This document shows, piece by piece, positions 1 through 64,000 of a stretch of DNA of 64,000 bases. The stretch is from a virus. Positions within the stretch are counted from its first letter, which is position 1. The number at the start of each line of letters is the position of its first letter. The notes beneath the pieces were generated by a model. The model had not been told where the DNA came from and ran no database searches. It saw only the letters and a list, made by a program, of their open reading frames with translations. The position numbers and the translations under genes were made by a program. The stretch spans positions 1-64,000 of IMG/VR virus record IMGVR_UViG_3300045988_146009, one strand, 5' to 3'.

Positions 1-56
1 CCCGCTACGCCCGCTACGCCCGCTACGCCCGCTACGCCCGCTACGCCCGCTACGCA
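1..56. repeat. Tandem repeat of the 9-mer CCCGCTACG, about 6.2 copies, at the window edge
   Basis: Direct reading: cccgctacg is repeated head-to-tail from base 1. A single copy recurs at 39796..39804. Confidence 0.9.
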
Positions 57-177
57 ACCTGTCGTACCTACCGTTCCCCAGGTTCCTACGAGAGGTAGGA
101 CGGGCCCGGTTCAGAGAGACTATGACTACTTCCGAAAAGTATTCAACGATAGCGATGCTGGTGCAGAGGACCAGGAG

Positions 178-474
178 ATGGCAAAGGGCTACCTGCTGGT
201 GGACCAGATTAAAAATAACCCCAATCTCTCTGCTCGGTATGGCCGAATGTTGGAAAGGGACATCAGAACTTTTGAAAGGTCGCTTCGTTCCCAAGCAAGA
301 ACCGAGAAGGCGCAAGCCCCCCATATCCGTAAGGCCCGAGGTCTTGCAGGAACTCAAGCTGAGAGCATGAGGAATTTGAAGAAAACAAATCCGAAAGCTT
401 ATCAACTTGCGGTATGGAGAGAAGTTCTGAAACAACCTCAGTATCAAGGTCTAACTCTACAGCTTGGTTTTTAG
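178..474 (+). CDS. Hypothetical small basic protein (98 aa)
   Basis: ATG-initiated ORF with a basic, protein-like composition. The overlapping 122..370 frame is W/R-rich and less plausible. A hairpin plus T-run follows at 519..552. Confidence 0.35.
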   Translation: MAKGYLLVDQIKNNPNLSARYGRMLERDIRTFERSLRSQARTEKAQAPHIRKARGLAGTQAESMRNLKKTNPKAYQLAVWREVLKQPQYQGLTLQLGF

Positions 475-506
475 GACATATTTTCTTCTTGCAATAGTAA
501 ATATTC

Positions 507-3500
507 ATGGTACAAAAAGGGCACAGTCTTTACGGGCTGTGTCCTTTTCTCTTTACAAGAGAGGGATTAACCAACATACTATACGCATCTATGCCGAATG
601 ACACTAACCAAGAACCCTTGACTTATAGGAGTTTCGGACCCAAGAATCCGCAAACTGAATACTATAAGCAGTTGGGGCGAGAACAAAGCCAGACTAGATG
701 GCAGGAAGGAAGACAGGCGAGAGCGCAGGAAGCCCAGCAGACTCCTCTTTCGGAGGAAGCCAAGTTTCTTGATACACTCAACAAGACCTTCAAACAGGAA
801 GAGGAGGCCAGCTATACTCAGGAACAGCGAGCCTATACTCAGGAACAAAGGGCTATCTCTGCTGAGGATAGAGGAATCCGTAAGGAAGAAAAGGAGGAGT
901 CCAAGAAAGAGAAACAGGCTTCGAAGCGAGACAAGCAAATCAGAGACTGGCTTTCTGGTATCAATACCCGTACACCTGGAAAGTCTTTGGGCTTTTCTAC
1001 AGAGGCGGAGTATGAAGACTACCTCACCAAAACTAAGCCTGAAACCCTCGTAGACATTACCAAGTTCAAGGCCAACGACCCCGAAGAAATCGGGCGCGCC
1101 CGCTCTGCTGTTGAAGAGATGGGAGCCTCCCTTGTTCTTAGTGGGGAACATCCTCAAGTGGCCGAAGGTTCTTTCCGTAGTCTGGAACCGCAGGATAAAG
1201 CCAACAGGCTTCTTTCCAAATCCAAGTACGGACTCACCAAAACCGAAGATGGTTCTTATGTGGTAGACGAACGCTTCCTTGCTAGAGTTAATGACCCCTC
1301 CACCGCTGGCATGGGGAACGAGAATATCGCTCGTGCCATTGTAAACAATCTTAAATCCATTATTTCCAAGGAAGATGAAAGAGGCCGCAGTGATTACCTT
1401 ATCCCCGACGTTGAAGAAGTTACCAACCTCGTCAGAAACGCACGAGCAAAGAACAGGGAAACCTACCAAGAGTACGAAAAAATCAGGGAGAGATTCGCAG
1501 TACCAAAGGGTGAAGAAGAACAAAAGGCTGTAGCCCCTGAAAAGGTGGGGGAGCAAAATGGTGGAGACTCTTCTAGGACTCAACCTACTCTGGTGCAACA
1601 TGTGCTGAGTGAGGTTGACAGGTTCTTCACCGTCAACCCGGAAGCTATGGAGTACCTCAACACTCTTGGTGCCAAGACTGGTGAGGAAATTCCCGGAGCT
1701 ATCGAAGACCAAAAGTTTAGAGAGCAAGCCCGTAGGGGTATTGAACTCAAGGACCAACTGGCTCGTGCTATCTCCGAAGCCAACCCCGCCATCGACCTGA
1801 GAACCGTTCGAAATGAACTAGACGACGATGCGCTCCTGTACAGGGAAGCGGTCAGCCAGTTCTATGGTGGAGAGATTCCCGAAGAAGTTTCCTCTGCTAT
1901 CCTCAATCGAACCACACAACTCGCCCAGCAGAGGCAAGCCCTTGTGGCCAGCGACTATGCCAAGGCTGAGAAGGATGCTATCGCTGAACACCTCAAGTCT
2001 CTCGGCTTGGATGAAGGGGTAGCCCTTAGCATAGGTATATCTGGATTAACCAATCGCCATATCGCTGAGAGTGATACGGGGATGGGTACGATGCGTAGTG
2101 CCGTGAACGAAGCACTTCAACAGTATCAGTCAGGTGCGGGACAGCTCGCCGCTTCCATGAGCTTCGGTGAACAGAAAGGTTATCGGGACCCTCTCTCCCA
2201 CATGCAGTGGGTGAACATCGGGGATGGAAAAATAGCCTATGCTTTCGTTGACCCCGGCACAAATGAGCGTGTCGGGAATGGGTTCATTGTAGACTTTGGT
2301 AACGTAGACCAGCAAGCCAAGGCTCTTGGTGTTAGTAGGGAAGCCTACCTTGACAACCTCGCTCTTCCCTTCAAGATGGGCAACCTGAACGCAACGGACG
2401 AAGCGAACTCCTTGTTCGCTTGGGACAAGTTGAACGGTAAGCTCGTTGAGAACGCTACGGCGGAAAGCACAGGGGGTCTTGCCTACTACGACAATGACCT
2501 TATTGAACGAAGTGTCCTTCGTGCAGTTGAAGCTGGGGCCCCTGCTGAGGTGGTAGATAAGTACCGGGAGAACCTTCTCCAACTCCAGAAGCAGAATGCC
2601 AAGGATATGATTGACCAGATGCTCGGGCAGTATGAAGCTGTAGCTAATCTTGTGGCTTCTGATAGCAAGACTCTGGACATTCTGTTCCCCGGAATCCGTC
2701 TCGCAATGAATGCAATGCACAATGACTTCCGGGATTACTATGCGGAGAACAAGGGAAAGATGACCAACGAGGAAATCATTTCTTCCTTCCTTGCTGACGA
2801 GCAGAACCGACAGGGCTTCCTTGCCATCACTATGGCGGGAGCTAAGACCGTAGCCCGTTACAAGGCCGCGGCTATTGGTGCTTCCCAGTTCGTGAGTGAA
2901 GGCTCTCGTATCATAGGTCTTGGAACCGGAGACCCCGCTAAGTACAACAACATGTGGGAGAACCTTCACAAGGAGGAGCAAGCCATTAACACCATCACTA
3001 CCCGTGCTGGTGGGGTTGCTGAATGGGGTGCTGAAATTGGAAACGTCCTGTTGCAGATTGCAGAGACCACAACCACTGGTGGTATCGGTGGGGTTAGCGG
3101 AAGAGTTGGTACTATGACTGGTAGGCTTGCCAAATTGTTTGGTGAAGCTGTTGCCTTCAAGGCCGCTACTCCCGGAACCATGCGTCTCGGTCAGGTAATC
3201 ACGAAGCTCGGTGGCGGGGTGGAACGTCTGGTAGCTGGACCCGGTAGGGCCGCCCTCACTCAGGCTTCTTCCCGTGGTTCCAGTCTGGCTATCTCTGCCA
3301 AGCTCTTCACTGATGCCGCGGCTCCTACCTTTGGGGAAGTGTCCAACGCAACCTACAATGAAGAGATGGCCCGTCTTGCAAAGGACCCCGCTACCGCTGG
3401 GCTTCCTGAATCTGTGCGGATGGAGATGGCGCAGAACGTTGCTACTACCAAGGGAAGTATAGCAGGTATTGGATATGGTATCTTCTCTACTATCCTCAAT

Positions 3501-6500
3501 AACCGCGCTGGTTTCAACCGCATGATTCGCAAAGCCACGGGTGCTACCACCAAGGCCCCCGGTATTTTCGGAAAACTGGAAAGCTCTTTAGAAGGACCTG
3601 GAATCTTCAACCTCAAGGGTCTTCCCGGAAAGGAAAAGGCTATCTCTATTGCCAAGCAAGTTGGTCGTCTCTCTGCCTCCGCTGTTGAAGGTGGCACAGA
3701 AGAACTGGCTGATGAAGCTTTGCAGTGGGCATGGCAAACTCTTACCCAGCACGGGGAAATCCGTGAAGAAGATATTGCCAGTGAGCGTGACGTATGGGAT
3801 GCCGCCAGCAAGATTTTCATTCTCGGTGCAATCGGGGGCGAGGTTGGCCACGGCATTCAGGCCATGACTGCCCTCCCTGCTGAGGTTTCCAATAGAAGAG
3901 ACCAAGCCATCCAAGCCCAACAGCTTTATGGCGAAGCCATGAGGGATGCCCTGGATAGCGACGTAGAAGGAGCCAATACCGCTTTGATTGAAGCATTGAA
4001 GGAAGGACTGGAAAAGAGTTCTGCCATTGCGGATGCCGCCATCACAAGTAAGGAGGCCGCCATGTCGGTAGCTCGTAACGGACATATCCAGGCTGACGAG
4101 AATGTTATCAACGAATGGTCCTCCATGATTAGCCAGTTGCCGGATGGTGCCAGCGTTCAACTCAATAACTTCTCTGCTGAATACAGCAGGTTGAAAAGGA
4201 TTGGGGATGAAACGGGTGCGGCATCTCTGCATCAAGCTTTCGTTGAGGACATTGCGGCGAGTGACAACCTGTCGGACACCCAGCGTCAAATTGCAGGAGA
4301 GCTTATTCTTCAACTTACGCAAGGTACTCCTACCGCGGAGTTCGTGGAAGAGACATCTACCCAGGTGGTTCTGCCAGAGGGACTTGAAGAGTTGGCCGCC
4401 GTTGAAGTAGAAGAAGCCCCCGCCCCGGTAACGGAAGAACTGAAGCCCGAGGGGGACCTTGTTGAGCAGGAGGTTGAGGAAGAAGTTGTTCAAATTGGGG
4501 AACGTGACTACGGGTATAATGCCCCGAACCCGGTCCCCTTTGTTCAGATGCTTTCCGATTGGTACACCAGTGAGACCCCCATTACTCCCGAAATCCGGGG
4601 GGAAATGAACTCCGTGCTTACTGACCTGGAGCTTGAAGACCCCGACATTTATGACTTCATCACGGATGGTAAGGAAGAAGTGGACCGGGCTACGGTTCGC
4701 CGACTCCTCACGGTGGCTAACCTGACCGGACCTGATGGGCCCATCGCTGTTGACATGAAGGGGAACACTGAAATTCAGAAGGGGAATGCCCTGCTGACGG
4801 ACAAGACGGTATGGAGTAAGTATGACAAGAATGTCGAGATACAGGATTCCAACTGGGCCGCAGATGTGTTTAATATGGTGGGCGAAGGAATGCAACCTAT
4901 TCAAAACGTGCTCGACGATGTTCTCAATACTGTTCAGGATGAAAGAACCCGGAACAATATTAAAGACATTGTAGAGTTCCTTGAGGAACGTGGAGTTCCG
5001 GTGAGCGTGGCTACCATTCAGGGGGACAGCAACATTGCTGGTCTCACGATGATGGACCCGTCCTCTCCAGAACAGCATATCGCTCTGAACTTTAGCGCGA
5101 AGAATGTAAAATCCTCCCCTGCTGATGTCCTGCTCCACGAACTAACTCACGTTCTGGACAACCATCTGAGGGAGACAGACCCCCTGTATGCAGAACGCGT
5201 AGCAAGCATCGAAGAAATTGTCCGCTCCAACTGGGCCAACATCCAGAAGGAAGCGGAACGGGTGGCTCGCACTGCTGTAACTGAGGAGGAGCAGGCTGAG
5301 ATTGACCAGTTCATCGCTGAGATGGAACAGGCTTTGTTCAACAAGCAGACTGAGTTTGAGGGTGGACGTGAGTTCCTTCCTAATGTAATTACCAACCCCA
5401 TCATGGGAGAGGTGATTGCACAAGGCAATCTCCCGTTTGACCAAGCTCTCGACCAGTGGGCCTCCCCCAACAACCTTGCTCGAATCTCTCAGATTGGCAG
5501 AGGCAAGGTGAGCAGGATTGTTCATAACCTCATTAATGCTGTGTCCTCCATCCTCAAGGGTGCCCAGGTTGTTGAAGGGAAAGTTAATCCCAACACCGCG
5601 GTTATTCGTGTGGAAGAAGGAACCCTGGCTGACCCGACAAGGATGAAGATTGTCTCTCCGAAGCTGGCTGAATACAAGCCGGGAGTTGAAGACGAGAACG
5701 TATTCATTACGGACCGCGGCGTTGATGCCGCCCTCTTCTCGTCCTCTGAGAACTTTGTCGGAGCAGGGAAGAGACTATTCCGGACGGCGAATGTCAAGGG
5801 TGGATTCACCGCTGACAAACGTACTGGGAAAAAGGTTAAGGAATTCGCTGGTAACTTCCAGACTTACGTTAATGAACTTGTCGCACGAAACGAACGAACC
5901 AAGCGATATGTAACTCAGCAAACGAAGGGAATGGAAGACTCCGAACGGGCTACCGTCATCAACTCCATCGTGAACTACACGGGCGATTTGGGCAACACGC
6001 TCGACCCGAAGGTTACTCGCCGTATCTTTGCGGAGACTAACAACAAGGTCGAACAAGCCAGGGTGGCCAGGGAGGCTGAGGTGGACGCGGCGAACAATGA
6101 GTACGCCAAGTTCATTGCGGACCGGAGGAAGGCTATCATCCAGGCGGAGGCCAGGGTGAACGCCCTTGCCGGGACTCAAGCATTGCAGAATGTTGGAGTA
6201 GCTATTACCCAAGCTGTTCAGGTAGCTAAGGAAGTCCCCCAGGTGGACGAGAAGAACCCGATGGCTGTAGCCGCGGCTCGTTTCAGGAAGGCTCAGGAAG
6301 AACTCAACCCCGTGATGAAAGAGATTTACAGCACGTTGGACGAGGACGCTAAGGCCGAAATGAACGAAGCGTATGATAAGACCATGAAGGCCATTGCGGA
6401 AGACTTGGCCCAGGACTTCGACAACCCTGCTGAAATCGTACCGGGCCTTCTCAGTATCGGTGGACTTCAAAACGTTCCCAGTGTGGACGACTTGTCCGCA

Positions 6501-9500
6501 ATGTTCACTTCGGTCATCAAGGCCAACAGGCTGGGATGGTTGAAGAAGGATGCCGATGCTGTGCGTGCCGCCAAGGATATAACCGTAGCCCAGCAAGCCC
6601 GTAGAGAGCGCATAGCCCAAGCCGAAAAGAACTACCAGACGAAGGTAGGACGAGGAGGCATGAAGAATGGGGTATGGACTTCTCCTGGAACGGTATGGCT
6701 TGAGCGTGATGCGGCCATGCGTGCGGAGAAGAACCGGATGGAAACGGTATACGCCATGAAGAGGAATGAAGCCCGTAAGGAACTTCTCAAATATCCTTTT
6801 GGTGCCCGCCTGCTCAATGTGCTGGACGACAACCGAAGAGCTATTGCTACCATGGAAGCTAACCTGATGCAGAGAAGGGGTGCTATCGGACTCGGAACAA
6901 AGGTGAGGGACTTTACCTACCTCTCCCGAACGTTTGCCGCGGTAGGAAAGGAGTCCATCAACTTCCGTAAGGCCATGATGGAACTACTGGACAGCAACGG
7001 CGAAGTGAAGCCGGAGTTTACCCACCTTGTAGGTATCCTAAACAATGCAATCCAAAGCTACATGAGAGAAAACATCTCCCGTTACAACCGGGGTATTTCG
7101 GAAACCCTCGACAACATGCTTGCTATGAGCAAGGTAGCTGATGAACTTGGTCTGGACGGTAGTGAATACCTTGGCTTCAAGGGAAAGGATGTATGGAAGA
7201 ATGTAAGTGAATACCTGACGAAGGACCCGGCCCTGGCTGAGAGTGCTCTAAACACAATCAACAATGGTCACTGGAACGAGATTGCCAAGATGAAGGATGG
7301 CTCGGTTGAACTCCGTCTCATTATCAACAAGGCGAGCCAGCTAGATAACCTGCTCTCCTCTGCTGATGTTGGGGAGAAGAGCCGACTCCGTAGCAAGATG
7401 CGTAAGGCGAAGGCGGACCTGATGAACAAGGCGGCGGAAGACTATGTGCTTTCCAGTATGGGAGTAACCGATACTGACCTCCGCTCCTTCCTCCTCGGTC
7501 TAAATTCTCCGGAACAAATCACGGAAGCATTCAAATCAACTCCCTACCTGGACTCAAGTGTAATCTCCAACCTGATGGGAACGGATGAAAACCTCCGAAC
7601 CCGCATCAGCAACACCATGGATTATGTGAGAAAGTCCACCGCTATTGAAATGCAGAAGCAGGGGGTAAACCTGACCGCTAACCAGCGGGACATGTCCCTT
7701 CTTGCTGATGGTGAAGTAGCGGATGCCCTGATAGCTACCGCTCGGAATGTGTTCAAGGAGACCCTATCCAAGGAGCGTAACGAAGAAAACATCTTCGCCA
7801 ACCGTAAGAACCTGATGGATAGTGAACTTCAAATTCTTGGAGTTCGCGGGTTCAGTAATCTCACGGATGCCTTCGGTGTTATTCAAAACACCTTGTCCTC
7901 CCAGGGCAGAGCCTATGTCAACCAAGTAATTACGCATGACGTAGCAAGAAGCCTTGAAAGGCATGGGGTTGTTACCGGGGAGAGGACGAAGGAGAATACC
8001 CACCTGCTGGAATTCCAGAACAAGGCCAACCCGCTGAACGGAATGTATGCCGAAAGGGACATCGCCCTTGTCCTCTACCAAGCCATGCGACCTGACGAAG
8101 CAATTATGCGGGGTAAGGAATTTGGGAAGAAGTTGCAGAGCCATTGGGGTAACAACTGGGGAATGCTGAGAAGCATCGGTGGGTTTGTCTCCATGTTGAC
8201 CCTGGTCCGTACTCCCTCCGCTACCCTCCGTAACATGGCGGGGACCATGGGGCAAAGCCTGAACGCAGGTGCTCTCCCGTTTGACAAGGGGGTTATCAAG
8301 GGATATGGGGAAGTGTACCAGCTTGCCCAGGACTTCGTTGTTGCAAACATTCTAAGTGCCGCGGGTTCCGTTGGTGTGAGGGGTGCAGTGAACAGTGAGA
8401 TTATGGCGAACGCTGAGAAGCGATTCAACCAGTCCATGCAGAGGTATCGTGACCTTGGTCTGCTCGACGCGGGCGCGGCGAACTTCATGAAGGAACAGTG
8501 GAAGCAGGGGCTTAATGAAATGAGCCAGAAAGAGGGCAGTGAAATCAGCTTGCCCGACGAGGACGCAATGTTCTCTTCGCTCGTATCGGAACTAGGAGAC
8601 CGGAGCACTGCAAAGAAAGCGATGGACCTCGCCAAGCGCATTGCGTATGGTACGTTCGTTTCGCCTATGAGCGTTGCCGCTTCTGCTTACTCCGTCCCTG
8701 ACGTTATCGCCAAGATAATCCTCTTCAATGGGGAGAGCCACAAGGTAAGCAAGGTAGTGAAAGCCGAGCTCGCACAAGCTGAGAAGCTGAGTAGAGCAGG
8801 AAAGGAAGACAAGCTGACAAGCTACATGAAGGACGCTTTGGCCGCTAAGAAGGAAGGGACTCTTACTTCCTACATTGAACGTAGGGCGGCGGACAGGACG
8901 AAGAACCTTCTTCCCACGGGGGCAAGAACCCCTGACTGGGTGAATAAGGTAAGCATCTTTGGGATGCCCTTCTTCTCCTTCATGTACCACACTTGGCAGA
9001 GTGTACCTTACAGCATTGGCTACGGGATGGAAGAACTTCGCGCCGCAAGGTTTGCAACCAATACGGCAGATAAAGTCTCCCTCTACATGGATGCCACCCA
9101 AAAGTTTGGAGGTGCTATCCTGGGCCAGTATGCTATGATGGAACTGATGCGGTTTGCCCTTCCGATTGTTACTCAAGCAATCATGGGTATGGTCACGGGT
9201 GATGACGAAGAAGACAAGATGCAGATGCTCGAAGCAAGTTCGTTTACCCGTTGGCTTGCACGGAATGCTGGACTCTCCGCGGACTACGACCAGAACGGAG
9301 AACTCTTTTTCTGGTTTGACAAGGATAATGAAACCTTCATAGTCCAGGATGGTCAGTACCTTCTGCCATATAAGAGCCTTGGTGAAACCCTGGGTGCTAT
9401 TATCAACCTCGCTGGATTGAATCCTTTCTCTGACAAGAGTGAGGCTAACCAATTCGAGGATGACTACACCGCCCAGCTTCTGGATTATGTTCAGAGCACG

Positions 9501-10361
9501 GCTGGTTCTCCCTCCATGTGGATTCAAATGCTCATTGATATGGGTTCAAAGGAACCCCGTCAAAGCGCAGACCTGAAACAACTGGGTGGGGTATCAGCAA
9601 TCCCGGAAGCCTTTGGGAATGCCCTGCTCATGAGCTTAGGACTCCGCCCTTCTGCTGAACTTGCGGGAGGTAGGACGCTCGACTGGATGGAAAGGATAGC
9701 TACGACTGTAAAGGATAACCTCCCCCTATGGCCTACTCTGGTTCAGGGGGTGCAGACCTGGACAGGGATGAATCCGGATAGTGAAAAGGCAGGATGGTTG
9801 TTGAAGAACCTTGGCTTTGGTGTTCGTCGTCCCAAGAATATTAATGATGTCCTCCGGGACAGTCTTGCTAAAGGTAACAAGGACCTCTCCAATTCGTTGA
9901 AGAACCAGCGCATCATGGATACCAACCTTTACACGGCTGACCTTAGCGATGCAGAGTATGACAAGATTATCGAAGCTGATAAGGCTATGGTAATTGAGCA
10001 GAGTATTTCCCTCGCTAATAGGTTCCTGGCGTTGAAGGGGTTCCTCAAGGGGATGGGAGTCAAGGACGTTGACACGGTTCTTGAAGCATCTGCTCAGGAG
10101 GCGGGCATATCGTTGAAGGCTATGGATGACCTTATCTCTGGCCGGGCCAAAGACTTCATCTCTAACCAGAGGTTTGACAAGATTGAAGAGACGAGAGACC
10201 GCTTGCTTAACAGGCCCGGTATTACTCCGGAAGCTAAGAAAGCCATCCTCCGCCAGTTCCAACAAGCTGAGAAGGTGTATGACATCGACGCAGTAGATAT
10301 TACTTCCAGCTTGATTGAGCCGGATAATGTGGAGCAGGAGGTGAAGAGCCAGAAGAGATAG
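507..10361 (+). CDS. Giant virion-associated/ejected protein (3284 aa; probable true start at 591). It has an internal HExxH zincin-like motif and long Ala/Glu/Gln/Lys-rich helical regions. Candidate polyvalent/cargo protein.
   Basis: Uninterrupted 9.85-kb ORF. The motif LLHELTHVLDNH is at nt 5136..5150. No DxDGD or NADFDGD RNAP motif was found by eye. Every antisense ORF over this interval is shorter (longest 516 aa at 3588..5138) and treated as artefact. Confidence 0.85.
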   Translation: MVQKGHSLYGLCPFLFTREGLTNILYASMPNDTNQEPLTYRSFGPKNPQTEYYKQLGREQSQTRWQEGRQARAQEAQQTPLSEEAKFLDTLNKTFKQEEEASYTQEQRAYTQEQRAISAEDRGIRKEEKEESKKEKQASKRDKQIRDWLSGINTRTPGKSLGFSTEAEYEDYLTKTKPETLVDITKFKANDPEEIGRARSAVEEMGASLVLSGEHPQVAEGSFRSLEPQDKANRLLSKSKYGLTKTEDGSYVVDERFLARVNDPSTAGMGNENIARAIVNNLKSIISKEDERGRSDYLIPDVEEVTNLVRNARAKNRETYQEYEKIRERFAVPKGEEEQKAVAPEKVGEQNGGDSSRTQPTLVQHVLSEVDRFFTVNPEAMEYLNTLGAKTGEEIPGAIEDQKFREQARRGIELKDQLARAISEANPAIDLRTVRNELDDDALLYREAVSQFYGGEIPEEVSSAILNRTTQLAQQRQALVASDYAKAEKDAIAEHLKSLGLDEGVALSIGISGLTNRHIAESDTGMGTMRSAVNEALQQYQSGAGQLAASMSFGEQKGYRDPLSHMQWVNIGDGKIAYAFVDPGTNERVGNGFIVDFGNVDQQAKALGVSREAYLDNLALPFKMGNLNATDEANSLFAWDKLNGKLVENATAESTGGLAYYDNDLIERSVLRAVEAGAPAEVVDKYRENLLQLQKQNAKDMIDQMLGQYEAVANLVASDSKTLDILFPGIRLAMNAMHNDFRDYYAENKGKMTNEEIISSFLADEQNRQGFLAITMAGAKTVARYKAAAIGASQFVSEGSRIIGLGTGDPAKYNNMWENLHKEEQAINTITTRAGGVAEWGAEIGNVLLQIAETTTTGGIGGVSGRVGTMTGRLAKLFGEAVAFKAATPGTMRLGQVITKLGGGVERLVAGPGRAALTQASSRGSSLAISAKLFTDAAAPTFGEVSNATYNEEMARLAKDPATAGLPESVRMEMAQNVATTKGSIAGIGYGIFSTILNNRAGFNRMIRKATGATTKAPGIFGKLESSLEGPGIFNLKGLPGKEKAISIAKQVGRLSASAVEGGTEELADEALQWAWQTLTQHGEIREEDIASERDVWDAASKIFILGAIGGEVGHGIQAMTALPAEVSNRRDQAIQAQQLYGEAMRDALDSDVEGANTALIEALKEGLEKSSAIADAAITSKEAAMSVARNGHIQADENVINEWSSMISQLPDGASVQLNNFSAEYSRLKRIGDETGAASLHQAFVEDIAASDNLSDTQRQIAGELILQLTQGTPTAEFVEETSTQVVLPEGLEELAAVEVEEAPAPVTEELKPEGDLVEQEVEEEVVQIGERDYGYNAPNPVPFVQMLSDWYTSETPITPEIRGEMNSVLTDLELEDPDIYDFITDGKEEVDRATVRRLLTVANLTGPDGPIAVDMKGNTEIQKGNALLTDKTVWSKYDKNVEIQDSNWAADVFNMVGEGMQPIQNVLDDVLNTVQDERTRNNIKDIVEFLEERGVPVSVATIQGDSNIAGLTMMDPSSPEQHIALNFSAKNVKSSPADVLLHELTHVLDNHLRETDPLYAERVASIEEIVRSNWANIQKEAERVARTAVTEEEQAEIDQFIAEMEQALFNKQTEFEGGREFLPNVITNPIMGEVIAQGNLPFDQALDQWASPNNLARISQIGRGKVSRIVHNLINAVSSILKGAQVVEGKVNPNTAVIRVEEGTLADPTRMKIVSPKLAEYKPGVEDENVFITDRGVDAALFSSSENFVGAGKRLFRTANVKGGFTADKRTGKKVKEFAGNFQTYVNELVARNERTKRYVTQQTKGMEDSERATVINSIVNYTGDLGNTLDPKVTRRIFAETNNKVEQARVAREAEVDAANNEYAKFIADRRKAIIQAEARVNALAGTQALQNVGVAITQAVQVAKEVPQVDEKNPMAVAAARFRKAQEELNPVMKEIYSTLDEDAKAEMNEAYDKTMKAIAEDLAQDFDNPAEIVPGLLSIGGLQNVPSVDDLSAMFTSVIKANRLGWLKKDADAVRAAKDITVAQQARRERIAQAEKNYQTKVGRGGMKNGVWTSPGTVWLERDAAMRAEKNRMETVYAMKRNEARKELLKYPFGARLLNVLDDNRRAIATMEANLMQRRGAIGLGTKVRDFTYLSRTFAAVGKESINFRKAMMELLDSNGEVKPEFTHLVGILNNAIQSYMRENISRYNRGISETLDNMLAMSKVADELGLDGSEYLGFKGKDVWKNVSEYLTKDPALAESALNTINNGHWNEIAKMKDGSVELRLIINKASQLDNLLSSADVGEKSRLRSKMRKAKADLMNKAAEDYVLSSMGVTDTDLRSFLLGLNSPEQITEAFKSTPYLDSSVISNLMGTDENLRTRISNTMDYVRKSTAIEMQKQGVNLTANQRDMSLLADGEVADALIATARNVFKETLSKERNEENIFANRKNLMDSELQILGVRGFSNLTDAFGVIQNTLSSQGRAYVNQVITHDVARSLERHGVVTGERTKENTHLLEFQNKANPLNGMYAERDIALVLYQAMRPDEAIMRGKEFGKKLQSHWGNNWGMLRSIGGFVSMLTLVRTPSATLRNMAGTMGQSLNAGALPFDKGVIKGYGEVYQLAQDFVVANILSAAGSVGVRGAVNSEIMANAEKRFNQSMQRYRDLGLLDAGAANFMKEQWKQGLNEMSQKEGSEISLPDEDAMFSSLVSELGDRSTAKKAMDLAKRIAYGTFVSPMSVAASAYSVPDVIAKIILFNGESHKVSKVVKAELAQAEKLSRAGKEDKLTSYMKDALAAKKEGTLTSYIERRAADRTKNLLPTGARTPDWVNKVSIFGMPFFSFMYHTWQSVPYSIGYGMEELRAARFATNTADKVSLYMDATQKFGGAILGQYAMMELMRFALPIVTQAIMGMVTGDDEEDKMQMLEASSFTRWLARNAGLSADYDQNGELFFWFDKDNETFIVQDGQYLLPYKSLGETLGAIINLAGLNPFSDKSEANQFEDDYTAQLLDYVQSTAGSPSMWIQMLIDMGSKEPRQSADLKQLGGVSAIPEAFGNALLMSLGLRPSAELAGGRTLDWMERIATTVKDNLPLWPTLVQGVQTWTGMNPDSEKAGWLLKNLGFGVRRPKNINDVLRDSLAKGNKDLSNSLKNQRIMDTNLYTADLSDAEYDKIIEADKAMVIEQSISLANRFLALKGFLKGMGVKDVDTVLEASAQEAGISLKAMDDLISGRAKDFISNQRFDKIEETRDRLLNRPGITPEAKKAILRQFQQAEKVYDIDAVDITSSLIEPDNVEQEVKSQKR
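519..552 (+). terminator. Putative intrinsic terminator hairpin (8-bp stem with one mismatch, T-run)
   Basis: GGGCACAG...CTGTGTCC followed by TTTTCTCTTT. It lies inside the 5' end of the longest version of the giant ORF, which suggests the real start is the ATG at 591. Confidence 0.4.
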
Positions 10362-10390
10362 TAAATAAAACACAGGCATAGAACAGAATA

Positions 10391-10428
10391 CCCCCTTGAC
10401 CTTCGCGGGTTAAGGGGGTATATTTTAT
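10391..10428 (+). terminator. Putative terminator hairpin after the giant gene
   Basis: CCCCCTT...AAGGGGG 7-bp stem followed by TATATTTTAT. Confidence 0.45.
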
Positions 10429-10430
10429 CC

Positions 10431-11036
10431 ATGAAGAAACTCAAACAACACTACGGCACTATCCCACCTGGGGGTTGGTCATTCACCATACCGCTCGAAA
10501 TGAGCGAAGTGCTCGTAGGGACCAAGATGATTGCTCCGACCTTGTGGCAGTTGAAGGACGAATTGAACAAGCTGTTCATCCGTAATCAGGAAAGCTTTAA
10601 TGAAACTCTGTTCGAACAGTTCATGTGCAGGAACCTTCCGGAGGACTGGTGTGAAACGTGTGGAGATGAAGGGGACCCGTGGATGGAAGAGAGACCCTTC
10701 GATGCGAAGAAGATTGCCGCCTTCTTTATTACCCTGCTCAGATGGCTACGCAATGGGAAGAAGTTTGTGAGCAAGGAGGAAGCCCAGCGGAGGTATTCGA
10801 AGTGCCTGTCCTGTCCGTTTAGTACACGAGATGTTCCTCCAAGTTTACGCTTAGAGGGGTGCAAGAGTTGCGAGGTGGAGAAGGCCGCGAGGGGAACCAT
10901 CCTGGAAGCGACGAAGAAGTATGGTGCCGTGGACGAGGGAGAGGAGGAACAGGGATTGTCTCCCCTCTATTGCAAGGTGTGTGGATGTGAGTTAAGAGCC
11001 AAAGTCTGGTTTGATATACAGACCAAGTGCTGGTAA
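10431..11036 (+). CDS. Hypothetical Cys-rich protein (201 aa) with several CxxC pairs
   Basis: ORF with pairs CETC, CLSC, CKSC and CKVCGC. Looks like a zinc-binding protein of unknown function. Confidence 0.65.
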   Translation: MKKLKQHYGTIPPGGWSFTIPLEMSEVLVGTKMIAPTLWQLKDELNKLFIRNQESFNETLFEQFMCRNLPEDWCETCGDEGDPWMEERPFDAKKIAAFFITLLRWLRNGKKFVSKEEAQRRYSKCLSCPFSTRDVPPSLRLEGCKSCEVEKAARGTILEATKKYGAVDEGEEEQGLSPLYCKVCGCELRAKVWFDIQTKCW

Positions 11037-11050
11037 GAAAAAATACAAAA

Positions 11051-11090
11051 AGCCCCGAAGAGAACTGGAAAAACTCTTCGGGGCTTTTTG
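11051..11090. terminator. Strong, probably bidirectional, intrinsic terminator at the convergence of the + and - blocks
   Basis: AGCCCCGAAGAG-loop-CTCTTCGGGGCT, a 12-bp perfect stem. An A-run lies 5' and TTTTTG lies 3'. Confidence 0.75.
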
Positions 11091-11159
11091 ATTGACAACA
11101 ATAAGTGAGGGGGCGTAACCCTCTTGACATGTTGAATATACTATATAGGGATTATTATG

Positions 11160-11438
11160 TCAAGGACAAAATTCCGTAGATGGGCAGACGGTGAAAGAGT
11201 TGCGGGGAGAGGGAGGGATAAGTGGAGGTTGTTTCCATTCAAATTTTCCAAAGTAAAGAGAGGTGTGTAGTCCCATCGGAGCAACCTGTTCTTCTGTTCT
11301 GATGAAGAAGGAATCAACGCCACCGCCGTAGAAGATAGGGTTGCTCAAGGGTTCCTGTCTGTTGCTTGGGGTGAAGAGAATGAGTCTTCCCCAATTGTTC
11401 TGGTCCTTTAGTTCGATGATTAATTCGTGATAGTTCAT
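11160..11438 (-). CDS. Hypothetical protein (92 aa)
   Basis: ORF only. Proline-rich C-terminus. First gene of the leftward block. Confidence 0.4.
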   Translation of the reverse strand: MNYHELIIELKDQNNWGRLILFTPSNRQEPLSNPIFYGGGVDSFFIRTEEQVAPMGLHTSLYFGKFEWKQPPLIPPSPRNSFTVCPSTEFCP

Positions 11439-11920
11439 TACTTTGAGGTGGGTAGAATTACTACTTTGAAAAGTTGAAGGTAGTGATGATAGGTGAAAAG
11501 GATTATGTCCATCCAGTCGTCATCCTCCTTGTTGTACAGGGTAATCCTACCATCAGGCTCAACCCGTATCACATCCAAGGTGTTCCCGCAAAGCTCCAGG
11601 GTTGGGGAAGGAACATTTTCGTATGTGCAAAACATAGACTTTGCGAACCCGATGTCGAGTAAGGCCAGTCCCTCGTCGAAAGAAAGGGGAAGAGAAAGGA
11701 TGGGGTCAATCGTCGTGCTGTGAATGTACCCATTAATATTTTCACTGCATCCCTCCTGGAGAAGTTTTTTCCTGCTAGAAAAGAACATAGCTGGGTGGAA
11801 GGACTTCCGTTCACAGGAGAATATCTTCTCGTGGTGGTTCTTGAAAACCAGCTTGCTTGAATCCGTGGTCTCATACAAGGTGTATGGCTTGAGGATTGTT
11901 TCGATAATTGTGTCGCTCAT
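11438..11920 (-). CDS. Hypothetical protein. The ORF track gives 11438..12025, but the likely start is MSDTIIE at 11920.
   Basis: The N-terminal extension of the long ORF covers a terminator hairpin and the GTATGACACAA motif, so an internal start is favoured. Confidence 0.55.
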   Translation of the reverse strand: MSDTIIETILKPYTLYETTDSSKLVFKNHHEKIFSCERKSFHPAMFFSSRKKLLQEGCSENINGYIHSTTIDPILSLPLSFDEGLALLDIGFAKSMFCTYENVPSPTLELCGNTLDVIRVEPDGRITLYNKEDDDWMDIILFTYHHYLQLFKVVILPTSK

Positions 11921-11974
11921 TGTTACTGGACTATAGCAGGGGAGATTAAAATGTAAAGGGTCTCTTGTGTCATA

Positions 11975-12012
11975 CAAAATAAAACCCCAGGAACGCGCCA
12001 ACGTTCCTGGGG
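11975..12012 (-). terminator. Minus-strand intrinsic terminator (11-bp perfect stem) followed by TTTTATTTTGTATGACACAA
   Basis: CCCCAGGAACG-cgccaa-CGTTCCTGGGG. On the minus strand a T-run follows, then the recurring GTATGACACAA motif. Confidence 0.65.
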
Positions 12013-12043
12013 TAGGTGTATTCATGTATTAGCCGCAAAAATT

Positions 12044-12589
12044 TTAGTGTAACAATTCGTCAACTAGTTCGTAGCAATAGGGGGTATAAAGATGGTTGAA
12101 CTCAGGTGAGGTGTTGAGTAAGTGCAGAGGGAAAGGGTTGGGTGGAGCCGATGGATTCATAAACAACTTTACTCTCGGTAGCTCTTTCGTCCCTATGGTA
12201 TAGTAGAGATGGCCATCCCCGCCCTTAAAAACAAATTGATGTCCATCGCAAGTCGGGAGATTAATGAAGTTAGTGGACGAGTTTCCTTGACATACGAGAA
12301 CACCATTAGGGGAGTGCTTGAAGAAAGACATAGCACTTACCAAATCCATGGAAAACAAACTCATAATATGGGGAATATCATTCGTTTCCATTTTAGTAAG
12401 GTCAGACAAGGTGGGATTGATTTCTGTGATTCTAGGAGATGCACAGAGTTGTTTTATACTCATATACGGCATATCGTAGGTGTAATATGCTTCACTTATA
12501 TGAAACAACCTGTCCTCTTTTTCAAACACAATCATTCCCGACTCGCCGTGGTCTAATCGGAAAGGTCCTTTTGGAAATTTAATTTTCAT
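12044..12589 (-). CDS. Hypothetical protein (181 aa)
   Basis: ORF with 4-nt start/stop coupling to its upstream neighbour. Confidence 0.6.
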   Translation of the reverse strand: MKIKFPKGPFRLDHGESGMIVFEKEDRLFHISEAYYTYDMPYMSIKQLCASPRITEINPTLSDLTKMETNDIPHIMSLFSMDLVSAMSFFKHSPNGVLVCQGNSSTNFINLPTCDGHQFVFKGGDGHLYYTIGTKELPRVKLFMNPSAPPNPFPLHLLNTSPEFNHLYTPYCYELVDELLH

Positions 12590-13038
12590 TTTTCGTAGAT
12601 AACAAGTAGATTAAGAGAGCCAAATGCAGAGGCTCTATCCCCTGGTTTCATTGCGAGGATGTCGGTATGGTATCCAGGGGGTAGATAAGGCGTATACTCC
12701 TTGATAGTTTTTAACATCTGGTAATCTTCTCCCTTCAATTTTACGAAGGTGTAGGGTGGGGAGAACACCTTTTGAATAGCTTTGGTCATAGGACCATTGA
12801 ACAATCCTCCTTCACAGAATCGAACCTTGGCATGCCTTACGTCGGGGACAACATAGAAATTCCCATAGCTGGCCCACGGAAGATGGGGGCTTCCCTCATA
12901 TTGTGATTTGAGCAGATGGAGAATGCGTTCAAGCCTTCCCTGGTCGGTGGCAAAATCTCTATTAAAGAGGTCGATAAGATAGATTACTTCATCAACATCC
13001 ATCCCGTCCCTTACATATGATTCAAGAAACTGTTTCAT
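12586..13038 (-). CDS. Hypothetical protein (150 aa)
   Basis: ORF, translationally coupled to its neighbours. Confidence 0.6.
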   Translation of the reverse strand: MKQFLESYVRDGMDVDEVIYLIDLFNRDFATDQGRLERILHLLKSQYEGSPHLPWASYGNFYVVPDVRHAKVRFCEGGLFNGPMTKAIQKVFSPPYTFVKLKGEDYQMLKTIKEYTPYLPPGYHTDILAMKPGDRASAFGSLNLLVIYEK

Positions 13039-13529
13039 GATACTAAATGGAATAAGGTTTTTGTATGTTTGGCCACGGGGAAAGCATTTGCTTCATCATG
13101 CACGGGTTCGAGTACACCTACTTCATTTACAGTCAGGTCCCTCACTTCCCAAAGGAAGCCATCTCTACCCACGTAAACAAAACGATAACGAATATCCTTA
13201 TAGTCTGGTGGCTTAGGTACAGAGTTGGATGCTGGAGCATAGGTATCGTATGCAAAGATTCCTTTATTGGAATTAATGACATCATTCAAGGTCTTGTTAA
13301 AATCCCAGGAAGGTTTCTGTGTGTAGTATTCAATATTCCCGTGAAGGATAGACCAGTAGATATACCCTGTGGAAGTGTCATGTGGTTTCCCAGCTATGAC
13401 TTTAATTACATTCTTTTCCATATCATACTGATATACTACGCTGGGGTTGCCAGTGATATAGAAGGGGCCCAAACTTGCATACATCAATTGAAGGGCACGA
13501 GCTATTTTCCTAGGGTCTTCTCTAGACAT
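13035..13529 (-). CDS. Hypothetical protein (164 aa)
   Basis: ORF, translationally coupled to its neighbours. Confidence 0.6.
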   Translation of the reverse strand: MSREDPRKIARALQLMYASLGPFYITGNPSVVYQYDMEKNVIKVIAGKPHDTSTGYIYWSILHGNIEYYTQKPSWDFNKTLNDVINSNKGIFAYDTYAPASNSVPKPPDYKDIRYRFVYVGRDGFLWEVRDLTVNEVGVLEPVHDEANAFPVAKHTKTLFHLVS

Positions 13530-14040
13530 TGTGGCTGGAATAAATTTGAGTTGAAGCGGGCGAAGCGTTCGTATCGTCCTCCATCAGTTTGATTTTATTT
13601 ACTAGAGCGGTGAGGTCACGTCGTACATTTCGGAATTCCTGGCTGATATTAATCGTGTCACTCTCCATATCGAGATACATGGCGTGAACCATGCGAATAA
13701 TAATCAGGTCCTCCGCTCGCTTGTCAATAGAAGGGGAAGCCATTGAGCGGAGGAACCGAGCCATGTTCATCATGAACTTTGAATTGCTCTTGATTCCCTG
13801 CCAGTGGTTCATGAAATCGTTCAGGTAGAATAGGGCCTTGCTCACATCTTCCCTACGCTTACGTTGTCCACCCTTGAGTCCACTCCGCCAGAGATACTTG
13901 ATGCAGTTGCCCATATCAAAGGGAAGGTAACGGGTAAGCTCAATACATTCCATGCCCGAGGGGTGGGAAGTGTAGTGGCTGGGATGGTTAACGATAGACT
14001 GGTTGTCAAGGATAGATTCGATTACGTCTTTTTGATTCAT
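13522..14040 (-). CDS. Phage DUF3310-like protein (VNHPSHYT...ECIE...GNCIKYLWR motifs) with a C-terminal extension
   Basis: N-terminal motifs IVNHPSHYTSHPSGMECIELTRYLPFDMGNCIKYLWRSGLKGG match the conserved phage HPSHY family, as recalled from memory. Confidence 0.6.
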   Translation of the reverse strand: MNQKDVIESILDNQSIVNHPSHYTSHPSGMECIELTRYLPFDMGNCIKYLWRSGLKGGQRKRREDVSKALFYLNDFMNHWQGIKSNSKFMMNMARFLRSMASPSIDKRAEDLIIIRMVHAMYLDMESDTINISQEFRNVRRDLTALVNKIKLMEDDTNASPASTQIYSSHNV

Positions 14041-14071
14041 GTATTATTGTTTGGTTGATTAGGGGAAAGTA

Positions 14072-14278
14072 TTAGTCGTGAATTCCGAGGGCTTCTCCGA
14101 TTAGGCAGGAGTAGACCCCCATGAATAAAAGGAGACAGAAGGACATCTGATTATAGGGGAGGTCTCCCGAACAGGCATCCATTAATGTTAGGGATGTGCC
14201 CGTTAAGAGAAGGATATGTAGGGTTTTAGCCATTAACGTAGTTGTCAATATCTTCCTGGATAGCCCAGGCTTCCTCAT
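14072..14278 (-). CDS. Possible small hydrophobic protein (68 aa)
   Basis: ORF with a hydrophobic core. It overlaps the next gene by 53 nt. Confidence 0.25.
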   Translation of the reverse strand: MRKPGLSRKILTTTLMAKTLHILLLTGTSLTLMDACSGDLPYNQMSFCLLLFMGVYSCLIGEALGIHD

Positions 14279-14534
14279 AACAATGGATTTGAATCTTGCA
14301 AAGCTTCTTGAACGCGAAGAACGCTAAGACCAAATAGAGCGCATAGGCCGAGACGAACGTTACGTAAGGGATGAAGTTCTTAGGGGTCATAACGAGTATA
14401 AAAAACGCTACGATGAAGACGGCAACATCCAGGAGAACCAGCATGGACATCCAGTCTCCAATTTTACGTGCTCTCATTTCGTGTTGTTCCTTGAGCTTTA
14501 CTTTGTTGTCAATGATTGATTGGTTGGTTGTCAT
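14226..14534 (-). CDS. Small integral membrane protein (two predicted TM helices)
   Basis: Hydrophobic stretches MSMLVLLDVAVFIVAFFILVM and YVTFVSAYALYLVLAFFAF. Confidence 0.55.
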   Translation of the reverse strand: MTTNQSIIDNKVKLKEQHEMRARKIGDWMSMLVLLDVAVFIVAFFILVMTPKNFIPYVTFVSAYALYLVLAFFAFKKLCKIQIHCYEEAWAIQEDIDNYVNG

Positions 14535-14589
14535 TTCGAGGTAACTTTATCAGATGGATTTAATATTGCAAGACTTTTCTTTGTCAATT

Positions 14590-14847
14590 TTATAACTTAC
14601 TAAGATTTAATTGGAAGGATAATATTCCCAGGCGAGGGAGAAATAGTCTCACCCCATTGCACCTATCTAAAATAGGATTGAGCAGATGAATCTTTGTGAG
14701 GGCCTTATTAATTGAAAGGGTTGTTATTGACCACCCTATTCTATACATGGCTTCATCAATTTTTTCAACGTGGTCTGGCTGAGGGAATCCTATTTCCGTT
14801 AATGAGTTGGTAATCTTTTTTGTTGCTTTCTCTTTATCGGTATTCAT
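14590..14847 (-). CDS. Hypothetical protein (85 aa)
   Basis: ORF only. Confidence 0.4.
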   Translation of the reverse strand: MNTDKEKATKKITNSLTEIGFPQPDHVEKIDEAMYRIGWSITTLSINKALTKIHLLNPILDRCNGVRLFLPRLGILSFQLNLSKL

Positions 14848-14870
14848 AGAACCTCTATTCTACCACAGTT

Positions 14871-15230
14871 CTAATCATCATTCAATTCTTTTGTTATGAT
14901 GTCAATGATTGTTTTGCAGTCAGACAATAGTGCTTTCTTTTCATCAGCCATTTCCTTGGGGACCTGCGTACCCCGGACCTTGGCTTCGAGACTAGTAACC
15001 CTGTCGAGTATGGAACGAAGGGATTTGATTGCCGCAGGAGTGTCCAGGTTGGCCTTCCACATTTGCTCAGTCTCTGCTATCTTAATGACATAGATGAACA
15101 GGTCAGACCGGAGGGTGTAGAAATACCGGGCTTGGTTGGCTTGGGATATTACTTCTTCAAGATGGTCCGCATGAAGAGGGCCGGAAAGAAGAACGGCTAT
15201 AGCTGAGATTAGTAGGGTTGGTTTTTTCAT
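14871..15230 (-). CDS. Secreted/periplasmic protein with an N-terminal signal peptide
   Basis: MKKPTLLISAIAVLLSGPLHA, then a helical, charged body. Confidence 0.55.
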   Translation of the reverse strand: MKKPTLLISAIAVLLSGPLHADHLEEVISQANQARYFYTLRSDLFIYVIKIAETEQMWKANLDTPAAIKSLRSILDRVTSLEAKVRGTQVPKEMADEKKALLSDCKTIIDIITKELNDD

Positions 15231-15679
15231 TTTCGTAGTACTTTTAAAATGGTTAGTTCGTGGGAGTCAAAGTATGAGGTATTTACGTGGGAACATATTT
15301 CTCCATCAGTGATTTCAGTCCATGCCAACTCATAACCGCGGGCCTTGTCGAGAGCTTCTTCCATTGCTTCTTTGTCTTCCCCAAACTCACTGGGTTTATC
15401 TATATACTCCTTTGGGTTCCGTATTATCTCAAATGCAGTCCATAAGGAATTAGTGATGGTAAAATAACGAAGTTCCTGGTCGAAATCCATCTTTCCAAAT
15501 CCGCTATAGAGAGCAACTACGTAGTTTCCTGGAAGTCCCGCGGCTCTGGCCAGCAGGAAAGTAATCTTCGGTTCGCCAGGAATAGGGGTCTCTTCTACTT
15601 CCTGCTCCTGGCCGGGCTTAAACTGAATGTCCAGTTCAATCATCTTTGAGCAGTGGGGACACGGTATTTGATTTGTCAT
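15227..15679 (-). CDS. Hypothetical protein (150 aa), N-terminal CPHC zinc knuckle
   Basis: ORF with 4-nt coupling to flanking genes. Confidence 0.55.
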   Translation of the reverse strand: MTNQIPCPHCSKMIELDIQFKPGQEQEVEETPIPGEPKITFLLARAAGLPGNYVVALYSGFGKMDFDQELRYFTITNSLWTAFEIIRNPKEYIDKPSEFGEDKEAMEEALDKARGYELAWTEITDGEICSHVNTSYFDSHELTILKVLRK

Positions 15680-16074
15680 TGTGCTTCCTCCTTTTGTTTG
15701 AGTTCTTCCAGGAGAACCTCCTCATTGCCCACCTGTATATTTTGAGTGTTCAGGTTGATAATCTTCCTATGCCCATCACCTGTGTAATTTAGTTCAGCCA
15801 GATAGATGTCATGTTCGAATAATTGCCATGCTCTTTTCCTCTTTTCATAGGTTCCAAAGATGTCACTAGGCCAGTTGCCTACATTCTCTCGGTCTTCAAC
15901 AAGAGAGATAGCTTCCTCCAATGTATTCACAACCGTCAGGTATTCTAGTTTAATAATGCGGCCTACCTCTTTGTAGATGACTACACGGAAATAATTACCT
16001 GGGGTACGATAGATTGAAAATGTAAGTTGTGGGTTCATTTCTTGCTCAGTTCGTTGTATATCGTAGGTTTTCAT
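15676..16074 (-). CDS. Member of the tandem paralog family (TFxhYRTP..FRVhIYKE....EEAISLhEDRE..WPSD)
   Basis: Shares an N-terminal ~60-aa domain with the next two genes. ATGA start/stop overlaps link the array. Confidence 0.65.
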   Translation of the reverse strand: MKTYDIQRTEQEMNPQLTFSIYRTPGNYFRVVIYKEVGRIIKLEYLTVVNTLEEAISLVEDRENVGNWPSDIFGTYEKRKRAWQLFEHDIYLAELNYTGDGHRKIINLNTQNIQVGNEEVLLEELKQKEEAQ

Positions 16075-16421
16075 TGGGGTAATTCTTTCTCTATAAATTC
16101 AATAAGCTTGGTAAGTTCGTCAGGGTCTACTCTAGACTGATACAGGTTACATGCAATTTGGTTGTCCGTATTCACATAAAATTCCAGAAGCTCCACATCT
16201 CTGAGTAAACTTCTCCATATGTCTTCCCTTTCATCATCAGATTCATAGCCATCATCCAGCAGGCCCCGATAATCTTCCCTGTGTCTGGCTATCCATAATG
16301 CTTCATCCAAGGTATAGGTTGTTGCCATGTGCTTGACATAGAAGTTCCTACTATCTTCTTTGAAAATAAAAACCCGGAACCTATTGTTAGGGGTTCTATA
16401 AAGGGTGAATGTAACTTTCAT
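16071..16421 (-). CDS. Member of the tandem paralog family
   Basis: MKVTFTLYRTPNNRFRVFIFKE...DEALWIARHREDYRG aligns with the genes at 15676 and 16418. Confidence 0.65.
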   Translation of the reverse strand: MKVTFTLYRTPNNRFRVFIFKEDSRNFYVKHMATTYTLDEALWIARHREDYRGLLDDGYESDDEREDIWRSLLRDVELLEFYVNTDNQIACNLYQSRVDPDELTKLIEFIEKELPQ

Positions 16422-16756
16422 TTTAAAAAGGCATCTGCAATTTGTTTTCTTTGAGTGAGCTTAACCTTCCGATTAGTGAAGCCAAGTCTTTCCTTAAACG
16501 TATATACCGTGGAATAGGCCATCCTGTTTTTGCAGGGGTAATCAACAAGAAGCGTTCCCATTCTTGAAGCATTATCGAAGCCGTCACTCGGCCACTCCTT
16601 GTAAGTATCCCTGTCCTTAATGAGCGAGATGGCCTCCTCGAACGAATCCACATGCGGGACGAGATGGACACAGTTTCGATGGGTAGCCGTCTCTTCGAAC
16701 AAGAAAATACTATAGTACGAATCGTCCATTTCGTACAGTTCAAACGTTATGTGCAT
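16418..16756 (-). CDS. Member of the tandem paralog family
   Basis: MHITFELYEMDDSYYSIFLFEE...FEEAISLIKDRDTYKEWPSDGF aligns with its neighbours. Confidence 0.65.
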   Translation of the reverse strand: MHITFELYEMDDSYYSIFLFEETATHRNCVHLVPHVDSFEEAISLIKDRDTYKEWPSDGFDNASRMGTLLVDYPCKNRMAYSTVYTFKERLGFTNRKVKLTQRKQIADAFLK

Positions 16757-16760
16757 TAGA

Positions 16761-17120
16761 TTAAAGAAGGGGTTTAAGGTGTTTATAAATACTGGAATTA
16801 ACCGCGGCGGGATAAATATGTTTGACTATTTTGGTAAATCCCATTGCTGGTTTAACGCTAGTCTGAACAAGAAACTTTGTACTTCTCCTGGAGTATAACC
16901 TCTGCACATTAGCAGGATAGATTACATCGGGGAGGGTAGTGTTTACGTCAAAGGTAGAGTATAGATTCTTAATGTACGTAACGGCCTCTTCGGGCGAATA
17001 GGTCAGGAGGTATCCTACTATCCTCAAATAACGTAAACTCTCCTGTTGTACTATCACGATATAGCTCTCCTCAGCCGTCAAGAGCAAATCGTAGGTTAAG
17101 TATTTTTCTTCTTTGTTCAT
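16761..17120 (-). CDS. Possible distant member of the same paralog family (119 aa)
   Basis: LTYDLLLTAEESYIVIVQQES...SPEEAVTYIKNL is a weak match to the family pattern. Confidence 0.45.
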   Translation of the reverse strand: MNKEEKYLTYDLLLTAEESYIVIVQQESLRYLRIVGYLLTYSPEEAVTYIKNLYSTFDVNTTLPDVIYPANVQRLYSRRSTKFLVQTSVKPAMGFTKIVKHIYPAAVNSSIYKHLKPLL

Positions 17121-17167
17121 ATGTCTTACTATAGTATGTGATTTTTAAATGTCGAGATTATTTTTTG

Positions 17168-18079
17168 TCATTCTCTTTCAAGAAACTTAATCTCGTCATA
17201 TTTTGATTTGACTTTTTCAAGGAAGGATTTGAGCATAGCTTTTTCTAATTTGGTAGCCGTCCGTGGAAGTCTAAAATGATTCAGGGTTTGTCCTGTATGT
17301 CCTTTCTTTCCAGAGTTCTCGTTAACAAGAGATACCATAACAGGAATACGGGAGGTGTTGCTTACCCTAAAATAGGTGTGTTGGTCAGGTGTCCCGTTAA
17401 TATCTACAAAATTTATATCCTCAATCCTTTTCATAACTTCCTCAAATGTTTTGAAGATACTAATCTCGATGGCTTGAGAATGTGTAGTTGTTTCCCTGTA
17501 GAAAGTGAGAGCATACTTGTCTTCTAGCTGTAGATAATGCACGGAGAAGGTTACATGGATTCCATTATCCTTACGGTTTTCCCTCTCAATAAAAGCCTTG
17601 GTTTCATCATATAGTTCGGTTACTTTCAGCCATTCGTCAAGAGAAGGAGGGCCCTCCCGGTATTCACCTATGAATACTTCGAGTTGTCCTATGTCGCTAA
17701 GACAAAGCTCAACCAGAACATGAAGATTCTTAAAACGAAGGAATTCTTTGGTGGCTTCTATCTCGTCTCCGTATGTACCAAAAGGAATTTTGTTCCTGCT
17801 CTTGCAAAACTTAATGACATAATCCAATTTCCTATGACTCATAACCCCCAAAACTTTGAAGGAATACATGCCGGAAGAAGTCGTCTCTTCGGTTGCTACC
17901 CCCACATACTTTTTTGATTGAGGGTGATAGTACAGGCCAAAGGTAATGTGTTTCAGGTTCTTCATCTTAATTACAGGGGCATTCTTGAAACGATAGTGAG
18001 TTCCTTGGAAAGAATAACGGAGGCCCATGAGAGGCGCATATACTTTGCAAGTTCCGTCAGGAGGTTGAGGCTCAAACAA
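17168..18079 (-). CDS. Protein with two internal copies of the paralog domain (303 aa in the ORF track; the true start is probably internal, near 17965 or 18028)
   Basis: HITFGLYYHPQSKKYVGVATEE at aa ~44 and VTFSVHYLQLEDKYALTFYRE...FEEVMKRIED at aa ~190. The long form overlaps the 17971..18552 gene. Confidence 0.55.
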   Translation of the reverse strand: MFEPQPPDGTCKVYAPLMGLRYSFQGTHYRFKNAPVIKMKNLKHITFGLYYHPQSKKYVGVATEETTSSGMYSFKVLGVMSHRKLDYVIKFCKSRNKIPFGTYGDEIEATKEFLRFKNLHVLVELCLSDIGQLEVFIGEYREGPPSLDEWLKVTELYDETKAFIERENRKDNGIHVTFSVHYLQLEDKYALTFYRETTTHSQAIEISIFKTFEEVMKRIEDINFVDINGTPDQHTYFRVSNTSRIPVMVSLVNENSGKKGHTGQTLNHFRLPRTATKLEKAMLKSFLEKVKSKYDEIKFLERE

Positions 18080-18552
18080 GCGGTATTTCCAAGCCGTCTT
18101 TCGGGCTCTACTCCGTTCTTGTCCAGACTGATACTAAGGTGAAGAGCAAGGAAAGCCAGGGCCAGCTTTGGAAGATTCTCACATTCCTTTAGAAGGCTTG
18201 CCACCTGCTTTTTGTCCAACGTTGAATAAGAACTCCTGTTCTCCATGTCAATACCATGGCCGTGAATCTTGGCAAGGTTTTTATTGTAGCAATGCAAGGC
18301 GCGGGTGAATGAAGAGTTGAATACATGGTTCAAGTCCTTCCGGTGTTCACTACAGAACTCAATGGGGTTCTCAACCCGGCACAAAGTAATAGCATCCTGA
18401 ATCAGAAATGCCTTAGAAGTTGCGGGAACCATAAGGCCAAACAATACATTTTCAGGCGTTGTTTTTTCAGTATAGGCCCGTTCAATAAGAGTCTTGCTGG
18501 TTCCTTCTTCGGTAAAGTTGAATTCGTTTTTGGAAATATTATCGTTCATCAT
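17971..18552 (-). CDS. Hypothetical protein (193 aa)
   Basis: ORF only. Confidence 0.55.
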   Translation of the reverse strand: MMNDNISKNEFNFTEEGTSKTLIERAYTEKTTPENVLFGLMVPATSKAFLIQDAITLCRVENPIEFCSEHRKDLNHVFNSSFTRALHCYNKNLAKIHGHGIDMENRSSYSTLDKKQVASLLKECENLPKLALAFLALHLSISLDKNGVEPERRLGNTACLSLNLLTELAKYMRLSWASVILSKELTIVSRMPL

Positions 18553-18711
18553 TTTTATATAGGTTATTAAGTAGGTTAATGTTGCTTTTAGGATTCTGTA
18601 GTTGCAGGATGGATTTTCTAAAAAATAGAATGAGGGCTAGGCTAGCTGGAATCAATACCGCCAGAATGGACATGAATGCTATTAACAGTAGAACCAAGAA
18701 AAGAATCTTCA

Positions 18712-19290
18712 TCATAGAGTTATCTTGCTTGTGTCAAGTTTGTTCTTCAAATAATCCAGTTCACGGGGGGTTAACTTGTTAAATTGGAACACCTTAATTC
18801 TTTGTTCGTCAAGCATAAGAGGCTCTTTATCATTAACAATAAGCCTTCTCTCCTTGTTGAGGGGTTTCCGGGTTATGGTGTTGATTTGTGAAAGAGTCCG
18901 CATAGCCACCCCGAAAGATTGCGCTTGAAAATGCCTGATTATTTTGTAAGTTGTACTATTATAAATCTGGACATACAATTTAGAGTCAGGCAAGCGGTGA
19001 ATGCTGAAACTCTTTTCCGGAGACATAGGCGTAATTTGGTAGTCAATAATTAGGGAATCCCCTTCACGGACTACAAAGCCGTCAGTCAAATTCTCCAGCA
19101 TTAAGTGCGCCATGGAGATAATGCAAGGTACTGGATTGGCAAACCACACTTTCATTTTGTAATGGCAATTATATTCAGTCTTCATCTGCGTGCAACTAGG
19201 ACCATATACCCTCACATCCTTACTACTGAAATAACAGAGGGTTAGAAGTTGAGACTGCCATGCACGAAGGCAGTTCATTTTATTGGTCAT
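18712..19290 (-). CDS. Hypothetical protein (192 aa)
   Basis: ORF only. Confidence 0.55.
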   Translation of the reverse strand: MTNKMNCLRAWQSQLLTLCYFSSKDVRVYGPSCTQMKTEYNCHYKMKVWFANPVPCIISMAHLMLENLTDGFVVREGDSLIIDYQITPMSPEKSFSIHRLPDSKLYVQIYNSTTYKIIRHFQAQSFGVAMRTLSQINTITRKPLNKERRLIVNDKEPLMLDEQRIKVFQFNKLTPRELDYLKNKLDTSKITL

Positions 19291-19573
19291 AATTTTTATT
19301 GAGTAGGTTATAAAGTTCTGTCCAGGTTTTTACTTCGTTGATAAGTTCCTTTTTGAAGAAGGCAACCCTTGCATAGGTTGGAGTGGCGATTAAGACCGCC
19401 ATGCGGTGAGGTGAATGAAAAAGCCGTCTCTGAAATGTGGGGAAGAGTTCTTCCCTGTTATTGTGATAAAGCTCCACATAGACCACGGGAAAGGCATTGG
19501 AGATTTGTTTTTCTCTGCTCTCCTTCTTCCGGAACCCTATGCTTTCAAGCTCTAAAATGTAGCCATCAATCAT
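19280..19573 (-). CDS. Hypothetical protein (97 aa)
   Basis: ORF with 4-nt coupling to the 19570..20247 gene. Confidence 0.45.
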   Translation of the reverse strand: MIDGYILELESIGFRKKESREKQISNAFPVVYVELYHNNREELFPTFQRRLFHSPHRMAVLIATPTYARVAFFKKELINEVKTWTELYNLLNKNYDQ

Positions 19574-20247
19574 TTTGCAAAGAAGTTAGACGTTGACCGG
19601 ATATAGGGGCGGGTATAGTGCAGTCTCATGTTAGGGTAAACTTCCTTTTCCAATACGTCTTCCAACTCATAAGAGCTTTTCAAAACTTTCTGAATAAGGA
19701 CTTTGGCTTTTTCTACCGCTTTAGAATGGTTCTTGAAAGCTTCTTCAATCTTGACAAGCTCACTGTTCACGAAGTTTATGCACTTGTCCAGTTCCGTTTT
19801 AAAGTTAGGGTTAAGCCGTCCATTTTGCGAAGTGGTAATACCCTCCAGAACATACCGTTCATAACGGGAACTCCATGTGTCTTCCCCGTAAATATCCTTA
19901 ACTCCGGTAGGGAGCATGACGCGCAGGGAAATAGCGGGGAAGAAGGTGCGTGAAGAATAGTTGTCTACGCTTCCCGGAGCAAGGACGCTTGCCCCTCTAA
20001 CATAATCATCTCCTCGGAAGTGCCTATTGAGAATATGACTAACATTACTCCAATCCTTTTCCCTCATAACCTTAAATTCGCCTGACTTTGTTTTAAAATC
20101 TGGACTGTCAAAAACGACTTTGAGATATTCAAGTGCATCCTTAAGCCGTTCATAGAAATATTGAAGTCCTTTCAAGTCACGCATGGCCTTATCATCTTCT
20201 TCAACGAATTTCCGAATAAAGTAGTTCATCATATCATTATTATTCAT
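19570..20247 (-). CDS. Hypothetical protein (225 aa)
   Basis: ORF. The conserved TAGAAAGACA leader lies upstream. Confidence 0.55.
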   Translation of the reverse strand: MNNNDMMNYFIRKFVEEDDKAMRDLKGLQYFYERLKDALEYLKVVFDSPDFKTKSGEFKVMREKDWSNVSHILNRHFRGDDYVRGASVLAPGSVDNYSSRTFFPAISLRVMLPTGVKDIYGEDTWSSRYERYVLEGITTSQNGRLNPNFKTELDKCINFVNSELVKIEEAFKNHSKAVEKAKVLIQKVLKSSYELEDVLEKEVYPNMRLHYTRPYIRSTSNFFAK

Positions 20248-20279
20248 TTCTTTTTGTCTTTCTATTTTTGTTTGTAGTT

Positions 20280-20972
20280 TTAGAGATTGTAGAATTTAAT
20301 ATATTCTTCCCTGCTTTTAAATGTCCTCACCTTCCCCCCGTGACCGTTGTATACGATTGTTTCAATTCCTTCGCCATTCGAACGGTTGTCATAAACATGA
20401 ATAGTAGAGCCGTCTTTTAAAGTAAAAGCCGTAGCAATTCCCTTATACTTAGGGTTTTTACGGGAGACTACACTGCGTGCGAGGTTGTAATTAGTATACA
20501 CACGCCCCATTTTTTGAGGCCACGGGTATGGGGTGCTATCCAGGCTCATAAACACATGGTCCATGCCGTTAGGATAGGAAAAGAAGTCCCATTTTTCCGG
20601 AGCTAGTTCGGCATCCCATTTGACTAGGTGAGTTAGCGAAAATTGGAACTGTGCATAAAACGGAACCAAATCCTCAAAGGCGAAAAGGAAACGTGCTCCC
20701 TGCTCAATAGCGTACTTAACCATTTTTTTACCAAATCCTTTCCCCTGGAATAGGTGAGAGACTATGAGGGAAACAAGTTCCCCCTCCGCGGTTATCGAAA
20801 ATACTCCGACGATGGAGCCGTCATTTACTAGCCTGAAACACTTGCATCCATTATCCCTGTACCAGTCACCGGGGTAAACGTCAACATGTACCTGATTCAT
20901 GTCTGACAGATAATGGCGCAGTTCCCCTGCAAGGCTCTCCATTGCATAAGGATTTATCTTTTCAATATACAT
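20280..20972 (-). CDS. GNAT-family N-acetyltransferase domain fused to a C-terminal domain of unknown function
   Basis: The acetyl-CoA-binding motif Q/R-x-x-G-x-G/A is present as HLFQGKGFGKKMVKYAIEQGARF. The roughly 130-aa C-terminal part is unrecognised. Confidence 0.65.
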   Translation of the reverse strand: MYIEKINPYAMESLAGELRHYLSDMNQVHVDVYPGDWYRDNGCKCFRLVNDGSIVGVFSITAEGELVSLIVSHLFQGKGFGKKMVKYAIEQGARFLFAFEDLVPFYAQFQFSLTHLVKWDAELAPEKWDFFSYPNGMDHVFMSLDSTPYPWPQKMGRVYTNYNLARSVVSRKNPKYKGIATAFTLKDGSTIHVYDNRSNGEGIETIVYNGHGGKVRTFKSREEYIKFYNL

Positions 20973-21065
20973 TTTCTTTTGTCTTTCTGTTTGTTGTGCC
21001 GGACGTTTTGGCCTCCGGCTCGCCTTACATGAACAGTTATACCATAGGAGCAGGGAAAAACAAGA

Positions 21066-21905
21066 CTAATCTTTTTTGTCTTGTGTCATACACCAATTAA
21101 ACGCCGCTTTACCTTGTTCAGAAATGGCCCATGGACTAAAAGAACGGTGGACAATACGGGGGCGGGTAACCACTTCTGCTAGAATACATCCATCTTCTTC
21201 CATGCTTTTATTACAATTGCATGGCATAGGGGTTCCCTTGCATTCTCCTCCCCTGTTTTTACGAATATGGCTCTCATAATCCATTGTTAGTAGCAATTCC
21301 TTTAACTCTTTCATGGCCTTATAATTATGGATAGGGTAAGCCATTCGCAAAGAGGTAGAGCTAAAATTCTCTGACTCTAAATAGATTGTGAGATAAAACT
21401 CCTTATTCTCCGTGTTTTCCGTAACGTGTGCAGTATACACGGCTTCCTCACCCTCCAAAATGTTCACAACGTCAGCCTCATACTCAATATATTGAGTTTC
21501 AGGGAGTTCTTCCGTTTTTGCAGGTTGTTTCGGAGCGTCCTTAATGGGCGTAGCGTACACATCAACCGTTGCACAGGGGAGGCCAAAACAGGGATATTGA
21601 TTAAAAGAATCCTCCGTTCCCTCAATTTCGACAATTACCTTCCATTCAGCGCGGAAATCGTCAAGTTCAGCGCGGTCTTCCTCGCTAAGTTCGCCTTCAT
21701 CATCTCCATACCCCATTAAATAAGGGAATGCCCATTGAGGAACGCCCTCAACCCTTTCGTAACTGTCTGACGTTTCATCCGTTTCAGATAAGATAATGTA
21801 CGTACTTCCGCAATGGGGGCATAGTCCGTTTAGAGGCGTAACGCTTCGGTTATCGCATTCCATGCAGTCATATTTTTCGTTTTCGTCGATAATAACAGTG
21901 CTCAT
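21066..21905 (-). CDS. Hypothetical protein with an N-terminal zinc ribbon (CMEC...CPHC), 279 aa
   Basis: ORF. The conserved 5' leader repeat lies upstream at 21906..21975. Confidence 0.6.
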   Translation of the reverse strand: MSTVIIDENEKYDCMECDNRSVTPLNGLCPHCGSTYIILSETDETSDSYERVEGVPQWAFPYLMGYGDDEGELSEEDRAELDDFRAEWKVIVEIEGTEDSFNQYPCFGLPCATVDVYATPIKDAPKQPAKTEELPETQYIEYEADVVNILEGEEAVYTAHVTENTENKEFYLTIYLESENFSSTSLRMAYPIHNYKAMKELKELLLTMDYESHIRKNRGGECKGTPMPCNCNKSMEEDGCILAEVVTRPRIVHRSFSPWAISEQGKAAFNWCMTQDKKD

Positions 21906-22029
21906 TTTTATGTTTTCTATTTTAGTTTGTTGGTTGGTTGCGGGGTTGTGTTCCCCTTACGCAATCCTTTATATTATATTAGAGGGGAAACGCAAGGGAA
22001 ATGTTCATGCCTTGTGTCATACTTAACTG

Positions 22030-22332
22030 TTAAGGCTTTACGAGGTATTCTTTATAAATCTTCAACGCTTCTCCATGCGTTCTTGGTGCTTCATTCCCAT
22101 CTATGGCTCCCCACATGCTTAATATTTCAAAGTTCGTTTCCGTCCTTTTCATGGACAAAACGGCATAAATGTTATACTTTAGTTGTCCATCTTTCCGGAA
22201 AGCCTTGTCTTTAGGTATGTCATTGTCTATAGCTAATGGGCCGTTAAACGGTTGCTTGAAAAACTTAAATTCCGTAACTTCCTCATTTGCATAGGGGTAC
22301 AAATCTTTCGTCCAATAATATACTTTTTTCAT
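22030..22332 (-). CDS. Hypothetical protein (100 aa)
   Basis: ORF. The perfect palindrome GTTCCACGTGGAAC lies 10 nt upstream of the start. Confidence 0.5.
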   Translation of the reverse strand: MKKVYYWTKDLYPYANEEVTEFKFFKQPFNGPLAIDNDIPKDKAFRKDGQLKYNIYAVLSMKRTETNFEILSMWGAIDGNEAPRTHGEALKIYKEYLVKP

Positions 22333-22376
22333 TTTAGGATTGTTCCACGTGGAACATTTTAGTTATTGATTTGTGA

Positions 22377-22946
22377 TTAGGCGGTTATAGTCTTTTTGAC
22401 TGATAGAGTCAAATGGTAGCGGGTAAAACAAGCTCCTGTATCCGAATCATAAGAACAATTGGCCCGCAACTCTTCATGTTCTGCTTCAACCATTTCCGCT
22501 AGTTCGTTAGGCGAACAATCCAGAACAGGGGTGTACGCCTCAATTTTGGTGAGGAAAAAGTTGGCTTCAATTTCTTTTGTCTTCCCTCCGTTCTTTCTTA
22601 CAAGGTTTTCCACCGTGCCTAGTGCCGCGGTCAGAATCTCCTTGCGTTTATCCTGCAATATGGTAATAATCGCAAGCGGCTTTCCTTCAATGCGTTGGAT
22701 ACGGGAACAAACCAAAAAGCCTTGTTTGTGCAATACATTTAAAGCAACGTCTTTTTTGTCCACCGGAACGGCAATGCGTCGAATGTTGTGCTCTACCTGC
22801 TTCTCCGTTGCTGATTGCAGGTCATAAACCTTACAACCTAAGCCTGTTAAGGTATTCAGGATGATTTTTGAAAAAAAGTCTTTACGCATCTTTTTGAATA
22901 AGCCATGTTGTTTCGGTAGTTTCCCGGTCAAATCCAATGCTTGCAT
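22377..22946 (-). CDS. Hypothetical protein (189 aa; start possibly at 22889)
   Basis: ORF. The long form overlaps the 22882..23115 ORF. Confidence 0.5.
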   Translation of the reverse strand: MQALDLTGKLPKQHGLFKKMRKDFFSKIILNTLTGLGCKVYDLQSATEKQVEHNIRRIAVPVDKKDVALNVLHKQGFLVCSRIQRIEGKPLAIITILQDKRKEILTAALGTVENLVRKNGGKTKEIEANFFLTKIEAYTPVLDCSPNELAEMVEAEHEELRANCSYDSDTGACFTRYHLTLSVKKTITA

Positions 22947-23115
22947 AAGACGGCCCTACAAAGTCACTGACTTCACGGACGATTTTAATGTCTGGACCTG
23001 CTTTAGCTAAAACCCTTAATAGCAGGTTCTTTCCGGGTTTAAAAGAGAGTTCTACTTTTTCAACTCCTTCCCGGTTGTTCAAATGGCTTAATGCTTCAAA
23101 TAGTTTCTTGTTCAT
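22882..23115 (-). CDS. Hypothetical protein (77 aa)
   Basis: ORF only. Confidence 0.4.
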   Translation of the reverse strand: MNKKLFEALSHLNNREGVEKVELSFKPGKNLLLRVLAKAGPDIKIVREVSDFVGPSYASIGFDRETTETTWLIQKDA

Positions 23116-23120
23116 GTTTT

Positions 23121-23537
23121 TTATGCGTTAAAGTTAAAGGCTTTTTGAATATTTTTCCCCTGTACCGTTACGGACGTGAGGGAATACATTTTATACTGCA
23201 ACATGTGTATGTTTTGTTCAGACTTTAGGGCAAGGATTTTTGAATCATACTTGTTTGTCTTATCAATCGCCACCTCTACCACGGCACAATAGGCAAACCA
23301 TAAGAGAGTTAATGCGCTTGCGTAAACTCCAACGATACAAAAAAGCTCCGTTACGTTGGTTCCGTTGTAAATCTTGGTTGCCAAAATGATGACAAGAATA
23401 AAGGCAAGCCATGCAGAGATTCTTTCAAAGTTCAATCCATCCAAGGCCCTATATATTCCCCGCCACCTTTTAAATGAGCGGGTGAGTTCCGAAATCTCAC
23501 GGGCGTGAACAAAGCTAGCGTAAAAAGCGTATTTCAT
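23121..23537 (-). CDS. Integral membrane protein (2 TM helices), 138 aa
   Basis: Hydrophobic stretches WLAFILVIILATKIY and LFCIVGVYASALTLLWFAYCAVV. Confidence 0.5.
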   Translation of the reverse strand: MKYAFYASFVHAREISELTRSFKRWRGIYRALDGLNFERISAWLAFILVIILATKIYNGTNVTELFCIVGVYASALTLLWFAYCAVVEVAIDKTNKYDSKILALKSEQNIHMLQYKMYSLTSVTVQGKNIQKAFNFNA

Positions 23538-23542
23538 AAATG

Positions 23543-23743
23543 TTAGAAGTTAAGGGCCGATATAAAACGCTTCATTTCAGCGATAGAGGTGCATTCAAAT
23601 GTTAGTGCTGGATTCCAATTTGAGCGGAAAATAAATCCTCCCTCCGTTTTCTGAACATAGGCAAAGGTGGAGAGCAATTCTTCCCTATCATGGATAAAGC
23701 TATTTTCCAGTCTGTCCAGAGCATCAATGTCTTTCTTATTCAT
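23543..23743 (-). CDS. Hypothetical small protein (66 aa)
   Basis: ORF. Conserved leader AACTAAAATAGAAAAATG. Confidence 0.4.
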   Translation of the reverse strand: MNKKDIDALDRLENSFIHDREELLSTFAYVQKTEGGFIFRSNWNPALTFECTSIAEMKRFISALNF

Positions 23744-23855
23744 TTTTCTATTTTAGTTTTAGGCGGTTGCCTCGTTACGTGTTTCTTTATAACATTTTTG
23801 AGCAGGTAAACAAGGAAAATGTTCATGCCTTGTGTCATACTTCACTGTTAATCAG

Positions 23856-24191
23856 TTATGCAGAAAAATTAAAATTTAGCATATCCGGGTGCGTGGTAAA
23901 TTGTAGTTGTCTATCCTCAAAAATGACAAATCCTAAGATGTTGCTATCAATACTCATTCTCTTTTTTAACTCTATAGCGAGATTGTGGAGGACGGTATGC
24001 CCGCATAAGGTCCACGCTAGCATTGCGTGGCTTACAAGCTCCCCTGCATCATTCCGGGTTATGGGGTGGATGTGGATGCCTTGTCTTCCAACGTCATCAT
24101 ACAAGTCCCACAACATAAATTGGTTATCATACACAATGCAATCCGGGAAAATCTCCTTCAAATCCTGCAAATATTCTTTTATTTCTTTCAT
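23856..24191 (-). CDS. Hypothetical protein (111 aa)
   Basis: ORF only. Confidence 0.5.
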   Translation of the reverse strand: MKEIKEYLQDLKEIFPDCIVYDNQFMLWDLYDDVGRQGIHIHPITRNDAGELVSHAMLAWTLCGHTVLHNLAIELKKRMSIDSNILGFVIFEDRQLQFTTHPDMLNFNFSA

Positions 24192-24218
24192 GGTTCTATG
24201 TCTTTCTAATTTAGGGGT

Positions 24219-24554
24219 TTAAACTAAGTCAATAGCGCGTAAAAACAAACGCTTGTCATGGTCAAAATAGGTCCACCCGTACTTTCCGAGGTTGTATCCG
24301 GCTACTTTCCTATCTCCATGTATCCGGTGAGGCATCCATTCGACACTGATATTTTCTTCCCCTACCCCGTGGATGACGGCATGAGTTCCTTCCTCCATCA
24401 ATTCCCGGAGGGTTCCGAAACGGACAAAACTGCGGGCAACTTGGTAGTGTGTATGACCTTCCTTTTTGTAATACTCTTCTGCAAACTTATGCAGGCCCTT
24501 GCTTGGTTTTTGTATGATTATCATTGTTTTATGTCTTTCCAGTTTATTTTCCAA
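24219..24554 (-). CDS. Hypothetical protein (111 aa)
   Basis: ORF only. Confidence 0.5.
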   Translation of the reverse strand: MENKLERHKTMIIIQKPSKGLHKFAEEYYKKEGHTHYQVARSFVRFGTLRELMEEGTHAVIHGVGEENISVEWMPHRIHGDRKVAGYNLGKYGWTYFDHDKRLFLRAIDLV

Positions 24555-24831
24555 GGGATATTTTAGTAAGGGCCTCCCTCATTTTCTCCATGCTAGCGGC
24601 GTATATAAAATGACGCACAAGGGGAGTTGCATCCGTGCGGGTTGCAAGATAACCTAACCCTGTTTTATCAATCCAATAAGGCACTGATTCCAGAGTTATC
24701 CTTGCCCCTTCTGCCCCTAATTTTTCCAGCTCCAATAGTGCTTTTAAATCGTTGGATGTTAACATTTTCTTGTATCTTTCTATTTTAGTTCGTTGCTTGG
24801 TTGGTTGTAGGGTTGTGTTCCCCTTACGCAT
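24544..24831 (-). CDS. Hypothetical protein (95 aa)
   Basis: ORF. The conserved 50-nt leader lies upstream at 24832..24860. Confidence 0.45.
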   Translation of the reverse strand: MRKGNTTLQPTKQRTKIERYKKMLTSNDLKALLELEKLGAEGARITLESVPYWIDKTGLGYLATRTDATPLVRHFIYAASMEKMREALTKISLGK

Positions 24832-24911
24832 TCTTTATAGCATCTTTGAGCAGGGGCACAAGCGTTTTATTTCACGTTTGTGTCATACAAAATTGTTCCA
24901 CGTGGAACTTT

Positions 24912-25604
24912 TTATCTCTCCGCATGTTCTTTTACCTTGTCACGTTTAACCAACGGCAAGACGGGAGGAAACACCCCGCTTGCGTAGTCCTCCCGGCTAA
25001 CTCCCTGCCAAGCATAACCTTTGTATGTAGGCTGACGGCGTTTTACTACGTTGTTAATTCCAGCCGCTAACCCCTTTACCGCCCGCGCCGCATCCCAGTA
25101 ACTAGGATACATGGTGATAGGCTCCAGGGTTTCCCGGTTTATCTGCATGACGGGCCGCGCGGATTTGTGCAATCCCTTTTCAATGTTCCCCTTCAATGTC
25201 TTTTTCCGTTTTTTCACGCAGTTACCGTAACGTATGTTTTCCCGGTGAGTACACCATTGCAGATTCTCCGCACGGTTGTTCATGGGGTTTTCATCTAAAT
25301 GGTTTACATCTAACTCGCTTATTTTGTACCCTTTAAGATGCGCGCCTAACGGCACAAACGCACCCGCAACAAGGCGATGAACATAATATTTATAGTGCCA
25401 TCCTCCCTTTTCATCCAGCAAGGGAACATATTTATAACCGTTCCGGCTAGTCTGGATGCGTAAAAGCCTGTTGACAAGCTTGCTCCACACCGCGCCCATG
25501 TTACTCACAAGGTACAATTCCCTGCAACCTTTCAGCGGTACAGGTTCCCACAGTTCCCCCGGTCTAGTACATTCAGCTAGTGTCTTCTTCTCCTTCTTCT
25601 TCAC
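24912..25604 (-). CDS. HNH homing endonuclease (HNH_3 core plus a C-terminal AP2/NUMOD-like DNA-binding region)
   Basis: Motif LDVNHLDENPMNNRAENLQWCTHRENIRYGN. The C-terminal part carries YKGYAWQ. Confidence 0.7.
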   Translation of the reverse strand: MKKKEKKTLAECTRPGELWEPVPLKGCRELYLVSNMGAVWSKLVNRLLRIQTSRNGYKYVPLLDEKGGWHYKYYVHRLVAGAFVPLGAHLKGYKISELDVNHLDENPMNNRAENLQWCTHRENIRYGNCVKKRKKTLKGNIEKGLHKSARPVMQINRETLEPITMYPSYWDAARAVKGLAAGINNVVKRRQPTYKGYAWQGVSREDYASGVFPPVLPLVKRDKVKEHAER

Positions 25605-25789
25605 TTATCAATCCCTTTCCTGCTTTTAATCCCTTTCAATTTCTCTCCTAATTCTTTAAGCCGCGCTTCTTCTTCCGTAAGCTTTCGATTCCCCTGCTTA
25701 ATCCCTCGGTTTATGCGCCTAAAATCCTCGGAGAGTTTATCCAGTTTCCGCCTCAACTCTATAAACTGTTCGGTACTGTTAATTGCCAT
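25601..25789 (-). CDS. Small coiled-coil protein (62 aa)
   Basis: ORF with 4-nt coupling to the HNH gene. It is the first gene of the leftward block beside the control region. Confidence 0.4.
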   Translation of the reverse strand: MAINSTEQFIELRRKLDKLSEDFRRINRGIKQGNRKLTEEEARLKELGEKLKGIKSRKGIDK

Positions 25790-25835
25790 GTCTCCTTTAT
25801 ATAGTAGGCACGCCGTTTTTCAAGCTTTTTGTGCG

Positions 25836-25871
25836 CCATTTCCCCGCTTTTCAAGCTTTTTATAGTGTACC
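25836..25871. promoter_or_regulatory. Direct repeat TTTTCAAGCTTTTT x2, 22 bp apart, at the left edge of the control region
   Basis: Read directly. Candidate promoter or operator element for the leftward block. Confidence 0.35.
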
Positions 25872-26199
25872 GCAATTGTTGCGTTAGCCCTAAAAACTGC
25901 ACCATTACTGTTACTTTTGGCTTTCTTTGGACTTTCTCCCGAATTCCTTCGCACAGAAAGGGGCCTATAAGGGCCTTTTGAGCAGGGAGCCTTACTATTA
26001 TACCCGGCGATTTTGCCCGCCCGTATACGCAAACCTCATGCGTTTTATTTTCGCCAATTCCGCACTTTTCGCCCTAAACGTACTAAGTGCACCTAAAATG
26101 GTACATAAATCATCCATTCGTAACGGAAAGAGTACTATTCACTTTTTATACAACTGTATACATTCTGGCATTTCGTACCGTTATAGGTACTGGTTCGTA

Positions 26200-28110
26200 T
26201 CATTTCCGTGCTATACGCCCTAAACGGTCTTCCCGTTCGTGTAGGGAGTAATGGGCATTTCGTCCTTTTCGTTCGTGTAGGGCGTGGAGTCTGCTACGTC
26301 ATTCCGGTCCATGTAGTGCATTCCGTTCACTTCGTTCTTCCGTCCTTCTGGTCCATGTAGTTCGATTAGGGCGTGTAGTGCGTATAGCTCCATCTAGGGC
26401 ATTCCATCCTTTCAGTCCCTATAGTTCGATTAAGGCATTCCGTTCACTTCGTCCTTTAAGTCCGTATAGTGCGTTTAGTGCGTTTAGTGCGTTTAGAGTT
26501 TTACATTTTTGTAAAATATCAACATATCATGATGTGTAAATATGTTGTTTCCTATTGACCCCTTCACTACATATCGGGGCATATAATGGGAGAGACACAC
26601 TATATGTAGTGTTCTCTGCTCTATCAGGCACCAATCATTTTGACGAATATCAAAATGTAAAACTAAAAATTTATACGTTTGAGAGGTTTTGTATAAAGAT
26701 TATATACACTTGTATACAAAGTGAGAGTAAAAGGTATTTGTTTCCCATTGGCACCATACATCATGTAGTGCCTATTGGTTACGGGAACACTACATACAGG
26801 AGTCATGATAACATATCTACATATCATGATATGATGATGTTTTACATTTTTGTAAAACTAAAAGGAGAGAAGCCTCTTCTGTTTCCTATTGACCCCTTTA
26901 TATTTCAGAGCAGGGAAATTCCAACACTCCGGACTTCACGCACTAAACGTCACTTTACGTTCTAAGTCAACACGTTACGCATATCCGCAACCGATTAGGC
27001 ATTACAAACGTTTCTCGAAATTATCTCTTAAAAAACAAATGTTATTTCATAGTACGTATTGATTATTAGGGACTTACGTTTTCAATGTCGTACATAAACG
27101 TAATGATAATATTAGTTCAGAAAGGTACGCTATCGGCGTAGAATACAATAAGCCCCCTGAAAAAGGTACTTGAATCGGTGCATTTCGAGCGTGAAAATCG
27201 CTTAGAACGTGAAGGACACCACGACGGTGACTCCCCCTTCGAGCGTAACGCGCTCATTAGTAAATCATTAGGTCACATTTTTCCGGAAATGGGGTTTCTG
27301 CTTTTTCAAAATGGGCCCCATGCCGAGGGGACACCACGGGTCTCGATTGCCTTTTCCTGCTCCGGCGTGGGCCTAAAATAGGCGAGAGGGGGTACGTATG
27401 GACAGACTGTACGTGAACGGGGGTGTGAGGGGCCTTCTATGGGCCTACGCATAGGTGAGTGCGGTTGAGGTCATTTAGCCCGGAAGGTCCATATTGGGAT
27501 GGAAATTCCTGAACTATTTTCATAACTGCCTCAGTGATAATCATTTTATGGAGCAGGGAAGTCCAAATAATCCGATTGTGTGATGATGTGTATATTTTGA
27601 ATACGAGATAACTTCACTCTCCAGGTTACGCCCTAAATCCTTAATTTTTAATAATATATAAATACTGTGTACTATGTAATATCTAATTACTATATAGAGG
27701 TATAAAAATATTTATTATTTAATATAAAAATAATACCAAAAAAGAAAAGAAGAAAAGACGAAATTGAAAAAGTAAAAAAAAATAATTCTAGGTCTATATG
27801 GGGGAGGGGGGAATAACAACACACACTATGCCCCTTTTTTTCACTGCTTGTATTTACATATTAAAGGGTTATGGTGTGAAAAGACACGTAAATATCGTGA
27901 ATACGCATCTGCACACTTTTTGATACAGTAACACAAGTTTTCACCACGTTATCCCAAATTTATACCTGTTTTAACCCCATTTTGTACATTACCATTATAT
28001 CTTGGGATATTCTGTTATTCTCTAAAAAACACCAAATCGAATCGCCCTACACGCCCTAATCGTACCTAAGCGGACCCTATCGCACTCCACGTTCTCTACG
28101 TCCTCTTCCT
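26200..28110. repeat. Complex non-coding repeat region, candidate replication origin and divergent control region. It holds iteron-like direct repeats, nested inverted repeats and small palindromes.
   Basis: Direct repeats: CGTTCGTGTAGGG x2, GCATTCCGTTCACTTCGT x2, TGCGTTTAG x3 in tandem (26470..26496) with an inverted copy at 26939..26949, and GTTTCCTATTGACCCCTT x2 (26547 and 26881). The palindrome TTTTACATTTTTGTAAAA occurs twice (26499 and 26839). A 16-bp inverted pair CGATTAGGGCGTGTAG (26353..26368) and CTACACGCCCTAATCG (28047..28062) flanks the region. No credible ORF lies anywhere in it. Confidence 0.6.
27641..27795. other. Extreme A+T-rich tract (~155 bp), candidate DNA-unwinding element, followed by the G-tract GGGGGAGGGGGG
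   Basis: Direct reading: taatatataaatactg...aaaaataataccaaaaaagaaaagaagaaaagacgaaattgaaaaagtaaaaaaaaataatt. Confidence 0.5.
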
Positions 28111-28173
28111 CCCAAAACCCCCTCTTCGCCCCTCTCCTCCCCAACTTTTTCTCTCCGCACACGCAAATTTAGG

Positions 28174-28202
28174 TTGACTCTTTCTCTGCTACCTGCTATA
28201 TC
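28174..28202 (+). promoter_or_regulatory. Sigma70-like promoter TTGACT-N17-TATATC upstream of the primase gene
   Basis: The hexamers are read directly, about 80 nt upstream of the ATG at 28282. Confidence 0.45.
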
Positions 28203-28281
28203 TCTCCCACACGCGAAGGACCTGTTTTACCCCTTCGCACCACCAAATGCCACATCCTATGTGGCCAAACACTAATCGAAC

Positions 28282-31200
28282 ATGAACCCCGTAGAATACG
28301 ATAAGCCCACTTCGGGCGGTACGGACCTGACCATTGTAGCCTTGTCTGCTCAGTCATGGTCCACCTGTTATAGACGGAATACAGCCCGCCGAGCCCATGT
28401 GGGGAGTTGTAAAAACCCCGCACTTCTCCCATTTTCCAAGCTGGCAAGCTTCCTGCAAAGTGGAGATAACCATAATCTTTCCCTGCTCGAAGAAGTAAGC
28501 AATCAAATTTCAGTACACTACTGTATCTCAAATGGTATTAAACCTGACGAAGTTGAGGGCATTTTGCCGGACGGGGTGTACAGTTATGGCTTGAAAAGCT
28601 TGAGCGGGATGGAAAAAGAGGAGGCGGCGAAGATTTCAAAAGCCCACCTCCCGGCTATTGTCCCCTCTGTTATTTTCGACCCTTCCTACAGCTATGCCGA
28701 CATGTCCCCGAAGAAAGCCGTCTCCTACTACGGCGAAAGCTGGAAGCATACCGGAGTCTTCGGATTTGACATTGACCTGGGCAAGGACGGCAACACGGAC
28801 GATGCGGACGAGTTGTACGATATGGGCGTTTCTTTCTTTTCCACCCTGCCGGGCTTCCTGCTCCTGTTCCGCAGTCCCAGCGGTGGATTGAAGGTGCTCA
28901 TACAGGTAGACGGAGCTACGCGGGTTCGGTTGAACGAAGGAAGTAACGAAGGAAGAATTGCGTTGCACAAGGCCATCTACAAGCGGATTAGCGAGGGGAT
29001 TAACGAGAGTGCCCCGTTTATTCTTGATTCCCGCACCAACGATGTAGCCCGGATTCAGTACCTTTACCGGGAACCGGGCTACGTATATGTACCATCCGAA
29101 TTAGATTCGAATGGTACATACTCGGGGTTGGGCCATTGGGATGCACGGGATATTTATGCGGAGAAGGATGCGGATTCCCTCCATTTGCTGGACGAAGAAA
29201 ACCGAAAGGCTTTGCCTTCCAGCTTGTTGGGCTTTATATCCTACCTGCACGATACGGGCTACACGAACTACGCGGAGCACCTGGAAGGTAATCTCGTAGG
29301 GTATGCGGACGGGTTCAAGTGTTCCTGCCCCTGCTGTGTTGAAGAAGCGGGAGGGCAGGTAGGCAATATGGACTTGTGGTTCATACCGGGCGACGGGGAC
29401 ATGAATACGTGGAGAGTGACCTGCTTCCATGAGAGCTGTAAGACCGGGAAGGGCACTAAGACCGGGAAGGACATTACCAGCATGGCCGAGCTATACCGCG
29501 GGTATGAGAGCTATTTAAGCGAGAAGGTAAGCAACCTAACTAGCGAAGCGGTAGCCTCGGCGAAGGAAAAAGAAAAGGAGCCGGAAGAAGGGGAAGAAAA
29601 TATAGCGTTCGATTACATGCGGGACTACATTACCTCCCTGCTCCAATCCAACAGCAAGACCCGTTACCGGGTGAACCCTCCTTACAGCACTGAGCAGATA
29701 CTTGAGGGCGCGAAGCCCTGGGCTGGCAAGCTTATCATGGAAGAATATACCGTGAAGAGCAAGGGCCGCCCGAAGAAGGGAGAAGAAGGAGAAGAGGGCG
29801 GCGAGAAGAAGGAAAGGCCCGCGATTTGCCGGGAGAACCTTGAAATCATCCTTGCTGAATGCTTTGACATCTTCGTTACCTACAATACTGTTTCCCAGGA
29901 ATACTGGGCGATTGATACCAAGAACAGGTACGTATCCAACTGCTATAGTATCGACCAGTTCCGGAAACCGCTGGCCTATGCTGTTCATGAGTTCGTGTAC
30001 AAGCCGTTCGGGGTAGCCTACGGGATGGTGGATGTTGAGCTTGAACGCGCCCTTCCAGTCATCGGCAATAGCCATTACTTCAATCCATTCCTGAAAATGA
30101 TTGAGTATGATGATTGGGATGGGAAGGAGGACCGGGTGGGGAGGTTTATTGACATCCTCATTTCGGCGGTTGACCCGGCGTGGAGCCTTGATGGTGGAAG
30201 CGGAGAACTTCTGAACAAGATAAAGGCAGACATCGAACGGGACCCGAAGGGGGCTGAGAAGATTGGTTTGACCGAAGCCCTGGTGGACCCGAAGGAATAC
30301 ACGAGGGAGGTGATGAAGACATTCCTCGTTTGTGCCTACCGGAAATACATACATGGTTGCGAACCCCACATGTACACCAAGGCCGAGGAGCACGACAACA
30401 TGTGCCCTGTAATTTATGGTGAGCAGGGGGTGGGGAAGAACACGCTGATTGAAAGTCTTGTTACCGTGCTTGGTGAAGGCTATCTGTGGAACCCTTCCGG
30501 CCTCCGTGACATCAGTGGGGATAACAAGGACAACAACATGAAGGCTTCCTCCTGCCTTATTGCCCACCTGGACGAAGTGGACAAGTATACTGAGGGGGAA
30601 GAAGCGATTAGCACGTTGAAGCAGGTCATCACGAGCAAGACCAACAAGATTCGTCTTCCTTTTGCCCGGCACTTGCAGGACCTCCCTGTAAAAGTCAGCT
30701 ATATCGGAAGTACGAACAAGAGTGCTTTCCTGCTTGATGCCAGCGGAAACCGACGCTTCGCTACCATCATCACCAAGGGGGGCTACAACATGAATGAAAT
30801 CCAGTGGCTACGTGCTACCAACATCTGGCCCCAGGTAAAACGGATGGCGGAAGAAGACGAGAACGTAGGCCGCTACGGGTGGTACAAGCTACAGAAGATA
30901 ACCGAGCATAACAACTCAACGAACGTAATGAGCGAAGGGACCGATGTGGCCTTACTGGAACTTCTGGTTGATGCCAGCGACATCATGGATACCAAGGGCC
31001 ACATTCTTCTTCGTCACGTTAGTCAGGAGTTCTCCAACTACACGACAATCCTGGAGACCCTACGCTCTATGCAAGGGTCTACCAAGCGTGTTACCCGGAA
31101 CGATGTAATGAGATTTACGAACGACATCATCAAAAAGTACGAGTTGAGCGATAGGTCCGATTTGTACAAGAGGGTCCGAAAGACTCTTTCCGGCAAACGC

Positions 31201-31302
31201 CCAGGTTCCACTATCAGCAAGGTTGTCAACCAACCCTCCTTCATCCCTGCTTTCCTGTATGAAGAGATGGTCGCCGAAGGCTTGGCACCGAGAATACGCT
31301 AA
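28282..31302 (+). CDS. Primase-polymerase (AEP-like) fused to an SF3/D5-like helicase (1006 aa)
   Basis: The N-terminal region has a DxD motif (GFDIDLGKDG) and SPSGGLKV, which is AEP-like. A Cys cluster CSCPCC...CFHESC follows. The C-terminal region has Walker A GEQGVGKNT and Walker B LIAHLDEVD, typical of D5-type primase-helicases. Confidence 0.8.
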   Translation: MNPVEYDKPTSGGTDLTIVALSAQSWSTCYRRNTARRAHVGSCKNPALLPFSKLASFLQSGDNHNLSLLEEVSNQISVHYCISNGIKPDEVEGILPDGVYSYGLKSLSGMEKEEAAKISKAHLPAIVPSVIFDPSYSYADMSPKKAVSYYGESWKHTGVFGFDIDLGKDGNTDDADELYDMGVSFFSTLPGFLLLFRSPSGGLKVLIQVDGATRVRLNEGSNEGRIALHKAIYKRISEGINESAPFILDSRTNDVARIQYLYREPGYVYVPSELDSNGTYSGLGHWDARDIYAEKDADSLHLLDEENRKALPSSLLGFISYLHDTGYTNYAEHLEGNLVGYADGFKCSCPCCVEEAGGQVGNMDLWFIPGDGDMNTWRVTCFHESCKTGKGTKTGKDITSMAELYRGYESYLSEKVSNLTSEAVASAKEKEKEPEEGEENIAFDYMRDYITSLLQSNSKTRYRVNPPYSTEQILEGAKPWAGKLIMEEYTVKSKGRPKKGEEGEEGGEKKERPAICRENLEIILAECFDIFVTYNTVSQEYWAIDTKNRYVSNCYSIDQFRKPLAYAVHEFVYKPFGVAYGMVDVELERALPVIGNSHYFNPFLKMIEYDDWDGKEDRVGRFIDILISAVDPAWSLDGGSGELLNKIKADIERDPKGAEKIGLTEALVDPKEYTREVMKTFLVCAYRKYIHGCEPHMYTKAEEHDNMCPVIYGEQGVGKNTLIESLVTVLGEGYLWNPSGLRDISGDNKDNNMKASSCLIAHLDEVDKYTEGEEAISTLKQVITSKTNKIRLPFARHLQDLPVKVSYIGSTNKSAFLLDASGNRRFATIITKGGYNMNEIQWLRATNIWPQVKRMAEEDENVGRYGWYKLQKITEHNNSTNVMSEGTDVALLELLVDASDIMDTKGHILLRHVSQEFSNYTTILETLRSMQGSTKRVTRNDVMRFTNDIIKKYELSDRSDLYKRVRKTLSGKRPGSTISKVVNQPSFIPAFLYEEMVAEGLAPRIR

Positions 31303-31337
31303 AAGCTACCTAACCCACCATAAACGATACTTAACAA

Positions 31338-31645
31338 TGAACACGAACACAAAACGAACAATTCCAGAACAATTCATTCGGGACGGCTACGTATCCACCC
31401 TGCTCAAGAGGGACGGGAATGTGGCCATGTACGAATGCCGCGGCCAGGAAACCGACGTAAAATTCTTCGAGGTTGTGAAAGTCCGCCGTCACACCAGGGA
31501 CAAACTGGACTTCAACATCCACGAGGGGGACGAATATCTTCCCTCCGCCCGTGAGTGGGGAACCTACGGTTGGACCTTTACGGACAAACCGAGAGCGAAA
31601 AACAAGTACAAAAAGGAGGTGAAGAAAGAACAGGAACAAGCCTAA
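31338..31645 (+). CDS. Hypothetical small protein (ORF track 31223..31645; the start at 31338 avoids overlap with the primase gene)
   Basis: ORF. MNTNTKRTIPEQF is a plausible start. Confidence 0.45.
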
Positions 31646-31667
31646 TCTCTTCTATTCGATAGTGTTA

Positions 31668-31699
31668 GCCCCAGGTAGCCCATGTTGGTTGCCTGGGGC
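31668..31699 (+). promoter_or_regulatory. Hairpin with an 8-bp stem GCCCCAGG/CCTGGGGC and a 16-nt loop
   Basis: Read directly, downstream of the 31338..31645 gene. Confidence 0.35.
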
Positions 31700-31706
31700 C
31701 CCTTTG

Positions 31707-31730
31707 TATACGCATAGGTTTATGCGTATA
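31707..31730. promoter_or_regulatory. Perfect 24-bp palindrome TATACGCATA-GGTT-TATGCGTATA. No T-run on either side, so a candidate operator (dimeric DNA-binding site).
   Basis: 10-bp arms read directly. The partial motif GTATGACAAAAAG follows immediately. Confidence 0.5.
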
Positions 31731-32007
31731 TAGTATGACAAAAAGGATGGAGATTGTTCTTGAAATAATGACTACGCGGTGGTAGGGTCTGTTCATGGAC
31801 ACAGAACAAGATGAATGGAAATCCTGCACGACTTGCGCTTATGCCATCTGGCCAGGAGCTTCCTACCCCTGCTCGGTTTGCAACTATAAGGACATGTGGG
31901 TTCCACAGGAAGGGGACGGGGACGAAGAAGATTCCAAACATGGGGGTGAAGCCGAGTACGAATAAAAGCTAAATATTATACAGTAAAAACTTACACCTGT
32001 CAAGCCA

Positions 32008-32241
32008 ATGGGTATGAATAATAAAATCTTCGCATGCTTCAAATGTCATCTCTATTTTACGCACGACGACTATGCTGTTGTTAACCACGAAAAGTGCCCA
32101 GTATGCTCTGCCAAATTGGTAGCTTTAAACCCGGTTCAAATCAGTTGTGATACTTGCTTGCATATAGCTAGAAGAATAACGGAATCTCCGTGCAATAGAT
32201 GCTTCGCAAAAGAAGACTATGAATTTTGGGTCCCGAATTAA
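32008..32241 (+). CDS. Zinc-ribbon mini-protein (two CxxC...CxxC units), first member of a tandem zinc-ribbon array
   Basis: CFKCHLYF...CPVC and CDTC...CNRCF. Confidence 0.5.
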   Translation: MGMNNKIFACFKCHLYFTHDDYAVVNHEKCPVCSAKLVALNPVQISCDTCLHIARRITESPCNRCFAKEDYEFWVPN

Positions 32242-32242
32242 A

Positions 32243-32470
32243 ATGAAGAAGATATGCGAGACCTGCCATTACTTTGGCCAGGACCCCATAGATACTCCGT
32301 GCCATATATGTGAAGAGTCTTTCTTTTGGGAACCCAGGGACCCCAACGACCCTCTTCCCAAACAACCAATGGAACGAGATTGCAGAAACTGTGGTTTTAG
32401 TACTCAACCCGCACACACCTATCCCTGTAGCATGTGCTATACCTTTTCCCAATGGAAATCCAAGTCATGA
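32243..32470 (+). CDS. Zinc-ribbon mini-protein (two CxxC...CxxC units). The ORF track starts at 32219; MKKICETC at 32243 is preferred.
   Basis: CETCHYF...CHIC and CRNCGF...CSMC. Confidence 0.5.
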   Translation: MKKICETCHYFGQDPIDTPCHICEESFFWEPRDPNDPLPKQPMERDCRNCGFSTQPAHTYPCSMCYTFSQWKSKS

Positions 32471-32646
32471 AGAAGACCTGCATTAACTGTTGGAGAACCT
32501 TCTACCCTAATCCTGACAATGAAGATGAAATGAGAGGGTATTGCCCCTCATGCAATCTTTCGTTTGACAAGATGCTAGAACATCTAGAAAAGCTAGAAGC
32601 TCTTATCATTAAAAACATTTCTAAGAAATACACACCATCAACATGA
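32467..32646 (+). CDS. Zinc-ribbon mini-protein. The ORF track starts at 32434; MKKTCINCW at 32467 is preferred, giving an ATGA overlap with the upstream stop.
   Basis: CINCWRTF...CPSC. Confidence 0.5.
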   Translation: MKKTCINCWRTFYPNPDNEDEMRGYCPSCNLSFDKMLEHLEKLEALIIKNISKKYTPST

Positions 32647-33161
32647 ATAAAAAAGTCGATAAACTTCTCAATACCCTCCTTACCGCGGATGACCTCCGTG
32701 AAATCCTTTACTTGTGCAAAGCTAAAAAGACTCCCAGCTTGGCCAGGGCCATGTCCTACCTGCTCCCCTACATTGAGCACAACACCCTGGAATGGGACGA
32801 AGCCATGGACTACTTGTTTAAAGAGCAGACTTGCGCCCACGTTTTCACCTGTCCTAAGTTCAAAGCGGAACCCCTTATCTTCATTAACCCCTACATGCTC
32901 TTTCCGAACGATATGGCCGAAGTGCTCGTTGCTCGTTTTGGATGGACTACTGAGGTTTTTTGTTTGTCCGGACTCTATAACTTCAAGGACTTCTGCAAGG
33001 CCCTGGGTGGACTTCACCCGGAACTTCCCTTTGAAAGTGAGGCTAGTTTCGTGAACGCTTGGGAAGACTATCAGGAGGTAAGGTCTACTGGTGAGATGAA
33101 GACCTTCTATTTCAAACGGGATAGCACAAACTCGTTCTTTAAAATTATCTTTCAACCCTAA
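32643..33161 (+). CDS. Hypothetical protein (172 aa)
   Basis: ORF with 4-nt coupling to the upstream zinc-ribbon gene. Confidence 0.6.
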   Translation: MNKKVDKLLNTLLTADDLREILYLCKAKKTPSLARAMSYLLPYIEHNTLEWDEAMDYLFKEQTCAHVFTCPKFKAEPLIFINPYMLFPNDMAEVLVARFGWTTEVFCLSGLYNFKDFCKALGGLHPELPFESEASFVNAWEDYQEVRSTGEMKTFYFKRDSTNSFFKIIFQP

Positions 33162-33170
33162 ACAAGAATA

Positions 33171-33210
33171 GCCGCGCAAGACTTCTAACATCTTGCGCGG
33201 CTACCCTTTT
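33171..33210 (+). terminator. Intrinsic terminator (11-bp perfect stem GCCGCGCAAGA/TCTTGCGCGGC) with a weak T-run
   Basis: Read directly after the stop of the 32643..33161 gene. Confidence 0.55.
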
Positions 33211-33289
33211 CACCAATCAAACATACATGAAACACATGGACTTCGATAGGGGTAAAGTATCATATATCTGTCATAATGTCAAGATGTGA

Positions 33290-33317
33290 TTGACTTACGA
33301 GACAGCTAATGTAGAAT
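33290..33317 (+). promoter_or_regulatory. Sigma70-like promoter TTGACT-N16-TAGAAT upstream of the 33376 gene
   Basis: Read directly. Confidence 0.45.
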
Positions 33318-33375
33318 AGACCCATGAACAAAATCAAGTTTCAATGCTCTACTTGTTCTAACACTTTCAACTTGA

Positions 33376-33630
33376 ATGAAACCGTTTGACACCCATTTCC
33401 TTTTTGCGTGCTTCTCCTGCTATACTCCCTTCAATCTTTCCGAAATCGACCAGACGAAACTGTGTTGTCCAATATGCGGAGACGAAGTAGACTACAAGCA
33501 AGACCCTGGGGATGTCGTAGAATATAAAACCCCGCTCACATGCTTCGAGCAGGACCCTCCCATATCCACTAGGGTAACTTACCAGTGCCCCCATTGCCAA
33601 GCTCCTTTATCTGAACTACCCAAACTCTAA
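33376..33630 (+). CDS. Zinc-ribbon mini-protein (84 aa)
   Basis: CFSCYTPF...CCPICGDE...CPHC. Confidence 0.5.
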   Translation: MKPFDTHFLFACFSCYTPFNLSEIDQTKLCCPICGDEVDYKQDPGDVVEYKTPLTCFEQDPPISTRVTYQCPHCQAPLSELPKL

Positions 33631-33651
33631 CAAACAAAACAGAACAAAACA

Positions 33652-33951
33652 ATGTTGCCAGAAATCAGCCCGCTCGAATTGCAAATCCAGACGATGACTT
33701 CCGAACTGGAACGTCTCCCTCAAGACAAGTCTATTTGGTCCCTCACCCCTACAGGTAAAGGAGGACAGCTTGCTCTTGACTTGAAGCTTAAAGTAAACGA
33801 GAACCAGTACCTGGATGCCAGCAGGGTATATGAGATGGACGAAATTCCCACCGCAAACGAAAGCATCAAGCGCATTGTGGATGCTTTCCTGCTCAATATT
33901 TCTCTCCTGGATTATCAAAAGGATTTCCTCAAATCAGCAGAAGTAGAATAG
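33652..33951 (+). CDS. Hypothetical protein (99 aa)
   Basis: ORF only. Confidence 0.5.
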   Translation: MLPEISPLELQIQTMTSELERLPQDKSIWSLTPTGKGGQLALDLKLKVNENQYLDASRVYEMDEIPTANESIKRIVDAFLLNISLLDYQKDFLKSAEVE

Positions 33952-34037
33952 CATGCAAGGTATTAATTTCTTCTTTTATATCCTCTGTTCAATCCTCTGT
34001 TTAATCCTACTCGTTTTTATCCTATTCTCAGCACATA

Positions 34038-35927
34038 ATGACGACCCCTACGCCTAACACTACACCTAAGCCAACCAGGAATAGCCTGACTCCACGCAAG
34101 GTAGCCGATTGCCATGAACTTAACGGCGATACTATCGCTATTGACTTTGAAACGTATTACGACAAAGACTATAGCTTGAAGAAGACCTGCTACCATCATT
34201 ACTGCAATGACCCCCGGTTTGATGCGTACATTATGTCCGCGGCGACCGACGAGGAAGTTTGGGTGGGACACCCGAGGGATTTCGACTGGGAAGTAACGAG
34301 GGATAAGACCGTCATCTCCCATAACGCCGCATTTGACCGGACGGTATACGAGATTGGTTTGAAAGCCCCCGGAGACTGGCCTATGCGTAGCTGGATGTGT
34401 TCGATGGCCGCGTGCAACTACTTGAACATCCGTGGCAACCTTGCACAGATTTCTTGGAAGCTCCTGAATATCTCCATGAGTAAAGAAGTTCGTGAAGCCG
34501 CTCAGGGCGTAGACTTTAGCAAGATGGAAGAAATCCCGGAGGACATGATAAACTACGTGGCCTTCGATAGTATTTCCTGTCTTGCCGTCTGGTATGCCAT
34601 TGAAAAGTATTGGCCCTCTGATGAAAGATACCTGTGGAGTCAGACGGTGGACATGGGCGTAAGGGGCATTCCCACCAACAAGAAATGGCTCCAGGCCGCA
34701 TTGAAGCGTTTAGAGGAGAGGGTGGCCTATCACGAAAGCCAGATTCCATTACAGAAAACACAATCCAGAAACGAGCTCATTGCCTATTGCAAAGCCAACG
34801 GAATCGAACCCCCCACCACTACCGCAAAGACCAATCCCCTGTGGGAGAAGTGGCTGGACGAATGGGGCCAGAGTGTCCCATGGATTCGGCATCTGGCTTT
34901 ACAGCGGTCAGCCAATCGCGTCCGCTCTATTTTCACCACTGCTCTGGAACGACTCTATACCGACGAGAATGGCGTAGACCGGGTTCCCTTCACCCTTCGT
35001 TATATGGGGGCTGGAACAGGAAGGTGGTGTGCGGGTTCTGATGGGTTTAACGCCCAACAGTTTAACAGAGAACGAGTTGAGGGAATTAACACCCGTCACA
35101 TGATTCAAGCAGGTAAAGGATTCCGTCTTGTCGTAGCCGACTTCGCCGCCGTTGAGGTACGAGTAGTTATGTGGCTATCAGGTCAGACGGAGATTTTCGA
35201 TTACCTAAAGCAAACCCCTGACCTCTATGAAGCTTTTGCACGATTCCTTGGGCAGATGCCCGCAGGTGCCAAGACGCTAAAAGGGTGGTGTGAAGAAAAT
35301 CACAGTCCCCTTCGCCATCAGATTAAATCTCAGGTTTTGGGGGCTGGCTTCTGTTTGGGTTACAAGGGACTTCACAAGAACAACCCCAACATCCCTCTTG
35401 AACGGTGCAAGGAGCTGATTGATGGTTTCCGTGCGAAGTGTCCCAAAGTGGTAGCTATGTGGCATAATCTAGAACGAATCATGAAGCGAGGTATTGCGTC
35501 CCCCAACCGTTGCTTTGCTTTGACTCTCCCCTCCGGGCGAAAGGTTTGGTATCGAGACATCCACCGTGAACTAATTACACCGAAGGACAAAGATAAAAAA
35601 CCTTTCACTGCATGGGTTGCAAGCACCCCTGATGATAACGGAAAACCAGGGAACGTAATCCTTTCGGTCGCCCTACTCACCAATAACATTGTTCAGGCCA
35701 CCGCCCGTGACCTCATGAAGAACGCTATTGTGAAGGCTGGGATTCAGGGGAAGAACTTCGAACTCGTTCTTCCGGTGCATGACGAACTGGTTGTACGATG
35801 CCGGAAGGAGGATGCCCCCGCTGTAGAGAAAGCCCTGTCCAAATTCATGACGGAACAACCTTCCTGGGCTTCAACCCTGGAGCTTTCTGCACCCCCTTCT
35901 ACCTTCTATAACTACACAAAGGATTAA
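34038..35927 (+). CDS. Compact family-A DNA polymerase with an N-terminal 3'-5' exonuclease domain (629 aa)
   Basis: Exonuclease motifs: Exo I IAIDFETYY, Exo II ISHNAAFDRTV, Exo III YVAFDSIS. Polymerase motifs: motif A VVADFAAVEVRV, motif B KSQVLGAGFCLGYKG, motif C PVHDELVV. Confidence 0.85.
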   Translation: MTTPTPNTTPKPTRNSLTPRKVADCHELNGDTIAIDFETYYDKDYSLKKTCYHHYCNDPRFDAYIMSAATDEEVWVGHPRDFDWEVTRDKTVISHNAAFDRTVYEIGLKAPGDWPMRSWMCSMAACNYLNIRGNLAQISWKLLNISMSKEVREAAQGVDFSKMEEIPEDMINYVAFDSISCLAVWYAIEKYWPSDERYLWSQTVDMGVRGIPTNKKWLQAALKRLEERVAYHESQIPLQKTQSRNELIAYCKANGIEPPTTTAKTNPLWEKWLDEWGQSVPWIRHLALQRSANRVRSIFTTALERLYTDENGVDRVPFTLRYMGAGTGRWCAGSDGFNAQQFNRERVEGINTRHMIQAGKGFRLVVADFAAVEVRVVMWLSGQTEIFDYLKQTPDLYEAFARFLGQMPAGAKTLKGWCEENHSPLRHQIKSQVLGAGFCLGYKGLHKNNPNIPLERCKELIDGFRAKCPKVVAMWHNLERIMKRGIASPNRCFALTLPSGRKVWYRDIHRELITPKDKDKKPFTAWVASTPDDNGKPGNVILSVALLTNNIVQATARDLMKNAIVKAGIQGKNFELVLPVHDELVVRCRKEDAPAVEKALSKFMTEQPSWASTLELSAPPSTFYNYTKD

Positions 35928-35933
35928 ACATAA

Positions 35934-36101
35934 ATGTACTATGAAACAATTTTAGCGTACACTTACGCTGTATCAGGAGCACTCTTCGTTCTGTCATATG
36001 CCTCATATCACTTCTTCCTAAAGGTGTGGCCCTTCGTATATCTGATGGCTATACTCAACTTAACGTCAGGCATTTTAATCTTTCTTCCAAAATACCTCTA
36101 A
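35934..36101 (+). CDS. Possible small membrane protein (~55 aa, 2 TM). Below the ORF-track length cutoff.
   Basis: MYYETILAYTYAVSGALFVLSYASYHFFLKVWPFVYLMAILNLTSGILIFLPKYL, read in frame immediately after the polymerase stop. Confidence 0.3.
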   Translation: MYYETILAYTYAVSGALFVLSYASYHFFLKVWPFVYLMAILNLTSGILIFLPKYL

Positions 36102-36105
36102 CCAA

Positions 36106-36390
36106 ATGAACCAACGAAAGAAACTTCAAAAAGAACTTACCGCCAATCGGATTTCAATGCGCCACCTGAGACGGTTGGCGTATAGTCTTGAATCCAAGGG
36201 AGATTTAACCGCTACGCAGTGCATCATTGTAAACAACAAGATTCCCCTTTTCTTCAATTTCTCTCCTTCCATTCCCGTCAACTTCAAACCCATCTACCCC
36301 TTCATTTACAATCACGCTTATTGGATGAAGGACAAAAAGGACTGGGCTTTGACCTGCTACGAAGACGACAGTTATGCTTACAATAAATAG
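36106..36390 (+). CDS. Hypothetical protein (94 aa)
   Basis: ORF. It overlaps the HNH gene start by 17 nt. Confidence 0.4.
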   Translation: MNQRKKLQKELTANRISMRHLRRLAYSLESKGDLTATQCIIVNNKIPLFFNFSPSIPVNFKPIYPFIYNHAYWMKDKKDWALTCYEDDSYAYNK

Positions 36391-37114
36391 TATGGATACT
36401 TCTAGTGAAATATGGGGGATTATTAAGGATTTCCCGAATTACAGTGTAAGCACTTTAGGAAGAGTAAAAAATAACCTTAGTGGGAAATTGTTGTCACTTT
36501 CAACTTCTCAAGGAGGATATTATTTTGTAGCTCTATATCGAAATAATGGTGGAGATAAAAAATATCTTCGGGTAAATCGTCTGGTGGCGATGACGTTTAT
36601 TCCGAATCCTCATAATAAATCTCAAGTAAATCATATAGATGAAAATAAAAAGAATAATAGATGGGATAATTTAGAATGGACTACACCTACGGAAAATAGA
36701 AATCATGGGACAAGTATTATTCGTTCAGCAAAAAGTCTCAGTCCCGCGGTTGTCCAATATTCTTCAACAGGTTATTTTATTGCAGAATACCCAAGTGCTG
36801 TGGAAGCAAGAATAGTTACAGGAGTATCTAATTTAGCCATTGCTAAATCATGTAGAAAAGAAAGGGCGATGGGGGGAGGCTATCAATGGAGAAAAAGGGA
36901 GGATGATTACCCTCTTCAAATTGAATCCGCAGTTGGACCTATTAAAGCGATACTTAAATATAGCCCTACAGGGGAACTTCTTTGGATATATTCAAGTATA
37001 AAAGAAGCGAGCGAAGATACCACGGCTACTCTTTCAAATATTGTAAGTAATATAAAAGGAAGGAAGAGTGTAAAAACAGTAGGGGGCCACATTTATAGAG
37101 AGGAAATAGTATAA
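36374..37114 (+). CDS. HNH homing endonuclease with an N-terminal NUMOD4-like motif
   Basis: N-terminal WGIIKDFPNYSVSTLGRVKN, then HNH_3 core NHIDENKKNNRWDNLEWTTPTENRNHG. The codon usage is AT-rich and unlike its flanking genes. Confidence 0.7.
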   Translation: MLTINSMDTSSEIWGIIKDFPNYSVSTLGRVKNNLSGKLLSLSTSQGGYYFVALYRNNGGDKKYLRVNRLVAMTFIPNPHNKSQVNHIDENKKNNRWDNLEWTTPTENRNHGTSIIRSAKSLSPAVVQYSSTGYFIAEYPSAVEARIVTGVSNLAIAKSCRKERAMGGGYQWRKREDDYPLQIESAVGPIKAILKYSPTGELLWIYSSIKEASEDTTATLSNIVSNIKGRKSVKTVGGHIYREEIV

Positions 37115-38466
37115 TGTTAACACCCTATCCTCTTCAACAGCGGGCAATAGAAAAGCAAGCAAAAATAATTAGGGACAGGAATTTTGCCCTTTGTACATCT
37201 TCCCTCGGTTCAGGAAAGACCCTAATGGCTATTGAGACCGCAAGGTCTCTTGGCCTCACCCCTTTGGTGGTAGCACCCAAGTCCACTCTTACTTCATGGG
37301 AACGAACCCTCGACGAGCAAGGGGTGGACTACTACGACATTCTGTCGTGGGAGAAAATGAGACGCGGTGATACGAAGTGGTATAAGAAAGTCAATCAGAA
37401 GAGCAGGAATGGGAAGTGGAACCTTCCTAAGAATACCCTGCTGATACTTGATGAAGTGCACAAAGCAAAAGCTGGTTCCCTCTCCCAGCAAGGGAGGATG
37501 GTGATTCATGCGGCTATGCAGAACATCCCCATCTTAGCCATGTCCGGAACCCCCTTCGTCAACCCCCTGGATATGGAATTCATCGCTATCGCCACCAAGC
37601 AGATACGGGATTCCTTTTCTTTCCGCCGCTGGTGCAAGCAACATGGATGCACTCAGAACTGGTTCAATGCCTGGGAGTTCAACCCCAGGACCCCCGGAGG
37701 GGAGAAAGGATTGAAAGACATCCGGGAACTTCTCTACGGGAAGAGCCCCACGGCGGTTCAGATTACACGGCAGGACTTGAAGGAGTTCTTCACGGACTCA
37801 ACGCTCTCAGAGGTCTTAGTGGACTTTGATGCCAAGGTGCTCAAGAAAATGAAGGAGCTTGAGAAGTTCGTTCTGAAACAGGACCAGCAACGGAAGGAAG
37901 ACTTGGAAAGGGACGAAGCCAAAGTTCTGGAAGCTCTCGCCAAGGGTAAGGAAGCGAACGTTTCTTCCACCCTGCGGGAAATCCTCCGTGTTCGGCAGGA
38001 GATTGAACTCCTTAAAACCCCCGTCATGTCAGAGTATATCCAGAATCTTCTTGACGAAAACAAGAGTGTCGTGGTATTCGTTTCATTCAAGGAAACAATC
38101 AATGCCCTGCTCGAAGCATTCAAGGAAGTTCCGAGCGTAGTAATCGACGGTTCTGTAACCGGGAAAGACAGGCAAAGGGCTATTGACCAGTTTCAGGCTG
38201 ATGAAGCTCACCTTGCCTTCGTTAACTTCCAGGCGGGAGGTGCAGGTATTTCCCTGCATGACACCCGTGGAGAAAGGCCCCGTGCTTCCGTCCTGAATAC
38301 CACGTTCAGCATTACAGATACGCTCCAAGCTCTCGGACGAATTGACAGAGCCGGAGCTAAGAGCAATACCGAACAGTATGTTCTAGTTGCCGCAGGCACC
38401 TACGAAGAAGAGGTATTCAAATCAGTGAAGGATAAACATTACTCTATGACTCAAGCAGTTTTATGA
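37114..38466 (+). CDS. SF2 DNA/RNA helicase (DEXH box)
   Basis: Motif I CTSSLGSGKTLMAIE, motif II LILDEVHKA, motif VI QALGRIDRAG. A coiled-coil insertion lies between the two RecA-like lobes. Confidence 0.8.
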   Translation: MLTPYPLQQRAIEKQAKIIRDRNFALCTSSLGSGKTLMAIETARSLGLTPLVVAPKSTLTSWERTLDEQGVDYYDILSWEKMRRGDTKWYKKVNQKSRNGKWNLPKNTLLILDEVHKAKAGSLSQQGRMVIHAAMQNIPILAMSGTPFVNPLDMEFIAIATKQIRDSFSFRRWCKQHGCTQNWFNAWEFNPRTPGGEKGLKDIRELLYGKSPTAVQITRQDLKEFFTDSTLSEVLVDFDAKVLKKMKELEKFVLKQDQQRKEDLERDEAKVLEALAKGKEANVSSTLREILRVRQEIELLKTPVMSEYIQNLLDENKSVVVFVSFKETINALLEAFKEVPSVVIDGSVTGKDRQRAIDQFQADEAHLAFVNFQAGGAGISLHDTRGERPRASVLNTTFSITDTLQALGRIDRAGAKSNTEQYVLVAAGTYEEEVFKSVKDKHYSMTQAVL

Positions 38467-39695
38467 AAGAACCAATCGAAACAGAAGTTGACGGACACAG
38501 TAAGTACAGTCCCTCTTCCATAGCCAGTTATGCAACATGTCCAGGCTATTCCCCAAAAGAGAAGGAAGAAGTTAATGACGAAGAACTAACTGAGATGGAC
38601 CCCGCGAGCGTAGGCTCTCGAATCCACGAAGCCCTGGAAAAAGATGACCCTTCAATTCTTCTTTCCAGTCAGGAACACTGGATGTACAACAAGTGCAAAT
38701 CTGAAATGGAAGAGCTCATTATCTTGTTCTCCAAGGTGTGTGACGTTAAACCAGAAGAGATTGAGGTAATACCTGAACACAAGTTCCCCGGAGTATCTAT
38801 GCCACTTGTGGGTATCCAGACCGGAACCACGGACGTTCTTCTCAGGTGTGGGGAAGCCAGCCTCATTGCTGACTATAAGACAGGTATGATTGAAGTGGGG
38901 CATCCCAAGACTAACAGTCAGACCGCGGTCTATTCCCTGTATGAATTCAGTGAGCGTCCGGAATGTAACATGATTATCGTCGCCACTATTCAACCCCAAT
39001 CGGAGCAGTGTACGAAGGTAGCCATGATTCTCCGGAACAAGGAAGATAAAGACATCTACACTGTACCGGACATCCCGATGTATGAGAACGGAGATATGAG
39101 TGATATATCCCTGCTCTATGCTTCCACCATAGAAAGGGCTGAAAAACTAATAGCCCACACTTCTGAATACCGTGTAAGTCCTGATGTTTGCATTCATTGC
39201 AGACGACTTCCCGTTTGTCCGAATATTGCCAAGTTGACTTCTCGATTCGGAAAAGAAATTCTCCATCTTGAAGAAGACGACAAGCTTATTGTAGATATGA
39301 ATGAAGCTATTGACTCTCCTGAAAACATTGGAAGGTTAATGAGCTTCTATAAAATTGCCCTTGAAAGCGAGAAAGAGATTAAGAAAATTGCACGAGGGCT
39401 CTTCAACATGAATGTGGAAATCCCCGGATGGAAAGCATCCAAGGGAGCTAGGACCATAAGTGTTGACAAGGAGAGGTTTAAAGAGTACGCCCGAAACCGA
39501 TTAGAGGATTCTGAGATTGTTGAAATCCTGGGTTCCCTTCCTGTAGGAAAGATTCTCAATGCTATTATTGATAAGTTTGACTCGGACATGGAGAAGGACG
39601 AACGGAATGAAATTAAGGACACTATGATTTCCGACCTCGAAGATTCCGGAGTAGTGAGAGGAGTAAATACTGGAGTTCGAATTATTCGTTCTTGA
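38463..39695 (+). CDS. PD-(D/E)xK nuclease of the Cas4/RecB type, with a 4-Cys (Fe-S) pattern
   Basis: N-terminal Cys (YATCPGY). Nuclease motifs are present, ending IADYKTG. C-terminal CIHCRRLPVC gives the Cx(n)CxxCx5C layout. An 803-nt antisense ORF is rejected. Confidence 0.7.
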   Translation: MKEPIETEVDGHSKYSPSSIASYATCPGYSPKEKEEVNDEELTEMDPASVGSRIHEALEKDDPSILLSSQEHWMYNKCKSEMEELIILFSKVCDVKPEEIEVIPEHKFPGVSMPLVGIQTGTTDVLLRCGEASLIADYKTGMIEVGHPKTNSQTAVYSLYEFSERPECNMIIVATIQPQSEQCTKVAMILRNKEDKDIYTVPDIPMYENGDMSDISLLYASTIERAEKLIAHTSEYRVSPDVCIHCRRLPVCPNIAKLTSRFGKEILHLEEDDKLIVDMNEAIDSPENIGRLMSFYKIALESEKEIKKIARGLFNMNVEIPGWKASKGARTISVDKERFKEYARNRLEDSEIVEILGSLPVGKILNAIIDKFDSDMEKDERNEIKDTMISDLEDSGVVRGVNTGVRIIRS

Positions 39696-39803
39696 CATCC
39701 AGAAAAACATATAGTATAAGAATCTCACCACAGCCCCTCCACCTCTGCTCACGTAACTAATAGAATCTCGCATGTGTAAATGAGGGGCTTATTTCCCCGC
39801 TAC

Positions 39804-39843
39804 GTCCTCTCTCGCCTCTGATTCAAGCGCATCTAGAGAGGAC
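39804..39843 (+). promoter_or_regulatory. Hairpin with a 9-bp stem GTCCTCTCT/AGAGAGGAC and a 22-nt loop, upstream of the 39885 gene
   Basis: Read directly. No T-run follows. It is adjacent to a single CCCGCTACG 9-mer. Confidence 0.35.
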
Positions 39844-39884
39844 ATCAAAACAAAAAGAACCGACCAAAAACAAAACAGAACATT

Positions 39885-40628
39885 ATGGCTAAGATTGAAG
39901 AACCCGAAATCGTTGATACCGAAGTCGCTTGCGAATGCCCCCAAGAACCCTGCGAACTTGCCACCACTGGCACCGACACCAAGCTCCCTGCTTTCGAAGG
40001 TGAGATTACCGCTCAGGACGTTCGCCTTGAAAAACTGAAACTGTTCCATCCTCTCAGCGGTGAAGCGGGCCAGGGTATCGGCAAGATGGGTCAGGCCCTT
40101 TTCTCCAACGTTGTCGTTGCTGATGAAAATACCCCGGTATCTACCATCATTCTTTCTTTTGTAAAGACCTACGTAGAACGTCTCCCCTATGGTGTCGAAG
40201 AACGTCCTCGCATCTACAAGACTCAGAAGGACTATGTGGCTGATGGCCTCACCTTCAAGGATGTTGACGAGACCGCTAAAATGAGTGTTCTTATCCGTAA
40301 GCCTGAGAAACCTCTCGACCAGACTTCCGAAGATGACATGGACTTCCTGTTCAACATCGACCTCGCTGGTGAGAAGTGGGCATTGGGATATATGTACGTC
40401 CGAGGCGTGGCCTTCAAGGAAGCCATCACGCCGATTACTTCCTTCATTGCCCATAAGGGTTTTGAGAATGGGTTCCGTCCGTACCGTGTTAACTGGACTC
40501 CCGTAATTTGCTCTCGAAAGGCTAGTCCCAATACGAAGTACGCGAAGTGGAAAACCTCCATTACCCGCGGCAGTGAAGGTCAGCTTGATGAAGTCCTGGC
40601 ACTTCCTTTTGCTGATGCTCTCGCTTAA
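39885..40628 (+). CDS. Hypothetical protein (247 aa), N-terminal CECPQEPC. Candidate recombination partner such as a single-strand annealing protein. Function not recognised.
   Basis: GC3-rich codon usage suggests high expression. It lies between the Cas4-like nuclease gene and the RuvC-like gene. Confidence 0.7.
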   Translation: MAKIEEPEIVDTEVACECPQEPCELATTGTDTKLPAFEGEITAQDVRLEKLKLFHPLSGEAGQGIGKMGQALFSNVVVADENTPVSTIILSFVKTYVERLPYGVEERPRIYKTQKDYVADGLTFKDVDETAKMSVLIRKPEKPLDQTSEDDMDFLFNIDLAGEKWALGYMYVRGVAFKEAITPITSFIAHKGFENGFRPYRVNWTPVICSRKASPNTKYAKWKTSITRGSEGQLDEVLALPFADALA

Positions 40629-40707
40629 AATCCTTGACTAACCGAGGTCTCTAACTGTAAACTGCGAACACGATTAAGAACGTGTTCGCAGTTTTACTTT
40701 ATACCCC

Positions 40708-41268
40708 ATGACAAAAAAACTTACTAAAAGAATCGTCGCATGCGACCCCGGTAAAAGCGGAGGTCTCGTTCTCCTTTCCCCCAGCAATACGACGGTTTAC
40801 TATGCCGCGATGCCAGAAGACTTGAACCATGTACTCAAGTTTTTTAACATCGTGGATAAACCAAAGCAGGCGGTATATTGGTATGAATACCTTACTTTCG
40901 CCCAACAGGCCAGGGGCAAGGATGGAGAAGTACTCAGGTTCTCCAATCCCCGTGCCATGGGTATACTCGGTAAGAATTCTGGTCACATTGAAGGTATCGC
41001 AAAGGCAAAGGGTTTTGATGTTAAGTCCGTTGTACCTCAACGATGGATGGCCGAGATTGGAGCGCACGAAGCGGGCATTACGTACTTAGAGAAAACTAAG
41101 TGGAAGAATAATCTCAAATCAATTGCACAGCGCGAATTCCCCAAGGCCAAGGTAACGCTCAAGATTGCCGACGCTTTGCTGATTGCTCTCTACGCTTGCC
41201 GAACGGAACTTAATGACCCAACATATAGTCTTACCGATTGGGAATGTGTTAAAGTAATTTTCGATTAA
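40708..41268 (+). CDS. RuvC-like Holliday junction resolvase
   Basis: IVACDPGKSGGLVLL (GIDPG-type motif), a conserved Glu in YWYEY, and C-terminal KIADALLIALYA (DAADALAIA-type motif). Confidence 0.75.
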   Translation: MTKKLTKRIVACDPGKSGGLVLLSPSNTTVYYAAMPEDLNHVLKFFNIVDKPKQAVYWYEYLTFAQQARGKDGEVLRFSNPRAMGILGKNSGHIEGIAKAKGFDVKSVVPQRWMAEIGAHEAGITYLEKTKWKNNLKSIAQREFPKAKVTLKIADALLIALYACRTELNDPTYSLTDWECVKVIFD

Positions 41269-41270
41269 TC

Positions 41271-43094
41271 ATGGCTCGCACATTCACCAAGTATGGTCTC
41301 TCCTGGCCTATTGGAACGAGTGCAGTAGATATTGAACTGTACTGTTTCAAGTACGACCACCCCACGGAAAAGGGAGGACTCAACCGCTATGGTCACGCAA
41401 AGAATGCGATTGACCTGCTCTGGAATTACCAGGACTCCCCTACTCCAATCATATGGAACCCTTGGCTTGAGATGGGCCTAGAGGCATGTTGTAAAAACGA
41501 TGTGTGCATCATGGGGGGAGGTTCCTCCTGTGGGAAGAGCATGATGATGGCTATTATGGCCCTATTGTTCTACCTTGCGGACCCAGTAAATACCTTATGC
41601 CTCGTTACCTCCACAACCATTGATGGCGCGAAACAGCGTATCTTCAAGGATATTAAACGATTTTGGAGAACATCCTTTCCAGGCAAGCTGGTAGATGGCA
41701 GGGGACAGATTAAAGGCATCAACGAAGAAGGTCTTCTGGACGATTCCCGCGGTATCAAGATTGTCCCCTGCGCGAACATTGGCGACCCGAGCTCCAGGTT
41801 CATTGGTATCAAGGCAAAGAACATGCACGTATTTTATGACGAGCTTTCCGAACTTCCGATTGAACTTGTAGATGTCTGGCGAAGCAACCTTCGAACCAAC
41901 GCCGTTGATACTCCCCCGACTCTTATGGCCGCCTCCAACCCGAAGAGCAAGATGGACGCTTTTGGCCTTCTGGCAAAACCACGACTTGGGTGGAACAGCT
42001 TAGACATCACGGAGGTAGATACGTGGGAAACTACTGATGGCATTTATGTCAGGTTTGATAACACTAAGAACCCCCGTATTTCTCTTGGACGTGAAGACTG
42101 GTCTTGGTTTACAGATTACCAAACTATTCAGGATGCAATTGATACCTACGGGGAGAACTCTCCCCAGGTTCTCCGATTCTACAAAGCGACCTTTTCGGAC
42201 GATGTGGAAGAAGGGTGCCTAATCTCCGAGAATGAGATTATCGCCGCGGCATGCGACACTCGCCCCATTTGGGGTTCGGAAGAGCCTGTGAAGATTGCGG
42301 CTATGGACCCTGCCTACACCAACGGCGGGGACTTGACGGTTCTTAAAACAGCCTTCGTTGGTCTCACGATTGAGGGGAACCTCGCCCTCTGCCAGGACAG
42401 AACGGTCGTACTCAAGGCTCCGAGCGCAAAGTCCTCTACGATGAACAAGAAGGACCGGAGCTTTGTAATCGCAAGACAGGTGAAGGAAATCCTGGAAGAA
42501 GAAGGCATCCCTGCTGAGAACTTCATTGTGGACATTACTGGTGGGGTTAGTTTCGGGGACGTACTCAGTTCTTTCATTGATTCTAATTTCATCTCTCTGT
42601 CCTATGCTGGCAAGGCTTCTACCGCGGCCATATCAGCGAAGGATTCCGCAAGGGCCTGTGACGTTTACCACAACAAGGTATCCGAACTTTGGGGTTCCAT
42701 GCAACAGGCTATCAAGGCGCGTCAGCTTTTTGGTCTTGACCCAACTACCATCAACGAGATTAAATCTCGAAAGTACACCCTCGTTGGTAACAGGATTAAG
42801 ATGGAAGAGAAGGCGGATATGAGAAAGAGGCTTCGAAAGAGTCCGGATAACGCTGATACGGTAGCCATGCTTTGCATGCTTGCCCGCCGTAAGTTCCCAG
42901 CACTATTCGGGAAGATTGCAAGGAGGAGCTACACCTCTACGCCTACGGTGGAAAGCCAAGTTGAAGTGAATAGCAATGGGGTTAAAGTAATCCGAGGACC
43001 CTATCTCAAAGCCTACCTAAAAGATGTAGAGGTAGTTCCGGATAAAAGAGACTGGCGGGATGAAGCCCTACGTTTAAGAAATTTAAAACTCTAA
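41271..43094 (+). CDS. terL: Terminase large subunit
   Basis: Walker A CIMGGGSSCGKSMMMA and Walker B HVFYDELSE in the ATPase domain. The C-terminal RNase-H-like nuclease has acidic residues (IAAMDPAYTNGGD, DNADTVAM). An 84-aa antisense ORF is rejected. Confidence 0.85.
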   Translation: MARTFTKYGLSWPIGTSAVDIELYCFKYDHPTEKGGLNRYGHAKNAIDLLWNYQDSPTPIIWNPWLEMGLEACCKNDVCIMGGGSSCGKSMMMAIMALLFYLADPVNTLCLVTSTTIDGAKQRIFKDIKRFWRTSFPGKLVDGRGQIKGINEEGLLDDSRGIKIVPCANIGDPSSRFIGIKAKNMHVFYDELSELPIELVDVWRSNLRTNAVDTPPTLMAASNPKSKMDAFGLLAKPRLGWNSLDITEVDTWETTDGIYVRFDNTKNPRISLGREDWSWFTDYQTIQDAIDTYGENSPQVLRFYKATFSDDVEEGCLISENEIIAAACDTRPIWGSEEPVKIAAMDPAYTNGGDLTVLKTAFVGLTIEGNLALCQDRTVVLKAPSAKSSTMNKKDRSFVIARQVKEILEEEGIPAENFIVDITGGVSFGDVLSSFIDSNFISLSYAGKASTAAISAKDSARACDVYHNKVSELWGSMQQAIKARQLFGLDPTTINEIKSRKYTLVGNRIKMEEKADMRKRLRKSPDNADTVAMLCMLARRKFPALFGKIARRSYTSTPTVESQVEVNSNGVKVIRGPYLKAYLKDVEVVPDKRDWRDEALRLRNLKL

Positions 43095-43096
43095 TC

Positions 43097-43756
43097 ATGA
43101 ACATACAAGACGCAAAGAACACGACTACTCTTCAATCAGAAAGGACCAGCAAAATGGAAAGGCTGGCTCAGAAGGCGGTAGCTTTCTACAGGAATGGTGC
43201 CCCCATGGATGTCATCGAAAAGGTGACTGGCCTTAAAGGGAAAGACCTTGACAATATCCTTTCGGAAGTTGAGCTTACTCCTGATGAACTGAGGGTGAGA
43301 GACGAGCTGGCCATGGCCTATCTCTCTAACACCACCAGCAGGATTCAGAAAAGGAGGGACGAAATCTCAAAGGAGAAGTCCCGAATTCTGGAAGCAATCT
43401 CCGGGAAGGCATCCAACCTTTTGACGAGCGGTGTGTCCAAGCTACTGAACTTTGTAGAGGATGTTGAACTCTTCGATATGAAGGATGCCGAGAAGCTTAT
43501 ACATGTCCTCGAAAAGGTGAATGGACTGACAGATAAGCTCCATGAAGGACTTATCAGAGCGGACCAGAATATCCTCAGTGACATTGTTGAGAGTATCCGA
43601 ATTGAACAGACGGATACCACACGCCAGATGATTCTGGACGATACTGATGAAGATGGAAGGGTTCTGCTTGATGGAGATGGCAGGAGGAAAAAGACCCGCG
43701 TCGTAGAAGAAGAAAGTGTTCAACGAGTGGTCGGCGTAAACGTTAAACCACTTTAA
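43097..43756 (+). CDS. Hypothetical protein (219 aa), acidic and helical. Possibly a small terminase-like or other packaging accessory protein.
   Basis: ORF overlapping the terL stop by TAATCATG. The N-terminal region has an HTH-like stretch. No motif was recognised. Confidence 0.6.
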   Translation: MNIQDAKNTTTLQSERTSKMERLAQKAVAFYRNGAPMDVIEKVTGLKGKDLDNILSEVELTPDELRVRDELAMAYLSNTTSRIQKRRDEISKEKSRILEAISGKASNLLTSGVSKLLNFVEDVELFDMKDAEKLIHVLEKVNGLTDKLHEGLIRADQNILSDIVESIRIEQTDTTRQMILDDTDEDGRVLLDGDGRRKKTRVVEEESVQRVVGVNVKPL

Positions 43757-43764
43757 CAGGAGAA

Positions 43765-43796
43765 GCCCCGTCTAGTAGGCGGGGTTTCTTTTTTGT
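43765..43796 (+). terminator. Intrinsic terminator followed by TTTTTTGTATGACACAACAC
   Basis: GCCCCG...CGGGGT stem, then TTTCTTTTTTG. The GTATGACAC motif overlaps the ATG of the next gene. Confidence 0.55.
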
Positions 43797-44696
43797 ATGA
43801 CACAACACAATATTGATAGAATCTATTTCTATGGTATAACTCAACAAGACATGGCCATTTCAAAAGCTGAACAACGAAAGAAAGAACGGATAGCCAAGAG
43901 CAAGGCCCGAAGGAACCGTGGCATAAAAAAACATGATGTAGACAAGAGTGACCTTCGACCCCGGAATTTTCAGGAGCTTATGTACAAGTGGCTCCCCGCT
44001 ACCCTTGAATTTAATTACAGGGGAGAAGACTTTGATGTATATGATTACTACGCCGCAGGAACAAGCGGAGGTGGACAGAACCCCCTTGCTATCGGTTCTA
44101 CAAATGGGGCATTAGAAATCATTGGGTACACCAAGTTCCCAAGTACTCCCTATGCAGTAAGATGTGTATGTGGTCGAGTAATGAAGCTGAATATTAAGGA
44201 CTTCAACGAACACCCCCACTGTGGGTGTTTTTTCCGTGCTGTCCGAACAGCCTACCTGATTCGCACCCGCATTGAAGCAGTTCGCTCCTGGCTGAATAAT
44301 GTGGGAGACTGGTTACTTGACCTTGAAGTTATCGAGGATTATATGGTAGACTTCATTGATAAGTCCCGAGGTCTGGACCAAAGGAAAACCCCCTATGTGA
44401 GAAAGTCCCCCGCTGAACCATTCATCAATTTACTTCACGGGAAAACTGACCCAATGCCGCAGGAATTTCTTGATTTCTTCCTGCTCATTTCTACGACGAA
44501 AAGCTATAAAAAGCTCCTTACAGAACTCGTTGATAAGAACAGCGAATACCCTTTGTGGGAAGCTATTCCCCTCAGCGACATGTCCGAGTATGAGAGGGTG
44601 AGCAATTCCCTCCCGGAGTTTGATGCGGCAACCTTCATTAATCTTATCCACCATCTCAATGAAACAGAAGCTTCCAAGTTTACGGAGGGTAGTTAA
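43797..44696 (+). CDS. Hypothetical protein (299 aa)
   Basis: ORF only. Confidence 0.6.
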   Translation: MTQHNIDRIYFYGITQQDMAISKAEQRKKERIAKSKARRNRGIKKHDVDKSDLRPRNFQELMYKWLPATLEFNYRGEDFDVYDYYAAGTSGGGQNPLAIGSTNGALEIIGYTKFPSTPYAVRCVCGRVMKLNIKDFNEHPHCGCFFRAVRTAYLIRTRIEAVRSWLNNVGDWLLDLEVIEDYMVDFIDKSRGLDQRKTPYVRKSPAEPFINLLHGKTDPMPQEFLDFFLLISTTKSYKKLLTELVDKNSEYPLWEAIPLSDMSEYERVSNSLPEFDAATFINLIHHLNETEASKFTEGS

Positions 44697-45194
44697 CTCC
44701 GATAAGACTTCCAAGAACAAAGACCTTACAGCCAATGGGTGGAGAACCAAGACTGGAAAGTGTATGGATGCCGGAACATGGGGAGATGCCTATAGATTCC
44801 AGAAGGTCTTCTTTACCTTCGTAAAATCCAATCAGAAGATGCAACCTCTTCTAGGTGAGAGTGCTCCACATTACAGTCCGTATTCCCCTACGTGTCCCGT
44901 CACCATAGCTCGTGGAACGAAGGTCGAGGTAGTTGATGCTTTTCGAATAAATATTTTCAGTAGTGAACGGAACCATCCTCCGTTTGAATTAAAACCCAAT
45001 AACCTAACCACCAACCAATTCTTTCCCCTGCTTTACCACCCCTTCATTGAGGCCCAGCTTTATTATAGTTGGTATCCTATGATGCGCTTAATGTGTCAAG
45101 ATAGAGCATTTTTATTGACACCACTGGGGTGTGTAACGTATGGTAAGAACCAACCAACTACGGTTAACACAGAACAACGTAATCAAATTATCTA

Positions 45195-46145
45195 ATGTCT
45201 ACGACACTAATCATCCCCTGCGAACCGAGAGTAGTAGCTAATGCTGATGCCATTATCCAGTCTATTCTGGATTCCCACGAAGAAGAACAGTTGAAGAGGC
45301 ACAACCTCGTTATCATTTCTCCATATCTTGGTGAATACAAAGCAGAGAAGTTCCTGGAAGAACTTACTCCTGTGTTCGGCAATACCTACCATCATGTTCT
45401 TAAGACCCCCTGCGCTGAACCCTTCGGCTTTATCAATGCCGCCTTCTCCGATACCCTCGCCTATCTTGACCTCAATTATTCCAAGGATTCTATCTCCCCT
45501 GTTATTTGGTATGACGAGAAAGGCCAGGACCGTTTTCAGAAAGATGCGCTCGACATCATCGAAGCGGTCTACTACAAGAAGAGTTCTTTCCAGCTTTACG
45601 GACCCGAAAATAAGACCATCGCAAAGAAGGGCACTCCCGGTACAATGTCCGCGGGAACCCCTGAGAAAAAGTTCCCGGACCATTCATTTGTGTTCAGTTC
45701 CGACTTTATCAGCCGTTACCCTCACACCGCCCCATATGTCCGCTCCTTGTCAAGCAACTCCCACTTTAGGCCCTTCCTCGCCGAAGCCTTGATTAATGAC
45801 AAGTCTGAAAAACTGAACTCCTGGGACTCTATTTTCCAGGTAGATGCGAATCCTGCGGTTCCGGAAGAAGTTACCGTAAGTTCTGTTCATGTTGCCTCAA
45901 CTCCGTCTAATACTCCTGTAGCCAACTTCTCCCGAACCAACCCCCCTGTTGTTTCCGGAGCCTCCCCCATCCCCGTTAACGAGCCTATGACCAGCACCAT
46001 TCCCGAAGGAAAGGCGGATGAACTTCGTTCATTCCTGCTTGGTAAAGGACAGACCACCGATACTGAGAAACAGGAATCTCCCGACCCCAAAACCAGCGGT
46101 AAAAAAAAGAAGGCTACTGGGGAAGATAAGGAATCCTCAATTTAA
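45195..46145 (+). CDS. Hypothetical protein (316 aa) with a Pro/Ser/Thr-rich and Lys-rich C-terminal tail
   Basis: ORF with low-complexity C-terminus ...KTSGKKKKATGEDKESSI. Confidence 0.6.
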   Translation: MSTTLIIPCEPRVVANADAIIQSILDSHEEEQLKRHNLVIISPYLGEYKAEKFLEELTPVFGNTYHHVLKTPCAEPFGFINAAFSDTLAYLDLNYSKDSISPVIWYDEKGQDRFQKDALDIIEAVYYKKSSFQLYGPENKTIAKKGTPGTMSAGTPEKKFPDHSFVFSSDFISRYPHTAPYVRSLSSNSHFRPFLAEALINDKSEKLNSWDSIFQVDANPAVPEEVTVSSVHVASTPSNTPVANFSRTNPPVVSGASPIPVNEPMTSTIPEGKADELRSFLLGKGQTTDTEKQESPDPKTSGKKKKATGEDKESSI

Positions 46146-46154
46146 TAAACCCTG

Positions 46155-48440
46155 ATGCAATACTCCACGTCTCCCGATAATCCCAGTTATGGGACAGCCA
46201 TGGTCTCTGTAATTGACCAGCAAGGAAACTTCCTAAAGCTTCGTGTTCCTAATGCTGTGATTGCACGAGGATTATACATGAATGCGTTGAGAGCCGATTT
46301 GGAGTCCCGGAGCAACCGCAACACCGCCCAGGAAGAACTGGACGGTGTTGCCCCCTTCGACGATGCCACTCTACAGGCATTAGGACAGTCTAACCGTACC
46401 AACAATAACTTTAGGTACATGAGGCTATTCCATAGTAAGGTAATGGCGGCTCTGAACGACACCATTGAATCGACTCCCTATCTTCTCTCCGTGAGAACGA
46501 AGGCTGGAAACAAGCAAGCCCAGGTAAGATATTCCGAGAGGCTTTCCTTCCACCTTACCAAACTCATTAGGAACATGGAAGGATACCATAGCATCATGAA
46601 CTACCTGCTTCACAATTTCGCGTATCACGGGTTTGCCGCCGCTTACTTCGATGATAAGGATACGTGGTATTGGAATGCGGGGGGACTTGATGACTTCGCT
46701 TTTGAACGAAAGACTAAGCCAGACCCCAAGACGATTGAAATCGTTTTTGCCAGCCGGACCCTTCGGGTTCACGAACTCTTGGATTTTATCCGAGATAAAG
46801 AAACGGCCAAGATGGCAGGGTGGAATCCGGAAGTAGTCGAACAGGTTTGCAAGACAGCCTCTTATTCTCTTCCGAACTATCTCAAGAGTGAAACAACTAT
46901 TGAGACAATGGAGAAGAATGGAGACCTTACCATGGCTGACATGACTGGGACGAGCATTCCCATTGTTCACGCATGGATTAAGGAATTTGATGGAACTGTT
47001 ACCCATGCTGTGTTTTATGAAATGAACCAGCAAACTCCCAACTCTTCTCAAGATTCTTCTTTTGAAGTGAAGGAAGATATTGTAAATGAGTTCCTCTACA
47101 TGAAAGAGAAGGCATATGACAGCATGGAACAGGCATTCGTTATGTTCCCCTATGGGACCAGCACGAACGGGTTTATTCACAGCCTCCGAGGATTTGGTAA
47201 TGACATTCTCCCTCAGACTAAGGTAGCTAACAAGCTGACCTGCGTAGGTGTGGATGCCGCTATGCAGAACCTTTCCATCACTCTCCAAGCAACCAATGAA
47301 GCCGCAAGGCTGGATGCCGCGGTGAACCCTATTGGGAACTACACCATCATTGATGGCAACTTTCAAATATCCAACTCCGCCAATGTAGATATTCCCAAAG
47401 GTATGGGCGGAATCATGGACATGATGCAGTCCTCCATCCGGGATTATCTCGGTGAGATTGACACCCAGGCCGATGGAAGTATGGGTAAGACCCAGTTTGA
47501 AACAGAAGTCATGCTGGGTAACGCCACCCGCCTTGCTCACCGGGTTCAAGCTCGCTTGATGGAGTGCCTCACTAAATTGTTCCGCGAGATTGTGAGACGA
47601 GTAATTTCCCCCGAACTTGACGAGCACGTAAAAGGATATGAAGAAGTCAAGGCTATGATTGAAGACCTGGACTACGAAGGGGTCCCCATCGAAGCTCTAC
47701 GTGCTATTGACCCGCGGTACACCATTGCTACTCCTGCCATTGGGGATGGTTCTCCTGTACGACGAAAGCTGATGTTGAATGACATGTTCAAATACATGCA
47801 GTTTCTTCCCAAGTCTGGTCAGGACAACCTCATGCGAATGATAACGGTTGAGAACATGACTCCATTCCTGGGCGACCTAGTTTATCCCGAACCCGGTTCT
47901 GAGTTTGGTCAACCGAACGTCGAGGCTATTGCCGCCATGCAGAACAATCAAATGATTCAAGGGATGGAAGTTCCCGTATTACCCAACGAAGACCACAGGG
48001 TACACGCGGATGTTCACGCCAACGAAATCCTTGTACTCATTCCTGAACAGGAACTTACCAAGGAACAGATGGCGGAACTCGCCCCCACTCTTGAAATCCT
48101 CGCATCACACTTGCAGGAACACATGCAGTATCTTGCTGTGAAGAAGGAAATCATTCCTGAATACGCACAGTATGAAAAGCTTCTGCGTAGGTGTAATGAA
48201 ATCATTACTAACGGAATGCGAGCCTTAGAAGCTATGGAGCGGGAAGAAGGGGGTGCCCCAGGTGAACAACAGCCGGGTGAACCTACCGAAGACCAGATTG
48301 CCATGATGAAAGCACAAGCCGAAGAAGAAAGAAAGAATGCGGCTTTTCAGGCAGAACAAGGTAGACTCGACAGGGAATCTACAGCGGAGATAGCTCGAAA
48401 GAGCGCGGAAGCGGCAGAAAAAATTATCTCTGGACTATAA
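46155..48440 (+). CDS. Putative portal protein (761 aa)
   Basis: The call rests on size and position: after terminase, and before the scaffold-like and capsid-like genes. No motif was verified. A 400-aa antisense ORF is rejected. Confidence 0.5.
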   Translation: MQYSTSPDNPSYGTAMVSVIDQQGNFLKLRVPNAVIARGLYMNALRADLESRSNRNTAQEELDGVAPFDDATLQALGQSNRTNNNFRYMRLFHSKVMAALNDTIESTPYLLSVRTKAGNKQAQVRYSERLSFHLTKLIRNMEGYHSIMNYLLHNFAYHGFAAAYFDDKDTWYWNAGGLDDFAFERKTKPDPKTIEIVFASRTLRVHELLDFIRDKETAKMAGWNPEVVEQVCKTASYSLPNYLKSETTIETMEKNGDLTMADMTGTSIPIVHAWIKEFDGTVTHAVFYEMNQQTPNSSQDSSFEVKEDIVNEFLYMKEKAYDSMEQAFVMFPYGTSTNGFIHSLRGFGNDILPQTKVANKLTCVGVDAAMQNLSITLQATNEAARLDAAVNPIGNYTIIDGNFQISNSANVDIPKGMGGIMDMMQSSIRDYLGEIDTQADGSMGKTQFETEVMLGNATRLAHRVQARLMECLTKLFREIVRRVISPELDEHVKGYEEVKAMIEDLDYEGVPIEALRAIDPRYTIATPAIGDGSPVRRKLMLNDMFKYMQFLPKSGQDNLMRMITVENMTPFLGDLVYPEPGSEFGQPNVEAIAAMQNNQMIQGMEVPVLPNEDHRVHADVHANEILVLIPEQELTKEQMAELAPTLEILASHLQEHMQYLAVKKEIIPEYAQYEKLLRRCNEIITNGMRALEAMEREEGGAPGEQQPGEPTEDQIAMMKAQAEEERKNAAFQAEQGRLDRESTAEIARKSAEAAEKIISGL

Positions 48441-48443
48441 TAA

Positions 48444-48767
48444 ATGAGAAGACCATTAGAAAGAAAAGAAGACTTCCGTAGAGACGAGGTGAAGGTCAAT
48501 GAATTGCATCGACTTTTACAGAGCCCCGTCATGAGAGAAGCCATCGACCTAATCCATGATTTGGCCTGCCCCACTACGGTGGCAGGTTCCATGGAAGTAG
48601 CGGCACTCCAAGGAAGCTATTATGCAGGATGCAATTTTGCAATAAATACCTTGCTTGAGTTAACAAGTTTGGATATGCTATCCAATACCTCAACCACCAA
48701 AACCCCTATACAAGACCCTCTCTTAGATAAGATTGAGAGGATTAGAGCATTCAATTCTAGACCTTAA
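48444..48767 (+). CDS. Hypothetical protein (107 aa)
   Basis: ORF only. Confidence 0.5.
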   Translation: MRRPLERKEDFRRDEVKVNELHRLLQSPVMREAIDLIHDLACPTTVAGSMEVAALQGSYYAGCNFAINTLLELTSLDMLSNTSTTKTPIQDPLLDKIERIRAFNSRP

Positions 48768-48772
48768 TTCAC

Positions 48773-49933
48773 ATGAGCGACGTAGTAATCATTCCCTCCA
48801 ACGAAGTACCTATCCCCACCAATGGTGGAAGCGATAACCTCCTCTCCAACCTGATGGAACAGGCCGCAGGGACCGTGGTATCAGACCCCACGCCTTCACC
48901 TCAGTCAACTCCAGCCCCAGCTCCGGCCCCACAGGATTCTCCAGAACCAGCTCCTGTTGAAACTATTGAGGACAACACTCTTCCCGAAGACGAAGAGAAT
49001 CCTTCCCCTGAAAACGAACCAACGGAACCTAAGGTAGAAGAGGATAAGCCTCGTGGACAACATCAGAGTGCCGCGGCGGGGAAAAGGTTCGCTGAGATGC
49101 GTGTTCAACTTCGTGAGCAGACGAAGACCATATCTGAACTGACATCCAAGCTCGAAGCACTTAAAGAGAACCCCCCTGCTTCCGAAGACGTAACTAATCT
49201 GAAAAAGGAAGTAGAAACCTACAAGGGGGTCCTCAATGCGTTTGCCTATCAAACTTCGGACCAGTATAAAACCGAAGTGTCCCAACCGTTCGAAAAAGCC
49301 TCAACGGCTATATCGTCCCTTGCCCCCTCAGTCACCCAGGATGCCTTGAATGAGGTAGCCCTGAATGGGGACCTGGATGACTTTGACCGGGAGAATGCCT
49401 ATGAAGAGATTGCTACCGAAGCGGGCTTACAGGCCAATGAGATTAGCAAGTTCGTCAGGCTCGCCAAGGTACGTGATGCCGCTATCGCTAAGGCTACCGA
49501 GTTCAAAGAGAAAGCTGATACCTTCCGTGAGAAATTCCTTTCCGAGATTAAGGGAGACGGAAAGTACGAAGTGGACTTAACGAACTATACGAACGATGCG
49601 TTCAAAGCGGAAGCTGAAAGCTTTGGTCTCAAACTGGACGACGAGGGTTTGTCAGAAATCGTGAAACAAGGTAGGCACCTTGCTCATAAAATTGACAACG
49701 CTTCCTTTATGAAAGCGGCCATCCTTCCGAAAGTTGTGGACGCATTGGAAGATGCCCGTTCAGAGATTGCAGAACTCAACAAAAAGATTGCAAAGCTCAG
49801 AGCATCAAATCCTTCTGCTACAAAGGGGGTCTCCTCTAATACGGCCCCCGCTCCAGCGAAGGCACCTGAGAGCAAGAGTCCTAGAAGTGTTGAAGACCTA
49901 TTTGGTGAAGCAATGAAAATGTCGGGGTTTTAA
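48773..49933 (+). CDS. Putative scaffolding/head-assembly protein (386 aa), Pro/Glu-rich N-terminus and coiled-coil-rich body
   Basis: Composition and position, immediately upstream of the capsid gene. Confidence 0.45.
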   Translation: MSDVVIIPSNEVPIPTNGGSDNLLSNLMEQAAGTVVSDPTPSPQSTPAPAPAPQDSPEPAPVETIEDNTLPEDEENPSPENEPTEPKVEEDKPRGQHQSAAAGKRFAEMRVQLREQTKTISELTSKLEALKENPPASEDVTNLKKEVETYKGVLNAFAYQTSDQYKTEVSQPFEKASTAISSLAPSVTQDALNEVALNGDLDDFDRENAYEEIATEAGLQANEISKFVRLAKVRDAAIAKATEFKEKADTFREKFLSEIKGDGKYEVDLTNYTNDAFKAEAESFGLKLDDEGLSEIVKQGRHLAHKIDNASFMKAAILPKVVDALEDARSEIAELNKKIAKLRASNPSATKGVSSNTAPAPAKAPESKSPRSVEDLFGEAMKMSGF

Positions 49934-49964
49934 AATAGCTTGACATAATCAACCTAAAAAGTGT

Positions 49965-50012
49965 AAAGAAGGTACATCAATTAACGATGTACCTTCTTTT
50001 GCTTTTCATCGT
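49965..50012 (+). terminator. Strong intrinsic terminator (14-bp perfect stem AAAGAAGGTACATC, 7-nt loop, T-run)
   Basis: Read directly, between the scaffold-like and capsid genes. Confidence 0.75.
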
Positions 50013-50143
50013 TGGCAAAACTTTTATCTAGTAGGAGCACCCGGTTTCCCTACGGCCACCAGACAGACAACATTAAGTAGTTAAATCTACCCTGGCCTTG
50101 ACAAAGCCAGACAAAACAAACCTTATTTTTTCTATCTATTTTT

Positions 50144-51418
50144 ATGGCTACTCCTACTAACCCCTCCGAAATCGCCGCAGGGGATACCATCATGGTAAAT
50201 ATGAGCAACCTCCTGAAAAAGGAGATGTTCAAAACTCAAGTCCGTATTTCTCCCTGGAACAGTCAGATGGTCCAGCAGATTGCGTGGGAAGACGGCGTGG
50301 GTGATACGGGCCGAGTCAACGTGTTCGGTGCGTCCTTCCTCCCGGCTCAGTGGAATCCGGTAACTCTCCAGTCCACCTCCTACGACCCTGGTCTCCAGGT
50401 GAACGAAGTTGGTTCTACGGAATACTCCTTCTCCCGCGACATCACGATGCTGGCCTCTCAGAAGATTGACGTGACTCGTCTCCGTCAGTCCTGGCAAGCT
50501 CGTCAACAGGCTGTTGCCATCGCGGAAGGTCTTGCCTCCATGGTGGGTTACAACTGGTCTGTGCGTTACCGTGACAACTATTCCTCCTGCGCCACCTACA
50601 AGCTGGTGCTGACCGCTAACGGCATTGTTGGCCTGGACGCTATTACGTCCGATATTACCTCCTTCCCGGAAGTCCAGCCCGAAGCGGCCCTGAACTCCGC
50701 GGTCATGGACATGGTTTACAACGATGTTCTCCAATTTGAAGGCGCGTTTGAATCTGCTGATGGTATGACCAATGGTGCTCCGGTGTTCACGGTTATGGCC
50801 TCTCGTAACACGATTGACTTCATTACCCGTGGCTCCGACGTTTCCCATAACGACTGGCGATGGGCTGAGGCAACCTACGGCGAAAAGTCCTTCCTCATGA
50901 ACCAGCTTGGTGCAAAGAAGGCTTACAAGAACTTCATGTATGTTCTTGACTCTCTCGCCCCGCGTTACACCTTTGATGCCACGAAGCCCGCTGGCCAGAA
51001 GTGGATTCGCGTTGAACCCTATATCCTGGTCCCCACCACGAACGGCACCCGTGCTATTCAGAACCCGGCTTACCGTGACGCTCCCTTCGAAGACACCATC
51101 GTGTTCGTGAAGGACGTGTTCAAGTCCATGGTGGTCAACCCGTACACGGGCGATGACCGAGCCACGTTCAATCCGCAGACCTTCTCCGGTGAACTGGAAT
51201 GGGTAAACAACCGAGACATGGATAAGAACTACCTTGGCACTCAGGGCCTGTTCATTGCTTCCCTGTCCAATGGTGTGATGCCCGTCAAGCCCCGTCATGG
51301 CGTTGTGATTCGTCACGTTCGCGCCCTGGCTAACGCTGAACTGGTGGACGCTAACGGCAATCCGATTGGCTCCCTGGCTTCCACGCCCGCTGTTGCTCTG
51401 ACCGCTAACGGCCTGTAA
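50144..51418 (+). CDS. Putative major capsid protein (424 aa)
   Basis: Position after the scaffold-like gene, size, and the strongest GC3/CTG/CGT codon bias in the window, which suggests high expression. A 436-aa antisense ORF is rejected. Fold not verified. Confidence 0.55.
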   Translation: MATPTNPSEIAAGDTIMVNMSNLLKKEMFKTQVRISPWNSQMVQQIAWEDGVGDTGRVNVFGASFLPAQWNPVTLQSTSYDPGLQVNEVGSTEYSFSRDITMLASQKIDVTRLRQSWQARQQAVAIAEGLASMVGYNWSVRYRDNYSSCATYKLVLTANGIVGLDAITSDITSFPEVQPEAALNSAVMDMVYNDVLQFEGAFESADGMTNGAPVFTVMASRNTIDFITRGSDVSHNDWRWAEATYGEKSFLMNQLGAKKAYKNFMYVLDSLAPRYTFDATKPAGQKWIRVEPYILVPTTNGTRAIQNPAYRDAPFEDTIVFVKDVFKSMVVNPYTGDDRATFNPQTFSGELEWVNNRDMDKNYLGTQGLFIASLSNGVMPVKPRHGVVIRHVRALANAELVDANGNPIGSLASTPAVALTANGL

Positions 51419-51425
51419 TCTAACC

Positions 51426-51470
51426 GGGGGTAGGGAATACACTTAGTATCCCTACCCCCATTCTCTTTTA
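51426..51470 (+). terminator. Intrinsic terminator (11-bp perfect stem GGGGGTAGGGA/TCCCTACCCCC)
   Basis: Read directly, then ATTCTCTTTTA. Confidence 0.6.
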
Positions 51471-51478
51471 AGAACACA

Positions 51479-51742
51479 ATGAAGATTCCTTTTAATGTAG
51501 ACAGCTTCCCGGATGCAAAGCCGGGTGACATCGTTGACCTCGTAGCCTCTGGTGTTGTGAGCGACGACGGGAAGGTCATCAAGATTACCTCCATTGAAGA
51601 TACGGAGATTGACGAGGATGACGATGAAGATGACGAGGAAGGCAAGGGCAAAGAAACCGAAGAAGTAACGGAAGAAACCGAAACGACTGGCTCCCCTGCT
51701 GACCTCTCTATGGCTATGGAACAATTCGCAAAACAGGCTTAA
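51479..51742 (+). CDS. Small acidic protein (87 aa) with a D/E-rich tract. Possible head decoration or assembly factor.
   Basis: ORF with the tract DEDDDEDDEEGKGKETEEVTEETE. Confidence 0.5.
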   Translation: MKIPFNVDSFPDAKPGDIVDLVASGVVSDDGKVIKITSIEDTEIDEDDDEDDEEGKGKETEEVTEETETTGSPADLSMAMEQFAKQA

Positions 51743-51746
51743 CACC

Positions 51747-52355
51747 ATGTCAAATCAAGTTGTACCCCCTTATCCCAGTGAAGTAACAACCGTTACTCTC
51801 GCTCAAGCTCAGGCTGGAATTCAGATTGCGGTTAATCAACCTGTTTCTATTACCGGGTTGACCGCCAATACCCGGTATCGAGTCACCTGTATTACCGACA
51901 AACACAGTACTATCAAAGTAGCTACCGATGGGTCCACTGTAGCCGATGGACAGATTAGCGGCATTCCCGCTTACATTTCTCCCGCCGCAACTACGGCCAC
52001 CATTACTGTAACCACGTTCGCTACTACGGTCGCCACGTTAACGGTGGAAGCCGCTCCTATTGCCGCCCCAACAGACGTAACCCTCCCCTCCCTTCTTACC
52101 CCCAATGTAAGGTATAAAGTCACTGGTGCTCCAGGTGCCAACGTTCCTTTCATACTTTCTTTGAAGGCACCCTCCGTGGTTTCCCTTTTTGTGTCATACC
52201 TTTCCTCTGATGGGAGTGTGGTATTCAGGGATGTTGTCATTGGTATGAATGAGTTACGAAATTTAACGAACCTCGGCAAGGGGGACATCCTCCTCTATGT
52301 TGATGGAGACAGTCAGGCCGAAGTGAATTTTTCCTTTACACCTGCCGCTCCGTAA
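51747..52355 (+). CDS. Virion protein with Ig-like/beta-sandwich repeat modules (202 aa)
   Basis: Thr/Val/Ala-rich beta-strand patterns (TATITVTTFATTVATLTVEAAP). Repeats are shared with the next gene. Confidence 0.55.
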   Translation: MSNQVVPPYPSEVTTVTLAQAQAGIQIAVNQPVSITGLTANTRYRVTCITDKHSTIKVATDGSTVADGQISGIPAYISPAATTATITVTTFATTVATLTVEAAPIAAPTDVTLPSLLTPNVRYKVTGAPGANVPFILSLKAPSVVSLFVSYLSSDGSVVFRDVVIGMNELRNLTNLGKGDILLYVDGDSQAEVNFSFTPAAP

Positions 52356-52386
52356 TATACTATAACATCAATTCTTTTACTGAAAA

Positions 52387-53334
52387 ATGACTGCCATTCC
52401 TATTCCAGCTACTGACGTTACCCTCCAGGCGGGGGTAACGTATCAGCTTACAGGTCTTACGGCCTCCACAAAGTACACCCTAACAGTATCTTCGGACAAG
52501 TTCTGCGAAGTCCTGGTAACTACCGACGTTAACGAGAATCCTACCGTTCTTGCTCAGGGCCAGCTCTACAACGCTCCGTTTACTTTCACCGAACCTGCGG
52601 CTCAGACAACCGCTCGTATCACGGTATATGCCCCCACTGGTGCCAACCTGAAACTTACGGGCGCGGCCACCCCGGCAACTCCCGCCGCAGTTGAGCTGGT
52701 TTCCCCCGCTCTCCCTAATACGGCTTACAAGAAGACGGGACTCACCGTAGGTAAAACCTACGTCGTACAGATTAGCGGGAACACCCCTAGCTGTGTTGGT
52801 CTTGGTTGGGAGGGAGGTACGGAACTCGAACCGCTCATTGCTACCAATGGCAAGGCTATTATTGTGGCCGAAGCTACCCAGCTAAATCTTTGGCTGGACA
52901 GTGCGGAATCTGCCACCATTACTGTAACGGAAGCCACGTCTCTTCCCCCGTGTTATATCCCAACCGTAACCGTTGATTTAGCTGAGGCCACCAAGGTAGT
53001 ATCCCTGCCCGCTGGCTCCCCTGCTGGATTATACAGGGTGGATATTTCTGTGGATGATAAATCCGCAACGGCTCATGACTCCACCATTACCGCAACTCCT
53101 ACAAATTCTATCTTATTGAATTCTGTATTGGGCTATGCTGACGCAGGGGGCTACATGGCTCCTTCCACTCTTGCCGCTGGAGTAATTTCTGGAGTGAGCG
53201 ACATGAAGGGTAGCCTCGTTATTACCTCTCCGTATCAAGCCCAGGCAACTACGGTACTCACCTATAAGCCTGCAACGGGTGCAACAGGTTGGAGCGGTAA
53301 AGCGATTGTGTCTTACCTCGGTCCGATTTCCTAA
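52387..53334 (+). CDS. Virion or tail-associated protein with repeated Ig-like modules (315 aa)
   Basis: TDVTLQAGVTYQLTGLTASTKYTLT, TARITVYAPTGANLKLTGAATPATPAAV and ESATITVTEATSLPP are internal repeats similar to those in the gene at 51747. Confidence 0.55.
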   Translation: MTAIPIPATDVTLQAGVTYQLTGLTASTKYTLTVSSDKFCEVLVTTDVNENPTVLAQGQLYNAPFTFTEPAAQTTARITVYAPTGANLKLTGAATPATPAAVELVSPALPNTAYKKTGLTVGKTYVVQISGNTPSCVGLGWEGGTELEPLIATNGKAIIVAEATQLNLWLDSAESATITVTEATSLPPCYIPTVTVDLAEATKVVSLPAGSPAGLYRVDISVDDKSATAHDSTITATPTNSILLNSVLGYADAGGYMAPSTLAAGVISGVSDMKGSLVITSPYQAQATTVLTYKPATGATGWSGKAIVSYLGPIS

Positions 53335-53343
53335 AACAAAAAA

Positions 53344-53380
53344 AGGGTAGGAGCTAACACCTCCTACCCTAAACCTTTCT
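53344..53380 (+). terminator. Hairpin terminator GGGTAGGA/TCCTACCC, related in sequence to the one at 51426
   Basis: Read directly. An A-run lies upstream and TAAACCTTTCTTC downstream. Confidence 0.5.
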
Positions 53381-53389
53381 TCAAAATCT

Positions 53390-55459
53390 ATGGCATTTAC
53401 GATTCAACCTTACACTTTAGGGGACCCTATTACGCCGAATACGACATATAGCCTCCCCTCGCTGACACATTCTGCCGCGGCCCTAACTTCTACATATCCG
53501 AAGGTAGTCCTTGAAGTGGTTACAAAGGCCCCTGCGGATGATGCGTGGAGTAATATCCTTCCTATTGACTACCTCGTTAATGGCGAAGTCTGTGGAACCA
53601 TGCTTGATTTAACCGCAGGTACTAGTCAAATCCTATATTTCCGAGTACCTGTTACTGACCCCGCTGTTAAATACGCCACCCTAAAGCTCGATACGCTCGG
53701 CTTCAACTATCCGGACGTAGAGGAAATTAAGACCTATGAGGACGCTTCGGGCGCAACGAGCGGGTACTGGGATATTACCTCCCTCGTAGAAAAGGGAAGC
53801 GTTCATACTCTCAGCGTGGTACAGGCCAACCTCGGCGTATCAGACCCAAACATTACCCAACCAGTCATCAATATCCTCGGTGTAGGTGCTGACTCGAATG
53901 TCCGTTCAGTAATGAGAGAGGGTCAGCAAGGCCCCGCTCAGTTTCCCTTCCTCCCCGATAGCCTGAGAACGGTGGTTCATCTATCTGCTCCGGAAGGATT
54001 TACTTATAAGTTTACTGTTCAGAAGGTAAATTTTGGTGGAGCATCTGGCGGATTTGACCCCACGCAAGATGCTGATATTACTGGGACTTGGAGTTTCAGT
54101 AAGGTATCGGGGTTAACGATGAATAACGAGGCACCTATCATTTTAGGACAGGGGGTTAATGCAGTAAAAATCCATGGTTCTGGAACAGGGCCCGCAGTTA
54201 TTGAGGGTAGTAATTCCAGTTCTCTCAGCATTGCAATTCCTATTAGTACTCAGGAAACAGTAACCGCCCATGATGGTATATCCTTTGATAGTAGCACTAT
54301 CACTACAGAGAAGAACTTACTCCTTTTTGTAGGACCCTCTTCCACAATGAGATTAGCTCAGTCCGCGGACGGCAACCTCCATGTTGGACCCTTACCTCGA
54401 GGGGGACTAAGCGTGGGGACGACAGGGGTTTGCGCTTTCTCTTCCTATGTTTATTTTAAAGGAGCGACCTTCGAACAGGGGGTTACTTTAGGAAGCACCA
54501 TGACTGTAGCAGGTGCCGCCACCTTCTCTAGTGGGATTCAAACCCCCGCAACAGCGGTGTCTTATTTTGGACCACTTACCCAGGTTCAAGGGACTAGCGA
54601 TGGTGGACTCAACATTACGGGGGGTATAGATAAAAAGTTGACGACGAACTTGGCTATCGACCCCGCGGGTGGTATCAATTACGTGATTGTAGGAGGCAGT
54701 AGCACTGCTCAAACTCTCTGCACCATGTACCACCCTACCTTGGACTCCTATGGTTGTAAGTGGACCTATACAGCCAACAACGGCTACTATCAGCTTCGCC
54801 ACAAGAACGGTACAGCCTGGATGACTTTCGACCCGACAGGAGATGTATTCTTTTCTCAGACCATTGACGTAACAGGGGCTTCCGTTTTTAAGGCGGGCGT
54901 GACGATGAATCAGACCCTTACTGTTGCCGGAGGTTCTATTTTAAGTGGGGGAATCACGTTTAAGACAGGGTTCCAAACCATAGTGGGGCAACGTACCCCG
55001 GTGGCAGTAACTTTCCAGCCTGCCAATGAGGGTCAGATGGAAGATATTCAGCTACAGACGGATGCTGGAGGGGCTTATATTAGACTAAGCCGTACTACCT
55101 TCTATATGGGAAGTACAACCCCCGATGCTAATGATGTGCTCAATGTATCTGAAATGGACCTGCGGTACATGCAAAAACCTGCGAACGATGCACCTATGAT
55201 ATTTCCGGGGGAGCTACAGGTTGCTGGCCTTGTACAAGCTCAGAACCTGCGAGCCACCAGCGGTATCAACAAGAATAACCAGCCTATAGCAAACCTGACG
55301 GACATGTCGGTGCTGAACCGGAGTGAAAATGATGACAGATATTGCAAGTTCGTTTCATTGACGTCTGCTCAGTATACGGATTTGGCCACAAAAGACCCCA
55401 CTACCCTATACCGAATTACTGACAGCAATCTCGTGTACCTGGGAACCATTCAACTCTAA
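53390..55459 (+). CDS. Putative tail fibre or receptor-binding protein (689 aa)
   Basis: Gly/Thr/Ser-rich beta-type composition, position within the tail module, and a hydrophobic C-terminal region typical of fibre tips. Confidence 0.55.
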   Translation: MAFTIQPYTLGDPITPNTTYSLPSLTHSAAALTSTYPKVVLEVVTKAPADDAWSNILPIDYLVNGEVCGTMLDLTAGTSQILYFRVPVTDPAVKYATLKLDTLGFNYPDVEEIKTYEDASGATSGYWDITSLVEKGSVHTLSVVQANLGVSDPNITQPVINILGVGADSNVRSVMREGQQGPAQFPFLPDSLRTVVHLSAPEGFTYKFTVQKVNFGGASGGFDPTQDADITGTWSFSKVSGLTMNNEAPIILGQGVNAVKIHGSGTGPAVIEGSNSSSLSIAIPISTQETVTAHDGISFDSSTITTEKNLLLFVGPSSTMRLAQSADGNLHVGPLPRGGLSVGTTGVCAFSSYVYFKGATFEQGVTLGSTMTVAGAATFSSGIQTPATAVSYFGPLTQVQGTSDGGLNITGGIDKKLTTNLAIDPAGGINYVIVGGSSTAQTLCTMYHPTLDSYGCKWTYTANNGYYQLRHKNGTAWMTFDPTGDVFFSQTIDVTGASVFKAGVTMNQTLTVAGGSILSGGITFKTGFQTIVGQRTPVAVTFQPANEGQMEDIQLQTDAGGAYIRLSRTTFYMGSTTPDANDVLNVSEMDLRYMQKPANDAPMIFPGELQVAGLVQAQNLRATSGINKNNQPIANLTDMSVLNRSENDDRYCKFVSLTSAQYTDLATKDPTTLYRITDSNLVYLGTIQL

Positions 55460-55474
55460 CATTTCACAACTACT

Positions 55475-55852
55475 ATGTTCATTCATATCCAATACCATCT
55501 GAACGAAGAAAGAAAATTTCTCCCCATGGAAGGGACTATTTCTTTCGTAGGTCCGAAATCTGATAACTGGGCCTATTCCTCCTCCATGAGTCTCAAGGAC
55601 CTCCCTGCCAAACAACTCGCAGTTTATCAGGGAATTACAACCCTCATTCAAAGTGGAAGTCAACCTTGGGTAGCCTCTCAGATTCATGCTTTCCCCACCG
55701 CTACAGCGACTGGGGCTAAAGCTGTTAGCCTACATATTGAGGCCATCCATGATACCACGAATGCTATCCGTGTTTTCACACCCAAGGAAGACCCCAATCT
55801 CCTGGTGGAAGGAGACGAAGCATATTCGTTCTTTGATTATTTTACTAAGTAA
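55475..55852 (+). CDS. Hypothetical protein (125 aa)
   Basis: ORF only. Confidence 0.5.
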   Translation: MFIHIQYHLNEERKFLPMEGTISFVGPKSDNWAYSSSMSLKDLPAKQLAVYQGITTLIQSGSQPWVASQIHAFPTATATGAKAVSLHIEAIHDTTNAIRVFTPKEDPNLLVEGDEAYSFFDYFTK

Positions 55853-55863
55853 ACATTATGAAA

Positions 55864-55893
55864 AAAGGCAAAGGCAAAGGCAAAGGAAAGGGT
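55864..55893 (+). repeat. Hexanucleotide tandem repeat (AAAGGC)n inside a 17-codon micro-ORF (55858..55911, MKKGKGKGKGKGKGCGK)
   Basis: Read directly. Confidence 0.6.
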
Positions 55894-55931
55894 AAGGGTT
55901 GCGGTAAGTAATCCGACCTTATAAAAATTCA

Positions 55932-55972
55932 GCAACCCCGCTTTGTATGACACAGAGCGGGGTTGCTTTTTA
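55932..55972 (+). terminator. Intrinsic terminator whose loop carries TTGTATGACACAG
   Basis: GCAACCCCGCT...AGCGGGGTTGC, an 11-bp stem, then TTTTTAT. Confidence 0.6.
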
Positions 55973-55996
55973 TCTATATTGCATTATCCTCAAACC

Positions 55997-56638
55997 ATGT
56001 CTGAACCAATCGACGTAATCGAACAAAGCGTAGAGATGTGGACTCCACCCCCACTGCTTGAACAGCAACTTGAGTTAGCCGCAAAGGCTGGACGAGTATG
56101 TTACCAAAGTGAAGGTAAAACCCCCAAGGAAGAATTTTTACGCCGCATTATTAAGATGGGACATGAGAGCGTACTTGAACACGCTTCCGTCACTTTCTCT
56201 ATCATCACGAACAGGGCAGTAACTCACCAGCTTGTTCGCCATCGTATCGGCGTAGCATATAGCCAGGAAAGCCAGCGTTACTGCAACTACCAGGGGAAGC
56301 TACAGGTTATCCGACCTTCCGAACCTATGGACAAGAATGCCTATTTGGATTGGGAATACTCCATGAAGACGTGCGCTCAAACCTATAATTGGCTGGTATG
56401 CAAGGACAATGAGTACCGAGTTAAGCCGGAGGTAGCCCGCGGTGTTCTCCCCAACGATACCAAAACACAGGTTGTCGTGACCTTCAACATCCGTTCACTT
56501 CGTCACTTCCTAACTCTCCGTCTGGATACTCATGCCCAGCACGCCATCCGGGACATCGCCAGTAAAATCTACAAGCTAATAGACTTGCATGGCTTTGGTT
56601 ATCTGCTCGAAGGAATTAACACCAAGGGATTAATCTAA
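55997..56638 (+). CDS. thyX: Flavin-dependent thymidylate synthase ThyX. The ORF track starts at a TTG at 55943; the ATG at 55997 is preferred.
   Basis: ThyX signature RHR-x7-8-S is present as LVRHRIGVAYSQESQRY. Confidence 0.8.
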   Translation: MSEPIDVIEQSVEMWTPPPLLEQQLELAAKAGRVCYQSEGKTPKEEFLRRIIKMGHESVLEHASVTFSIITNRAVTHQLVRHRIGVAYSQESQRYCNYQGKLQVIRPSEPMDKNAYLDWEYSMKTCAQTYNWLVCKDNEYRVKPEVARGVLPNDTKTQVVVTFNIRSLRHFLTLRLDTHAQHAIRDIASKIYKLIDLHGFGYLLEGINTKGLI

Positions 56639-57360
56639 TGAAGAAAGAACAACACACAGTAAAGCTCGTTGCTGAACTACAGAAGGCATACGATTACTTT
56701 AATGAACACCTTTTCAAGGACGAACTCCCTGATTGCATCATGGGGTTGTGCAATGCAAATAAAAGAACCTTGGGATATTACCACCGTAGTCAATACCTGA
56801 CTACGGAAGGAGCTATCAAAGTAGATAAGATTTCCTTAAACCCCTCATACTTTGTATCCCAAGGTGTTAAAAAAGTCATGGGGACTCTCGTCCATGAGAT
56901 GTGCCACCTTTGGCGTGAAAGGATGTGTGACAAGCCATCTCGGGGTGGGTATCATGACCGTAAATGGGGGAGCAAGATGAAAGAGGTAGGGTTGTACCCT
57001 TCCAATACCGGGGAAGAAGGTGGAAAAGAAACAGGGAATCAGATGACCCACTACATTATTGTGGATGGTCCTTTTGATAAAGCCTTCAAGGAGCTTAAGG
57101 AAGAGCACAATATAACTCTTCCCTATATTCACAAGACCCAACTGGGCTTCCTCAATGGAGTCAACAATCCCATGCTCAAAGAGAATCCTGAACTTCTGGA
57201 AGCTATTGAGAGGGAAAATCCTTTTGGAAGCATCTCCAAGAACCGTTCCAACCGGGTCAAGTACATTTGCCCTGTATGCAACTCCAAAGTATGGGGAAAG
57301 AAAGAGCTCTATATTGTATGTGGGGCCTGCAAAGTAACTATGGACCCGGATGATAATTAG
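56638..57360 (+). CDS. SprT-like zinc metallopeptidase domain protein with a C-terminal zinc ribbon
   Basis: HExxH present as LVHEMCHLWRE. C-terminal CPVCNSKVWGKKELYIVCGACKV. Confidence 0.7.
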   Translation: MKKEQHTVKLVAELQKAYDYFNEHLFKDELPDCIMGLCNANKRTLGYYHRSQYLTTEGAIKVDKISLNPSYFVSQGVKKVMGTLVHEMCHLWRERMCDKPSRGGYHDRKWGSKMKEVGLYPSNTGEEGGKETGNQMTHYIIVDGPFDKAFKELKEEHNITLPYIHKTQLGFLNGVNNPMLKENPELLEAIERENPFGSISKNRSNRVKYICPVCNSKVWGKKELYIVCGACKVTMDPDDN

Positions 57361-57397
57361 CATTGACACGCACATAACCATATACTAAACTACATAG

Positions 57398-57775
57398 ATG
57401 GAAAACGAAAATCAAAAGAGCCTTGCCGAAACCTTGTATTACGCCGCTGGCAATACCTCTCCCTATGATAAAGCAACCTATGAACAACAGCGTCCCTTCA
57501 TTCATCAAGCAACCTATATTCATGCCCATAAAGATGAAATTGCCGCAGAAGTTCTCGGTGAAACCATCTCCCGATTTGGAGCCAACAACAAAGTAGTTGA
57601 AGTGGTAAAGGGCATTATCATTGCTGGGCTTGGTGTAGCCGCGGCTCTCGGATTACAGGGTTGCACCACCACCTCTTTTTCCTATGATGCTGATACCGGA
57701 CTTTTCTCTGTGTATGGCTCTAGCCAGGAAGTAGAACAGACGGATGTTCCTCCGGCTGTCCAGGAATCCCATTAA
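57398..57775 (+). CDS. Hypothetical protein (125 aa) with an internal lipoprotein-signal-like segment
   Basis: GIIIAGLGVAAALGLQGC lies at aa 70-87. A GTG at 57602 would give MVKGIIIAGLGVAAALGLQGC, a textbook lipoprotein signal with lipobox LQGC. Confidence 0.45.
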   Translation: MENENQKSLAETLYYAAGNTSPYDKATYEQQRPFIHQATYIHAHKDEIAAEVLGETISRFGANNKVVEVVKGIIIAGLGVAAALGLQGCTTTSFSYDADTGLFSVYGSSQEVEQTDVPPAVQESH

Positions 57776-58811
57776 CATGTTAGAGGACAAACAACCACTT
57801 AGCGAGAGGACGGGGGAAGTTATTCCCCCTCCTCTTCATACCCTCCCACCTCTTCCTGAATTAAATACAGAAGGGGTAAATTGGCCTGGAATTCAATCCC
57901 CGTTCTATGGGAATGAAGGAATCCAGACCGAACCCCCTTTTATTGATTCTGACATTCCATCCCTCCGTAATAATCCGGGGCATTACTTCCAGGTATTTTA
58001 TGACCCCGAGGAAGATGGAACATGGCCCCAACTTCGTTTTACTCAGGGACTTATCATTGATGGGAACGAAAAATTCACCATAGGTTCCCAGCCGTATAGT
58101 AGCCCCAGGGGGAACCCTGTAACAGGATGTTCTTCTGGTTCAAACCCCTCCAATAAAAAAGTTTGGCTAAACGTACTAAGTGACCGAAGTGCTTCTACTG
58201 TAAGTCTGGACGAAGATACAAGCTCCGACTATAGCTTTGAGATTGCCAGGATTGATGACAACGGGAACCTGCAACAGTTGCACGATGGTGCTCTCGTTAT
58301 CGGAGGGGGCGGAGGAGGCTCTTTCCCATTCCGAGTAACTACCCGCCGCCAGCAGAATCCCGTCACTCAGGCTTGGGAAACATTCGCTGTAGTAGATAAG
58401 GGGGGATTCCGGGATACTAAGAGGACTACTGTTCCGCTCACCCAATTTGGGACTACGGGGAAGGTAGAAATACCTATCGTTACTACCGGAACTTTACCTG
58501 TCCAACTGGAATGGAATTACACATGGCCCTATGCCCCCATTACGGGCGCAACGGTCGTTGTGGACGATTCGCCCTGGGATGGCAAAACGGTCGTTACGCC
58601 CATTACGAGCGGTACGGGAACCGGGAAAAGCAAATGTGTTCTGGCCCTGCTCGAAGTAACCGCTAACCCGCAAGGTGGATTTGATGCCACTGTTAAATCC
58701 CAGCTTGTAACCACGGGCCTCAGAGCGATGTGGTATTCTGCTTACGTGGATGATATCTCTGGCCAGATGGGACAGTATGCAGAAGTTTCAATAACTAATC
58801 CAGATGCCTAG
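57744..58811 (+). CDS. Hypothetical virion/tail protein (355 aa)
   Basis: ORF only. Confidence 0.6.
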   Translation: MFLRLSRNPINMLEDKQPLSERTGEVIPPPLHTLPPLPELNTEGVNWPGIQSPFYGNEGIQTEPPFIDSDIPSLRNNPGHYFQVFYDPEEDGTWPQLRFTQGLIIDGNEKFTIGSQPYSSPRGNPVTGCSSGSNPSNKKVWLNVLSDRSASTVSLDEDTSSDYSFEIARIDDNGNLQQLHDGALVIGGGGGGSFPFRVTTRRQQNPVTQAWETFAVVDKGGFRDTKRTTVPLTQFGTTGKVEIPIVTTGTLPVQLEWNYTWPYAPITGATVVVDDSPWDGKTVVTPITSGTGTGKSKCVLALLEVTANPQGGFDATVKSQLVTTGLRAMWYSAYVDDISGQMGQYAEVSITNPDA

Positions 58812-59619
58812 TCTATTAACCTTTCCTGAACCCATTGAGGGAAACTCCGGCAATGAGATTCTTTCTAAATGGTATAATCAGTATGCCTCTCCCCTAACCC
58901 CCGACAACTGGCTATGGTATAATACTGGTGGTCCTACGCTTGAAGGAATGCCTACCCCAGGGGGGATGGCCTGCTCAATTCAGCAAGGGGCCACGTATAG
59001 GCCGGGCGTGAGGTGTTCCAACATAGTAGATGCCTGGAAGATATACAACGCTTTGGGGGATATTAACACACCTGCTCTCGCCGCATCTACTGGTTCTACC
59101 GGATGGAAGACCAATATTAACGCGGAGAAAAGACAAAGAATTTTTAATCCTGATGTTTGGAGTGTGTGGAATCCAGGCTCTCCCCAGCACGTCATGGCAG
59201 GATACGAAATCCCTACTTGGCCTGTTGGGTTTCCCCCGGATGTAACAGGGGACCTAGCCGCTACTCTTGAATCAGACCAGACAGCCGTGCGCTACAACCT
59301 GCTTGGCCCCTGGTACATTGAGAAAGATACAGGTGCAGTATATCTTGATTTTACCATATCCCTTGGGGGAACCTATGCACGAAGGATTCAGAGCCAGATT
59401 CAAACCCTTTTAATTTCCGCTAAACTTGGGAAGACCCAGTATGTCAGGTCCGGAACAAACCCATCATCCGTAAGAGAGATTACCTGGAACACCACTATAG
59501 CTGGTATTCCTGTAGAGTGCCTAGCTACATATTGGTGTTGGAGCCCGATAACTGTACCTGTCCCGGTAATATCACAAGTTGAGAAATGGTTTAAAGGTAT
59601 TCAGTTTGGTTCATTATGA
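58804..59619 (+). CDS. Hypothetical virion/tail protein (271 aa)
   Basis: ORF, translationally coupled to its neighbours. Confidence 0.6.
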   Translation: MPSLLTFPEPIEGNSGNEILSKWYNQYASPLTPDNWLWYNTGGPTLEGMPTPGGMACSIQQGATYRPGVRCSNIVDAWKIYNALGDINTPALAASTGSTGWKTNINAEKRQRIFNPDVWSVWNPGSPQHVMAGYEIPTWPVGFPPDVTGDLAATLESDQTAVRYNLLGPWYIEKDTGAVYLDFTISLGGTYARRIQSQIQTLLISAKLGKTQYVRSGTNPSSVREITWNTTIAGIPVECLATYWCWSPITVPVPVISQVEKWFKGIQFGSL

Positions 59620-60347
59620 CACAACCTGCTCTTGTAAATCCAGACGAAACAGATACAGTAAAACGCATGGAAACGAAAAGCACCGAGGATTGGCTCGACG
59701 GAGACTTCAAAGTATTTGTCCTCGTGGAGTCCTACGTAACACCGCTCTACCCCTCAAGGGACGTGGACCTGCTCCACCTCAGTATTAACTATCTTAGAAA
59801 TATTGGTGTAAAGCAGGAGGATATTGTTATTGTTGGGGATGAACCACAAGCACTCGCATATGGTGAGCAGTATGGAATGAAGACCTACAATACTTTGGAA
59901 TATGATAGGACCAAGCGTAACTTGGAACCTATGGAACGAGCCTATGCGAAGCATGGGGAAGGGAAGAACCTTATTCTCCTCGCTAGTTCTTCCATATGTC
60001 CCTACCGGGAACATAACTTTCTTCGTCAGTTCCAGAATGAAGTATTAGCTAATCCGGATAGCCAGTGCGTCTCCTTCGTGATGGACCCCTATCGTAAGAA
60101 AGATACCTACACGGGAGTTATGGGGTTCAATAAGAAGATGTTGAAGGAGTACTCTCTGGACAATCTTCTGATGGGAATCATCCCTGAAAGAAATGTATAC
60201 CATAACCTGTTCTGCTCATACCGTATTATAACCCCTGACCAGCTTGGGAATGAAGATGTCATCAGAGCCATGACCAATCACGCCTACAATCTTAACATCT
60301 ATGAATCTCCAGTACCCTCTAACTATTCTTACAGCATTCCTCTCTAA
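59616..60347 (+). CDS. Hypothetical protein (243 aa)
   Basis: ORF with 4-nt coupling to the upstream gene. Confidence 0.6.
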   Translation: MTQPALVNPDETDTVKRMETKSTEDWLDGDFKVFVLVESYVTPLYPSRDVDLLHLSINYLRNIGVKQEDIVIVGDEPQALAYGEQYGMKTYNTLEYDRTKRNLEPMERAYAKHGEGKNLILLASSSICPYREHNFLRQFQNEVLANPDSQCVSFVMDPYRKKDTYTGVMGFNKKMLKEYSLDNLLMGIIPERNVYHNLFCSYRIITPDQLGNEDVIRAMTNHAYNLNIYESPVPSNYSYSIPL

Positions 60348-60460
60348 GGACATATTGGATGTAGCAGAAAATCTGAGAGAGTATATTCAAAACCAACCCA
60401 CTAGAAGTTATTCCTATTACCGGGAACAGTGGGAGGAAAGTATCAAACAAAAGGAAAACT

Positions 60461-60691
60461 ATGAAAACTAAAGACCCAACGCGGGAGAAACGGTTCGTAC
60501 ATATCTTGGATGAATTCGTTGAAGTAGACCCCTACATTACTATCCGTTTAAACGTAGGTCCTCATAAAGGAGAACTAAGATATGTCCCTAATCCAGATTA
60601 TTTCCATGCTGAATATATCCAGGAGGGTAGGGAATACAAGAAGAGAAAGAAATACTTACCTAGACAAACCTCTAACCCAAAAACGCTATAA
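60461..60691 (+). CDS. Hypothetical protein (76 aa)
   Basis: ORF only. Confidence 0.4.
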   Translation: MKTKDPTREKRFVHILDEFVEVDPYITIRLNVGPHKGELRYVPNPDYFHAEYIQEGREYKKRKKYLPRQTSNPKTL

Positions 60692-60713
60692 CCTCTTAGA
60701 ACTTATTAGAACC

Positions 60714-61169
60714 ATGGAAAAAGAAAACAAACAATATGTCGAAGCCATCACGAAAGAAATCCGTTATCCCTACGGTCCCGGTATCCAGAAACTCGACGAC
60801 GGGTCGTTCAAAATCACTGTATGTCGTTCTGAATGTAGGGCTGTTGCTAAGGCTGATAACCTTGAAGTGGCTAAGGCCATCCAAGACAAACTGAAAACTG
60901 ATTCAGGATATTTCCTTTCTTGCGTATCTAGTATTCTCCACAAGGAGGTTACGAAGATTCGGAACCAGGATATTGAATCCAAGTCAGCCTCCATTATACG
61001 ATTGGTCAATGAGATTATGGGACTTGTGGAAGAAGGGAGGATGCTATTTCAACAAGCTGTGTCCCAAGGCATTGAGGGAGACGTTCTCACCCGAGCCTAT
61101 TCGGGGCTTGCTGAGTTATATCCCGGGAATCCGGAAGTACCCCTTCTCCATCTAATCTCTGAGGATTAA
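60714..61169 (+). CDS. Hypothetical protein. The ORF track gives 60582..61169; the start at MEKENKQ (60714) is preferred to avoid overlap with the 60461..60691 ORF.
   Basis: ORF only. Confidence 0.5.
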   Translation: MEKENKQYVEAITKEIRYPYGPGIQKLDDGSFKITVCRSECRAVAKADNLEVAKAIQDKLKTDSGYFLSCVSSILHKEVTKIRNQDIESKSASIIRLVNEIMGLVEEGRMLFQQAVSQGIEGDVLTRAYSGLAELYPGNPEVPLLHLISED

Positions 61170-61206
61170 TCTTGTCATACCGTACTAAACGTACTACACT
61201 TTCGAT

Positions 61207-61683
61207 ATGGACTGGAACAACCTATATTATGATGCAGGACGGAACTCGTGGATTACCCAGCAACAAGCTAGCTGGCCTTCCGTCTCCGTCCCTCCTCCGG
61301 CTGTAGTAGCCGATGCAAGCCTAATCCTTTCTTCCCCGGACGTTACTCAAGCTTTAACCATCACTGTTAAGAATGTTCCTACAGGTGGGAGTGTGTCAAC
61401 CCCTGCTGTCTTCGATATAGCCATGGTGAGTAAAAATGGAGAGGTAGTTTATAATAGTCAGAAACCCTTTAAAGTAGATATGAGCGGAAATACTTATACT
61501 GTTTCAGGAGCTTTCTCACTTATTGATTCTTACCCCACTATCATCTCCATTCTTGAAGATTACCCCTACATTGATGTAGACATGACCTTAAAGGATACCA
61601 CCAACTTTAAATTCATAACCTCCCCTGTTCGTGTACGAATCTACAATGAACTCTCTAATGTAAAGAAGCCCTATGGAAACTAA
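61207..61683 (+). CDS. Hypothetical protein (158 aa)
   Basis: ORF only. Confidence 0.55.
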   Translation: MDWNNLYYDAGRNSWITQQQASWPSVSVPPPAVVADASLILSSPDVTQALTITVKNVPTGGSVSTPAVFDIAMVSKNGEVVYNSQKPFKVDMSGNTYTVSGAFSLIDSYPTIISILEDYPYIDVDMTLKDTTNFKFITSPVRVRIYNELSNVKKPYGN

Positions 61684-62101
61684 TATGGAAACAGATTTAT
61701 TTGATACCTATTTCTCTGGAAAGACCCTCAATCTTCGTGCCCTATATGAAGTGAGGAATGCTATTCGGCTTTCCCATTATGGAACCAAATCGGGATTCCA
61801 TCACCTCAAGTACGACAAGGTAACGAAGATTGTTGATGATTACCTGGACAAGTATGTTGAGGCCACCATCGGTCTCGATGGGACCACTGCGAACTTGGTG
61901 TACGAAGACCTGGAAACGAACCCCTTTGGTACGATAAGTCCGAATAGTACGGAAAGAGCTAAGGAACAATTCGAAAACGCAATCACCTTCTTCAAGAAAA
62001 CTCTGGAAGAACACAGTTCCCACCGTGTCCAGCGAACTATCATTGAGAGCTTTGAAGAGGATATGGAACCATACATTGGTGTAACTGACCAGTATGTCTA
62101 A
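61673..62101 (+). CDS. Hypothetical protein (142 aa)
   Basis: ORF only. Confidence 0.55.
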   Translation: METNMETDLFDTYFSGKTLNLRALYEVRNAIRLSHYGTKSGFHHLKYDKVTKIVDDYLDKYVEATIGLDGTTANLVYEDLETNPFGTISPNSTERAKEQFENAITFFKKTLEEHSSHRVQRTIIESFEEDMEPYIGVTDQYV

Positions 62102-62597
62102 TATTGTCTATCCCCCTGCTAATGGAATTGGCATCTGCTCCAATACCCCTTCTCTAACTAAAAGCATCTTGAGGCATCATGTTCCCCAGCTAACCAAGAA
62201 AGCTCACAAGGAAGAAGATGCTTGGTTCTACATGTGGTACTACCGGGAAGGTCTTTACCTTCCTTTCGGCATTGCTCTTGAATCCATGAGGATTGGGATG
62301 GCCGCAAGGTTTGGTGGTATGGAACCGGGGTGGCTTGTCGTAACCACTGAAAAAGACGAAGATGAAGACGAGCCGGAAGCATGGGAAGGAAGGGAAGCTA
62401 CGGGAGGAAAGGGAGACGACTGGTGTTTCCGTTATATGATTCCCTGTGAGAATCCCCCTGCTGATACCCCAAGCTTCATAATCCAGGGCTTGAGGTATAT
62501 CATCGAAGAGGAATCTGAATTTTTCCCCGACTACAAACACCTCATGGATTTAAAATGGGAGATTGCTGAATGCACTCCCTACAACCAAACACAATAA
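62094..62597 (+). CDS. Hypothetical protein (167 aa)
   Basis: ORF only. Confidence 0.55.
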   Translation: MSNIVYPPANGIGICSNTPSLTKSILRHHVPQLTKKAHKEEDAWFYMWYYREGLYLPFGIALESMRIGMAARFGGMEPGWLVVTTEKDEDEDEPEAWEGREATGGKGDDWCFRYMIPCENPPADTPSFIIQGLRYIIEEESEFFPDYKHLMDLKWEIAECTPYNQTQ

Positions 62598-63401
62598 ATG
62601 ACCTTATCTGAACTAACAAAGCTTATTCAAAAGCACGTAGGCGTAACTGCTGATGGCATTTACGGGAAGAACACCGCCTCCGCTGTTATCCAGTCCCTTG
62701 GGATTGAGCAGGAGGAGCCCAAGGAAGAAGCTAAGGAATACCCTTCTGCGTATAGTCTTGAGCCAAAAGACATGAAGGATGATTGGGAACTACTGACCCA
62801 GTGCATGATTCTCAATATCGTCAATTTGGAAGACCCCAAGTGCGTCGACCCGGAGACCATCCGAGTGACCAAGCTCCCCGCGGCGGACCGCGGTGGAGAT
62901 TGGGAAGTAGCTGGATTGAGCGATGGGTTTGAGCTGGGTATCGTAAACAACATCAGAAATCTTATCAACAAGGGAAACAAGATACAGGCATGGCATGAAA
63001 TGATTCGGGCCATTGATGGCAAGTCTTTATCTCCCAAAGTGGCTGATGTTATGAGGGCTCTGGATATTCCTGCTATCGAATACCGTTGCCGTTCCTTTGG
63101 ATTTAATGCTGGATTGAGTGCGGCTATTAAGTGCCTACAGCGAGCCCTTGTATTTGTTTCAGGAATATCCATGGTGATTGATGGGAAGTGGGGACCGGAC
63201 ACACGTCAGTTCCTTGTCTCATACACCACCCTGGATTCCGAGAAGAAAAGACTCCTTGCACAATACAATCTTGAAATCCAGAAATACTATAAGTCCCTCA
63301 AGCAATACAAGGATGGGACCTTCGCTAAGGGTTGGACCCGGAGGTGGACAGAAGACGAGAGAGTTGCTAATAAATTTCTTGACTTAGGGCCTATTAAATA
63401 A
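62598..63401 (+). CDS. Protein with two peptidoglycan-binding-like repeats (putative endolysin or cell-wall-binding protein)
   Basis: VGVTADGIYGKNTASAVIQSLGI and ISMVIDGKWGPDTRQFLVSY resemble the PG_binding_1 consensus. No catalytic domain was recognised. Confidence 0.55.
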   Translation: MTLSELTKLIQKHVGVTADGIYGKNTASAVIQSLGIEQEEPKEEAKEYPSAYSLEPKDMKDDWELLTQCMILNIVNLEDPKCVDPETIRVTKLPAADRGGDWEVAGLSDGFELGIVNNIRNLINKGNKIQAWHEMIRAIDGKSLSPKVADVMRALDIPAIEYRCRSFGFNAGLSAAIKCLQRALVFVSGISMVIDGKWGPDTRQFLVSYTTLDSEKKRLLAQYNLEIQKYYKSLKQYKDGTFAKGWTRRWTEDERVANKFLDLGPIK

Positions 63402-63498
63402 TATATTGAGGGTAGCCAATTTCCCCTCCTTTCTCTACAACCATGAGGGCGTACTCTAAACACTGGGTACGCCCTCATTTTGTTTACTCTTCTATGTT

Positions 63499-63795
63499 AT
63501 GTGTCAGTTCAATCTATACACCCTAGCTCAGGCTAGTCCACAGGGTCTTTCCCTGTATGACAAAATACTTTCCGAGGCCACCCCGTTCGCGGCGGTTGTC
63601 CTCGTCGCTGTCGTATTAGGTATCCGATTAGCATACAAGTATTTGTCTCAGCGTATGCAACAGACACTAAAGAAGGATGAACAGTTTATTGAATTGACAA
63701 AAGAATCTCTCAATGCTATACACGAAGTAGGGGAGGGCCTCAACAACCTTAATCGGAAACTGGATTACCTGCTCCGTTCCAAGCGTGAAAATTAA
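63499..63795 (+). CDS. Single-TM protein with a coiled-coil tail (holin- or i-spanin-like), 98 aa
   Basis: TM segment FAAVVLVAVVLGIRLAYKYL, then a charged helical tail. It follows the PG-binding gene. Confidence 0.5.
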   Translation: MCQFNLYTLAQASPQGLSLYDKILSEATPFAAVVLVAVVLGIRLAYKYLSQRMQQTLKKDEQFIELTKESLNAIHEVGEGLNNLNRKLDYLLRSKREN

Positions 63796-63806
63796 CTCGA
63801 CTCATT

Positions 63807-64000
63807 ATGAAATCACTAATCTCCAAGGTTTTAAAACGCGAAAACGCTTTAACAGAAGCGGCTAGTAGCCTCGTTAGAAAATACAGAGAGGAGACCCATC
63901 AGATTCGGAATCGAGCAAGAACTTTTTGTGTCATCCCTTTTTGGAACATGCACAATCACATGGATATGCTAACCGAATTACCCCAAGGGGAATGGGTTAC
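63807..64000 (+). CDS. Partial ORF running off the window end (MKSLISKVLKRENALTEAASSLV...)
   Basis: Open frame with an ATG at 63807 and no stop before the end of the window. Confidence 0.35.
   Translation, partial: MKSLISKVLKRENALTEAASSLVRKYREETHQIRNRARTFCVIPFWNMHNHMDMLTELPQGEWV

Follow-up and report, generated by a model that had tools for sequence, protein, structure and literature searches.

What is the function of a perfect 14-bp palindrome, GTTCCACGTGGAAC, that lies twice among the early genes of a phage, and which protein would recognize it? The original prediction held that the palindrome is bound by a dimeric repressor or activator and that its two copies mark a small regulon. We analyzed the copies in the window, that is, the whole stretch of 64,000 nucleotides under study. 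The first part of this prediction, that the palindrome is bound by a dimeric DNA-binding protein rather than being a repeat due to chance, was supported, whereas the second part, a private operator of a small phage regulon, was not, as the sequence corresponded to canonical chromosomal parS.

Extent of the palindrome and its identity with chromosomal parS

Exactly two copies of GTTCCACGTGGAAC were found in the window, at 22342-22355 and 24895-24908, and the coordinates first given for these identical, perfect palindromes were exact. Neither the window nor the remaining 4.8 kb of the genome had a further copy with up to two mismatches, and the complete phage genome of 68.8 kb contained exactly two sites. 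None of 100 dinucleotide-shuffled windows contained even one copy; this frequency check, which had been suggested earlier, indicated that the occurrence of the palindrome was not random. Half-sites of parS were present in the window at chance level, with no enrichment (17 versus 16.8 expected). The two sites were both intergenic and separated by 2.55 kb. Copy 1 was 9 nt upstream of the ATG of the 100-aa gene, where about 10 nt had been estimated, and copy 2 was located as predicted at the HNH gene and the GTATGACACAA motif, 3 nt past the stop codon of the former and 6 nt before the latter (Table 1). A coding reading of copy 1 as the mini-ORF MFHVEQS (AAA ATG TTC CAC GTG GAA CAA TCC TAA) was rejected because copy 2 did not contain the ATG.

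The biologically meaningful unit was found to be a 16-mer, longer than the 14 bp first noted. The 16-mer of copy 1 (parS-1) was identical at 16/16 positions to TGTTCCACGTGGAACA, published as the consensus of parS in P. putida and P. aeruginosa, and that of copy 2 (parS-2) was identical at 15/16 positions; parS-1 also agreed with the M. xanthus parS at 15/16 positions. Both copies matched the general parS consensus tGTTNCACGTGAAACa, a 16-bp inverted repeat; their only deviation from the idealized TGTTTCACGTGAAACA was at the variable base of each half-site. Noc-binding sites (NBS, TATTTCCCGGGAAATA) are likewise 16-bp palindromes and are bound by a ParB paralogue; parS and NBS are told apart by G1 and A6 of the half-site GTTTCAC. 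The phage half-site, GTTCCAC, had G1 and A6 in 4/4 half-sites and was therefore of the parS type, whereas NBS carry A1 and C6. Additionally, Noc is found only in Firmicutes. Judged by their bases, the palindromes are the canonical chromosomal parS centromere sequence. The two copies agreed beyond the 16-mer over a 23-nt unit (Table 1). Since conservation at bacterial parS sites does not in general extend past the 16-mer, the flanks common to both phage copies most likely reflect common descent of the copies.

Table 1. Features at and around the two parS sites (positions in the window).
Feature	Position	Strand	Sequence or content	Remark
parS-1	22341..22356	.	TGTTCCACGTGGAACA; 16-bp palindrome, 16/16	Gap between 170-aa and 100-aa genes
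parS-2	24894..24909	.	TGTTCCACGTGGAACT; 14-bp core perfect, 15/16 versus 16-mer	Between HNH stop codon and promoter-like cassette
23-nt common unit	22339..22361 and 24892-24914	.	ATTGTTCCACGTGGAAC[A/T]TTTTA	Copies agree at 22/23 positions
Promoter-like cassette downstream of parS-2	24834..24888	-	GTATGACACAA 24878-24888; TTGTGC 24856-24861; 16-nt spacer; TATAAA 24834-24839	Putative promoter, from its sequence
Homologous promoter-like cassette	21957..22022	-	GTATGACACAA 22012-22022	24 nt after parS-1 in L258
100-aa ORFan gene	22030..22332	-		Between parS-1 and the 21957..22022 cassette; absent in L258; no family or PDB match
170-aa ORFan gene	22377..22889	-		Ends 21 nt upstream of parS-1; no family or PDB match
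HNH/NUMOD4 homing-endonuclease-like gene	24912..25604	-		Stop codon 3 nt from parS-2
Module between the two parS sites	22357..24893 (2.5 kb)	-	Seven small ORFan genes; two transcription units; internal cassette 23830-23840	No family match for the seven genes
Non-coding repeat-rich region	25790..28281 (2.5 kb)	.	9-bp repeat AGTGCGTTT x4; inverted repeats around ATATCATGAT; AT-rich tract ~27640-27800	Between divergent gene blocks; putative replication origin

Setting, conservation and wider occurrence of the sites

The two parS sites were 0.9 and 3.4 kb away from the non-coding region that we regard as a putative replication origin. The proteins encoded around the sites were largely uncharacterized. 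In particular, homologues of the 170-aa protein formed only two clusters in 5.8 billion sequences, a PDB sequence search with both neighbor proteins of copy 1 gave no match, and the AF2 models of a 73-aa protein and the 170-aa protein were unusable (pLDDT 55 and 59, respectively).

The sites were conserved although the sequence around them had changed. In L258, a diverged relative in which the neighboring protein was 79% identical, the perfect 16-mer was kept at parS-1 despite an 18-nt indel on one side and the loss of a whole gene on the other. The parS-1 site was also kept in L257, a variant with 95.7% identity, and parS-2 was present in all strain contigs covering its region; both intergenic placements were kept in 21 strain contigs. 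Relatives in IMG/VR were reached via TerL, followed by one walking step. The nearest of them (TerL 76-80% identical) had no parS in the early region, and only 1/36 relatives had a parS within 10 kb of TerL, which shows that the parS trait is lineage-specific and dispensable for the phage family. The early block was highly variable among relatives, and the DUF6926 gene alone was held in common with the nearest ones. No related loci were obtained via the 170-aa, DUF6926 and primase proteins. Among cultured phages, megablast gave no match for the 20-28 kb region, tblastn gave none for TerL and the 424-aa and 761-aa structural proteins, and the DNA polymerase showed only ~24% identity.

To place the 16-mer in a wider context, we surveyed IMG/VR with the pattern TTGTTCCACGTGGAACNTTTT and found 88 loci with 91 sites in at least 57 unrelated flank contexts; N was A at 75/91 sites, and 25/88 loci contained two or more parS-type sites. 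A control with the same stem and a CAGCTG core, TTGTTCCAGCTGGAACNTTTT, gave 0 loci, as compared with 88 for the CACGTG core, which indicates selection on the sequence and not on the structure. Many of the multi-parS viral loci were phi29-like, and this type was the dominant one among them, in agreement with the published use of parS and Spo0J by phi29. ParB was not among the families listed for parS-adjacent genes in the other viral contigs. These numbers give a hint that many unrelated phages carry orphan parS sites, with 57 independent contexts against none for the matched control. The combined pattern of parS and GTATGACACAA had 0 matches in IMG/VR, and the one match in JGI metagenomes was set aside as an unrelated, apparently bacterial contig with no similarity to the window.

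In bacteria, the exact 16-mer was found in chromosomes of many phyla (at least 120 stretches), and 34 of the 120 stretches listed had two or more exact copies. Bacteroidota accounted for 16/80 of the records listed with the exact 16-mer. In gut Bacteroidales genomes, the 16-mer abutted mnmG/gidA in 5/6 loci, often with near-copies nearby, and ParABS homologues and parS clusters have been reported in gut Bacteroides. The similarity between the phage sites and the Bacteroidales parS loci ended at the motif, with no host-like sequence around the phage sites. An extended TTTT flank specific to Bacteroidota was considered as a form of host mimicry and rejected, as it was present at 3/23 Bacteroidota sites and 9/92 others. 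The phage contigs came from human-gut metagenomes, and only 9/70 window genes were preceded by a Shine-Dalgarno motif; both observations fit a Bacteroidota host. The host is probably a gut Bacteroidota species, a group that has the identical 16-mer beside mnmG in its chromosomes.

The candidate binding protein and rival readings

We found no ParA or ParB in the 68.8-kb genome when every ORF of at least 150 aa was scanned with Pfam or PHROGs, and scans with Pfam, PHROGs and NCBIfam detected no HTH or ParB domain anywhere in the genome. These scans revealed no neighboring genes for a ParA-type ATPase or a ParB-type centromere-binding protein such as those of a self-contained parA-parB-parS cassette, and no integrase or lysogeny module was seen. 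Because the phage lacks both ParB and ParA, we propose the ParB of the host as the binder. The reading that we favor, with reasonable though not high confidence, is that the sites are chromosomal-type parS on which host ParB loads, so that the phage genome is positioned or partitioned, possibly with some damping of early promoters. Host ParB would bind both sites once the phage DNA enters the cell, form closed clamps with bound CTP and spread from there across the early module of ~2.5 kb and the nearby putative origin, by which the phage genome would be marked like an origin-proximal piece of the chromosome. Most likely, host ParA, possibly with SMC, would then position the phage genome and partition it, whether it replicates or lies dormant. 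Such partitioning would favor maintenance of the phage genome in a carrier state as cells divide, and the early promoters that directly follow each site could be damped as a secondary effect. As our analysis suggests, the role of the sites is thus probably genome positioning, partition or local silencing in a Bacteroidota host. The low number of sites, their lack in the early region of the nearest relatives and the non-sporulating nature of Bacteroidota speak against this reading.

An unlikely alternative is that a dimeric regulator encoded by the phage, an ORFan early protein controlling a small regulon, uses the palindrome as its operator, and that the identity of the palindrome with parS is coincidental or due to a cryptic, diverged ParB/KorB-like protein. 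From the arrangement of the sequence, both parS copies are or ancestrally were just upstream of a GTATGACACAA-type promoter-like cassette, a motif that was over-represented (14 matches with at most one mismatch versus 0.8 expected), and nearly all neighbor proteins are uncharacterized, so that a binder could hide among them. However, the distance from parS to the cassette was 6 nt at parS-2 and 24 nt at parS-1 in L258, and a whole gene can be inserted between the two, which speaks against an operator or activator site of the classical, phased kind. No palindrome accompanied the other four GTATGACACAA-type cassettes. The search for a candidate DNA-binding protein in the early block, in which most proteins are ORFans, yielded no HTH or other DNA-binding family. 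Additionally, a chance match of 16/16 to a universal host motif is very unlikely given its absence from the shuffled windows, and the 57 unrelated viral contexts of the same sequence cannot share one ORFan regulator.

It is still less likely that the palindrome acts through RNA or DNA secondary structure, as a weak intrinsic terminator or insulator that separates early operons and may work in both directions, and for which protein binding is irrelevant. Copy 2 is directly upstream of GTATGACACAA, a position in which strong terminators stand at 11976-12020 (-) and 43750-43796 (+); a simple pattern scan marked copy 1 on the + strand and copy 2 on both strands as terminator-like, and folding z-scores were -2 to -3.9. 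Nevertheless, the hairpin has only 5-6 bp and ~-7 kcal/mol, as compared with -24 kcal/mol for the real terminators of the phage, and there is no U-run on the coding (-) strand in copy 1 (AAUCCUAAA) or in L258 (AAUUUCAUA). No Rfam family matched at the sites. We rejected the reading as an intrinsic terminator on the basis of this energy, the unconserved U-run and the control in IMG/VR, where the same stem and tail with a CAGCTG core did not occur. The least probable reading is that the sites are functionless passengers, a fragment of a host origin region or a short duplication that recombined into the hypervariable early region and has not yet decayed, for although the variable early block and the nearest relatives without parS would suit it and the common flanks (22/23 nt) suggest a duplication, the lack of host-like surroundings, the perfect 16-mer of L258 between two altered flanks, and the two independent placements kept among strains speak against it, and the strong excess of the exact motif across unrelated phages argues for selection.

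If host ParB does load on these parS sites, it would offer a testable, concrete mechanism by which gut Bacteroidota phages that appear virulent could be maintained while host populations divide, and would carry the phi29 paradigm, in which a lytic phage bears centromere sites of its host, over to a phylum that does not sporulate. A broader and considerably more speculative proposal, which we hold only tentatively, is that orphan host-type parS represents a widespread "centromere mimicry" of phages beyond phi29, in which host ParB-CTP, loaded beside the origin and the early promoters of this gut Bacteroidota phage, would act as a switch that both tethers and partitions the genome and damps early transcription to give a long-lived carrier state; such a state would let virulent gut phages coexist with their hosts. 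Phage parS could also aid host prediction, since only hosts with ParABS qualify, and, on phage DNA, parS naturally lends itself to the imaging of phage genomes by means of fluorescent ParB.

Comparison with known systems

The phage sites resembled the chromosomal parS sites of ParABS systems (tGTTNCACGTGAAACa; Pseudomonas-type TGTTCCACGTGGAACA) in the identity over 16 bp, the G1/A6 bases, the intergenic location, and the presence of two copies only a few kb apart; the putative origin nearby would be a further parallel with chromosomal parS clusters. In contrast to chromosomal parS, they are carried on a 68.8-kb genome without ParA or ParB and are only two in number, which is few for a centromere.

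Plasmid-prophages such as P1 (parABS), N15 (sopABC) and mycobacteriophages with parABS encode their own ParA and ParB and have their own non-chromosomal centromeres. Their partition cassettes likewise place cis-acting centromere repeats on the phage genome for extrachromosomal inheritance, whereas the present phage has no par genes and its site is the host chromosomal consensus.

KorB and P1 ParB silence transcription at or near their own sites. For P. aeruginosa ParB, transcriptional silencing at parS3/parS4 is reported (PMC5521831). Similarly, a promoter-like cassette directly follows, or once followed, each parS here, so that early genes could be repressed by ParB as it spreads. The distance to the cassette varies, however, and four sister cassettes have no parS. 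Repression of the adjacent promoters by ParB is thus possible as a regulatory side-effect, as far as the sequence arrangement indicates.

A parallel in logic is the virulent Bacillus phage phi29, in which five parS sites are bound by host Spo0J (ParB) and the phage genome is carried into the forespore. The present phage is unrelated to phi29. Its ~69-kb genome encodes a family A DNA polymerase, a primase-helicase and a 3284-aa protein, and it has no relatives among cultured phages. It differs in having two sites, both in the early region, instead of five, and a likely non-sporulating host, so that the benefit could not lie in spore entrapment. Bacteroidota do not sporulate, and the phi29 rationale is therefore not directly transferable. 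Nonetheless, phi29 likewise has several host-type parS sites and no ParB of its own, and the logic proposed for both phages is alike, namely the hijacking of the host segregation machinery.

Two parS sites in the early block

We found exactly two copies of the palindrome GTTCCACGTGGAAC in the window, both in the early block, as the original prediction had stated; none of 100 dinucleotide-preserving shuffles contained even one copy, and allowing three mismatches added just two matches in the window, which is the chance level. The genome-wide search proposed as a check yielded two sites in 68.8 kb, since the 4.8 kb beyond the window (four genes, no family matches) held no more parS. Every gene between approximately 11.4 and 25.8 kb was on the minus strand. 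The exact 14-bp copies are real, but the conserved unit is longer than predicted, with 22 of 23 nt common to both (ATTGTTCCACGTGGAAC[A/T]TTTTA).

A search of IMG/VR with TTGTTCCACGTGGAACNTTTT revealed 88 loci whose flanks were unrelated to the window and mostly unrelated to one another; their 91 sites fell into 57 different flank contexts. At the free position of this motif, 75 of the 91 had A, which indicated that the real unit is the 16-bp palindrome TGTTCCACGTGGAACA, the published chromosomal parS consensus of Pseudomonas putida and P. aeruginosa. It is one base apart from the Myxococcus consensus, and its sole difference from the idealised TGTTTCACGTGAAACA falls where the B. subtilis consensus has N. 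Copy 1 matched it at 16 of 16 positions and copy 2 at 15 of 16, and G1 and A6, which discriminate parS from the Noc-binding site, were present in all four half-sites. By sequence, the palindrome pair is a pair of parS centromere sites and thereby candidate ParB targets. A putative binding site for a dimeric protein is thus retained from the predicted operator, whereas the new phage regulon gives way to a known centromere.

Features of the window discussed in the text
Feature	Position	Strand	Remarks
Palindrome copy 1 (parS-1)	22342-22355		Between the 170-aa gene stop codon (22377-22889) and the 100-aa gene ATG (22030-22332), 9 nt from the ATG
Palindrome copy 2 (parS-2)	24895-24908		3 nt past the HNH/NUMOD4 gene stop codon; 6 nt ahead of GTATGACACAA
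Mini-ORF at parS-1	22333-22359	-	ATG TTC CAC GTG GAA CAA TCC TAA (MFHVEQS)
GTATGACACAA, exact	11965-11975, 21081-21091, 22012-22022, 23830-23840, 24878-24888, 52189-52199	-	
GTATGACACAA, exact	43795-43805	+	
GTATGACACAA, one mismatch	55945-55955	+	Inside terminator loop
48-nt leader segment	21922-21969, 24789-24836	-	
NUMOD4+HNH_3 homing-endonuclease-like gene	24912-25604	-	Adjoins parS-2
NUMOD4+HNH_3 homing-endonuclease-like gene	36374-37114	+	Between DNA polymerase and helicase genes
2.5-kb stretch devoid of credible ORFs	25790-28281		Between divergent early (-) and replication (+) blocks; many short repeats, including GCCCTAAACG-type
9-bp AGTGCGTTT, four copies	26459-26496		Within the 2.5-kb stretch
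Inverted repeats around ATATCATGAT	~26512-26841		Within the 2.5-kb stretch
Extremely AT-rich tract	~27640-27800		Within the 2.5-kb stretch
3284-aa ORF	507-10361	+	No PHROG match

On the coding strand, parS-1 gives rise to this mini-ORF of 7 codons, whose stop codon runs into the region where the 100-aa gene starts (TAAAATG). As copy 2 has no ATG, this reading frame is probably incidental.

Probable binding protein and alternative readings

The element GTATGACACAA showed 14 matches at no more than one mismatch, compared with 0.8 expected, and seven of these were exact. At six places it headed a promoter-like cassette, followed by N7 or N16-17, TTGnnn, N16 and TATAAA, TATAAC or TATAGT; the copies at 11975 and 43795 came directly after a strong terminator. 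In relatives, it was absent from TerL-flanking loci (early-block loci L125-L128 left out). We regard it as a possible upstream promoter or regulator element specific to this phage. We also observed a leader segment with 85% identity in two early transcription units, in which TTGCGTAAGGGGAACACAACCCnnCAACCAACCAA is followed by AACTAAAATAGAAA ahead of the ATG and which contains a GGGG...CCCC hairpin; possibly this is a 5'-UTR element common to both units.

The phage was assembled repeatedly from human-gut metagenomes. Among all ORFs of at least 150 aa, searched with Pfam and/or PHROGs and additionally with NCBIfam for early-block proteins, we found neither ParB nor ParA, nor any other DNA-binding protein of a partition system. 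The genes adjoining the parS sites are ORFans, and AF2 gave models of unusable quality for two of them. Among the families listed for parS-adjacent genes of other viral contigs, none was ParB and the commonest were phi29-like. The binder common to these unrelated phages is most probably host ParB. An operator private to this phage is unlikely, as the motif is universal, the spacing between site and cassette varies, and four sister cassettes lack the palindrome.

Some viral contigs in IMG/VR (L047, L070, L083 and L078) carried four to six perfect or near-perfect parS 16-mers within 6-13 kb. Among the pooled ORFs of the multi-parS loci (L083 left out), family matches were mostly phi29-like (protein-primed DNA polymerase B, phi29 MCP and Gp16 ATPase), and in a further IMG/VR locus a gene beside parS matched the crAss-virus capsid family.

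A palindrome followed by T's also has the layout of a terminator, but even a weak one is very unlikely here. The RNA hairpin at the sites reached only approximately -7 kcal/mol, compared with -24 kcal/mol for two genuine terminators of the same phage, and the U-run on the transcribed strand was not conserved, being missing at copy 1 and in a relative. In addition, a control motif, TTGTTCCAGCTGGAACNTTTT, in which the stem, loop size and tail were kept and the central CG was swapped, was found at no IMG/VR locus, compared with 88 for the real motif, and an Rfam search gave no match at either site. Together, these results point to selection on the CACGTG-centred sequence, that is, on a protein-binding site.

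Conservation and relatives

The organisation was the same in 21 strain contigs, and copy 1 was kept in a variant with 95.7% identity. Most informative on conservation is the short contig L258, which came from a different sample and has a 170-aa protein of only 79% identity. A perfect TGTTCCACGTGGAACA immediately follows this gene, with an 18-nt indel upstream relative to the window and the entire 100-aa gene missing downstream; after 24 nt comes a GTATGACACAA cassette homologous to that at 22012-22022. From this arrangement, both copies would originally have lain just upstream of a cassette, at variable spacing (6 versus 24 nt). The persistence of the site despite flanking indels and the motif excess across phages make a functionless passenger the most improbable reading.

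In the early region of the nearest IMG/VR relatives (TerL 76-80% identical), we found no parS, and only one of 36 relatives had a site near TerL. The parS trait is lineage-specific, conserved where present and not essential to the phage family. A more distant relative (IMGVR_UViG_3300045988_126878; TerL 61% identical) carried one perfect parS, intergenic and 8.4 kb upstream of TerL (L091 position 1558, the same as L017), and its different genomic position suggests independent gain within the family. Of the two NUMOD4+HNH_3 positions, only that flanked by the DNA polymerase and helicase genes was occupied by a homologue in the nearest relatives. The lineage is deeply uncultured, with no cultured relative: tblastn against 50,697 cultured phage records gave no match for TerL, the portal-sized (761 aa) or the capsid-sized (424 aa) protein. 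The relatives in IMG/VR number approximately 36, mostly from one gut dataset.

Host side and proposed role

The exact 16-mer occurred in chromosomes of many phyla, in at least 120 stretches, at least 34 of which contained it twice or more within 8 kb. Among the records listed, 16 of 80 were Bacteroidota, gut Bacteroidales and a Bacteroides MAG among them. The gene mnmG/gidA, a classic origin-proximal gene, directly adjoined the 16-mer in five of six Bacteroidales loci, where near-consensus parS copies were often close by. ParABS homologues and parS clusters have been reported in gut Bacteroides. Shine-Dalgarno motifs accompanied only 9 of 70 phage genes and the leaders were A/T-rich and G-poor, which, with the gut source, indicates that the host is probably Bacteroidota. 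In one contig (L129; ENA ERZ1755985 NODE_498, locus position 16145 onward), 99.99% identity to the phage ended inside a 454-aa phage gene, beyond which lay bacterial genes of 41% GC (Bac_transf, HtrA-like protease and GlmS); either an assembly chimera or a true junction of phage and host could explain this, and such a junction, if real, could reveal the host.

We infer ParB binding, host identity and a physiological role as follows. Host ParB dimers would recognise both sites, bind CTP and close as clamps, which could slide across the 2.5-kb module between the sites and also toward the adjacent 2.5-kb non-coding region, likely a replication origin with divergent promoters. The phage genome would be treated as origin-proximal chromosomal DNA, to be positioned or partitioned by ParA, possibly with loading of SMC. 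Where the host does not sporulate, the phage would gain a carrier state, in which the non-integrated genome is stably inherited in dividing cells. As a plausible side-effect, adjacent promoters would be repressed, as is reported for ParB at parS3/parS4 in P. aeruginosa (PMC5521831).

Host-type parS on a virulent phage without ParB is already known from phi29, in which five parS sites and host Spo0J are reported to carry the phage genome into the forespore. The candidate sites described here would extend host-type parS beyond phi29, to an uncultured gut phage with a probable Bacteroidota host and to dozens of other unrelated viral contigs.

Follow-up and report, generated by a model that had tools for sequence, protein, structure and literature searches.

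A 2.5-kb gene-free region in the genome of an uncultured human-gut phage, located at positions 25790–28281 of the 64,000-nt stretch of viral DNA analyzed here (the window), lies between a leftward gene block and a primase-helicase gene and carries 9-bp repeats in both orientations, a central inverted repeat, a conserved single-copy element and the least stable duplex of the window. We judge it somewhat better than an even bet (a probability of roughly 0.55) that this is the replication-control region of a lytic phage of ~69 kb, built around an iteron-type origin on which the adjacent primase-helicase acts. On that reading the region would be a device of a known kind, though an unusually large and elaborate one.

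The sequence of the region is 100% identical across four independent assemblies. The genome assembles as a circle with breakpoints outside the region, and one 68,848-bp contig, which ends inside an HNH gene, carries the MEGAHIT label flag_3, which we take to denote an isolated loop. The two flanking gene blocks diverge from the region. An earlier note on this DNA had described the region as free of genes and this is borne out: the longest ORFs (136 aa and 98 aa) both begin with TTG and neither is credible, Pfam and PHROG searches at E < 0.03 match no ORF in the region, and metagenome gene callers propose just 41–57-aa ORFs there, none of them matching Pfam. No tRNA turned up in the window or in seven relatives. 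In the segment beside the start of the leftward block (25790–26054) the direct repeat CCGYTTTTCAAGCTTTTT occurs twice, at 25813 and 25844, and its core TTCAAGCTTTTTGTGCGC is present in the relatives L005 and L007 (95% over 21 nt). Reading by eye suggests a candidate minus-strand promoter (TTGAAA-16-TATAAA) just upstream of the ATG at 25789 and, at the other end of the region, a candidate plus-strand promoter for the primase gene (TTGACT-17-TATATC, 28175–28203); L005 has TTGACT-17-TATGGT at the equivalent place. On the plus strand at 27137–27175 there is a non-coding copy of codons 3–10 of the primase ORF (CGTAGAATACAATAAGCCCCCT, with GGTAC 6 nt later) that is 91% identical to 28290–28311.

Every repeat named in the earlier note was located in the region. 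The sequence CGTGTAGGGCG occurs at 26274 (plus strand) and 28043 (minus strand), GCATTCCGTTCACTTCGT at 26318 and 26435, TAGTTCGATTA-GG at 26358 and 26422, and TGCGTTTAG three times in tandem at 26470, 26479 and 26488. Two descriptions require amendment. The 16-mer CGATTAGGGCGTGTAG is present but starts at 26363 rather than 26353, and it forms part of a 23-nt inverted pair (26360–26382 and 28043–28065) that is 91% complementary; the copy reported at 26939 is indeed inverted, but it is an exact 12-mer (CGTTTAGTGCGT / ACGCACTAAACG) and not the 9-mer. The region has 78 direct and 33 inverted pairs of repeated 10-mers, compared with means of 4.9 and 5.4 (maxima 17 and 16) in dinucleotide shuffles and means of 11.6 and 6.8 in 46 other blocks of the window. 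The pattern CGCMCTAMWCG has ten matches in the 64-kb window (0.15 expected), all of them within 26070–28062, and 11 of the 12 exact CGCMCTAMW units in the window fall inside the region.

The stretch from 26230 to 26500 is a single array with a 9-bp period, a periodicity that the earlier note had missed; lag-9 identity is 0.515 and further peaks occur at lags 18 and 27. This left array (26230–26496, minus strand) comprises ~30 degenerate units, ends with three copies of TAGTGCGTT, includes five exact CGCMCTAMW units on the minus strand and contains a TRF call of 4.2 copies at 26459–26496. Units in the opposite orientation are found at 26070, 26216, 26939, 27629 and 28043–28060. The first two, detected by an exact-unit scan, are plus-strand copies of CGCCCTAAACG in the segment 26055–26226, and the third (ACGCACTAAACG, 26924–26949, plus strand) is the exact inverted 12-mer of the left-array end. 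The last belong to a right array (28043–28106, plus strand), inverted with respect to the left one, in which CGCCCTACA CGCCCTAAT is followed by degenerate 9-bp units (lag-9 identity 0.461). Iteron-like pairs also occur at 61181–61198, just upstream of a late gene at 61207, and, in relatives, within the primase gene or downstream of it. We rejected the idea that the 9-bp array is a decayed gene for a collagen-like or other 3-residue-repeat protein: the best frame has three stops in ~95 codons, and copies lie in both orientations.

Two 50-nt inverted-repeat arms (26497–26546 and 26810–26859) delimit a central module at 26497–26859. Each arm holds the palindrome TTTTACATTTTTGTAAAA, found twice as the earlier note had it (26499 and 26840), together with a palindrome of the type CATATCATGAT(A/G)TG, and a similar palindrome, TTTTACAATTTTGTAAAA, is present at 6572 in L005. 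An inner inverted pair occupies 26600–26631 and 26768–26799, and fold z-scores in the module reach −4.0, as inverted repeats would give. The region further contains GTTTCCTATTGACCCCTT at 26547 and 26881, with an extra 79% copy at 26739; the plus-strand direct repeats TGTTTCCYATTGRC at 26546, 26739 and 26880 (26546–26898), which have no exact match in the viral contig collection; and the 8-mers CACTACAT / ATGTAGTG, at 26565 and 26788 on the plus strand and 26311, 26604 and 26763 on the minus strand. Outward-facing σ70-like hexamers lie in the inverted-repeat arms, at 26540–26513 (minus) and 26808–26835 (plus). Promoter-like matches number 9, against 6.8 expected from shuffles, for a σ70-like consensus that may not be that of the host, and Bacteroides-type promoters (TAnnTTTG with an upstream TTTG) show no enrichment. 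The module is probably an operator and promoter unit for outward transcripts, and a divergent transcription hub, as previously proposed for the region, is plausible from the sequence.

To the right of the central module lies a candidate DNA-unwinding element (27591–27790), with 80% A+T over 200 bp and 88% over 27634–27733. Whether computed over 50, 100 or 200 bp, no duplex in the 64-kb window is less stable (z 4.7–5.4); the melting-profile check recommended in the earlier note places the minimum inside the region. The AT-rich stretch sits between the oppositely oriented arrays, at distances of ~250 bp and ~1.1 kb, and an iteron unit (CGCCCTAAA) is found at 27629, on its left edge.

The primase-helicase gene (28282–31302, plus strand) lies directly downstream of the region and encodes 1006 aa. 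Its helicase core is of the VapE/DUF5906 SF3 type (residues ~669–861; PF05272, E 1e-22, plus PF19263) and is homologous to that of SaPI Rep1 (7PDS, E 2.8e-29). Pfam and PHROG matches of the window protein are confined to the helicase part, and the putative primase domain has no match of its own. In five of the 11 aligned relatives the N-terminus matches BT4734-like_N, presumably an archaeo-eukaryotic-type primase fold; the alignment of the relatives' primases displays invariant acidic, His and Cys/His positions, and the Cys/His cluster is present in the window protein. The N-terminal domain of the latter may well be related to BT4734-like primases and is a putative primase. C-terminal residues 862–1006 (nt 30865–31299) are predicted to form a winged-helix domain, for which the best structural match is the P4 origin-binding domain (1KA8). 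The protein as a whole looks like an initiator of the self-loading type. Shine-Dalgarno sequences are nearly absent in the phage, and this scarcity, together with the BT4734-like_N matches in relatives, suggests a host in the phylum Bacteroidota; a search for relatives in bacterial genomes, as a hint of host or prophage, found none.

A word-indexed protein search with the primase returned only the primase itself, and an exhaustive search was needed to find relatives. Against isolated phages, neither the region nor the large terminase has a DNA match, and the primase has weak matches in the helicase domain only; the phage collection searched contains no isolate relatives, and annotated genes are almost absent. 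Most of the layout recurs in uncultured human-gut phages of ~60–73 kb with primases that are 25–36% identical. Upstream of the primase gene, even distant relatives have short-period arrays, a conserved element (CE, described below) and an AT-rich minimum. Computed over 100 bp, the locus is least stable between CE and that gene in 13 of 15 relatives. Conservation of the repeats in relatives, on which the earlier note had staked its origin proposal, applies to their kind and position but not to their sequence. Array units are specific to each lineage (for example CGGTTTCCA ×6, GGGTTCCGG ×9 and CCCGGTTCC ×7), as would be expected if binding site and protein had evolved together. L025 and the L022 lineage share with the window a clear inverted right array; in L017 and L019 it is not clear. 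In L009 the repeat and AT-rich region is directly downstream of the primase gene rather than upstream, with GAGTCACCGAG boxes in opposite orientation on either side of a (TA)-rich core, and the divergent junction measures just 82 bp; the repeats therefore follow the primase gene and not the junction. Exact DnaA boxes (TTWTNCACA) number zero in the window region, five to six in L005 and L007 (TTTTCCACA) and none in other lineages, and we rejected a DnaA-dependent, oriC-like origin because the window region has no box cluster. ORFs of 113–191 aa in the L022 lineage are of low complexity and frameshifted between close relatives, and we regard them as spurious.

CE is a single-copy non-coding element of ~90 nt (27210–27298, plus strand) with the invariant core ACCACnACGGT..C.....CT.C, 18–24 nt, AAA, 12 nt, ATTTTT. 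Scans with the exact pattern found a single copy in each of 24 viral contigs and 52 contigs from human-gut metagenomes (L075, among the latter, is an apparent chance match), and the pattern was absent from 185,579 bacterial and archaeal genomes. CE lies on the same strand as the primase in all 15 loci of known orientation. It is better conserved than the arrays and shows almost no variation among gut-phage lineages with primases as little as ~25% identical. In L017 and L025 it contains one left-array unit, ACGGTTTCC, in the same orientation. Two identities for CE were discarded: a structured RNA, since RNAalifold gives only ~−2.3 to −2.5 kcal/mol on both strands with at most one compensatory pair, and a coding sequence, since on direct reading the open frames differ among lineages.

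We infer the following course of events for an origin in this region. The C-terminal winged helix would bind the 9-bp units in the left array, at 27629, in 28043–28106 and in scattered copies, and oligomers would form on the facing arrays to either side of the AT-rich stretch (27591–27790). This stretch would melt, the helicase would load itself without a separate loader, and the N-terminal primase domain would prime synthesis. Forks would then leave the region on both sides, co-directional with the two diverging gene blocks, and CE would act as a further essential cis-site. What we found accords with an iteron origin in three respects: short direct and inverted copies are clustered in non-coding DNA with a 9-bp period over ~270 bp; an adjacent AT-rich stretch is, by computed stability, a candidate unwinding element; and the repeats are linked to a putative initiator gene, a linkage that persists in L009. 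The origin proposed in the earlier note accordingly draws support from its context, in that the repeats adjoin the primase-helicase gene and flank the least stable duplex in a layout most of which is kept in distant relatives, but none from GC skew, which displays a weak local minimum inseparable from the effect of gene orientation. Against an origin, the arrays exceed those of SaPI origins in size and in distance from the AT-rich stretch, and a 9-bp period over ~30 units is unusual for iterons.

A bolder proposal, which we advance tentatively and regard as distinctly less probable, is that CE is a new essential cis-element (for helicase loading, for synthesis of the first primer or for recognition in single-stranded form) and that the abutting 9-bp arrays nucleate a continuous protein filament or superhelix. 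If true, the combination of this element with filament-nucleating arrays would amount to a type of origin for which P4, SaPIs and plasmids offer no described counterpart.

The iteron-like pairs outside the region, at 61181–61198 and, in relatives, within or downstream of the primase gene, are compatible with a transcription factor as well, and it is conceivable, albeit unlikely, that the region serves transcription control only, with operators through which a phage regulator times early leftward and middle or late rightward units, the origin being elsewhere. Consistent with this, two gene blocks diverge here, the outward promoter-like hexamers in the arms are overlapped by palindromes, in the window, L022 and L025 the left and right arrays are mirror images with respect to the direction of the genes on either side, and one of the pairs lies just upstream of the late gene at 61207. 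However, promoter-like matches are no commoner than chance and TAnnTTTG motifs show no enrichment, a search with 20 small neighboring proteins matched no DNA-binding family, and in L009 the repeats lie away from the divergent junction, on the downstream side of the primase gene. Such a reading also leaves unaccounted for the extreme AT-rich minimum that 13 of 15 relatives keep between CE and the primase gene. Had a 3284-aa protein been a virion RNA polymerase, the repeats of the region would be early promoters, but we rejected that identity: the protein is without a DFDxD motif and has no PDB, Pfam or PHROG match.

T7 carries short-repeat arrays next to its terminal repeat. We think it improbable that the region similarly marks a genome terminus, with physical ends or a direct terminal repeat as in T7-like or N4-like phages and with CE as a terminase site. 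The long non-coding stretch between the end of one set of transcription units and the start of another would suit a terminus, as would a single-copy CE that is better conserved than the arrays, and the contigs of 16 of 25 relatives end within 5 kb upstream of the primase gene. These contig ends, however, lie inside tandem arrays or (TA)-rich DNA, at positions that vary between close relatives, and some arrays are as long as common assembly k-mers (19 bp × 7 = 133 bp); assembly breaks explain them better than physical genome ends do. Moreover, the phage of the window assembles as a circle with its breakpoints elsewhere.

Less probable still is a non-coding RNA locus, in which the repeats and CE would be features of one or more abundant RNAs, small or long. 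A precedent exists in the crAss-like phage phi14:2, where long intergenic regions out-transcribe most genes (bioRxiv 10.1101/2020.03.07.982082). The non-coding DNA of the L022 lineage is conserved like its coding DNA, at 88–97% identity, and by eye a promoter-like site followed by a hairpin and T-run in L022 could bound an RNA of ~150 nt. On the other hand, a scan with Rfam 15 found no family at gathering score in the window or in seven relatives, CE has neither consensus structure nor covariation on either strand, and the low fold z-scores come solely from the inverted repeats, on both strands, which argues for DNA palindromes rather than RNA. Finally, the suggestion in the earlier note of a captured mobile or selfish segment, here bounded by the inverted 23-mers at 26360 and 28043, can practically be set aside: although the pair is 91% complementary and brackets 1.66 kb, with HNH homing-endonuclease-like genes nearby, its arms are tandem-array units and not unique terminal inverted repeats, no transposase or integrase gene and no family-matched ORF lies inside, target-site duplications are absent, the CE pattern is unmatched in the bacterial and archaeal genomes searched, and bracketing by different units in L025 and the L022 lineage indicates ancestral architecture and not insertion.

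The candidate origin would provide a first handle on replication in this uncultured human-gut phage family, and it comes with a likely initiator, lineage-specific repeat units and an invariant 90-nt marker. The CE pattern is itself a precise probe, as the 24 viral and about 50 gut-metagenome contigs recovered with it demonstrate. If the pairing of protein with array is true, the lineages would constitute a natural series of matched initiator and iteron specificities that could be used to study DNA recognition by self-loading helicases.

Among known systems, SaPI Reps are self-loading initiator helicases in which a C-terminal winged helix binds short opposed iterons flanking an AT-rich region (PMC9371898). 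The window resembles them in its homologous helicase core, its predicted C-terminal winged helix, its short repeats in opposite orientations on either side of an AT-rich region and an origin that would adjoin the initiator gene; PriRep5, moreover, is a fused primase and helicase (PMC9371898). SaPI origins are compact, with 6–12 iterons of 5–6 bp directly downstream of rep. The window, in contrast, has 9-bp units, an array of ~30 units and a spread of ~2 kb mostly upstream of the gene, with the conserved 90-nt element and an operator-like inverted repeat in between. The P4 α protein has the same order of primase, SF3 helicase and C-terminal winged-helix domains, an order that in the window protein is partly predicted. 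P4 requires two clusters of octamer iterons, ori and crr, direct and inverted and several kb apart, and these resemble the two arrays of the window. P4 differs in unit length and copy number, and its primase is of the DnaG/Toprim kind whereas N-termini of the window's relatives match BT4734-like_N.

ORF904 of pRN1 is likewise a single polypeptide, combining an N-terminus of the prim/pol type with an SF3 helicase and a winged helix at the C-terminus, and an essential non-coding origin region adjoins its gene (PMC2777425; PMC4234260). pRN1 differs in being an archaeal plasmid and in that sequence-specific binding was not found for ORF904; long 9-bp arrays are not among the pRN1 features described in those reports. 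Iteron origins of theta plasmids and of λ have direct repeats beside an AT-rich unwinding element, near the initiator gene. Classic iterons are 17–22 bp long and spaced ~two helical turns apart, and the Rep or O proteins that bind them recruit the host helicase. In the window, by comparison, the 9-bp units abut one another, and the presumed binder is the helicase itself.

The region between positions 25790 and 28281 holds no credible ORF, as the earlier note had claimed, and every repeat named in that note was found in it, with two corrections: one start lies at 26363 rather than 26353, and the inverted copy found at 26939 is 12 nt long rather than 9. Scans of the region for tRNAs and Rfam families found none. 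Repeated 10-mer pairs in the region number 78 direct and 33 inverted, against approximately 5 of each in shuffled sequence and block means of approximately 12 direct and 7 inverted elsewhere in the window, and all ten matches to CGCMCTAMWCG (0.15 expected) fall within the region. The basic observation of a repeat-rich, gene-free region is confirmed and extended.

On closer analysis the several short repeats listed earlier resolve into a few parts. In the left array, at 26230–26496, roughly 30 degenerate units follow one another at a 9-bp period (lag-9 identity 0.515), and the array closes with three perfect TAGTGCGTT units. Single copies of this unit in the opposite orientation occur at 26070, 26216, 26939 and 27629, and a short right array at 28043–28106, 180–240 bp upstream of the primase start codon, carries the unit in that same opposite orientation. 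Between 26497 and 26859 lies a central module with two 50-nt inverted-repeat arms, each of which contains the palindromes TTTTACATTTTTGTAAAA and CATATCATGAT(A/G)TG together with sigma-70-like hexamers facing outward. The sequence TGTTTCCYATTGRC is present three times in the region, always on the plus strand. Farther right are a conserved element (CE, 27210–27298) and an AT-rich stretch (27591–27790) which, by nearest-neighbour free energy, has the lowest duplex stability in the entire 64-kb window at every scale tried (z up to 5.4 versus 3.7 for the runner-up).

Three smaller features were also recorded. A non-coding stretch of about 35 nt (27137–27175), ending 35 nt upstream of CE, duplicates codons 3–10 of the primase ORF (28290–28328) as 22 nt at 91% identity, 6 nt and then GGTAC; it could be left over from a duplication or serve in regulatory pairing. 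At 61181–61198, immediately upstream of a gene starting at 61207, two iteron-like 9-mers abut, CGTACTAAA and CGTACTACA, each one mismatch away from the unit (chance of such a tandem pair ~0.03). At positions 1–55, within a coding gene ending at 474, six perfect tandem copies of CCCGCTACG encode Pro-Ala-Thr repeats; they share the 9-bp period of the non-coding arrays and are loosely similar in sequence.

The window covers the greater part of a ~68.8-kb phage genome, for which independent assemblies from several human-gut metagenomes gave contigs of 68,820 and 68,848 bp; four independent assemblies are 100% identical across 25790–28281. A leftward block of about 30 small genes without assigned function ends at 25789, and an HNH/NUMOD4 endonuclease gene (NUMOD4/HNH_3, homing-endonuclease-like; 24912–25604, minus strand) adjoins the non-coding region. 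A second NUMOD4/HNH_3 homing-endonuclease-like gene is found within the replication module (36374–37114, plus strand). The rightward genes begin at 28282 with the 1006-aa primase-helicase and continue with a family A DNA polymerase, a helicase, an exonuclease, the large terminase and structural genes; other gene-poor stretches (31650–32640 and 33190–34040) separate the primase and DNA polymerase genes. Searches of Pfam, PHROG and PDB returned no match for the 3284-aa ORF at 507–10361, which lacks the DFDxD motif typical of crAss-like virion RNA polymerases. The near-absence of Shine-Dalgarno sequences from the window genes, together with matches of primase relatives to BT4734-like_N, hints that the host belongs to the Bacteroidota. 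No isolate relatives were present in the phage collection searched, and a search of 185,579 genomes of bacteria and archaea gave no match to the primase family or to the CE pattern.

Residues ~669–861 of the primase-helicase form a VapE/DUF5906 helicase core, and the family profile matches SaPI Rep1 (7PDS, E 2.8e-29). SaPI Reps are initiator helicases that self-load, and their C-terminal winged helix binds short, oppositely pointing iterons on either side of an AT-rich region (PMC9371898). In both P4 alpha and pRN1 ORF904 a primase is followed by an SF3 helicase and then by a winged helix (PMC2777425).

An exhaustive protein search yielded primase relatives at 22–39% identity, whose alignment gave 25 IMG/VR loci, all phage contigs of ~41–73 kb. 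Most loci that extend far enough upstream carry short-period tandem arrays ahead of the primase gene, usually of 9-bp units that differ from lineage to lineage (CGGTTTCCA x6, GGGTTCCGG x9, CCCGGTTCC x7, GGGTGCAAT x7, GCCACGGTA x5); periods of 8, 12 and 19 bp also occur. The closest lineage, L005/L007, has the window-like units GTCC(G/A)TTTA and CCCTAAA. In L025 and in the L022 lineage, as in the window, the unit of the left array recurs inverted in a right array near the primase side; this arrangement is not evident in L017 or L019. In 13 loci out of 15, the 100-bp segment of lowest duplex stability in the entire locus falls between CE and the primase gene, and around its AT-rich stretch each lineage has its own 7–9-bp box in both orientations (TTTTCCACA in L005/L007, GTCCTT in L012, TGTCTCA in L014, L016 and L026). 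The TTTTCCACA box resembles a DnaA box and is absent from all lineages other than L005/L007. L005 (5380–5900 and 7160–7660) and likewise L007 have an AT-rich module on either side of the arrays and CE, and the two modules together hold five or six exact TTTTCCACA boxes plus near-matches.

L022 has TTGACA-16-TATCCT followed about 150 nt on by a GC-rich hairpin and T-run (6198–6385), which could be a small RNA gene of that lineage, and 34–40-nt direct repeats, two copies each of GTCAAGCAAAATCGACATGCGGCCATTCCACGGG (the second with one mismatch) and GGCGCGTTCTAGGGTAGGACCCTCGATTAAATTC. Array-like 9-mers (TCCACGGAT or CCCCGGAAC, at least two copies) sit inside the primase coding sequence of L010, L018, L020–L024 and L026, at about +530 to +600 counted from where the primase alignment match begins (query residue 14–116).

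Every genome has a single CE, and in each of the 15 loci whose orientation is known it runs on the same strand as the primase gene. When its invariant positions were turned into a strict search pattern, 24 viral contigs and 52 contigs from human-gut metagenomes matched, each of them once, and bacterial genomes gave no match; L075, among the 52, seems to match by chance. We rejected CE as coding sequence because its open frames are not the same between lineages. One left-array unit, ACGGTTTCC, lies within CE of L017 and L025.

Taken together, we favor, at a probability of about 0.55, an origin of the iteron type at which a self-loading primase-helicase would act and which shares its gene-free DNA with an operator/promoter module and CE. 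The origin proposed in the earlier note is a reasonable but tentative reading, which now rests on comparative and structural context. Transcriptional control only, the foremost rival, we regard as unlikely in view of L009 (primase 24% identical), where the gap between the leftward block and the primase gene is just 82 bp and a repeat- and AT-rich non-coding region (10880–11977) lies directly downstream of the primase gene, with 43-bp repeats, a GGTATCG x7 array and GAGTCACCGAG boxes in opposite orientations around a (TA)-rich core. Under a changed gene order, then, the module keeps to the primase gene and not to the divergent junction, which speaks for an initiator paired with its origin rather than for a simple divergent-promoter region. 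The same L009 region contains GGTGGTGGT motifs, the reverse complement of the CE core ACCACCAC.

A terminal-repeat or packaging region is less probable still. Many relatives' contigs do end here; we rejected these ends as genome ends because they lie within tandem arrays or (TA)-rich DNA and differ in position even among close relatives. Assembly of the window phage itself gives a circle broken outside 25790–28281. That the region, with its conserved non-coding element, is a non-coding RNA locus seems improbable: it matches no Rfam family, and neither strand of CE shows a consensus RNA structure. The captured mobile element suggested in the earlier note was not supported and is very improbable.

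As an iteron-type origin, the region would be a known kind of device, but an unusually large and elaborate version of it, with one conserved element, CE, in addition.

Follow-up and report, generated by a model that had tools for sequence, protein, structure and literature searches.

The thyX gene and the gene for a SprT-like metalloprotease (sprT) that adjoins it are probably two independent accessory genes, located in an inter-operon turnover hotspot of an undescribed clade of human-gut phages with genomes of roughly 65-70 kb. The two genes have been gained and lost independently among the relatives, and the pattern is therefore one of ordinary accessory-gene turnover and not of one mobile cassette. 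The window, i.e. the whole stretch of 64,000 nucleotides that was analysed, corresponds to positions 1 to 64,000 of the IMG/VR record IMGVR_UViG_3300045988_146009. The region studied extends from about 55,858 to 57,397 and the features described within it are all on the plus strand.

The presence of the two genes is in itself of little weight, since thyX is routine in phages and the frequent occurrence of SprT-like peptidases there was known before. Of some value are two other results. One is a mapped hotspot, bordered by a conserved terminator and promoter and showing a recombination breakpoint, in a clade whose TerL and putative major capsid protein are unmatched in GenBank phages. The other is that the phage gene is now connected to a SprT-like subfamily, so far uncharacterised, that is present on 2,620 plasmids. 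The context of this subfamily on two plasmids, of the IncN and IncX3 types, with anti-restriction and SOS-mutagenesis neighbours, leads to a hypothesis on proteases and incoming DNA that can be tested cheaply in E. coli.

Borders of the slot

The similarity search with positions 53000-60500 gave no DNA match in GenBank phages, and tblastn gave none either, neither for TerL nor for the putative major capsid protein. An assignment of the phage to a known family was not obtained. In gut metagenomes at least one lineage of the clade is abundant. The order of the backbone on the left side is tail-fibre genes, a gene encoding 125 amino acids, a micro-ORF and a strong terminator, followed by the variable slot, which in the window phage contains thyX and sprT. 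To the right of the slot are a conserved promoter box of the TTGACA(C) type and the remainder of the block, in which a gene encoding a small membrane protein comes first and the endolysin gene last. The gene at 53390-55459, upstream of the slot, encodes a Phage_tail_C domain (Pfam, 3.8e-07). The left edge of the hotspot is marked by the micro-ORF (55858..55911), a putative ORF with the sequence MKKGKGKGKGKGKGCGK that was read between the last gene of the tail-fibre block and the terminator. It is kept in the loci L032, L034 and L038 with a differing number of KG repeats.

The tail-fibre transcription unit is closed by an intrinsic terminator (55931..55972). The sequence-only reading had placed a terminator here (55932..55972), and the folding analysis agrees, giving a very strong one: the stem (55931-55967) consists of 16 pairs, nine of which are G-C, and is followed by TTTTT, while the folding energy is -29.4 kcal/mol (z = -7.2) and none of 200 shuffled sequences was as stable. 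Terminators at the equivalent position after the tail-fibre block are found in four divergent lineages (the window group, L034/L038, L040 and L004) regardless of what comes next. The terminator thus does not belong to thyX and sprT as their own, which had been the first interpretation.

The motif that had been noticed in the terminator loop is present, with GTATGACAC (55945..55953) covering the 5-nt loop together with the upper part of the stem. It is a copy of a motif repeated throughout the genome, with eight exact copies in the window against 0.31 expected and none of 100 shuffles reaching eight, and the terminator copy is also kept in L032. Its suggested function as a promoter motif was not confirmed, as no properly spaced -10 box comes after it. 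When the ATGACA of the loop was tried as a -35 box, only a poor -10 (TTATCT) was found at 17 nt, with TATATT about 22 nt off, and this candidate was rejected. The remaining copies of GTATGACAC have -10-like boxes 29-42 nt away. The consensus promoter scan gave nothing in the interval from the terminator to thyX. Because no convincing promoter was found ahead of thyX, the thyX/sprT pair may be expressed only by transcripts that run through this very strong terminator.

The right edge of the hotspot is marked by a predicted sigma-70-like promoter box, TTGACA-17-TAAACT (57363..57391), which is located ahead of the gene at 57398-57775 and is one of three boxes with the top scan score of 10/12. At the equivalent place L034 and L038 have TTGACAC-17-TACACT. 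Both the terminator and this promoter-like box are backbone features, since they are kept in several lineages whatever stands between them. A comparison with L032 at the DNA level gave 88 % identity for thyX and sprT, 100 % for the 37 nt at 57361-57397 and 99.4-99.8 % for the next 3.4 kb, a profile that marks a sharp recombination breakpoint at the stop codon of sprT. No terminator was found after sprT in the scan. The genes further downstream had been described as later tail genes, a description that gained no confirmation: the genes at 57398-62597 have no Pfam, PHROG, NCBIfam or PADLOC matches, and an AF2 model of the gene at 57744-58811, made from 19 homologues, was poor (pLDDT 55), gave no meaningful fold match but only generic immunoglobulin-like ones with Foldseek, and weighs neither for nor against tail genes.

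Gain and loss of thyX and sprT among relatives

The relatives are loci from human-gut metagenomes (designated by L-numbers), mostly obtained as 20-kb pieces. Among the IMG/VR single-protein pattern scans, those with the gene at 57744, ThyX and PolA gave no relative and only the scan with SprT was productive. The thyX-sprT pair was found in three near-identical strains, with L032 and L037 carrying both genes at the slot. L034, L038 and L039 have thyX alone. SprT alone, amid unrelated small genes, is found at the slot in L004, L005, L033 and L036 (mostly 20-kb pieces), and neither gene is found at the slot in L040-43 and L048. Occupants of the slot in relatives include a Dam methylase, a cytidylyltransferase-like gene and repeat proteins, as well as Lar-like proteins with scores below the Pfam cut-off. 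L035 is a member of the clade (TerL 63 % and PolA 44 % identical) in which thyX is located in the replication module, between primase and PolA. For thyX this is the observation that the sequence-only reading had itself named as a refutation. None of the small genes that accompany thyX in the primase-PolA interval of L035 has a counterpart in the window. The interval is likewise variable, and an exact thyX indel could for that reason not be delimited there. A link between L035 and the L040/L048 lineage was considered, since L035 and L049 resemble each other in contig size, break points and run accession (ERR433xxxx), but it is unproven, as there is no overlap between the loci.

The distribution is difficult to combine with the proposal that thyX and sprT are one moron-like mobile cassette with its own terminator and promoter, inserted whole into the tail cluster. 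The two genes are adjacent, overlapping in TAATG and flanked by a terminator and a promoter box, and they occur together in the three near-identical strains at a site that is variable among relatives, all of which would fit such a cassette. However, the genes are also found separately at the same site, with lineages that have only thyX, only SprT or neither; the terminator and the downstream box are retained where the contents differ; thyX of L035 is in the replication module; and the genes downstream gave no match that would identify them as tail genes. Neither deviating composition nor flanking repeats nor a terminator after sprT were found. The GC content of the two genes is 48.1 % and 44.0 %, with a genome range of 43-55 %, and their codon-usage divergence is typical for their length, the HNH gene at 36374 standing out instead. 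The search for direct or inverted repeats flanking the pair gave only short matches at chance level, and the slot contains no recombinase or homing nuclease gene. The cassette is therefore very unlikely and this reading is largely refuted. What stands of it is that the site varies among relatives, but not that thyX and SprT move as one unit.

The same comparisons bear on a possible function in the virion. A protease for virion maturation or processing of structural proteins would explain why sprT is placed by structural genes, directly behind tail-fibre-like genes that include the one with Phage_tail_C at 53390-55459. Close relatives that lack the SprT gene nevertheless have these structural genes, with 82-92 % identity, the strong terminator separates the gene from the structural operon, and the homologues are encoded by plasmids or lie in regions of early genes or DNA metabolism, outside head and tail modules. 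A virion protease is on these grounds extremely improbable.

Properties of the encoded proteins

The thyX gene (55997..56638) encodes a flavin-dependent thymidylate synthase of 213 amino acids. It matches Pfam Thy1 (PF02511) with an E-value of 2.6e-51 and 174.6 bits (cut-off 24.8) and the equivalog model TIGR02170 with 144.7 bits (cut-off 87.9). The RHR-x7-8-S motif by which the gene had been recognised is confirmed as RHR-x8-SQRY (R81-H82-R83 ... S92-Q93-R94-Y95), with a spacing of x8, and alignment to M. tuberculosis 3gwc shows that the segments HxSVLEH, AR..LPN and R...HAQ are retained. Translation probably starts at the ATG at 55997, since the longer ORF, which opens with TTG, begins within the hairpin. 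The protein has at most 60 % identity to anything beyond its own strain group. ThyX as such is common in phages, as had been stated, with matches in 1,772 GenBank phage records. The coordinates of the thyX stop (56636-56638) and the sprT ATG (56638-56640) bear out the TAATG overlap, which would allow translational coupling of the two genes. As a member of its family, ThyX would convert dUMP to dTMP with methylene-tetrahydrofolate and reduced FAD, and would thereby supply phage DNA synthesis without reliance on the host.

The sprT gene (56638..57360) encodes a predicted SprT-like zinc metalloprotease of 240 amino acids, which matches PF10263 (E 5.6e-11, 42.7 bits, gathering score 25.6) and phrog_6361 (1e-20). 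PF10263 was present in all of the 120 homologues among the matches listed. The predicted catalytic zinc site (56893..56955) consists of H86-E87-M-C-H90 (HEMCH) and the third ligand H106. In an alignment of 54 homologues H86, E87, H90 and H106 are invariant, and in profile comparison to PDB this region aligns with HEMIH...GH of Spartan. The C-terminal zinc ribbon (57268..57330), supported by alignment, profile and AF2 model, has four cysteines, of which C211 and C214 are invariant and C228 and C231 nearly so in the same alignment; it has a weak profile similarity to the zinc ribbons of RPB12/eL43. The AF2 model (pLDDT 90.6) has beta-hairpins at 206-221, and the protein is basic with a pI of 8.5. 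With the PF10263 match, the invariant ligands and the four cysteines, the sequence-only reading of a SprT-like HExxH protein with a C-terminal zinc ribbon was correct.

The expected SprT/Spartan fold was also recovered. The best PDB match in the profile search (E 2.7e-4) as well as in Foldseek (probability 1.00) is the SprT domain of human Spartan (6mdw/6mdx), with an identity of 14-18 % and a TM-score of 0.36-0.47 to 6mdx_A/6mdw in Foldseek. No chain of Wss1 was among the PDB matches obtained by profile or Foldseek. The score against the equivalog of chromosomal bacterial SprT (NF003339/PRK04351) is 19.7 bits with a cut-off of 113, which indicates that the window protein is of a different subfamily. 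Judging from the family, it would be a zinc endopeptidase of the Spartan type, with HExxH and a third His, in which the C-terminal zinc ribbon would tether the protein to nucleic acid. It would cleave proteins on, or cross-linked to, incoming or replicating phage DNA, and such cleavage would leave replication and packaging unobstructed.

The zincin fold is also that of regulatory proteases of the IrrE/ImmA kind, which would cut one specific regulator, such as a repressor, and not DNA-bound proteins in general. IrrE has ArdC and Spartan as structural neighbours (PMC7213743), and the regulator gene ardK adjoins the homologous gene on an IncN plasmid. Against this, the best matches in both sequence and fold are to Spartan and not to IrrE/ImmA, Spartan shares the His that serves as third zinc ligand, Peptidase_M78 (ImmA/IrrE) of Pfam gave no match and the window has no neighbouring gene of repressor type. 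A regulatory protease is thus highly improbable.

The SprT-like subfamily in other elements and comparison with known systems

A SprT-like protease had been regarded as unusual in a phage. Such proteins are reported to be widespread in mycobacteriophages and to occur in jumbo phages (PMC12363180, PMC7824862), and dozens of viral proteins in BFVD match the SprT-like model, so this view does not stand. The subfamily of the window protein was found in only 8 GenBank phage records versus 2,620 plasmids, 2,199 (84 %) of which are conjugative. Gene neighbourhoods were examined for one IncN and one IncX3 plasmid. The homologue on the IncN plasmid pIMP-GZ1058 (WP_001452808) is beside mucAB, ardK, ardB and ardR, and the homologue on the IncX3 plasmid p2D-NDM-5 (WP_000196235) is near topB and hns. 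On a conjugative element a member of the subfamily adjoins a type IV coupling protein. In temperate T7-like phages (podophages) the gene is part of the early region, beside or upstream of the T7-type RNA polymerase and with dUTPase, RecT and ThyA nearby, and in two phages it is near DenV. From these gene contexts the subfamily appears to be tied elsewhere to DNA entry and DNA metabolism. The literature search gave no tested function for the plasmid proteins.

These contexts raise the alternative of a factor for counter-defence or establishment, tethered to DNA and stripping the entering genome of host proteins of restriction, other defence or the nucleoid, with the slot as an anti-defence island. 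This action has been likened to that presumed for the ArdC class on conjugative plasmids. It would agree with the predominance of the subfamily on conjugative plasmids, with ardK, ardB and ardR beside the IncN copy and the topB/hns establishment region on IncX3, with the early position that the gene has in the temperate podophages, ahead of the T7-type RNA polymerase, and with the Dam methylase and the sub-threshold Lar-like proteins in the same slot of relatives. Targeting of host proteins has been proposed for phage SprT-like peptidases by Iyer and colleagues (PMC7824862), which is in line with it. Gene position is however circumstantial, the Lar-like matches are below the Pfam cut-off, and the window gene is placed behind a late-looking tail-fibre operon, outside the early block. 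PADLOC gave no model match, which is uninformative as its library covers defence and not anti-defence. ArdC of plasmid R388 has a domain binding ssDNA, a Spartan-like metalloprotease domain and anti-restriction activity, but this last activity does not require the protease function (PMC7213743). That a protein has a protease fold and is tethered to DNA is therefore no proof that it works by proteolysis. Counter-defence is for these reasons possible but doubtful. A similarly tentative reading is that the SprT-like protein is an "establishment protease" tethered to DNA and distinct from ArdC, of an uncharacterised family common to phages and conjugative plasmids, which would clear such host proteins, or covalent protein adducts, from newly entered DNA, the slot being a counter-defence island.

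Compared with known ThyX proteins (PF02511, TIGR02170; for example 3gwc and T. maritima 1kq4), the window protein has a full-length match and the conserved segments, but it is short (213 amino acids) and has one additional residue in the RHR-x8-S spacing. The position of its gene behind tail-fibre genes is unusual, the relative L035 having thyX in the replication module.

Spartan (SPRTN) acts in the repair of DNA-protein crosslinks as a DNA-dependent protease. In common with it, the window protein has HExxH with a third His and, besides the protease, a distinct zinc module. The zinc module of the window protein is a C-terminal four-Cys ribbon beyond a variable linker, whereas that of Spartan is a ZBD contiguous with the protease. 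The long C-terminal tail of Spartan bears SHP, PIP and UBZ elements and has no counterpart in the window protein, which ends with the zinc ribbon. The eukaryotic recruitment motifs, which are VIM/SIM in Wss1, are likewise lacking in the window protein.

ArdC is similar in being a protein of mobile elements with a nucleic-acid-binding module, a zincin protease and a gene context of establishment and anti-restriction. It belongs to another family, with an N-terminal ArdC-N and Glu as the third metal ligand where the window protein has His; ArdC-N of Pfam gave no match in the window protein and ArdC is absent from its PDB matches. The plasmid proteins of the subfamily and phrog_6361 are closer, with 30-41 % identity across more than 90 % of their length, and the plasmid proteins have the same architecture of HExxH/H and zinc ribbon. 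Their genes, unlike the window gene, sit on conjugative plasmids by mucAB/ardK/ardB or topB/hns.

The slot itself differs from a classic moron, which has its own promoter-gene-terminator unit and a deviant composition. With its fixed place, conserved regulatory borders, differing contents and a breakpoint at the edge, it is like the plasticity regions, hotspots and morons of other phages.

Phage genome and tail-fibre block

The window covers most of a phage genome with a G+C content of 46.8 %. A 3,284-aa ORF (507-10361), without any Pfam domain above threshold, is followed by a block of small minus-strand genes (11.4-25.6 kb) and by a plus-strand replication module with primase-helicase (28282), PolA (34038), an HNH gene, helicase, exonuclease and Holliday-junction resolvase. 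TerL is encoded at 41271-43094 and the putative major capsid protein at 50144-51418; the structural genes after TerL were not recognised by any family library. No tRNA genes were found in the window. A Shine-Dalgarno sequence is present upstream of almost no gene, yet TTGACA-type promoter boxes occur. The HNH endonuclease gene (36374-37114), situated between PolA and the helicase, has 35.6 % G+C and 22.7 % GC3 versus about 50 % in its neighbours and probably encodes a homing endonuclease that entered the genome recently. A perfect palindromic hairpin with a terminator score on both strands (49965-49999) separates gene 48773-49933 from the putative major capsid gene.

A tblastn search of 50,697 GenBank phage records matched neither TerL nor the putative major capsid protein. 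Relatives came from metagenome assemblies only, several of them from human gut, on contigs of 65-70 kb. One lineage (loci L040-L043, L048 and L049) belongs to a protein cluster with 967 member sequences. The clade consists of undescribed gut phages, of which at least this lineage is abundant.

Three tail-fibre-like genes (51747-55459), the last of which ends in a Phage_tail_C domain (Pfam, 3.8e-07), are followed by a 125-aa gene (55475-55852). The relatives L032 and L037, strains otherwise 98-99 % identical to the window, differ strongly from it in the distal tail-fibre genes and the 125-aa gene (52964-55852; 63-77 % amino-acid identity, 69 % DNA identity in 55475-55852). Because of the Phage_tail_C domain and this strong divergence between near-identical strains, the genes are plausibly tail fibres, and the divergence is what one would expect if receptor-binding proteins diversify by recombination.

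A variable slot behind the tail-fibre block

In the window, the slot that separates the tail-fibre block from gene 57398 (57398-57775) contains thyX and a SprT-like gene (sprT). The sequence-only reading had described these genes as a mobile cassette with its own terminator and promoter motif. On the left side there is a terminator with a stem at 55931-55967 followed by a T-run (plus strand, -29.4 kcal/mol, z = -7.2); none of 200 shuffles folds as well, and no other terminator-like site in the last 16 kb of the window is as strong. Its upper stem and loop carry the motif GTATGACAC (55945-55953), as had been noticed. The window group, L034/L038, L040 and L004 all have a strong terminator 3' of the tail-fibre block, with stem sequences that differ among them. 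A terminator in this place is thus common to divergent lineages with different slot contents and does not belong to the proposed cassette. The right side of the slot is marked by a TTGACA(C)-17-TAnACT box 5' of the gene 57398 homologue, which in the window (57363-57391) is one of three top scores of 10/12 in the promoter scan and which recurs at the corresponding position of L034 and L038. Both borders belong to the backbone.

A lysine/glycine-repeat micro-ORF (MKKGKGKGKGKGKGCGK) of 17 codons (55858-55911, plus strand) lies after the last gene of the tail-fibre block, ahead of the terminator. Three diverged lineages (L032 4229-4276, L034 about 883-915 and L038 about 6828-6872) retain it with a varying number of KG repeats, and an unrelated micro-ORF occupies the same spot before the terminator in L040.

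Relatives were reached via homologues of SprT, ThyX and gene 57744 (57744-58811), one of the genes downstream of sprT. L032 and L037, with 95-99 % DNA identity in most segments, have the same GTATGACAC-bearing terminator, thyX and sprT. The human gut loci L034, L038 and L039, 82-92 % identical in the downstream genes, have thyX only (60 % identical), and the promoter box and the gene 57398 homologue come straight after it. In the more distant L004, L005, L033 and L036 a SprT that is 47-52 % identical is embedded in 3-6 kb of unrelated small genes, and a thyX was looked for without success in the 20-kb loci available for L004, L005 and L033. In L004, L005 and L036 the small genes code for, among others, a Dam methylase (1e-12), a cytidylyltransferase-like protein and beta-solenoid repeat proteins; in L005 the Dam-type DNA methyltransferase and the cytidylyltransferase-like protein are slot occupants (4705-5196 and 10672-11286). 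The slot of the likewise more distant L040-L043, L048 and L049 comprises eight other small genes and neither thyX nor sprT, and two slot proteins of this lineage have sub-threshold Lar-like zinc ribbons (L040 5274-6314 and 3631-4215). Dam-type methyltransferase, cytidylyltransferase-like and Lar-like proteins are what anti-defence or accessory islands typically carry. The recovered sequence of L035 (TerL 63 %, PolA 44 % and helicase 44 % identical) excludes the slot, and its thyX (48 % identical) is located in the replication module, between primase and PolA; for thyX, this placement counts against a cassette on the sequence-only reading's own terms. Every combination of thyX and sprT exists among the relatives, and the two genes turn over independently.

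In G+C content, GC3 and codon usage neither thyX nor sprT stands out from the genome. No repeats flanking the pair were found, nor any terminator after sprT in the scan. With backbone borders, unremarkable composition and neither repeats nor a downstream terminator, the pair is therefore not a self-contained mobile unit but what currently fills a hotspot between operons. The thyX-only, SprT-only and neither-gene lineages likewise speak against a single mobile cassette, and the slot can be regarded as an ordinary accessory-gene hotspot. DNA identity between the window and L032 is 69 % in the 125-aa gene, 88 % in thyX and sprT, 100 % in the 37-nt promoter stretch and 99.4-99.8 % in the next 3.4 kb; this sharp change puts a recombination breakpoint precisely at the slot's right border. 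For the genes downstream of sprT, which the sequence-only reading took for later tail genes, so that sprT would lie inside a tail cluster, no family matches were found, the structure model of gene 57744 was poor and gave no fold match, and the block ends with an endolysin gene.

The motif GTATGACAC(AA) has 8 copies in the window versus 0.31 expected and is clearly non-random. Five copies are on the minus strand at 11967-11975, 21083-21091, 22014-22022, 23832-23840 and 24880-24888, two on the plus strand at 43795-43803 and 55945-55953, and one on the minus strand inside a plus-strand gene (52191-52199). Apart from the terminator-loop copy they are mostly at the head of intergenic regions, especially in the minus-strand block, where a short hairpin comes next to each copy and CCCTGCT and TGnTATAAA-like boxes, resembling an extended -10, follow 29-42 nt downstream. 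Three copies abut or fall within terminators. The motif looks like a phage-specific regulatory element. The terminator-loop copy lacks the partner elements and has no acceptable -10 at normal distance; it was not accepted as promoter of thyX, or of the proposed cassette, and may be a regulatory site.

The ThyX and SprT-like proteins

The identification of thyX (ATG at 55997 to 56638, plus strand) holds: it matches Pfam Thy1 (2.6e-51), reaches 144.7 bits against the NCBIfam thyX equivalog cut-off of 87.9, and keeps the RHR...SQRY signature intact in alignment to M. tuberculosis ThyX. The reported TAATG junction is present, the thyX stop overlapping the ATG of sprT by one base, which allows translational coupling.

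The SprT-like gene (56638-57360, plus strand) encodes 240 aa with matches to Pfam SprT-like (5.6e-11) and phrog_6361 (1e-20). A search of 5.8 billion proteins gave 263 homologues, and PF10263 is present in all 120 of those listed. In an alignment of 54 homologues H86, E87, H90 and H106 (HExxH and third His) are invariant, as are C211 and C214, and C228 and C231 are nearly so; the four Cys make up a zinc ribbon at the C-terminus, preceded by a linker whose length varies. The best solved relative in the profile search is the SprT domain of human Spartan (6mdw, E 2.7e-4), with the catalytic helix and the third His matching up. The AlphaFold2 model made from the family alignment is confident (pLDDT 90.6), and Foldseek against PDB placed Spartan 6mdx and 6mdw on top (probability 1.00, TM 0.36-0.47), with no Wss1, ArdC or IrrE chains among the matches listed. 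The NCBIfam equivalog for chromosomal bacterial SprT failed (19.7 bits, cut-off 113). The protein is therefore a zincin of the Spartan type to which a zinc ribbon is attached, in agreement with the sequence-only reading, and forms a subfamily of its own. DNA-dependent proteolysis would be expected from the family. Both genes are additions to already known families.

SprT-like genes on mobile elements

At the level of the fold, a SprT-like protein in a phage is not unusual, contrary to the sequence-only reading. Foldseek against predicted viral structures yielded 17 hits at E <= 1e-3 along with dozens of weaker ones, the named ones mostly annotated SprT-like, from phages of Achromobacter, Vibrio, Bordetella, Aeromonas, Yersinia, Serratia and Enterococcus and also from a haloarchaeal virus and baculoviruses. 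A SprT-like protein "widely exists in mycobacteriophages" (PMC12363180), and some jumbo phages have one to three copies, for which host-protein targets have been suggested (PMC7824862).

The subfamily of the window is rare in deposited phages (tblastn, 8 of 50,697 GenBank records) and has 28 loci in IMG/VR. On plasmids it is found in 2,620 PLSDB records, 2,199 (84 %) of them conjugative, with hosts mostly in Escherichia, Klebsiella, Enterobacter and Pseudomonas. In the IncN plasmid pIMP-GZ1058 (NZ_KU051709.1 1636-2427) the order is mucA, mucB, SprT-like, ardK, with ardB and ardR close, and in an IncX3 NDM-5 plasmid (NZ_CP059006.1 23462-24283) the gene comes after topB and hns. A metagenomic conjugative element has it near a type IV coupling protein and RepB primase. 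The commonest neighbours in 16 IMG/VR phage loci are T7-type RNA polymerase (5), dUTPase (4), integrase (3), RecT (2) and ThyA (1), and two GenBank phages encode a DenV-type endonuclease V a few genes away from it and have thymidylate-metabolism genes nearby. The subfamily is thus a mobile-element gene found together with DNA-entry, DNA-repair and nucleotide-metabolism genes.

A literature search found no published functional test of the subfamily. ThyX would supply dTMP for phage DNA synthesis. The zinc ribbon may bring the SprT-like enzyme to nucleic acid, where it would clear the way for replication or packaging by cleaving proteins that are bound or cross-linked to phage DNA. In the main rival view of its function the targets would be host defence or nucleoid proteins and the enzyme an establishment or counter-defence factor, a reading favoured by the plasmid and early-region contexts of the subfamily. 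The nearest studied analogue is ArdC, in which an ssDNA-binding domain is joined to a Spartan-like protease and which has anti-restriction activity (PMC7213743); protease activity was dispensable in the anti-restriction assay (PMC7213743).
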